In this document: piece by piece, positions 1 through 64,000 of the stretch
Numbering within the stretch: the first letter of the stretch is position 1
Layout: every line of letters begins with the position of its first letter
Source: the human T2T-CHM13v2.0 reference genome, Homo sapiens
Strand: one strand, 5' to 3'
Assembly: GCF_009914755.1 (NCBI RefSeq)
Contig: NC_060936.1
DNA length: 64,000 nt
Program-made: the position numbers and the translations under genes
Notes under the pieces: generated by a model
Databases searched by the model: none
Told to the model about the DNA's origin: nothing
The model's input: only the letters and a program-made list of their open reading frames with translations

Positions 1-229
1 AAAAAGAAAGAAAGTGGTAACAATGTAAGATGGTGGGTGTTTTAGTTTGCGGTGATCATTTCACAATGTGTATTAAATATCCGGTTGCCCACTTTAAATA
101 TATACAATGTTTACTTTTCAAGCATATTCAGATAAAGCTGGGGGAAAACAAACAGCTTTCTGGGGCCATTGTTTGCAGACCCCTGAGTTAGGGCATTCTG
201 TGATGGCTGGGTCAATTTCACTTCAGCAT

Positions 230-930
230 GGTAAGAGGCACGTGACAAAAACTGGCATGAAAGGGGCTGTTGGAACCAAGGGGCAGGAAAGGGCTGCCCT
301 ATAGGATCCGCCAGAAGACAGACCGGCATTCCACGAAGTGAGCAAATTCCGGAGGAAATAAAGGATTTCCGTTTTAAGGGGTTGGGAGGCAAGAGAAAAG
401 GCTGAGAGGGTGTGTGTGTCTGAAATGGGGTCTCTGGGTGAGAAAACGTGTGAGATAAAGTGCGAGGCTGGAAAAACGCGCACGTGTGCAGGAGGCGGGG
501 ATCTGCTGCACCGAGTGTGCACATTTGCACGAACCGTGGGGGCGTCTGCGGCTGTGGGTGGAGAGGAAATCCTGGATCACACATCTGAGAGAGGGGGTGT
601 GGGTGGGAGTGGGAGAGTATGTAAGAGCGTGGGTCGTGACAGGTGAGGGACTTGTGTGTGCAACTGTGCGTCCTGCGAGAGTGAGGAGGTCTCGGACTGA
701 GGAACTGCGTTCAGTGCTCAGTGGTGAGTTCCCACGCAAGAGCCTGGGGAGTCAACCAGAAAGACCCGAACGCGGGGCGGGCCCAGCGACCTCGGGCGCC
801 ATCTGCTGATTACCAGACGCCACTACCTGAGAAAGGCCCCTCCAGTCCCCTCATTGCCCAGCTGCGGACCCTAAGCGGAGCCATAACCGTCCTACCAACC
901 CACGTCAGCAGAAGAGCCCAGTGGGAGGGC
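230..930. promoter_or_regulatory. Small CpG-enriched putative regulatory element with CTCF motif and E-boxes
   Basis: CpGs visibly retained at 460-900. CACGTG at 239-244 and 481-486; GGGGCGGG at ~774-781; CTCF-like TCAGCAGATGGCGC on the - strand at 796-809. Confidence 0.55.
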
Positions 931-1428
931 GTGTGTTCACTTCTGCTCCTCTGGGCAAAGACGCCCAGGTCAGAAACACCCACCCGACCCTCCCACTACC
1001 CAGAGACAGCCCCACCTGCACAGCTCAGAGCAGGACCACTGACCCTCTGGCTCTCCGGTCATATTTGCTATTGAAGACCAGAATAAAGTATTTTTATCAG
1101 GATTGAATACATGACTCATGAATGAATAAATTCATTCTCCTTACATATCGGTTCCTATTGAGAAATATGGTGGCTAGAATTTATTTCCTCCGGAAAGAGG
1201 AATAAATGTGGAGCCCCTGGGTTTGGTGCTATTTATTACCCATTTCTCTGATGTTGTAAGAAAAGAGAGATTCAGAAGAAATATCACATTTCAGCCCCGA
1301 ACTTACGTAGCTTGCTGCCGTTCTAGGTGATTTACTTAGATTGGCTTCTGCATTTTGACAAATGAGGAAATTGGGAGAATTAAAGCCTCTGGTTTTAAAG
1401 CCTGCTGCTGGGTCAAGTAGAACTGTGA

Positions 1429-2167
<739 letters not shown>

Positions 2168-2924
2168 TAAACACGTTATTAAATCAGTAAAATGAAGGGC
2201 CTGACAAATAAATGACCACTGAGCTAGGATGTAGAAGACCAAGGCCTGGAAGAAGGGGAGTCTGCCTCTTCTGTCACTGGTGAGCTACGACCTTCCCTGT
2301 AGGCACACCCTACGCTGTCCTTCAGGCTGGCTCTCCATGCCCTCGGGGGCCTCGGTCCAAACATCTGGACAAAGGCCCTATGAAAGGACCTCTAACAAAA
2401 TATTTTCCACCATATTCAGCTAGAGTTGCATGTTTTTCTATTTTTCCTAATGAGAACATAGGACTTGAGAACTGATCATGTGTCTTCGCTTTAATTTGAA
2501 ATGATCAGAATAATCTGAAAAAAACAGAACTATTGTCCAGGAAATGAGAGAGAACTGAATTCAATCACTTAAATATATAATCAAATCCCTTCCCCAGCTT
2601 TCCCCCACATGTGCTGGTTTTTTCATTCTCACTCTTCAAACTGATCACCTATTAATCATCTAAAACCACAACAAAATGCTTTTGAAAACTTTTTAAAAAG
2701 AAGTGCATCTCATTTTATGTAAGTTGTGATATAAGAAAAATAGTAAGATTATAAAAATATTTTTTACTTTTGATACAGTGACTAGCAAAGGTAAAAAAAA
2801 AAAAACATAGGACATCGAACGGTCAATTCATTGTCTGGGAAGAGGTTTTGGATTTATTTACCAAGCTTCTAAACATGGATCTTCCTAATCATAGAGAAAA
2901 AGCCCTTTCAAAGCAGTTGTTGTA

Positions 2925-3205
2925 GGCCGGGTGCAGTGGCTCAGGCCTGTAATCCCAACACTTTGGGAGGCTGAGGTGGGTGGATCACCTGAGGTCAGGA
3001 GTTTGAGACTGGCATGGCCAACATGGTGAAACTCCATCTCTATTAAAAATACAAAAATAGATTGTGGTGGTGTACGCCTGTAGTCCCAACTACTCTGGAG
3101 GCTGAGGCGGGAGAATAGCTTGAGCCTGGGAGGTGAAGGTTGCAGTGATCGCGCCACTGCACTCCAGCTTGGGCGACAGAGCGAGACTCCATCTCAAAAG
3201 AAAAA
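2925..3205 (+). mobile_element. Alu
   Basis: GGCCGGGTGCAGTGGCTCA start; A-rich tail. Confidence 0.95.
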
Positions 3206-3774
3206 AGTGTGGTCTAGTGAGGGTGATTTTAAACTGATTAGGTTTAATTCATTTCCTTGATCTAAATATGAAGTGTTTTTACTCTGTGAGCAGAAAGTTT
3301 TTGAAACTAGTTCATGAAGGTGAGTCCAGTGGTATTTTTCTTTTTTACTTCTCAGCCTTCTACGAAAGGCAAATATAAGACAGCAAAATCCAAAGAATGG
3401 AGTTATTAAGGCTGCAAGTGGAGTCCGAGGCCAGTTCCATGCCAGGCATGGTGCGTGCACTGAGAGACAGGGATCCTCTGCTCCAGGAGCCGAAGGCACA
3501 TGCTGTTTTGCTTACTACTGAACTCTACTACACATTTAAAGAAGAACCATTACCAATCCTACTCAAACTCTTCCAAAAAACTAAAGAGGAGGGAACACTT
3601 CCAAACTCACTTTACAAGGCCACCATTACCCTGATACCCAAACCAGACAAGAACACAACAACAAAAAAAAGAAAACTACAGGCCAATATTCCCGATGAAC
3701 ATAGAGCCAAAATCCTCAACAAGATACTAGCAAACTGAATCTAACAGCACATCAAAAAGACCATTCACCATGAT

Positions 3775-4642
<868 letters not shown>

Positions 4643-5971
4643 TGATCAAGTGGGATTCATCCCAGGAATGCAAGGATGGTTCAACACATGCAGATCAATA
4701 AACATGATACATAACCTAAACAGAAGCAAAAACAAAAACCATATGATTATTTCAATAAATGCTGGAAAATAATTTTGTAAAGTTTAGCATATTAAAAACC
4801 CTCATCAAAATGGTTATAGAAATAACATAGCTCAAAAAAAATGAAAGCCATGTATGACAAACCCATAGCTAACATTGTACTGAATGAGGATAAATGGAAG
4901 GTCTTTCCTCTAAGAACTGGAATAAGACAAGGATGCTCACTTTCACCACTTTATTCAACATAATACTGGAAGTCCTGGACAGAGCAATTAGGCAAGAACA
5001 AGAAATAAAGGGCATCCAAATTTGAAAGGAAGAAGTCAAATAAGCCTTGTTCACAGATGACACGTCTTATACCTGGAAAAATCTAAAAACTCTACGAAAA
5101 AACTGTTAGAACTGATAAACAAATTAGTAAAGTTGCAGAATACAAAATCAACATACAAAAATCAGTGGCATTTCTAATTTTTTTTTAGACAGTCTCACTG
5201 GGTTGCCCAGGCTGGAGTGCAGTGGCACGAACATGGCTCACTGCAGCCTTGATCTCTTGGACCTAAGCGATCCTCTCACTTCAGCCTCCCAAGTAGCTGG
5301 GACCACAGGTGCATACCTGGCTAGATTTTTTTTAAATGTTGTAGAGATAAGATGGGGTCTCACCATGTTGCCCAGGCTAGTAGCAGTTCTATACACCAAC
5401 AAAGAACATTCTGAAAAAGAAATCAAGAAAGGAAGCTCATTTACAATAGCACCAAAATAAAAATAAAACACACAGGAATAAATTTACCAAGAAGTGAAAT
5501 AGCTCTACAAGGAAAACTATAAAACACTAATGAAAAAAATTAATGAGGACACAAAAAATGGAAAGATATTACATGTTCATGGATGGCAAGGATTTTATTG
5601 TTAGAATTATAACACTACCCAAAGCAATTTACAGATTCAATGCAATCCCTATCAAAACCAATGACATTCTTCACAGAAAAAGAAAAAATATATAAAATTT
5701 ATGTGGAACCACAGAAGACCTCAACTAGCCAAAGCAATTCTGAGCAAAAAGAACAAAGCTGGCGGCATCACACTATCAGACTTCAAAATATACTACACAG
5801 CTATAGTAACCAAAACAGCATGGTACTGGCATAAAAACAGACCACACAGACAAATAGTACAGAATAGGTAATCCTGATATAAATCCATGCATATGAATTT
5901 ACAACAAATTTTTTTTTTTTTTTTTTTTGGAGACGGAGTCTTCTTGCTCTGTCACCCAGGCTGGAGTGTAG

Positions 5972-6221
<250 letters not shown>

Positions 6222-6862
6222 TAACTCATCTTTGACAAAGGTGCCAAGAACATACATGGGGAAAAGGTCAGTCTTTTCAATAAATGGTGCTGGAGAAACT
6301 GGATAAGTATACACAGAATGAAACTAAACTATTTTTGTCTCTTACCACACACAACAATCAAATCAAAATGGAATAAAGGCTTAAAACTTTTTGGAGGCAG
6401 GATCTTGCTCTGTCACTCAGGCTGGAGTACAGGGGCATTATCCTGGCTCATTGAAGCCTTGACCTTCCCGGGCTCCAGTGACCTTCCTGCCTCAGCCTCC
6501 CAAGTGGCTGGGACTATATGGACACACGCCACCATGCCCAGCTAATTTTTGTATTTTTTGTAGAGATAGGGTTTTGCCATGTTGCCTAGGCTAGTCTCAA
6601 ACTCCTGAACTCAAGCAATCCTCTGCTTTGGCCTCCCAAAGTTCTGGGATTACAGACCTGTGCCACCATGCCCAGCAAGACTTAAATCTAAGATCTGAAA
6701 CTATGAAACTACTAGAAGAAAACATTGGGAAAATGTTCCAGGACATTGCTCTAGGCAAAGACTTTTTGTGTAGGACCTCGAAAGCACAGGCAACCAAAGC
6801 AAAAATAGACAGTTGGAATTACATCAAGCTAAAAAATAAGGGAAACAATGAAGTGAAGAGAT

Positions 6863-7343
6863 TGATGCAGGGCAGGTGAACCCCAAAATTAGCCCGGGAG
6901 GGTTCTTGGCTTTGCCCAGGAAATAATTCAAGGGCGAGCTGGTGGTGTTAGGCAGCAACTTTTATTGAAGCAGCCGTGTACAGCAGTAACAGAGGTACTG
7001 CTCCCTGTTGAGCAGGGTCACCCCATAGGCAGTGTGCCCAGAGCAGCAGCTCAGGGGCAGTTCTGCAGTCCTATTTATACCTACTTTTAATTATATGCAA
7101 ATTAAGAGGTGAATTATGCAGAAATTTCTAGAAAAAGGGTAGTAACTTTCAGGTCGTTGAGTTGTTGCCATGGAAGGGGGCAGTAACTTCCAAATGTTGC
7201 CATGGCAATGGTAAACTAACATGGTACAATGGTGGCCAAGTCTTAGGGAGAGATGCTTTTGCCTCTTCCCTGTTTTAGCTAGTCCTCAATCTGGTCTGAT
7301 GTCTGAGCCCTGCCACTGGCATCAAGTCCCACCTCCTACTTCA
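6863..7343 (-). mobile_element. Solo ERV1-class LTR (MER50/MER4-group-like) inserted in L1
   Basis: TG...CA termini; 4-bp TSD AGAT/AGAC; AATAAA on the - strand at ~6961-6966. L1 rejoins as gtgaagaga|caaccc. Confidence 0.85.
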
Positions 7344-8029
7344 AGACAACCCATCAGATAGGAGAAAATATTTGCAAACCATCTCACAAGGGATTAATAA
7401 CCAGAATATATAAGGAGCTCAAACAACTCAATAGTAAAAAAACAAATAATCCAATTTTAAAATGGGCAAATGATCTGAACAGATATTTCTCAAAAGCAGA
7501 CATTAAAATGGCCAACGTGGCTGGGTGTCGGTGGCTCATGCCTGTAATCCCAGCACATTGGGAGGCCAAGGTGGAAGAATTACTTGAGGCCAGTAGTTAC
7601 GACAAGCTTGGGCAACACGATGTAATTCTGTTTCTACAAAAAATAAAAAATTATCTGGGCATGGTGGCATGTGCCTGTAGTCCCAGCTACTCAGGAGGGT
7701 GAAGCAGGAGACTTGCTTTATCCCAGGATAAAGAAGATGTGGCATATAAACATTCAGCCGTACAAAAGAATGACATCTTGTCATTTGCAGCAACATGGAT
7801 GGACCTGGAGACTATTATGTTAAGAGAAACAAGCCAAGCACAGAAAGACAAATATCACATGTCCTTACTCATCTGTGGAAGCTAAATAAGCAGATCTCAT
7901 GAAGATGGAGAGCAGATTGATTGTTAACAGAAGCAGCAAAGAGAAGAGGGAAAGGGAGATACAAGGGGGAAAAAAATACATATATAACTTTATTTATTAC
8001 CACCAATTTTCACTTAAAAATGGTAAAGA

Positions 8030-8515
8030 TGGCCAGGCGCGGTGGCTCACACCTATGATCTCAGCATTCTGGGAGGCCAAGGTGGGAGGATTGCTAGAGC
8101 CCAGGAGTGCAAGGTTACAGTGGCCTATGATCAAGCCACTGCACCCCAGCCTGGGTGACAGAGCGAGATACTGTCTCAAAAAAAAAAAAAAAAAAAGTAA
8201 AGCCAGGCACAGTGGCTCATGCCTGTAATCCTAGCACTTTGGGAGGCCGAGGTGGGCAGATCACCTGAGGTCAGGAGTTCGAGACCAGCCTGGCCAACAT
8301 GGTGAAATCCCATCTCTACTAAAAATACAAAAGTTAGCCAGGTGTGATGTCAGGCACCTGTAATCCCAGCTACTCAGGAGGCTGAGGCAGGAGAATCACT
8401 TGAACCCGGGAGGTGGAGGTTGCATGAGCCAAGATCGCGCCACTGCACTCCAACCTGTGTGACAGACCAAGACTCCGTCTCAAAAATAAAAAATAAAAGA
8501 AGAAAAATAAATAAA
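8030..8515 (+). mobile_element. Tandem Alu monomer plus full Alu
   Basis: Two Alu heads, each with an A-tail. Confidence 0.92.
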
Positions 8516-9011
8516 AGTAAAGATGACAAATTATATGTGTATATTTTACCTCAATAAAAAGAGTGTTGCTAATTTCCACATTTTTGAATTTTCCTGTTTT
8601 CCTTCTGCTATTCATCTCCAGTTTCATTGCACTGGATATTCAATACAGACCCATTTTGGGCTCATTTATATAATACCTTGTTCAGATCTATTTGCTTATA
8701 TTTTCTCTTTCTCCACACACAGAAAAAGCCAAGAATTTGTCATTCTGACCCTGATTTGGCTTTCTCTGGGAAATCAAGTCCCTCTTCCTACAATATAAAA
8801 AGCAAAGGCTTGACAGAGCCCTGGCTTCACTTCCATCCATCTATAAAGTGTTTTCAATGGAGAGTTTTACCAATGAGGTCTGTTTAGATCCGGCAAAGAG
8901 AAGAATCTGCTGACAGTCACATGGAAGAGAATTGGCAACTAAAATAAAATAAAAGCCAATTCTTGGCCCAGTGATTATTGGGTACATCAGAGTATGTTAT
9001 CCATGAATTCA

Positions 9012-9377
<366 letters not shown>

Positions 9378-10019
9378 TCAGAATGACTAATGCAGGTTAT
9401 TAGTAATATTCTAGTACAATACCGGGCTTTAAAAAATAAAAATTTCTGGGCTTCTAGACAAAAAAGCGCAAGTGACATAATAAGGGAAAGAAATTAGAAT
9501 CTACCTTTTTGAGAGCAATACTTTGTACCTGAGGAAAATGGAGTACATATTTAAGAAAAGAAACTGTAAACCGTGAATGTTATATCCAGCAAAACTCACA
9601 TTTGGGTAGAGAAGACCCTGACGTGCCATGCTGTGACAGAAGACCTCAGGTGCTATTATTCCCATGATCTCTTCCAGAGAAATAACAAACTTCAGACAAC
9701 AAAATGCCTAGAAAGACATTGACACAGGGCAGATCTTGAGTCCTAAATTTGCTACTTGTATAAATAAGACTAAATGAGGGTGATATGAGAGGGTGTGGGG
9801 CCCCTCCCAAGATCAGGTTCACAGGGTGCTAAGACCTGTTTGCTGCTCTTTGCTGGGTGTATGATCTGTCCACAGAGAGTGTCTATAAATATCTTACAGG
9901 AGCAAATTAATCCGGGCATTTACCTAGGCAGTCCTCAGGAGACTGGTGCCCTGGCTAGTGAAACAGGTACAGATGAAAGAGAAGGTCTGTAGGACTGCAC
10001 AATGAAAAGACAGAGTCCT

Positions 10020-10340
10020 GGCTGGGCATGGTGGCTCACGTCTATAATTCCAGCATTTTGATAGACTGAGGCAGGTGGATCACCTGAGGTCAGGAGTTCG
10101 AGAACAGCCTGGCCAACATGGTGAAACCCCACCTCTACAAAAATACAAAAATTAGCCAGGCATGATGGCAGACGCCTATAATCCCAGCTACCTGGGAGGC
10201 TGAGGCAGGAGAATCACTTGAACCCAGAGGTGCAGATTGCAGTGAGCCAAGATGGCACCACTGCACTCCAGCCTGGGTGACAGAGTGAGACTCTGTCTCA
10301 AAAAAAAAAAATAAAAAGAAAGAAAGAAAGAAAAGAAAAA
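10020..10340 (+). mobile_element. Alu
   Basis: Full dimer; TSD acagagtcc on both sides. Confidence 0.95.
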
Positions 10341-10626
10341 ACAGAGTCCCATGTACCTGGGCCCTGTGAGGAGCCAGAGGTCTGATGACATGGAGTAGTC
10401 GGGGGATAGTGGCGACCCTGTCCCTCTACTTGAACCATCAATATGATCCAGCCAGGAGGCCTGCACATTAAATATGGACAGCATCCTGGAGCTCTTTTCT
10501 TTTTCTGCTAATAATCACTATTCTCTCTACCACCACCACAACCAAACTTTGCCTGTGCTTTTCAATTAAAAAAAAAAAAATCACAGAGAGTGGAGCAGGA
10601 TGGCTGAATAGAAACCAACACCATTT

Positions 10627-10972
<346 letters not shown>

Positions 10973-11724
10973 CTACACACAAAAAGCACCATCACAAGAA
11001 CCAAAAATCAGGTGAACAATCACAGTACCCGGTTTTAACCTTATATCGCTGAAAGAGATGCTGAAGAGGGCAGGAAAGACAGTCTTGAGTTGCTGATGCC
11101 ACCCATCCCCCACCCCCCAGCAGCAGCCCCGTGGCACGGAGAATCAGTGTGCTTTGGAGAGGGAGAGCATAGCAATTGTGAGACTTCGCATTGAACTCGG
11201 TGCTGCATTGTCACAGCAGAAAGCAGAACCGAGGTGTACTTCGCTGACACTGGCTCACACAAGGAGCGCTTGGACTGGCACTCACCGGAATTGCCCATCT
11301 TAGCAGTTGGAGCTTGAGTTCTGGCAAGCCTTGCCACTGCGAGCTGGAGTGCTCTGGGGCCCTTAGCAGACTTGAGGGGCAGTTTAGGCCATCAGGACTG
11401 CAATTCACAGGCAAACCCGAGTGCCGAGCTGGGCTCACAACCAGTGGACTGTGGAGTCAGGGGCACACAACCTCCTGAGACATTAGCTGGGGCAGCTAAG
11501 GGAGTTCTTTGGGCCACCCCCTACTCCCACCCCTGGCAGTGGCCATGTGGCACAGACAGATCTGTGCATTTGGGAGAGGGAGAGCTAGCAACTTGGGGAC
11601 TTTACATTGAACTCAGTGCTGTCCCATCACAGCAGAGACCTGGCAGCATTCATCATCTGCTGACTAAGGAGCCCCTGGGCCCTGTATAACCAACAGCCAT
11701 AGCCAGGTAATATGCTGCAGGCAT

Positions 11725-11856
11725 CTACAGCCAACTCAGCTGGCTGAGTTCCTCGCCTCATGGGGGACGTGTGCAATGGCTGCAAACAGCAGCTTCCTTG
11801 GTGGTGTATGCAGCCTGTTTCTTGTATGGCTGCTCTAAGGGACCTTGGAGACAGGC
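11725..11856 (+). ncRNA. SNORA70: SNORA70 (U70) H/ACA snoRNA retrocopy, probably inactive
   Basis: Closely matches recalled U70 (cagccaa..ctgagttcct..cctcatgggg..tggctgca..cagcagcttccttgg..ctctaagggaccttggagacaggc). H box ACAGCA 11786-11791; ACA box 11851-11853, 3 nt from the end. Followed directly by RPL10 host-gene sequence. Confidence 0.88.
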
Positions 11857-12279
11857 CCTCAGATGGATGTTCATGTCTCTGACCTTGCACTACCCCAATG
11901 TAGGCTCCAAAAAGGTATGCGAGGTGCTTTTGGAAAGCCCCGGGGCACCGTGGCTGGGGTTCACATTGGCCAATTATCATGTCCATCCGCCTTGAACCCA
12001 GAGAACAAGGAGCATGTGATTAAGGCCCTGCTCAGGGCCAAGTTCAAGTTTCCTGGCTGCCAGAAGATCCACATCTCACAGAAGTGGGTCTTCACCAAGT
12101 TCAGTGAAGATGAATTTGAAGACACGGTGGCTGAGAAGTGGCTCATCTGAGATGGGTGTGGGGTCAAGTACATCCTCATTGTGGCCCTCTGGACAAGTAG
12201 TGGGCCCTGCACTCGTGAGGGCTTCTGCTGTGCTGCCCCTTCTTAATACTCACCACTAAATCCTACTTCCCATCCACCT
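11857..12279 (+). pseudogene. RPL10: Partial RPL10 processed pseudogene (intron 3' end, last two exons spliced, 3'UTR)
   Basis: Intron remnant ends tag at 11901-11903, then [55 protein letters not shown]. Frameshift near 11970-11995; stops at 12148-12150 and 12198-12200; poly(A) signal decayed to ACTAAA (12255-12260). Confidence 0.95.
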
Positions 12280-13650
12280 GTGGGCACTGGGCTCTGAGAC
12301 ATGCTGGCTTCAGGTGTGATCCAGCACATTTCCGGCTGTGGTGGCTACAGTGAAAGATGCCTTCTGTTTGAGAAAAGCAGGAGGAAGAGTAAAGGGGACT
12401 TTGTCTTGCCCCTTAGGTACCAGCTCAGCCACAGTGGGGTAGAGCACCAAGCAGGCTCTTGGGGTCCCTGAGTACAGGCCTAGGCTGTTGGTCAGCATTT
12501 GCGGACCTGCCCTGGGCCAAGGGGAGCCCACTGCCTGAAGGATGAGTCACAGGCCTGATAGCATTCATCGCAGGCTGCCTGAAGAGCCCTCGGGGTTTTT
12601 GTGAACATCAGCAGTGGCCTGGCAGAACTCCTTGCAGGCTGGTGGAAGTGGTGGCCACAAGGAGAGGTTCCTCTGACTGAGGAAAGGGGAGTGAAGAGTG
12701 GGAAGGACTTTGTCTTGTGGTTTGAGTGCCAGCTTACCTGCAGTGGAATGATACATCTATAGAATTCTATTCTATCTTAGAATAGAATTCTAAGGTTTAT
12801 CAATCCCTGGCTCCCAGACAGCATCTCTGGACCTTCCCAGGGAACTCACTGCCCTGAAGGGAGGGACAACACCCTGGCTGGTTTTGCCACCTGCTGATTG
12901 TAGAGTCCCAGGCCCTTGAGTGAATTCAGGTGATGGCCAGGTAGCAGTTCTAGCAGACCTTAGGTGAGACCCAGTGCTGGGCTGCTTCAGGTCTGAACCA
13001 GTGCAGTCCCAGTGGTGATGGCCACAGGGGTTCTTGTGTCCTTCCACCCCCAGTTCCAAGAGGCCTAGCTTGGAGAGAGAGAGAGAGAGACTCCATTTGT
13101 TTGGAAGAAAGCAAGGGAAAAGAACAAGAATCTCTGCCTGGTAATGCAGAGAATTCTTCTGGATCTTCTCCAAGACCACTAAGGTGGTACCTTTACGAGT
13201 CCGCAGAACTACAGTTTTATTGGGTTCAGGGTTCAAGTCCCTTTGAATACCTGAAAAGCCTTCCCAAGAATCACAGGCACAAATAAGCCCAGACTGTGAA
13301 GACTACAATAAATGCCTAACTCTTCACTGCTCAGACACTGATGAATATCCATAAGCATCAACACCACGCAGGAAAACATGACCTCACCAAACTGAATAAG
13401 GCACCAGGGACCAATCACGGAGAAACAAAAATAGGCAACCTTTCAGGCAGACAATTTGAAAGAGCTGTATTGAGGAAACTCAAAGCAATTCAAGATGACA
13501 CAGAGAAGGAATTCAGATTTCCTATCAGATGAATGTAACAAGGAAATAGAAATAATTAAAAAGAATCAAGAGGAAATTCTAGAGTTGAAAATGAAATTGA
13601 CATACTGAAGAATGCATCAGAGTCTTAATAGCAGAATTGATCAAGCAGAA

Positions 13651-14420
<770 letters not shown>

Positions 14421-15177
14421 CTAAAGCTATTCCAGTTCCCTAGGGGATTGCTAATAACCGGTGCAGCTGCTGAGACAGGGAAAGGGGCCTAATTCCTTTT
14501 GCAAAACAAGGAGCAATATTTATATGAGAACTCAGTACATTTCATCACATAAAAATTGCAAAACGCCAGGCTCTGTCATTTTTAAACTAATATTTTTGGG
14601 AGTCCACCAAACAGTCTCTAAGATGGAACTGATTGTGAATATGCTGGTGCCAGGTGCAATGGCTCACACCTGTAATCCCAGCTACTTGGGAGGCTGAGGT
14701 GGGAGGATCACCTGAAGCCAGGAGTTCGAGGCCAGCCTGGGCCTCTCTAAAAAAAAAAAAGCTGTAAGTCAAATGATATAGCCTCTAGAAGCCACAGTTT
14801 GCTCATTTACAAACTGGAGGAGAATAAGATGAGAATTGTCTGATATTGAGGATCAGAAAGTGCTTCATGATGCATAAAGCAGGTAATGGATTATCAATGC
14901 TTTGCTGCTCAGACACACAGCAATGGGTTCATACCATTCTGAGAGTCTAAATTTAGGACGTGGTGTGACCAAAATTACCAGTAATTAAGTTTCTTATGTT
15001 TCTGAGGCTCTGCTTCCTCATCTGTACACTGTGGCAAGACCTTGTTCTGACTATGCACTGAGGATAAAATAAGGCCTTTTGAAAAAGATGATGACACTGA
15101 CCACTAATTAATGATTTCAATGTTCCCGTCCAAGGTCAGGCAAAAGCAATGCAGAGCCATAGAGAATGTTGGTGCAA

Positions 15178-15196
15178 CACTGCCCTCTGCTGGTCA
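15178..15196 (-). promoter_or_regulatory. CTCF motif
   Basis: Reverse complement TGACCAGCAGAGGGCAGTG fits the CTCF core CCASYAGRKGGCRS exactly. Confidence 0.6.
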
Positions 15197-15832
15197 GTAG
15201 CAGCACCACCATGGTTACAGAGAGGAAAAGGTCTTTACAAAGGGATTCCTGGGAAACTGAGGCAGAGAGTGGAAGGGATTTGCTCAAGGGCACAGAGTTA
15301 GCTTTGGACAAAGTGATGGCTCGAATCTGAGATTCCTAATTCCTAGTTCTTTCTAGAGGGAGAAAAATAAGGGCTGGAAACTAGTGGATTGTCGTTTCAC
15401 TCTCACTAGGCTCTGCACGGCATTTTAAATAGGCTGATTGGAATTTCTCTCTCCTGTTCTTCCCTTGCCACCCATACTGCTCGGGTTTCTTGTCCTTTTC
15501 TTCATACCAGGATAACCATCTGTGTGGCCCCATAAGGCCCAAAGTCCTCTTGGGTGCTGCCGGAGTTCCAACAACCAGTAAAGCACGGAAGCTGGGATCT
15601 GAACACTCACTTGAGACCCCAAGGCCCACAATCTATTTGCCACCAAAAAACAAGACAAAGCAAAACACCATGGTAACTTGTGTTGAAAAAGATAGATCTT
15701 GTGTTTTGTTATTTCCCCGAATGGTATTTGTTGGGCAGACACATGTGTGTGTACAGGGTAGCAGTCAGGATGGACCACAGGCCCCCACACTACGAAACCC
15801 TTCAGACTCTCCCACAGAAATGAGGGGAACTG

Positions 15833-18375
<2,543 letters not shown>

Positions 18376-19207
18376 GGAAAAACTCAGCCCCAAACATGCC
18401 TTATCTTCCCTCCCTACCTGATTTTTCTCCTAATGCACAGGGCCCCTCACATATGGTATGTCCGGCCTATGTGTCCATTGTTCATCCTGCTTCTTTAAAA
18501 TATAAATTCCAACAGGGTAAGGATTTCATCTGTTTTGTTAACTCACATATGCCCAAAGAGTCTCTGGTACTCGATAAATATTTGTTGAATAAATGAATTA
18601 GATAGGGTGTGGTGATGGAGAGAGTCCCGCCGCCATCCCTGCCCCCATCTCTAATTCTAACGTTCTAACCCGGCTCTTGACCTTGGAGCCGGTTAACGAT
18701 GATCCTGTCTGGGCTCATTTTCCCTCCTTTTCCTGAAGAGCAGCATCCACAGGCCCTCACTCAGCTCAGTCCCTTTTAACCCTTGTCTGCTGAGAGTTTG
18801 AGATAAAGGGGGCCACGAGAGAAGACAATGAATCCATTACAATGTGTGATGAGCTGTCTGCTCTGTGGCTTCCCACAGCAATTTATCATGACCTGGAACC
18901 ACAGCTGTGAGGCCGGGTGTGCCCCCGCCAGGACCTCACTCCCCAGCTGCTTCAGAAGGGAACATTTACAGGAACCTGTCCATACCTATTTAATGAACAG
19001 CTGCTCGGATGCAGCCCTGTCCCAGGCACTCAGCCAAATGACAAATGAACTATATAATCATTCATTCATTCGATGATTCATTCATTCTATGATTGATTGA
19101 TTCATTCATTCATGTGGTTGTCAAACATTCATTGAGCACCTACTATGTGCCAGACACTGTACCTTGCACTGTGGCCCTTAATATCAGAGATGTCAATGTA
19201 TGATAGA

Positions 19208-19730
<523 letters not shown>

Positions 19731-20102
19731 AGACAAGTATATTTTCCTCAAATTATCAGAGAAAAAAATGCTTTTATTTTTGCTGTTTCCTCCTTCTCTC
19801 CCTCTCTCTCTCCCCCTACATACCTACCTACCTGGCTAGTTAAATTGGAAAGCAAAAGCATAATTACAGCTAACATTTGTAAATAGCACATAGTAAGGGG
19901 TCATTTTATCTTGGTTATTCTCGCAACAACTATATGGGCAAAATGCCACCAATGTTCACTTTACAGATGAAGAAATCAAGGCCCAGAGATGCTAAGCAAG
20001 TTGTCCAGGGTCACACCAAGATGAAGGGGCAGAGCTGGGGTTCAAATCCAGGTCCATATGACTCCAGAGCCCGGGTGCCACCAGATTAAGATTAAGATTA
20101 AG

Positions 20103-20367
<265 letters not shown>

Positions 20368-20642
20368 ACTGTGCCACACTCCCTGGCACAGAGCCTCACA
20401 CATTGTAGTGAGCAATAAACATTTATTACCTCAGTGAATGAACACAAGAATGGGGCAAGGATTCTGAGAAAGGCCTGGAGAAGCATAGGCTGCAATTGGA
20501 GGCTTGATGTTCTGGAGGGACGTGTATTATCTTAATTATTTCCATCCATCAGTCCATCCATTCATCGATCCAGCCACTCATTCACCAAGCATTCCCCAAA
20601 CACCTGAGTTGTGTCTGGCACCTAGGAGGAATTCTGGTTTCA

Positions 20643-27480
<6,838 letters not shown>

Positions 27481-29459
27481 TAAGGATTAACGGACACGTG
27501 GGAAGGACTGTTTCAAGCACGCTTCTATTACCAATTACCGGGTAGGGATATGACCCACACTCTGGGTAAATGGTGGCTCACCTACAGATTCTCATTCCAG
27601 CCTGTGAGATGGAGAAAGGGAAGAGTGGGGTGTGCTCTTTATTTTTAAGGTCCTGACCTCTGCATACAAAGTTCCCTCTACTTCCTGACCTGAGTAAGAC
27701 CTGGCTCTTCCCTGACAGTCCTCGAAGCCCTTCCCAGGGGATGGTAGTCCGTCTCCCACCCCCATGGTGTCCTCTATGCTCCACACCTCTATTTCCAGAT
27801 CCATAGTCCTCCATCTTGAGTAAGCACTGAGGCTCCTGACATCTAGCTGTACCACCTTCTGTGCCTTCTCATTGATGATGCCTACTCATCAATCAATCAA
27901 TCAACTGTTATTCTCAGAGGGCTTTGGCAACTGGCTTACCTTTCTCGCCCCAGTTCCTACCGCCATATTGGTGACTTTAATGACCCAGGACCTGGCCGAA
28001 CTCCTGGCCCTTCAGCTCCTGTCCCTTCTTATTCCAATGACCTTCACCTCCACTCTACTTTAGCCACCATCTCCCTGGACCATGTACTGGCCCTCAGTTT
28101 CTCCTGGAACGAATCTTCCTCTAAAGTCTCACATTTCTCTGATCACAGACTTGTACCTTCTGTTCTTTTGATCATTCCAGCTTAGCAGTTCTTCGAACTC
28201 CAGGATCCCTTGGCCCTTCCACTTTCTCCCTCTCAGGACCCTCCTTCCTCCAATTCCTTTCCCATCCAGCCTAGATTCCATGATCTTTGCTATACCCAGT
28301 CATGGATGTTGTGAATGACTCCCCAACATCCATTCCAACCCAGACGGTTGGTCCAAGTTGGTCATGGTCATTCCCTGTCTCTTATCAGGAGAGAAACAGT
28401 CATGTGACTCACTTCTAGTTCTAGAGGGTAGAGTGAGGTGGGGTAAAGAGGACTCTGGGAAAGATTTTCCCATGAAAGAGACAAAAGAACTGATGATCTT
28501 TCCTCCTGAGGATGAACCCAGCAACAAGGGTGGCAGTGCATAGAGACAGGAAGAACCCAGATCTTTGATGATGTTGTCAAACCACTAAATCAACCCCATC
28601 TGAAGTATCTTCCCCCAGGATATCCCAATACATGAAATAATAATTTATTTCATATTTAAGCCAGCTTGAGTCAGGCATTCTGCTACTTTCAGACAAAACA
28701 CCCTAAATAACTTAATTTGCAACTTGCAGCAAAAGCCCAGTCCTGGATCAATGTAAATTTCCTTCCATTCTGTTTTTATACCTGTTCTGCTTAGACTGGT
28801 GGAGAAAACAATAGGTCCTCAGTCCTCCAGAAACCTCAGACGTCTCTCTACCCATCCACCATTAGGAGAGCGTTTCCCCATCCATCTCCAGCCTTTGTTT
28901 AGGGTTGCAGAAGACCTGCGTTGTTATGTGAAGTGGCCAGCTGTCTTGACTAGGAAATAGATATTTTTTAAAGTTCCCAAGGATAGCATGGATATTTGGC
29001 TTGGGTAGAGGGGAACAGAGGGAAGATCTTGAGGTTAAAAGAAATCCAGCATTCATAAGGAGGTAGGGTAGTTATACTCAGATTAAGTTGAATGAACGAA
29101 GTCATTCCCAGTGGCTGAGTTGAGTTAGGGGACAAAGAGAAGCTTCCTGCCCCGTGTTGTGGCCTGGCAGGGGTGCAAGCCCCAGGGGAGGGTGACCTAT
29201 GGGCAGAGCAACTGAATCAGCCTTTTGCTCCTGTATCTTGGACCTGACTAGCTACTGTCCCAGTAACACATGTCAACACCATAACAAACATAGTAGATAC
29301 CAATGATGACACATCTTAAAACTATGTGAACCAGTTGGCAAGTCCTGGTGGTTACTGAGTGTGGAGGTAGGAGGCGGTTCCTATTGGTGGGAAGGCCCAG
29401 GCCTCTACCATAATCTCAGTCACCTAGACTGTTGGCAATAACAAATTCATGGTCTCTAA

Positions 29460-35540
<6,081 letters not shown>

Positions 35541-35594
<54 letters not shown>
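35541..35594 (+). repeat. (GAAA)n microsatellite in an Alu tail, ~2.1 kb upstream of the P2RX7 ATG
   Basis: Directly visible. Confidence 0.95.
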
Positions 35595-35595
<1 letters not shown>

Positions 35596-37079
35596 GAAAG
35601 AAGGAAAGAAAGACAAGAAAATAGATGTCTTTGAGTGGTAGCAAGAGCAACACTGAAGTGATTTGCCTATTCTGGACATTTCCTATAAATGGAGTCGTAA
35701 AAGATGTATCCTTTTGTGTCTGGCCTCTTTCACTTAAGCGTAGTGTTTTCAAGGTTCATCCATGTTGGAGCATGGGTCAGTGTTTCATTCCTTTTTATGG
35801 CTGAATAATATTCCCTTGTATGGACTTTCGTGCTTTTGTGTATCCATCCATCAGCTGATGGACATTTGACTTGTCTGCCTGTTCACTGCCATATCTACTA
35901 TTCCTGGTGCTCTTGGGAATGAGTGAATGAATAGCATAAACAGAGCTGTCCAAGGTCACAGAGCTGGTAAGATGTGAAGCCAGGATCGGAAGCCAGGCCA
36001 TTAGTCCCCTAGAGCCTATGTTCTAAGCATCAGGCTTTACCTGTGAATCTCCTCTTTTTACAGATGAAGATGACTGTATCACTCAGATTCCCGGCAGGAA
36101 AGCAATGGCATACTCAAGTGGGGTAACTAATGATGGAACCATTTACAAAGGTGTGGACAGAGTTAAGAAAAAGCAATAGGAGATAGTGAGCTTCCTGGGG
36201 CTGGTAAGAGTGGGGAGCCCTTACCACTCCCAGGACTAAAGGAGGGAGTGGTGCCCAGAAGCCCTGCCTATATGCAACTGAGAAGGGCAGGGCCAGGGAG
36301 TCACGTCCATCCTCACTGCTCTCCAGTCTCCTGAACTGGAAGCCAGAAGGTGAGGGGAACCCTGATGCAGTTTGTATGTGTGAGAAAGTACAATTAGTTT
36401 AGACTGAAAAACTGAAAATCTACCCGGCCACTTAGCAGGCTGGAATAACAGAAATGGATCAAGCCAGCTGTAAAGATAACAGGGAACAATAATTCTCTGT
36501 AGCTGTAAAGTGATAATACAACCCTGCATCTTTGAGTGACTGCTGAAACATTGTCCTTTAAAATCAGAGACCTTCAGAAACTTCGCTGTTTGAAATTACA
36601 TGACTAAGACTGAAATATTCCAATTTTGCCTGGAAGATTTAAGTCATCTTGACACAGAGAAGCAGCCTCAATTTACAACTCAGGAGCAGAGCTTCAGATA
36701 AAGATTTTCTGGACACATTTGACATGTATCTTAGCTATGTTGCTTCCTAGGAAACAGGGCCCTGGGTCCTCTTTGCAATCCAGACTGAAGTTGACTGCTT
36801 TGTACAAACCTGTTTTGCTTTGAGTCCATCAAAACATGACTTCATTTAGATTTTATCTCAACTCCACTTTCCTCGGAATCCTATACTAAATTGCTGTTTT
36901 CCTTTGTTTGGTGATGTGCGTAGCTCTTCTGGTGGGTGGTGTCCCTCACTGAATAGGTCAACAAACCTAACTTTGTTGGACTGCCACTGTGTCCCTGGTG
37001 ATCTTTGGCTGATTGGTCTAGGTCATAGATCGACCTGCCGGGGTGCAGAGGAGGGTGGAGAGTAACTCAGAGGGTCAAG

Positions 37080-37723
37080 CATGAAAGATCTGGCAGAAAA
37101 ATAAAGCCCCTCCACCCCCACCACCCCTACCCCTGCAAATCTGATTTCCCCCACCAACTGCAGACCAGAGTATTATAAGGGGCGGTGGAAGAAGAGGGGG
37201 AGATCTTCATTTACCCAGAGCTCCTATACATCAGGGGCTGAATAAAGGGTTGTAGAAATGAATGAATCAATCTCTGAGTGGGGCTTCAGGCAGTGGAAAG
37301 ATCTCAGTCCTTTTCTGAGGCATAATGGAAGCTCCCAGTCTTGTGACATTTGCAAGGCTGCCCCTTTCTCCCAAGAGACATGAGACCAAAAAAGTGAAAG
37401 GAAAGGGGGGAAAAGGGAGAATTCTGAAAATGCCCATCCTCTGAACACCATCTTTGTGTAGGCATCTGGGGGAGGCCAGCTGGGGTGAGGTCATCTGCCA
37501 GCCAGGCCCGTAGGACTTGGCGCTTCTTGTTTATCACAGCCACATGTGGGGCCACTGCCAGGGCCCGCCCCAACTCTGCAGTCATTGGAGGAGCTTGAAG
37601 TTAAAGACTCCTGCTAAAAACCAGTACGTTTCATTTTGCAGTTACTGGGAGGGGGCTTGCTGTGGCCCTGTCAGGAAGAGTAGAGCTCTGGTCCAGCTCC
37701 GCGCAGGGAGGGAGGCTGTCACC
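37080..37723 (+). promoter_or_regulatory. P2RX7: P2RX7 proximal promoter and 5'UTR
   Basis: Repeat-poor sequence upstream of the ATG. GC box CCCGCCCC 37564-37571; Inr-like TCATTTT with A at 37633 (91 nt before the ATG); IRF-E-like AAAAGTGAAAG at ~37390-37400; TATAAG followed by GGGGCGG at 37174-37185. Confidence 0.75.
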
Positions 37724-37848
37724 ATGCCGGCCTGCTGCAGCTGCAGTGATGTTTTCCAGTATGAGACGAACAAAGTCACTCGGATCCAGAGCATGAATTA
37801 TGGCACCATTAAGTGGTTCTTCCACGTGATCATCTTTTCCTACGTTTG
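37724..37848 (+). CDS. P2RX7: P2X purinoceptor 7, coding exon 1 (aa 1-42; N-terminus and most of TM1)
   Basis: accATG at 37724 encodes MPACCSCSDVFQYETNKVTRIQSMNYGTIKWFFHVIIFSYV, the recognised human P2X7 N-terminus. Donor TG|gtaagt at 37848/37849; 125 nt, phase 2. Confidence 0.99.
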
Positions 37849-38309
37849 GTAAGTGGGATCTGGGGAGGACCCAGATCTCTGCAGTGGCCGACAGCACAGA
37901 AAGCCCCAGCGGGCAGCTTCAGGTGCACATTCTGAATCTCACATGGTTTTCGAATCTGAGACGTGCTCTCACAGCCAGCTGGGCGGGAGGGAGGAAGCAG
38001 CAGCAGGCAAGAGGAAACGGTGCCAGGCTGCAGCAGAGAGAAGCCACAGGACAAGCGGGATTCCTTTCTGCTCTACTTCAGGCCCGCCAGGGCGCGCAGG
38101 GCAGGGCGTGCCTGGGGAAGGTAGGAAAGCGCAGGGCAACACCCTGGATCCCCAGGGAGGAGGCGAGGATCTCAGGGCACGCCTGGTGATCATGCTGGCA
38201 TCTGAGTCACCATGCTTGGGAGGAATAGGACCAGGCTTGAAAATGTGTTATAACTTTAGGTCCTCACCAACGTCAGGAAGGCCCTGCTTTTTGGTTTTTG
38301 TTTCTTCTA

Positions 38310-39586
<1,277 letters not shown>

Positions 39587-40436
39587 TAGAGTGGCAGTGT
39601 AGTTTACTAAGAGTTAGGGTAACTTATTTCATAGTACTGGCTATGTCTTCTGGGCCAAGTCATTAACTTCTCTGAGCCTCAGTTTCTGCATCTGTTCATA
39701 GGGTTGTGGCAATTAACCAAAAAAAAAAGGCATGAACAGCCCTTATCATGATGACTGACATAGGATAAGAGCTCCATAACTAGTATCTATTTTTAAAAAT
39801 AATCTTTTTAAGTCTGGGAGTGGTGGCTCACACCTGTAATCCCAACACTTTGGGAGGCCGAGGCGGGTGGATCACGAAGTCAGGAGTTTGAGACCAGCCT
39901 GGCCAATATGGTGAAACCCCATCTCTACTAAAAATACAAAAATTAGTGGGGAGTGGTGGTGCACACCTGTAATCCCAGCTACTAGGGAGGCTGAGGCAGG
40001 AGAATCGCTTGAACCCGGAGGCGGAGGTTGCAGTGAGCCGAGATCAAGCCACTGCACTCCAGCCTGGGTGACAGAGCAAGACTCCATCTCAAAATAATAA
40101 TAATAGTAATAATTTTTTTGATTATATAATAGTATATATGTATATAAAATACATGTATGTATTTTTATCTATATCCTCTGCTCTGACCCTCAAAGTAACC
40201 ACGTCCAAGTTCAGGATTTGAAATCTGGAAACGTGGATTCAAAAATCCTTCACCTCTTTGAGCCTTGGTTTCATCATCTGTAAAATGGGGAGAATTGTTG
40301 ATAGGAATATTAAATGAACTAATAAATGCAAAGCTGTTTGAGAAATATATGGCATATAGTAATCCCTGATTAAGTGTTAGTTCTTATTATTAATAATGCT
40401 ATTATTAGGATTATTATTATTCGATTCATATGTTTA

Positions 40437-40863
<427 letters not shown>

Positions 40864-41259
40864 TTATATATTTATATTTTTTATATATTTATATATATTT
40901 ATATGTATTTTATATATTTATATATATGTGCTGAAATCTAAAATAAGACATATCACTTAAACCAGCTATCACAGGACCAATGGTAAAGAGCATAATTAGT
41001 AAATGCCCCCTTCTGCATTAATACGTAGATTGTATGTCACAATTTCATGTAGCAGGTGATGGGGCTTCCTGACATTCTTGGGCCCAGCATACAATCTTTT
41101 TATTTCTTTTTTAGAGACAGGGTCTCATTGTGTTGCCCTAGGCTGGAGTGCAGTGTCATTATCACAGCTCGCCACAGCCTCAACTTCTCAGGCTCAAGTG
41201 ATCCTCCCGCCTCATCCTCCCAAGTAGCTGGGACCATAGGCACACGCCATGATGTCTGA

Positions 41260-41442
<183 letters not shown>

Positions 41443-41469
41443 TGAGTTGAGTCTCACTCTGTCACCTAG

Positions 41470-41626
<157 letters not shown>

Positions 41627-43738
41627 TAGTTGTCCAGGCTGGTCTTGAACTCCTGAGCTCAAGCAATCCACCCGCCTTGGCCTCCCAAAGTGCTGGGATT
41701 ACAGGTGTGGGTCACCATGCCCAGCCTTCAATTTCTTCAGATTATTGTATAATAATAAAATTTCTAAAAACAGATTACTATGAGAACACCTTGTAATGAT
41801 AAATATTTTTCTTTCACATGGTGAAATCATAACTTACATGTATTTAACTCCCTCAAATTCAGTTATACATGTTCCATGGGGACATGGAGAGAGAGAGAAC
41901 AATATAAATAATGCAATGATTCAGCAACCGGGTTCGCTGGAGTAGGTGTGAGATGGGATACTGGCATCTGGTGTTCCCTCCGTCAATCTCTGTTCCCACG
42001 TGCTTTTTAGCGAGCATCTTGCTGCTCTACTTATTAATCTAGGTACATATTTTTCAGCCACATGACCCCTAAAATAAGTCAACTCCTTCACCTTCACCTG
42101 GAGCAAAACTGTAAAAACAGCAACTTGTTCTAGATCTGGAGGCAAAATTGGTTCCAGCAGACCCACTGGGAAGTGGGAGGTGTTTGCTATGCTTTGTGGA
42201 CAATTTAAGTGTTTAAAAGGCAATTTTGATGAGCCATGATTTTCATCTTAAGTGCCAACTTTAGAAGATAACCTTCATATAAAAGTTTCTCTACAGTTTG
42301 TATTTTAAAATATAAAATGGAAGAAAAAACTATCACCAGCTTTGCTTTTTTCCTCTTGGTTAATGGACTATCTATTAACGTCTCACTAAATGGCCAAATG
42401 GAGTCTCACAGTACACAGTTTGGGAAATGCTGCCTTAAGTTGCTCTGTGAAGCCTTAAGTTCGTGTAACCATGACTTAGCCATCTGTGAAATGGGTAGAC
42501 CCATGGGGCATAGGAATTGGGGAATGTATTTTGCATCAAGTAGGACTGGTGTGGACCACAGGTGGAAATCCAGACAGGCTCGAGCAATGTTCAGGATACA
42601 GCAGCAAGTGACAGGTTCTGGCCAGCTGTCCCTACTGGGGCTGCAAGGACTAAGAGCCAGGATAAGGAGACAGGGCCTCGGTTATTGAAAATGGGATACA
42701 AAGCAGGGACTGGTTATGGCGGAAATTAACCAAGAGGCTGTTCAGCTTCTTCTATTCTCACAACCAATTCAGATCTGGATTCAAAGGCAGGGATGCAGCT
42801 ACAAGAGGAGTTTGTGTTGGAGGTCTGTGTAGATAGGATGCTAAGCAGGTCTGTGTCAGCCAGGATCGTTTGGGCAGTAAGTGACAGAAACCCAACTTAC
42901 GTTAACCACAAAGCCTCAAAGGGGAATTTATTGGATCATGTAACTGGCCAGTTGAAGAGATGGTGCTGTCCTCGGACGTGGATGAAGATAAGAGTTCAAA
43001 CTGTGTCATCAGGACGGATCCGTCTCCCTACATCCTGGCTCCATTTGCTTCTATTTGGCTTCCTTCTTGAACAACTCTGTATGTACAAGATATCCTCACA
43101 TTCTCTTCTTTTAACAACCTCAGAGGAGCAAACAAGTCTTTCCTGATAGCTCTGCTAAGAAAGTCCCAGGAAAGACTCTGATTGATCAGATGTGAGTTAC
43201 AGATCCATCCCTGAACCAATCACTGTGGCCAGGGCCAAGGTGTCATCCCATTGGCCAGCCTGGGTCATGTGCTGGCTCCCGTAGCAGGAAGTAGGGAGAA
43301 GACGAGGGAGCCGTGTGAGCCCTACGTGAACCACATCCAGTGGATTTTCCTTAGGAAGGAAGATTCTGTGACCAGACCAAATGGAAAAGGAAGTGGGGAG
43401 GGTAGGCAGACAAAAATCGGTGATCTATTACAAGGTCTTTCCAAAAGCCAGAAATTAGGGATTTCTAAGTGTACCTCTCTAGTCCTGGCTTGTCTCAGCC
43501 CTGCAGCTGGGCTGTGGAGACTCCATCAGCAATTGCTGACCCCCTATTCTTACCTCGGCCCCTTCCTGAGTCCCACCAGGAGCCCTGCTCCTCATCTGGG
43601 ACATGCTTCTTGGCCCATGGAGGTTGACAGCTCACCTTGGTACTTTACTACTATTTGGTTTCTGTGACCACCAAGCTGTTGCTTAAACCAAGCCGCCTAT
43701 GGTGGCACCACTTTGGAGAATTCTTTTTTATTTTTTGA

Positions 43739-44335
<597 letters not shown>

Positions 44336-47300
44336 TAAAATGGAGCTCCTGGCTGGACACCTGTTTCCCAGTGGGTGGCCACAAACCTGTGAGTCTGGGC
44401 CTCCTCCAGCTGAGTAGAAGTGAGCCCAGCACAGAGGCCGGGGAGGCCCCAGACGCCAGGAGGAGCAAATCCAAATCCAACCCAAGCATGGCCCCTCTGA
44501 CCCTGACCATCTTTTTTTTTTTTTTTTTTTTGAGACAGAGTCTCCCTCTGTCACCCAGACTGGAGTGCAGTGGCACGATCTTGGCTCATTGCAACCCCCA
44601 CCTCCTGGGTTCATGCGATTCTCCTGCCTCAGCCTCCCTAGTAGGGACTACAGGCATGCACCACTACACCCAGATAATGTCTGTATTTTTAGTAGAGATG
44701 GGGTTCTGCTATGTTGGCTAGGCTGGTCTCGAACTCCTGGCCTCAAGCGATCCGTCCGTCTTGGCTTCCCAAAATGCTGAGATTACAGGTGTGAGCCACT
44801 GCGCCCAGCCTGCCCCTGACTGTCTTCAGAAAAGTAGAAGCAGGAGGTCTGCCACATTCTCATCCCACCCTTGACACCTGGGTGATGTGCTAGAGCTTGA
44901 GGGGAAGGTCAGAGGTAACCCAGTTCGGGAAGTGACCCCGTAGGAGGAGAAGAATCCAGCCATGTGACACACAGTACGAAGAGAACAGTAAATGCAAAGA
45001 CCTGGAAACAAGAGGAACAGCAAGGACAGCATGTCCCAGAACCTGGGGAGAGAGGAGGGAGCAGCCGGAGCTGAGGGCAGCTCAGGGGAAGAGTTGCTAT
45101 TTGATTTTCAGTGCATGGGAAGCCACTGAAAAGTTTTATGCAGAGAAGTAAAACCATCTCACTCATGTTTCTAGAAGCCTTATGGGCCACTGTGCAGAGC
45201 ATAGAGTGTGGTGGGACAAGAATGACGGTGAGGAACCAGTGAGAAGGTTCCTGGAGTCACCAGATGCGAGGAGATAGAGGCTTGGGCTAGAATGGGCTGG
45301 CGGAGCTGGAGAGAGGTGGACAAAGCTGAGATGTGTTTTGGAGGCAGAAATGATAGATTTGCTAGGAGGTGAAAGATGGCTCTAGATTCCTGAGGAACGA
45401 TGATGCCTTTTACCAACCTGAAGAAGACCAAGGAGAGGCTTGAGGACTAACACGGAACTGTGAAGGAGGCCAGGCAAAGGTGGAGACTGCCGTGAGCTGT
45501 GATCACGCCACTGCACCCTCGCCTGGGTGACAGACTGAGAACCTGTCTTAAAATATATATGTAATAAAAAATAATAAATAAAGGGCCAGGCGTGGTGGCT
45601 CAACGCCTGTAATCCCAACACTGGGAGGCTGAAGCAGGTGGATCACCTGAGGTCAGAAGTTCAAGACCAGCCTGGTCAACATGGCGAAATCCCATCTCTA
45701 CTAAAAATACAAAAATTAGCCAGACATGGTGGCACATGCCTGTAATCCCAGCTACTTGGGAGGCTGAGGCAGGAGAATCACTTGAACCTGGGAGGCAGAG
45801 GTTGCAGTGAGCCTAAATCACACCACTGCACTCCAGCCTGGGCAACAGAGTGAGACCCCATAAATAAATAAATAAATACATAAATAAAGGATATCAGGCA
45901 AGCAATTAAAACACCTGCCTACTACCATCTATCCGCATCCTTTTTTTCATGTCTAACACCAAAACACCAAAATAGCTGGAAACATATCATGTCAAAAGAT
46001 AAGCATGATTCTTTCAAATGAATGGCTGTGGACTTATGAAAAGCTGCCTCCGCATCTGATTTTCTTGTTTCAAGGGGTAATGATGGAGGTTTCTCTCCTG
46101 CACCTGCAGGCCTCCGGGGATGCTGCCCCAGTGCAGCCTCCCACCCTGGGCTGGAGCCTCCCAGCCCCGCTGCATGGGTAGCACAGTGTTGGGAAGAGGA
46201 AGGAGCAGTTTGTCTGGCTTTTTCACAGGCCCACAGCTGGCCGGTACAGTGGCAGAGAAGGCGAGGCTGAGGTGGGGCTGGGGAAGCCAGCAGGGGCCTG
46301 ATCATGGAGCGCCTTGAGCTGCATCCCACAGGTACTGAGAAAGCATGGAGAGCTGTCCCCCAGCCCCCAGCATCTTATTAGAAAATATTGAAACATAACA
46401 GAAAACATGAAGGGTTTTATGTTCATATTTTCATTTTAGAGAGATCATTCTGCTTGAAATATAACACCTACTGAGTACTGCTGAGGACTTAGCATGTGCC
46501 GGGTTCTGTTCTTAGCATGTGACATGTATTGGCCTATTTGATTCTCCTACATAATCCTGGAAGATTGGTTGTGGGAGTGGGTGATCATGACCTGAACAGC
46601 CTAACCATGTTTAGGGAACACTCTGTGTTATGCGTTCCACCACACAATCCATGTCACAGCTGAATGTCCCAGTTTCCCTTGCAGCTAGGACACAACAGGA
46701 GACCCAAGCTTTCCAAACATATGCCCCAGGCAACACTTTGATACACAAGGAATAACACTGGATGCTGGGTGTGCACAGAATTCAAATTCAGGAATGGAGG
46801 GAAGTACTGCCCTTTGACCCATACAATAGGGGATCCCCTTCCTTGGACCCCATGGCTTAGAGGGCCCCACTCTGTCCCTCTGCAGACTGTGAGCTGCCCT
46901 ATGGAATGAGGGGTGTCTGAGGCTGTATTAGTTTCTATTTGTTACACAGCAGTGGAAACTAATACAGTCCCACAGGCCTAAATCAAGGCGTCAGCAGGCT
47001 GAGTTCCTGCCTGGAGACTCTGGGGAAAATTCACTTCCAAACTCATTTTTGTTGTTGGCAAAATTCAATCCCTTGAGGCTGCAGGACTGGGCTCTGCTCC
47101 TCACTGGCTGTCAGCCTGGGGCCACTCTCAGATTCTGAAGTCCTCCCACATTCCCTGCCACATGGTCCTCTCCATCTCCAAGCCTGCTATGACACAACGC
47201 ATTGTTCTCATGCTTCAAATCTCTGACTTCTCTCCCGGGACCAGAAGAAGAATACTCTCTTCTTTTAAGGGGCTCATGTGATTGGGTCAGGTCAACTCTA

Positions 47301-47949
47301 TCATATCATGGAGTCTCACCGTCTTGCCCAGGTGGGTCTTGAACACCTGGGCTCAAGTGATCCTCCTGCGTTGGCCTCCCAAAGTGCTGGGATTACAGGC
47401 GGGAACTGCTGTGCCCAGCCAAGGCCAGCATCTTCAGACTTCTCTGCCCTGTTTTCACATGGTCTTCTCCTCTTTGTGTGTGTGTCAAATCTCCTTCTGC
47501 CTCTCTTATAAGGACGCGTGTAATAGCACTCAGGGCCCACCTGGATGACACAGGGTCATCTCGCCATCTCAAAATCGTTAACTTTGGCCAGGTGCAGTGG
47601 CTCATGCCTGTAATCTCAGCACTTTGGGAGGCTGAGACAGGTGGATCACTTGAGGTCAGGAGTTCAAGACCAGCCTGGCCAGCATGGTGAAACCCTGTCT
47701 CTACTAAAAATACAAAAGTTAGCTGGGCGCGCACCTGTAGTCCCAGCTACTCAGGAGACTGAGGCAAAAGAATCTCTAGAACCTGGGAGGCAGAGACTGC
47801 AGTGAGCCAAGATTATGCCACTGCACTTCCAGCCTGGGGGACAGAGTGAGACTTCATCTCAAAAAAAAAAAAAAGATGACTGGGCACGGTGGCTCACATC
47901 TGTAATCCCAGCATTTGGGAGGCCCAGGTGGGCAGATCACCTGGGTTCA

Positions 47950-48719
<770 letters not shown>

Positions 48720-48916
48720 TTAGTAAATTTCCCAAGTTGTGCAACCATCATCACAATCCAGTTTCAGAACATTTCATCAGCCCAGTAAGAGCCCTCACAC
48801 CCATTAACAGTCACTCCCCACTCCCACTTCCTCCTGGTGGTTGCTCAACCCAGGTAACCATGAATCTATTCTCTGCCTCTGGAGATTTGTCTTTTCTGGA
48901 CAATCTTTCTTCTTAA

Positions 48917-49277
<361 letters not shown>

Positions 49278-50232
49278 TAATATCCTCTTATTACAAAAGA
49301 AGAAACAATGACTCAGAAAGATTAAGTCACTTACCCAAGGTCATGTAGTCAGTAAGCAATAGAGCTGAGACTGAACCTCACTCCAAAGTCTATGCTCTCA
49401 CTAAAGTATTGCAGTGTAGAGAGTAGAGGGGACAGGGTGAGACTGGAGGAAGGGAGGGCATTTAGGAGACTATTGGGATGTCCAGATCTGAGAGCTGTTG
49501 GCGACCTGGACTGGGGAGGTGATAGAGGCAGAGGAGAGAAGTAGATGAATTTGAGCATATTAGGAAGTGAAACAGTAGGATTTGGCAACTGAACGGGTGA
49601 GTGGACAAGAAGGAGAGGATGAGTCAAAGAGTGCACCATGCTTCTGGCTTGGGCAACTGATGGGTACTGGAATAACTTGCTGGGATAGGAAATGCAGGAG
49701 AAACAGCCAATTTGGGGTGGAAGATGAGGTCAGGACTAAAGGCATTGAGTTTGAGGTGTCTATGGAATGTACAAATGGAGATGTTGAATGGATGGTTGGA
49801 TATACGAATCTGCAGCTGAGATGTAGGTTTCTATATCACCAGCATATAGACGGCAACCAGAACCCTGGAAGAAGGTGCAACCGACCAGCAAGAGAAGATG
49901 TAGATGAGAAAGCAAAAGGGCCTAGAACACGCCCCAAAGGAGTGCTAACCTTTAAGGCGTGGGAGCGCAGAAGTCCCCAAAAGATTCTGAGGAGTAGCCA
50001 CGGCGATCCAGTGAAAGTCAGGCACAAGTGGACTCCTGCAAGCTAAGGGAAGGAGGCGAGGGAAGTGGGGCATGGTCACAGTCAGTGTCAACTGCTGCTG
50101 AGAGTTCCAGGAAGGTCAGGTCCATGGTGTATCTATTGGATTTAGTGACAACGACATTGTTGTTTACTTGGCAAGAGAGGCTTTAGAGAAGGGATGGGGG
50201 TGGGAGCCAGACTAGAGTGGGTAGAGGAGTGA

Positions 50233-50565
<333 letters not shown>

Positions 50566-51063
50566 TGAGCCACCGTACCCGGCCTGGTGACTCACTCTTT
50601 CAAGGGACTCAGCTATAAAGAAGAGAGGCATGGAGTGGTGGTAGGATGGATTAAGCTGGGGAGGGGAGGCATTTTTAAGATGAGAAATGATGTTTAAATG
50701 CAGATGGAAATGGGACAGGAGAGAAACGGAAGTTGATGGGATAAATGAAAATTATCATCATCATCTTCCTCACCATCACCAGCAGCAACCACAAGGAAAG
50801 CTCGTTCTGCTCTGGGACTGCCCTGTTAGACATTTCTTCCTTATACTGAGCCACAATCTATCTCCCTGTAACTTTCGCCTTTGGTTAGAGTTCTGCCTTG
50901 TGTCCCTCTTCTACTCTTCAAATGGCTGCACGCTGCTACTATGTCTGTCCTCTTCTTCAAACTCACAGCCCCCATCCTACGGGCCCTGTGCTCCCAGCCT
51001 GGTGACCCGACCCTCTACTGTCCCAGCCAAGTTCACATGACCATCCTCTTATTTGTCAAGCCT

Positions 51064-51095
<32 letters not shown>

Positions 51096-51604
51096 GAGGA
51101 GTCTTACTCTGTCCCAGGCTGGAGGGCATGGCACAATCTCAGCTCACTGCAACCTCTGCCTCCTGGTTTCAAGTGATTCTCCTGCCTCAGCCTCCTGAAT
51201 GCTGGGATTACAGGCATACATCGCCATGCCTGGTTAATTTTTGTATTTTTAGTAGAGACGGGGTTTCACCATGTTGGCCAGGCTGGTCTTGAACTCCTGA
51301 CCTCCAGTGATCCCCCTGCCTCAGCTTCCCAAAGTGCTGGGATTACAGCGTGAGCCACTGAGCCGGGCCAAGCCCCTCTGAAGAGGCAGTGTGCACACTC
51401 TTGCTTTGCTGATAGAAGCATGAAATGGTTCAAGTTTTTGTGATTTGGGAAAATGAACTCAGCTATAAAATGTGCACACCCAGAAGTTGTCCTATGGACT
51501 TAATGTCTTAGGGGTGAGAAGAAGCTTGTGCAGGGATTCCTGGCAACATGAATGCGGGATGGACAGACAGTGAGCACAGTGTTGAGGAGCACAGCCTGAG
51601 TGCA

Positions 51605-51945
51605 TCTCCCTGAGATCAGGAACAGGACAAGGATGCCCGCTTTCACCGCTGCTGTTCGACATTGTACTGGAAGTTCTAGCCAGAGCAATTAGGCAAGAAA
51701 AAGCAATAAAAGGCATCCAGATTGTAAAGGATGAAGTAAAACTATCTTTAGTCACAGGTGGCACAATCCCATATAGGGAGAATCCCAAAGAATTCACAAG
51801 AAAACTGTTAGAGCAAATAAACTAATTCAGTCAAGTTGCAAGGAACAAGATCAACCACAAAAATTAATTGTGTGGGTTTTTTTTACACCAGCAATGAACA
51901 TTTGAAAAGGAAATTCGAAAAAGTATTCCATTCACTGTAGCATTT
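51605..51945 (+). mobile_element. Isolated L1 ORF2 RT-domain fragment
   Basis: ggaacaggacaaggatgcccgctttcacc..ctggaagttctagccagagcaattaggcaagaaaaag (GTRQGCP-type region). Confidence 0.9.
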
Positions 51946-52315
51946 AAGAAAGCTGAGGCTGTGAAGCTACATGGCTGTGTTTGGAGCTGGTGCTGCTATT
52001 TACCATGTGACCTTGGACAAGCTTCTCACTTCATTCATGACACCGTTTATTCAGCTATTAAGTGGGGGTAATAATAGTACCTTCCTTATAGAGTTGGTTT
52101 TTTGTTTTTGTTTTTGTTTTTGGTGGGGGAGAGTAAGGATTGCAAGAGTTAATATATGTTAGCAAAATGGACTTAGAAGAGTGGTTGGCACATGGTAAGG
52201 ACTATATTAGGGTTACCAAAAAATGTTTATAATTGGGAAAATTGAACAAAGGTTCCAGTAAATATCCATCCCAGAGGCTGGTTGACAAATTATCACAATG
52301 TACCTTTTAGCTTGA

Positions 52316-52672
<357 letters not shown>

Positions 52673-52837
52673 TGAGCCACCGAGCCCAGCCAAAATGGGC
52701 CGTTTCATATGTTCAATTTAAACACTAAGATACTCTTTAGCCACTGAAAATGACTGTGTATCATAGATCTATCTTTATCACAGATCTATCTTTACTGTCA
52801 TAGAAAGAACTAATAACATATTATTGAACAAAAATAA

Positions 52838-53320
<483 letters not shown>

Positions 53321-53855
53321 TAACCCTTGATTTTTACCCTGTTTGACTGACTTTAGGAGTCTGACCCCCAAAACTGCAAAAGAATAAATTAGTGTTGTTG
53401 AAAGCCACTAAGTTTGTGGTAATTTGTTAGAGCAACAACCAGAAACTAATACAATCGGGATTAAACTTGCCCTGGGGGTGCTGGCTCTCCCCCACTTTCT
53501 TCTCAGAGCATCTCTTGGGTCCTCGCCCCTTGCTGAGCCCCCACCATGGCCGGGTGGACCAGCGATGGACCTGATCGGATTCTCCTCTTGGGATTTTAAA
53601 TAAGAGATGCAGAGGCTGCACGCCAAGCTTCTCTGTGCCGCACTGCAGGCACAGTCCTGGCGCTACTGTTCTTTAGGGGTCCATGAAGATGTTTGTTGGC
53701 CTGGCTTAGGTGTGAGCTAAGAGATACAAGGGATACACTTTGGAGGCTCAGCCCTTTGATGTTACCTTTGCGCTGGAAGCCCAGGGGCTGTAAGACGGAG
53801 AGGAACTTTGCTGAAAGGGAGGTCCTCCCTGCAGAGCTTGAAGAGCAATCTAACC

Positions 53856-53980
53856 ATGCTGGCATGGGGCCCATCCCACCTGTGATGCCAGTGTAAGTCT
53901 GTGACAGTCACTCATATTCAGAGCATGTGGATTGAGACTCTGAAGAACGACTTTATGGTGGGCACCTTCATCTCCATCTG
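53856..53980 (+). pseudogene. Decayed duplicate of P2RX7 exon 1 (probable P2X7k-type alternative exon 1') in intron 1
   Basis: accATG to TG|gtgggt is exactly 125 nt. Translates MLAWGPSHL*CQCKSVTVTHIQSMWIETLKNDFMVGTFISI, 14/41 identical to exon 1 without gaps. In-frame TGA at 53883-53885. Confidence 0.85.
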
Positions 53981-54100
53981 GTGGGTCCAGAGCAAGCAGC
54001 CTCAGGGTCCCATGGGCCCAACCTCACCCTCCATCCTTATTTCCCTGCCACTCCAGGGCTCCTCCTCAGCCAGACTTGCCTGTGAGTGCCCCTTGATGGC

Positions 54101-54462
54101 TGTATTAGTCTGTTCTCACGCTGCTAATAAAGACATACCCAAGACCAGGTAATTTATAAAGGAAAGAGGTTTAATGGGCCCACAGTTCCACATGGCTGGG
54201 AAGGCCTCACAATCATGGCAGAGGGCGAAAGGCATGTCTTACATGGTGGCAGGCAAAAAGTGAATGACAACCAAGCAAAAGAAGAAACCTCTTATAAAAC
54301 CATCAGATCCCATGAGACTTACTCACTATCACGAGAACAGTATGGGGGAAACTGCCCCCATGATTCAATTATCTCCCACCAGGTCCCTCCCACAACACAT
54401 GGAAATTATGGGAGCTATAATTCAAGATGAAATTTGGATGGGGACACAGCCAAACCATATCA
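54101..54462 (-). mobile_element. Solo MaLR LTR (THE1/MST family)
   Basis: tgtattagtctgttctcacgctgct...gggacacagccaaaccatatca; 5-bp TSD atggc/gtggc. Confidence 0.92.
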
Positions 54463-55395
54463 GTGGCCCTGGCTTCTCTCCCATTAGCTCTGTTCTACTT
54501 CCCAAAATCTTTCCAGCTTTGTTCTTTTTTAGAGACTGGAGTCTCACTGTGTTGCCCAGGCTTGTCTTGAACTCCTGGGCTCAAGGGATCCTCCTACCTC
54601 GGTCTAACAAGTAGCTGCGAATATAGGTGCACACCACCACACCCCCACAACTTACCCATCCTCCCCGGCTCAGTGAAATCCCTAGGTCCTTCACACTCCC
54701 GTTAGCTCCAGGTACCAGCGGCTTTGCCTTCTACAGAATGCATAACATTATAGCCTCTTAGAGCAAAAAGGTCATGGGGATGGGGAAGGCTGGGAGTTCT
54801 CTCTTCATTCAGGGATTAAACCTACCACCTGGAGGGGTGACATGGCTCACCTTAGTCACCAAGCAAGGTCGGGAGAGTATTTCTGGGATGGTCATTAGCA
54901 CTTTCTTTCCAAAGGGAGGATACTACAAACTCACTTTCATGATCACAGTATCCCCCCCGACAGGTAAAGTGTGCAAACTCGCTTTCATTCCCTTTTTGTC
55001 TTTGACGCAGCTCTGAAGCATTTTAATTCTTAAAATTTACATGTTCATGATGACACAGAGACAGGTTTTCTGTTTAGGAGAGGGCCTGATTCCATTAAGG
55101 CTGATCGATCATATGTTGCACATTCTGGGATAAATATGAGAGATCAGAATTGAGCTTCCCAAATGGTGGGTCACATGACCCAGTGTTGTTCCAGGAGAAC
55201 GTTGCAACATCCAGCATGAGAAAGCGCTGCATGCACCATGTATGTGTTGGGATGCTGGGCTGAAATGTATTAATGAGCAAGTGTTATCATATTTGTCTAT
55301 GGAATTCTATTTAATAGCTATGTCTCGTATGTGCTGATTGGGTCTCAAATCTGGGTATCTTACCCCAACATCTTTCTTGAAAATCCTTCTTTTTA

Positions 55396-59080
<3,685 letters not shown>

Positions 59081-59563
59081 AAGAGAGAGAGAGAGAGTAG
59101 CTGCCATTTTCAATGTTATTGATAAAGCAGGTGGGTGTTTCTGAAAATGCACCAGATGCAGCCTTAGACTGGAAGGTGCTGATGTGTTACTGAGCCTCCA
59201 GACAAAGCTGGCGAACCCACCGGGGCGAGACTTTATGACTTGAGAAGCTGTCCTATCTATGAGGGTCCATGTTAGGGAATATTAAAGAATAGGATTGGGG
59301 GCAGTAGCTTTCCTGTAGCAAGTGCTAGCTATGTGCCAGATACTGGGCAAAGGAGTCTGCAGACGTCTCTCATTTCATCCTCACAATCCATGAGGCAGGT
59401 ATGACTATTCTTCCCATTATCCAGAGAGGGAAAACAAGTCACACGGAAGCAAGTCACGCAGCAGAGCTAGGATTGGAACAGAAGTGCCTGCATCCTCCAA
59501 CGCCTGCATCCCAACCCGCTGTGCTATGCCTCCCGTTGATGCTTTCCCATGTCTGCCATTTAG

Positions 59564-59732
59564 CTTTGCTCTGGTGAGTGACAAGCTGTACCAGCGGAAA
59601 GAGCCTGTCATCAGTTCTGTGCACACCAAGGTGAAGGGGATAGCAGAGGTGAAAGAGGAGATCGTGGAGAATGGAGTGAAGAAGTTGGTGCACAGTGTCT
59701 TTGACACCGCAGACTACACCTTCCCTTTGCAG
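59564..59732 (+). CDS. P2RX7: P2X7 exon 2 (aa 42-98)
   Basis: Acceptor ccatttag|C; encodes (C)FALVSDKLYQRKEPVISSVHTKVKGIAEVKEEIVENGVKKLVHSVFDTADYTFPLQ. Donor CAG|gtgagc; phase matches exon 1. Includes ATP-binding K64/K66 and Val at residue 76. Confidence 0.99.
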
Positions 59733-60857
59733 GTGAGCACCTCGTAGCATTCTCCCAGGCTCGTCGCTGGTCACCGTCGCCAGGGCCTAGCTCCCTTCCC
59801 CTAGGATCTACAGCCTCACTCCAGAAAAAACGCTGGTCCTATTTTAAAAGCTCTGTGAACATCCCAACTGAGAAAACCTAAAAATTGCAAAACTGGGTGA
59901 GATCCAGGAGATGATTCTTTGCTTTATCAAGTCCTACAGGGTTTCTCAAAATAGCCTCATGTCCTGGTGCATTGAAAACAGGATTTGATTCACTCGCGCT
60001 TGATTTACCCGCAGCTTTTTAGACGCACAGCCACCAAGCCAGCAAGGTCTGCCGAGATTCAGAAGGACAGAGAACTTTCTACCAAAGAGCACCAGCCCTT
60101 CTAGATTGTGTAGCATTTCATCAACAAAAATGACTCCAGGAGACCATTCTTGGGTACATTTTTCCACAAAGAAAGGATGTAAATGACAAAAAGAAGAAAG
60201 GCATCGGTCACTGAGAGAAGGCGTGTGACTTCTAGATTTGCAAGCAGGGAAAATGAAAGCAGAATTGCCAAAAAAGAGAAATTAAAGTAGGGTTGAGGAG
60301 TCCAAAAAACAGATAAGGGGGCGAGAGGGACAAAGGGGCACGTTTGCGGCTTGGGGAGCTAAAATGCTTTGCAAAGACCCATGAAGCCCAAGCTGCTGTT
60401 TGTTTCTAACAGTGGGTCATTAAAATCCTGTGATTGCTCAGGTGGTGGGATGCCCTAGTGCCCTTTCATTAAAGTCTGGGAAAATCTGAACAGTGTTGTG
60501 ATGAAGGCTGCTCCCCTACCCTCGCCTCCCCAGGTCTCCTGAGTTTCAATTTAATGAGATTTTTACTGCGTAAAAAAAAAACAAAAACAAAAACAAAAAC
60601 ATGAAAAGGCTGCTTTTGAGACTGCATTGGTAAATGACTCTTCAACCCATTCAAACGCTCCTTCACTCTCCCTCAGCTCAGCAGGGCTGCTCGTCCAGCT
60701 TTGATATTAAGCCCTTGGCATATTCCAAGTTGCCCACAGATCCTGATTTCTAGAAGCTTAGAAAAGTGGAGAGGTTCGCCCAGCAAGCTGGATTATTATA
60801 ATTAAGTAGTTCTCTTTTCAAAGGCCTTGCATTTTCTTAGCCTCTCCTTCTCCACAG

Positions 60858-60926
60858 GGGAACTCTTTCTTCGTGATGACAAACTTTCTCAAAACAGAAG
60901 GCCAAGAGCAGCGGTTGTGTCCCGAG
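60858..60926 (+). CDS. P2RX7: P2X7 exon 3 (aa 99-121); gene continues beyond window
   Basis: Acceptor ctctccttctccacag|GGG; encodes GNSFFVMTNFLKTEGQEQRLCPE. Donor GAG|gtaagg; 69 nt, phase 0. Confidence 0.99.
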
Positions 60927-61649
60927 GTAAGGAGGGGACCTGGAGTGGTGGGTCAGGTCTTAAGAGTTCCTGGGGGAGGTGCAAGTCGGAAGAAGCAGAA
61001 ATGCGGACCCTGGGGTGTATTTGAGCCCACAGATATCTACTGAGCACCTGCCTCTTTTGTGGGGTAGGGCTGGGCTGAGTGGAGGAAGGGAGAGAACACA
61101 TGGCAGTGTCTCTCCATGGCCACCAGATCTTTGTCTGCCTGCCTCGGTCTCTGGTTCTAGCACTAGGGACCCGTGCAGACGGCAACCCTGCTCTTTCTAT
61201 CTCTGGCTCTCTTCGCAGCTTATGACAATGGTGATTCTTGGCATTTGCACAACATTTCACATTTTACTTGAGGCTCACAATGACTTTAGGAGAAAAATGG
61301 CATTTTACAAACCAGAACACAGATTCAGAGATGTTGTGACTTCCCCCAGGGTCACACAGCTTGCTGCAGGCAGAGCCAGGGTTAGGACCTGAGTGTCCTC
61401 ACTCACAGCTTCTCCTACCATGGTTCACAGTGAACTGTCTGCAGGGCTGGTCTTGGAAAACCCTGGCACACAGCTCTCTTGCTCATTCATCCACTTCTTA
61501 GAGTCTCAGCCTCTCCATCACGTGCATGTGCCCCCATGACTCCCTGCCACCACCCCAGACAATCTTTCCCAACTTGGCTTTGCTCTCTCCAAAGAGCCGC
61601 CTCTTTCTGGAAGAGCTTCTTCCCTATCAAATCATATTTGTTTTATTCT

Positions 61650-61799
<150 letters not shown>

Positions 61800-63915
61800 C
61801 TATTCTTTACCTCACCATCCTGCTCTCTCCTCTTAAACCAGCTTTTCTTCTAAGTTTATCTATACCAGCGTGTTACTGCTAGGCATTACCTGTAACTCCC
61901 AACCTCCCAGCCTCCCCTCTCAGGTAACGTAACTGTGCTGTACCAGGGACCATTTCCAACACTGACCGTTGCAGCAGCGCTGGTGATACCCAGCCAGATC
62001 CTCCACTGATGAGCAGGACCAGCCCTGCCGGTGGAGTTTTGCTCACGGGCCCACTCTGGCAACAAGGTCTAGCTTCCTGAGTGTCCAGGACCTCTGGGCA
62101 AAAGTGCTGTCTTTGAGTACAGTCTTTGCCATCATTTGTACCCAAATTCAGAACCAAGATAACATTCCCTTGGTGTCTATCTTGATAACACTCCGTCTAA
62201 AAGGAGAGCTTTCTACATTTGTTTTGTCCTCATCACCCCTTAACTGTCCCTGCTGCTCAGATGAAATCTCTGACAGCCAGGCCAGCCAAGCCCTCCCTTC
62301 TGTCTCCCTTCCCAGCAGTGTTCCGTCTCCAATCCAGTTTGGGGGCCTGTTTCCCTTTTGTCCCATCCTTTGGTCATCTCTACACCACACTCTACCTCCA
62401 TGTACACATAAAGACACTTTTGGACTTATTGAGACTTGGAAGAAAAAGAGTTAGGATAGCCCAGAGATTAAGAGCCTGGGCTCAGAAGCTAGACCGCTAA
62501 AGGTTCAAAACTTAAACTTCTTAACTCTGTGACCTCAGGCAGGTGACTCTTCACCTCTCTGTGCCAAGTTGTGTGCATCTGTAAAATGGGGCTGAGAACA
62601 AAACCTAGCTGTTCGGATTATTGAAACAAATGAGTGAATACCTGTGACACGCTTAAAACAAGGCATGGTACATTATAAGCACTCAATGAATGTCAGTTGT
62701 TATGATTCAAATGACATGTTACTCCTCAGATAGGATGTCACTCAGAGTGACTGGAACCCAACAGGTTCCATCGAAGCACTTCCAGCCCAGAGAGCACATG
62801 TGACTCTTTGGGATTTTAACTTATGCTCCAGGCTGGTTTGGGCTGGTCTAATTGGGCATTTGCCTCCTCTCTGCCCATCAACACCCCTCTATCTCGGGTT
62901 GTCTCGGTAAATATGACCAAGTTCCAGTTACACACCAACATGAATAGATATTTGCTCCATTTATCTGTGGCTGCAAAACAAACTACCCTGATCATGGTGG
63001 GCTTAACACAAGCATTTTATTAACTCTCACAGTTCAGTGGTTGACTGAGTTCAGCTGGTTGGTTCTTCTGCTGGTCTCACTAGGGATCTCTCAAGGAGCT
63101 GCAGTCAGATGGCAGCTGGGGTTGGCATCCCTTGGAGCCTCAATTGGCACCCAGGGATAGCTAGACATCTCTTCCTCTCTGGGAACCCCTAAGAGTTACC
63201 CTCTCTTCAAGGTCTGTCCGCATTGTCTCTCCAGCAGGGTAGTCAAACTTTCTAATAGTGGCTCAGGTTCCTCAAAACAAAACAAAAAAATAGAAGCTTC
63301 CAGGCCTTCTTAAGGCTTAGGCCTGGAACTGGCAACAGCATTCCTTCTGCTGCTTCTATTGGCTTTGCAGTCACAGCACAGGCTCAGCTTCAGAAAGTAG
63401 GGGAAACACTCCACCTCTCAATGGAGAAAGTGACCAAGAATTTGTGGCCATCTTTAATCCATGCAACAATCACAAAAGAGAAGATTAAAACAAAACTAAT
63501 GTGCTGTTTTTTAAAAAAAAAATTAGAATTCCTTTTGGAGAGCAAAATAAAACTGATTTCTCTTCTTTCCTGAGATTCATCTCCAGTTGATAATGAAAAT
63601 GTAACTTTCCATGAGCCACAATGAATGATCACACATTCATTCCTTCCATGACTATCAAGACCTACTATTTGCCAGGCACTTGGGCTGCAAAGATATGACC
63701 TTGGCTCTGTATTCAAAGGGTTCATAATCTAATCTGGGGAGTCACAAGGGGAGGAGACCAACGGCATGCCATGTGACAAGGCAGCCTGGGAAATAAAGAG
63801 ATCATGAGAGAGTTTGAAAACTACAAGAAACATTCATTGAGCATGTACTATGTGCTAAACCCTTTCTTTTCATAACTCACTTAATCTTCACAACAACCAG
63901 GCAAGACAATTTGTT

Positions 63916-64000
63916 GGCTGGGCATGATGGCTCACGCCTATAATCCCAGCACTTTGGGAGGTCGAGGCAGGCAGATCATGAGGTCAGGAGTTCAAGACCA
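63916..64000 (+). mobile_element. Alu, cut by the window end
   Basis: ggctgggcatgatggctcacgcctataatcccagc. Confidence 0.9.

What the first reader, a model, noticed from the sequence alone, without database searches (positions are those of the whole stretch)
53856..53986. Hidden paralog of P2RX7 exon 1 in intron 1: probable human relic of the P2X7k alternative N-terminus/TM1 exon
Seen in sequence: accATG at 53856 to TG|gtgggt at 53980 is 125 nt, the same length, start context and phase-2 donor as coding exon 1. Gap-free alignment of MLAWGPSHL*CQCKSVTVTHIQSMWIETLKNDFMVGTFISI with MPACCSCSDVFQYETNKVTRIQSMNYGTIKWFFHVIIFSYV gives 14/41 identities, including VTxIQSM, T28, K30, F33, V35 and F38. The DNA cores are AGTCACTCATATTCAGAGCATG and AGTCACTCGGATCCAGAGCATG. 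Splicing to exon 2 would restore the TGC Cys42 codon in frame. The only clear lesion is TGA at codon 10; Y13 of the P2X YxTxK motif reads TGT. Established: rat and mouse have an alternative exon 1' in intron 1 that gives P2X7k, with a different N-terminus/TM1, higher agonist sensitivity, T-cell enrichment and gating by ARTC2 ADP-ribosylation. As I recall, its sequence has VLHIHS..LKNFF (compare VTHIQS..LKNDF here) and a human equivalent is generally regarded as absent. Inference: P2X7k arose by exon 1 duplication before the primate-rodent split and decayed in the human lineage, possibly in parallel with pseudogenisation of human ART2.
Basis: partly seen in the sequence, partly recalled or inferred. 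Interest (0 to 1): 0.92.

Follow-up and report, generated by a model that had tools for sequence, protein, structure and literature searches.

The report
Dead human P2X7k first exon
A short stretch inside the first intron of the human P2RX7 gene is the broken counterpart of the alternative first exon that gives rodents their extra-sensitive P2X7k receptor, which helps explain why that isoform has not been found in people.

Summary

- **Match to exon 1.** Window 53856-53980 matches P2RX7 coding exon 1 without gaps at 68 of 125 bases. The next best of 127,752 positions has 54 (z 7.4). ATG and splice donor are in the same register.
- **Orthology test.** The alternative N-terminus of a rodent P2X7 protein (red squirrel, P0034; 39 residues, as published for P2X7k) hits only 53784-53978 (tblastn E 3.6e-12, next best E 1.2). 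The relic matches it at 22/38 residues, against 14/37 for canonical exon 1.
- **Origin.** The exon is closest to P2RX7's own exon 1 among the seven human P2X genes.
- **Decay.** It has an in-frame TGA at codon 10, has lost a conserved Tyr and has extra acidic residues in TM1. None of 13 RefSeq transcripts uses it.
- **Older duplicate.** A ~46-kb primate duplication in the C12orf76 locus keeps the frame open, with CAA where the relic has TGA. That points to an ancestral CGA.
- **Novelty.** Limited. A 2019 review says the 2009 discovery paper, which I could not read, already predicted a possible human alternative exon.

The parts
53856..53980 (+). Relic of alternative first exon 1' (k-type), coding-equivalent part: 41 codons plus TG, with one in-frame stop
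   Evidence: Gap-free 68/125 to the exon 1 CDS. Squirrel k-type 39-residue peptide hits 53886-53978 at 18/31 identical, E 3.2e-7. 22/38 identical overall.
53784..53855 (+). Upstream part of the relic exon (5' leader), still alignable to the N-terminal extension of the squirrel protein model. An acceptor-like AG lies at 53783-53784.
   Evidence: The tblastn alignment of the 65-residue squirrel N-terminus starts at 53784. In the paralogous copy, a RefSeq lncRNA exon begins at the equivalent base.
53856..53858 (+). ATG in the same accATGc context as exon 1
53883..53885 (+). In-frame TGA (codon 10). The paralogous copy has CAA here.
   Evidence: TG versus CA at the same two bases is the pattern expected from decay of one ancestral CpG on opposite strands (inference).
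53892..53894 (+). Codon 13 TGT (Cys), where a-type exon 1 and the squirrel k-type have the conserved Tyr of the N-terminal Y-x-T/S-x-K/R motif. The copy has GGT.
   Evidence: Pfam aligns the squirrel Tyr with profile position 3, as for Y13 of the a-type.
53981..53986 (+). Donor gtgggt in phase 2. It is weaker than gtaagt of exon 1 and gtgagt of the paralogous copy.
37724..37848 (+). P2RX7 coding exon 1, the parent paralog of the relic
   Evidence: Annotation
59564..59732 (+). P2RX7 exon 2, the exon to which a k-type first exon would splice. Its first base C completes the split Cys codon.
   Evidence: Annotation. In the squirrel protein the k-type N-terminus is joined directly to the exon 2 sequence.
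13700..59747 (.). Segment duplicated, inverted, to chr12:110026679-110077874 (C12orf76 / LOC105369976 region). It contains the upstream region, promoter, exon 1, intron 1 with the relic, and exon 2.
   Evidence: Identity is 89.7% in unique sequence.

Best explanation
Window 53784-53986 is the human ortholog of the alternative first exon (exon 1') that in rodents yields P2X7k, a P2X7 subunit with a different cytosolic N-terminus and most of TM1.

The exon arose by tandem duplication of P2RX7's own exon 1, before primates and rodents diverged. It kept the same start context, length class and splice phase, so either first exon could be joined to exon 2.

In the human reference it is a dead coding exon:
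- an in-frame TGA at codon 10;
- loss of the conserved N-terminal Tyr;
- two added acidic residues in the TM1 part;
- a weakened donor;
- no annotated transcript that uses it.

The stop most likely arose by a CpG transition (CGA to TGA). This happened after a ~46-kb primate duplication copied the region to the C12orf76 locus. The Tyr was probably lost before that duplication.

Shown here: the paralogy, the orthology to one rodent k-type N-terminus, the lesions and the duplication.
Inferred: the order of events, the loss of function and the equivalence of the squirrel exon with mouse/rat exon 1'.
For: **Paralogy with exon 1**
- 68/125 gap-free identity; the next best of 127,752 positions is 54.
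- Same ATG context, length and phase.

**Orthology**
- The squirrel P0034 N-terminus hits only 53784-53978 (E 3.6e-12; next best E 1.2). It also hits the paralogous copy (E 1.4e-13).
- Relic against squirrel k: 22/38 identical, z 11.6, 0 of 2000 shuffles as good. Relic against a-type: 14/37, z 3.9.
- The squirrel alternative N-terminus is 39 residues from its internal Met. This is the length published for P2X7k.

**Origin within P2RX7**
- k-type, relic and copy match P2RX7 exon 1 at 11-14 of 30 residues, against <=6 of 30 for each of the six other P2X genes.

**Decay**
- Stop at codon 10.
- Tyr replaced; G27E specific to the relic lineage; 3 charged residues in the TM1-equivalent 17 residues against 1 in squirrel k and in the a-type; mean hydropathy 0.65 against 1.35.
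- 0 of 13 RefSeq P2RX7 transcripts have an exon in intron 1, and no regulatory feature is annotated at the site.

**Frame open earlier**
- The copy has an uninterrupted ATG-to-donor frame, with CAA at codon 10.

**Literature**
- P2X7k has been identified only in rodents.
Against: - No protein-level search recognises the relic as P2X on its own: PDB and Pfam.
- The only mouse exon 1' sequence I could obtain, a published 19-nt primer, has no significant placement in the window. Identity with mouse/rat exon 1' therefore rests on the squirrel protein.
- That protein is a predicted UniProt entry with an aberrant C-terminal part.
- Since the duplication the relic has diverged from its copy exactly as unique intron does: 12/125 mismatches, and 39% of 213 intron windows have <=12. 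So there is no sign of recent constraint. The test is weak, because genuine exons 1 and 2 show only 91.0% and 91.7% identity.
- Polarisation with the squirrel resolved only 4 of 10 non-synonymous differences: 1 on the relic lineage and 3 on the copy lineage.
- I have no transcript data, so absence of use rests on annotation only.
- I saw one human genome only, so I cannot say the TGA is fixed.
Confidence: 0.85

Rival explanations
1. The relic is dead as coding sequence but still used as RNA. It could be an alternative transcription start or a cassette ('poison') exon in some human cells. Such use would yield non-productive P2RX7 transcripts or transcripts translated from a downstream start.
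For: - In the paralogous copy the equivalent stretch is a RefSeq lncRNA exon (NR_148514.2, NR_148515.2). Its acceptor lies 71 nt upstream of the ATG and its donor 37 nt into the frame.
- The window keeps the same AG at 53783-53784 and a gtaagt at 53893-53898.
- The 72 nt upstream of the ATG are still alignable to the squirrel model.
Against: - 0 of 13 RefSeq P2RX7 transcripts contain an exon in intron 1.
- No CAGE, promoter or enhancer feature is annotated within 5 kb.
- The copy's lncRNA donor reads AAG|gtaagt, where the window reads AGT|gtaagt.
Confidence: 0.1
2. The exon is still a working coding first exon in at least some humans. Either the TGA is an allele of this one genome, or translation starts at the internal Met (codon 24).
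For: - The stop sits at a former CpG, the most mutable kind of site (inference).
- The ATG context, frame length, phase and GT donor are all intact.
Against: - There are further lesions besides the stop: the conserved Tyr is lost in both human copies, Glu and Asp sit in the TM1 part, and the donor is weaker.
- Reviews state that no human equivalent has been identified.
- No transcript is annotated.
Confidence: 0.04
3. The resemblance to exon 1 is chance, or the segment is a recent primate-specific copy of exon 1 unrelated to rodent exon 1'.
For: Local BLAST scores against exon 1 are only marginal (E 0.07 and 0.32). Profile and PDB searches are blank.
Against: - The gap-free scan puts it 14 identities above every other position in the window.
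- The squirrel k-type N-terminus hits it at E 3.6e-12.
- It is far closer to the squirrel k-type than to any a-type exon 1.
Confidence: 0.01

Closest known systems
Rodent P2rx7 exon 1' (P2X7k isoform; Nicke et al. 2009, known to me here only through reviews and later papers)
   Same: It lies in intron 1 on the sense strand. It encodes an alternative N-terminus plus most of TM1 and is in phase to join exon 2. It is 58% identical in residues to a rodent (squirrel) k-type N-terminus of the published length, 39 residues.
   Different: The human version has 42 codon positions (three extra near the N-terminus), an in-frame stop, no conserved Tyr, extra acidic residues in TM1 and no known transcript.
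P2RX7 canonical exon 1 (a-type)
   Same: Same start context, 125-nt coding length, phase-2 donor and 54% gap-free nucleotide identity. Both share a P2X7-specific length that is two residues shorter than other P2X exon 1s.
   Different: Only 14/41 residues are identical. The relic is not recognised by the Pfam P2X model and is interrupted by a stop.
Mutually exclusive alternative first exons born by tandem exon duplication, with later loss of one copy in a lineage (unitary pseudo-exon)
   Same: Two homologous first exons lie in series, each with its own ATG and the same phase. One is retained in rodents and decayed in humans.
   Different: Whether the human copy ever had its own promoter, and when it stopped being used, is not shown here.
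Partial P2RX7 duplicate in the C12orf76 locus (chr12:110.03-110.08 Mb)
   Same: It carries copies of exon 1, the exon 1' relic and exon 2 at about 90% identity. Its exon 1' copy has no indels relative to the relic.
   Different: The copy's exon 1' frame is open and its donor is consensus-like. Its exon 1 has lost the ATG and three bases. Part of it serves as exons of non-coding C12orf76 transcripts.

Membership tests
P2X7k-type alternative first exon (exon 1') | Located in P2RX7 intron 1, sense strand, upstream of exon 2 | tested here: met
   53856-53980 lies between exon 1 (ends 37848) and exon 2 (starts 59564), on the + strand (annotation).
P2X7k-type alternative first exon (exon 1') | Sequence homology to a rodent k-type N-terminus | tested here: met
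   Squirrel P0034 N-terminus: a unique tblastn hit at E 3.6e-12 and 22/38 identical with z 11.6. The one published mouse 19-nt primer was uninformative.
P2X7k-type alternative first exon (exon 1') | Own ATG and splice phase that joins exon 2 in frame | tested here: met
   ATG at 53856 and TG|gt at 53980/1. Exon 2 starts with C, giving Cys.
P2X7k-type alternative first exon (exon 1') | Uninterrupted reading frame of about 39 codons | tested here: not met
   TGA at codon 10. There are 42 codon positions against 39 in rodents.
P2X7k-type alternative first exon (exon 1') | Transcribed and spliced to exon 2 (T-cell enriched in mouse) | not testable with these tools
   No RNA data were available. 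0 of 13 RefSeq transcripts use it.
P2X7k-type alternative first exon (exon 1') | Gives a channel with higher agonist sensitivity and gating by ADP-ribosylation | not testable with these tools
   Known for mouse and rat from the papers seen. It would need expression and electrophysiology.
P2X receptor N-terminus/TM1 (Pfam PF00864, first ~30 positions) | Recognised by the family profile | tested here: not met
   The relic and copy peptides give no hit at E<=10. True exon 1 gives E 1.2e-5. In the full squirrel protein the profile does extend through the k-type N-terminus from its Tyr.
P2X receptor N-terminus/TM1 (Pfam PF00864, first ~30 positions) | Conserved Tyr of the N-terminal Y-x-T/S-x-K/R motif (motif name recalled) | tested here: not met
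   The relic has Cys and the copy has Gly. Squirrel k and all seven human P2X exon 1s have Tyr.
Tandem exon duplicate of P2RX7 exon 1 | Closest relative is P2RX7's own exon 1, with the same length class and phase | tested here: met
   11-14 of 30 residues match P2RX7, against <=6 of 30 for each of six other P2X genes. There is a 125-nt gap-free register.

The most novel reading that the evidence does not exclude
The stop may not be universal. It sits at a decayed CpG, and the frame was most likely still open when the region was duplicated in an early anthropoid. Some living primates, or even some human haplotypes, could therefore still carry an uninterrupted exon 1' and make a P2X7k-like subunit. 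In the remaining people, the relic could still act as an alternative start or cassette exon that diverts P2RX7 transcription in T cells.
Probability: 0.08. Interest if true: 0.8.

Novelty: new member of a known kind. Interest (0 to 1): 0.45.

Why it matters
Mouse T cells die within an hour at micromolar NAD+ or 100-300 uM ATP, largely because they express P2X7k. Human T cells do not, and reviews attribute part of this difference to the lack of a human P2X7k.

Showing that humans carry the orthologous exon in a disabled state gives that species difference a concrete genomic basis. This matters whenever mouse P2X7 results, knock-outs or antagonists are carried over to people.

It also yields simple tests:
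- dating the lesions across primates;
- checking whether the stop is fixed in human populations;
- looking for residual transcription from the relic.

The accompanying duplication shows that long C12orf76 transcripts start from a copied P2RX7 promoter. That could confuse expression or mapping analyses of the 5' end of P2RX7.

Tried and rejected
**Local alignment against exon 1.** BLAST was only marginal. I replaced it with a full gap-free scan.

**Protein-level recognition of the relic.** PDB phmmer, Pfam and NCBIfam all gave no P2X hit.

**Published mouse primers.**
- The a-type primers map well: 19/21 at 37823 and 20/20 at the end of exon 2.
- The mouse exon 2 'k reverse' primer fails to map even to genuine human exon 2.
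- The exon 1' primer has no significant placement.
- Every paper I opened that gave an exon 1' primer gives the same one.

**Rodent genomes.** None is reachable. The control genomes of the genome search gave 0 hits for the P2X family.

**Protein database route.**
- 24 hits, all read; none was k-type.
- 22 hits. Of its four new ids I read none after this search and one, P0028, never. P0025-P0027 I also left unread. They cover the a-type query fully.
- 205 hits at E<=1e-10 among 226 candidates, of which the best 120 were listed. I read 10 of those 120 (P0029-P0038), the mammalian P2X7 entries I had not yet seen. One was k-type.
- 85 hits were not listed.
- 31, 25 and 291 candidates without a named source were left out by the tool.
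- Full-length (592-residue) proteins were never within reach. Clustering at 90% would in any case hide k isoforms behind a isoforms.

**Literature.**
- Nicke et al. 2009 is not held.
- Two 'P2X7k' text matches were really 'P2X7 KO'.
- Searches for C12orf76 with P2RX7 (1 paper, listing only) and for P2X7 with 'alternative exon 1' and primates (1 paper, a review already read) found nothing on a human relic or on the duplication.
They may hold exon 1' alignments or further primers.

**Constraint test against the paralogous copy.** Uninformative because of low power.

**Rejected readings.** Chance resemblance; a recent primate-only duplicate of exon 1; origin from P2RX4 or another P2X gene.

Full report
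**1. The observation**

The letters are as described.
- accATG lies at 53856, and an in-frame TGA is codon 10 (53883-53885).
- TGT stands where exon 1 has the Tyr codon.
- The donor TG|gtgggt falls at 53980/53981. The coding-equivalent length is 125 nt, as for exon 1 at 37724-37848.
- Exon 2 begins with C at 59564, so the split codon would read Cys, as in the canonical protein.

**2. Is it more than chance?**

Local BLAST is unimpressive. blastn finds only the 22-nt core (E 0.07, though it is the best non-self hit in the window), and tblastn gives E 0.32.

The claim, however, is a full-length, in-register match, so I scored every position of both strands without gaps.
- The segment has 68 of 125 identities at exactly 53856.
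- The next best of 127,752 positions has 54 (mean 31.4, sd 4.96, z 7.4).
- Identity is spread evenly over codon positions: 25/42, 21/42 and 22/41.

At the peptide level the signal is weak.
- The gap-free BLOSUM62 score of 22 ranks third among non-self positions.
- No P2X chain is retrieved from the PDB at E<=10.
- There is no Pfam P2X hit, whereas true exon 1 scores E 1.2e-5.
- A shuffle test gives z 3.9, with 1 of 2000 shuffles as good.

So the paralogy with exon 1 rests mainly on DNA.

**3. The orthology test**

No rodent genome is reachable here, and the discovery paper is not held.

Papers give one mouse exon 1' primer of 19 nt. It does not place significantly in the window. The test has little power, since one mouse exon 2 primer also fails on genuine human exon 2.

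I therefore looked for k-type N-termini among database proteins, stepping up in length through three searches. Among the 10 mammalian P2X7 entries I read from the third search (120 were listed, of 205 hits), one has a non-canonical N-terminus joined directly to the exon 2 sequence. This is red squirrel P0034, UniProt A0A8D2B3U8. From its internal Met the N-terminus is 39 residues long, the length published for P2X7k.

- tblastn of the 65 residues before exon 2 finds one significant place in the 64-kb window: 53784-53978, E 3.6e-12, 33/65 identical, with one 3-residue gap. The next best hit has E 1.2.
- The 39 residues alone give E 3.2e-7.
- The relic matches squirrel k at 22/38 (z 11.6, 0 of 2000 shuffles as good), against 14/37 for human exon 1.

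The squirrel entry is a predicted protein. Its equivalence with mouse/rat exon 1' is inferred from position, length and type, not from sequence.

**4. Origin**

- The squirrel k-type N-terminus itself resembles a-type exon 1 (11/38, z 5.0, 1 of 2000 shuffles as good).
- Pfam's P2X model runs through it from its Tyr at profile position 3, colinear with Y13 of the a-type.
- Over the 30 residues before the splice site, squirrel k, the relic and its human copy match P2RX7 exon 1 at 11, 12 and 14 residues. None matches any of the six other human P2X genes at more than 6.

The exon is therefore a duplicate of P2RX7's own exon 1, made after P2X7 diverged from the other P2X genes and before primates and rodents split.

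**5. State in the human reference**

Besides the stop:
- The conserved Tyr is Cys.
- Gly27 has become Glu. The copy and the squirrel both have Gly.
- Position 32 is Asp, where the squirrel has Val.
- The TM1-equivalent 17 residues hold 3 charged residues, against 1 in squirrel k and 1 in the a-type. Mean hydropathy is 0.65 against 1.35.

The donor is gtgggt, against gtaagt in exon 1 and gtgagt in the copy. None of 13 RefSeq P2RX7 transcripts has an exon inside intron 1. The nearest annotated regulatory feature is an enhancer at 48626-48775.

**6. An internal comparator**

A search of the same genome found a second copy of the segment 11 Mb away. Following it up shows an inverted duplication of about 46 kb.
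- Window ~13.7 kb to 59747 corresponds to chr12:110026679-110077874.
- It runs from upstream of P2RX7 through the promoter, exon 1 and intron 1, and ends 15 nt past exon 2.
- Identity in unique sequence is 89.7% over 12,318 aligned bases.
- From recalled figures for primate neutral divergence, that level suggests an age near the split of Old and New World monkeys.
- A squirrel monkey database protein carrying copy-like changes fits this date. I did not verify its locus.

In the copy, exon 1 is dead: ATG has become GTG, and three bases are deleted. The exon 1' copy, by contrast, has an uninterrupted frame from ATG to a gtgagt donor. It has no indels and 12 substitutions relative to the relic.

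At codon 10 the relic has TGA and the copy has CAA. These differ as TG versus CA at the same two bases, which is the pattern left by one ancestral CpG decaying on opposite strands. The most economical ancestor is CGA, so the frame was probably open at the time of the duplication. With a recalled roughly tenfold CpG transition bias, I put this at about 9 to 1.

At codon 13 the states are TGT, GGT and Tyr in the outgroups. Parsimony favours loss of the Tyr before the duplication.

Since the duplication the relic has diverged like unique intron: 12/125 mismatches, and 39% of 213 intron windows have <=12. This gives no sign of constraint. The test is weak, because real exons 1 and 2 score only 91.0% and 91.7%.

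**7. Literature and novelty**

From passages only:
[quoted passage not shown] - Absence of an analogous human T-cell variant (PMC4436801).
- A 2012 paper asks whether humans can make such an isoform (PMC3407210).
[quoted passage not shown] 2009.

So a candidate human sequence was apparently noticed in 2009, in a paper I could not read.

In the papers and listings I could see, I did not find any of the following:
- the stop and its CpG origin;
- the other lesions;
- the quantitative link to a rodent k-type sequence;
- the P2RX7-specific origin of the exon;
- the C12orf76 duplication.

**8. Verdict**

This is a real feature, correctly read by the first stage. It is the decayed human ortholog of the P2X7k first exon.
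- Confidence is 0.85 for the whole statement and higher for the homology alone.
- It is a new member of a known kind rather than a new kind of thing, and it was probably anticipated in part. I score interest at 0.45.
- The boldest reading left open is that the stop is not universal among primates or people, or that the relic is still used as RNA. I give that 0.08.

Noticed in passing
window ~13700-59747; chr12:110026679-110077874 (loci L003, L004, L007, L009-L011): There is an inverted intrachromosomal duplication of about 46 kb, roughly 90% identical in unique sequence. It copies the P2RX7 upstream region, promoter, exon 1, intron 1 and exon 2 into the C12orf76 / LOC105369976 region. It ends 15 nt after exon 2. 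One listing-only search found no paper linking the two genes as paralogs.
   Followed up: yes
chr12:110049121-110049334 (L004) versus window 37629-37848: The first exon of the non-coding C12orf76 transcripts NR_148514.2 and NR_148515.2 is the copy of P2RX7 exon 1. It has the same start site within about 3 nt and the same donor. These transcripts therefore appear to be driven by a duplicated P2RX7 promoter. The copied ATG is GTG, and one codon is deleted.
   Followed up: yes
chr12:110032886-110032993 (L002:1669-1776, minus strand); window equivalents 53785-53892: An internal exon of those C12orf76 transcripts is built from the copy of the exon 1' region. It comprises 71 nt upstream of the ATG plus the first 37 nt of the frame. 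Its donor AAG|gtaagt reads AGT|gtaagt in the window.
   Followed up: yes
proteins P0022, P0023, P0024, P0013, P0014, P0017, P0021, P0004: Short 'P2X7-like', 'hCG2015786' and uncharacterised proteins of human, gorilla, orangutan, four Old World monkeys and a squirrel monkey look like conceptual translations of the duplicated exon 1 and exon 2 copies, not of P2RX7 itself. I did not check the monkey loci.
   Followed up: partly
whole genome: The Pfam P2X model finds the exon 1 of six human P2X genes at E<=0.01 when the genome is searched exon by exon. It does not find P2RX7 exon 1. P2X7 therefore has the most divergent first exon of the family, and it is two residues shorter before the splice site.
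   Followed up: partly
window 54095-54468: An interspersed repeat of about 365 nt starts 114 nt downstream of the relic's donor. Dozens of copies genome-wide are 85-89% identical. It looks LTR-like, by recall only. It is present in both duplicates, so it was inserted before the duplication. I did not fetch or align its copies.
   Followed up: no
window 15585-24378 (LOC105370030) versus chr12:110058402-110078151 (LOC105369976): Two uncharacterised lncRNA genes lie at corresponding places in the two copies of the duplication, in matching orientation. They may be paralogs.
   Followed up: no
proteins P0037, P0038 (opossum): The opossum P2X7 entries have a strongly divergent N-terminus and TM1. 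By eye it looks a-type rather than k-type.
   Followed up: no
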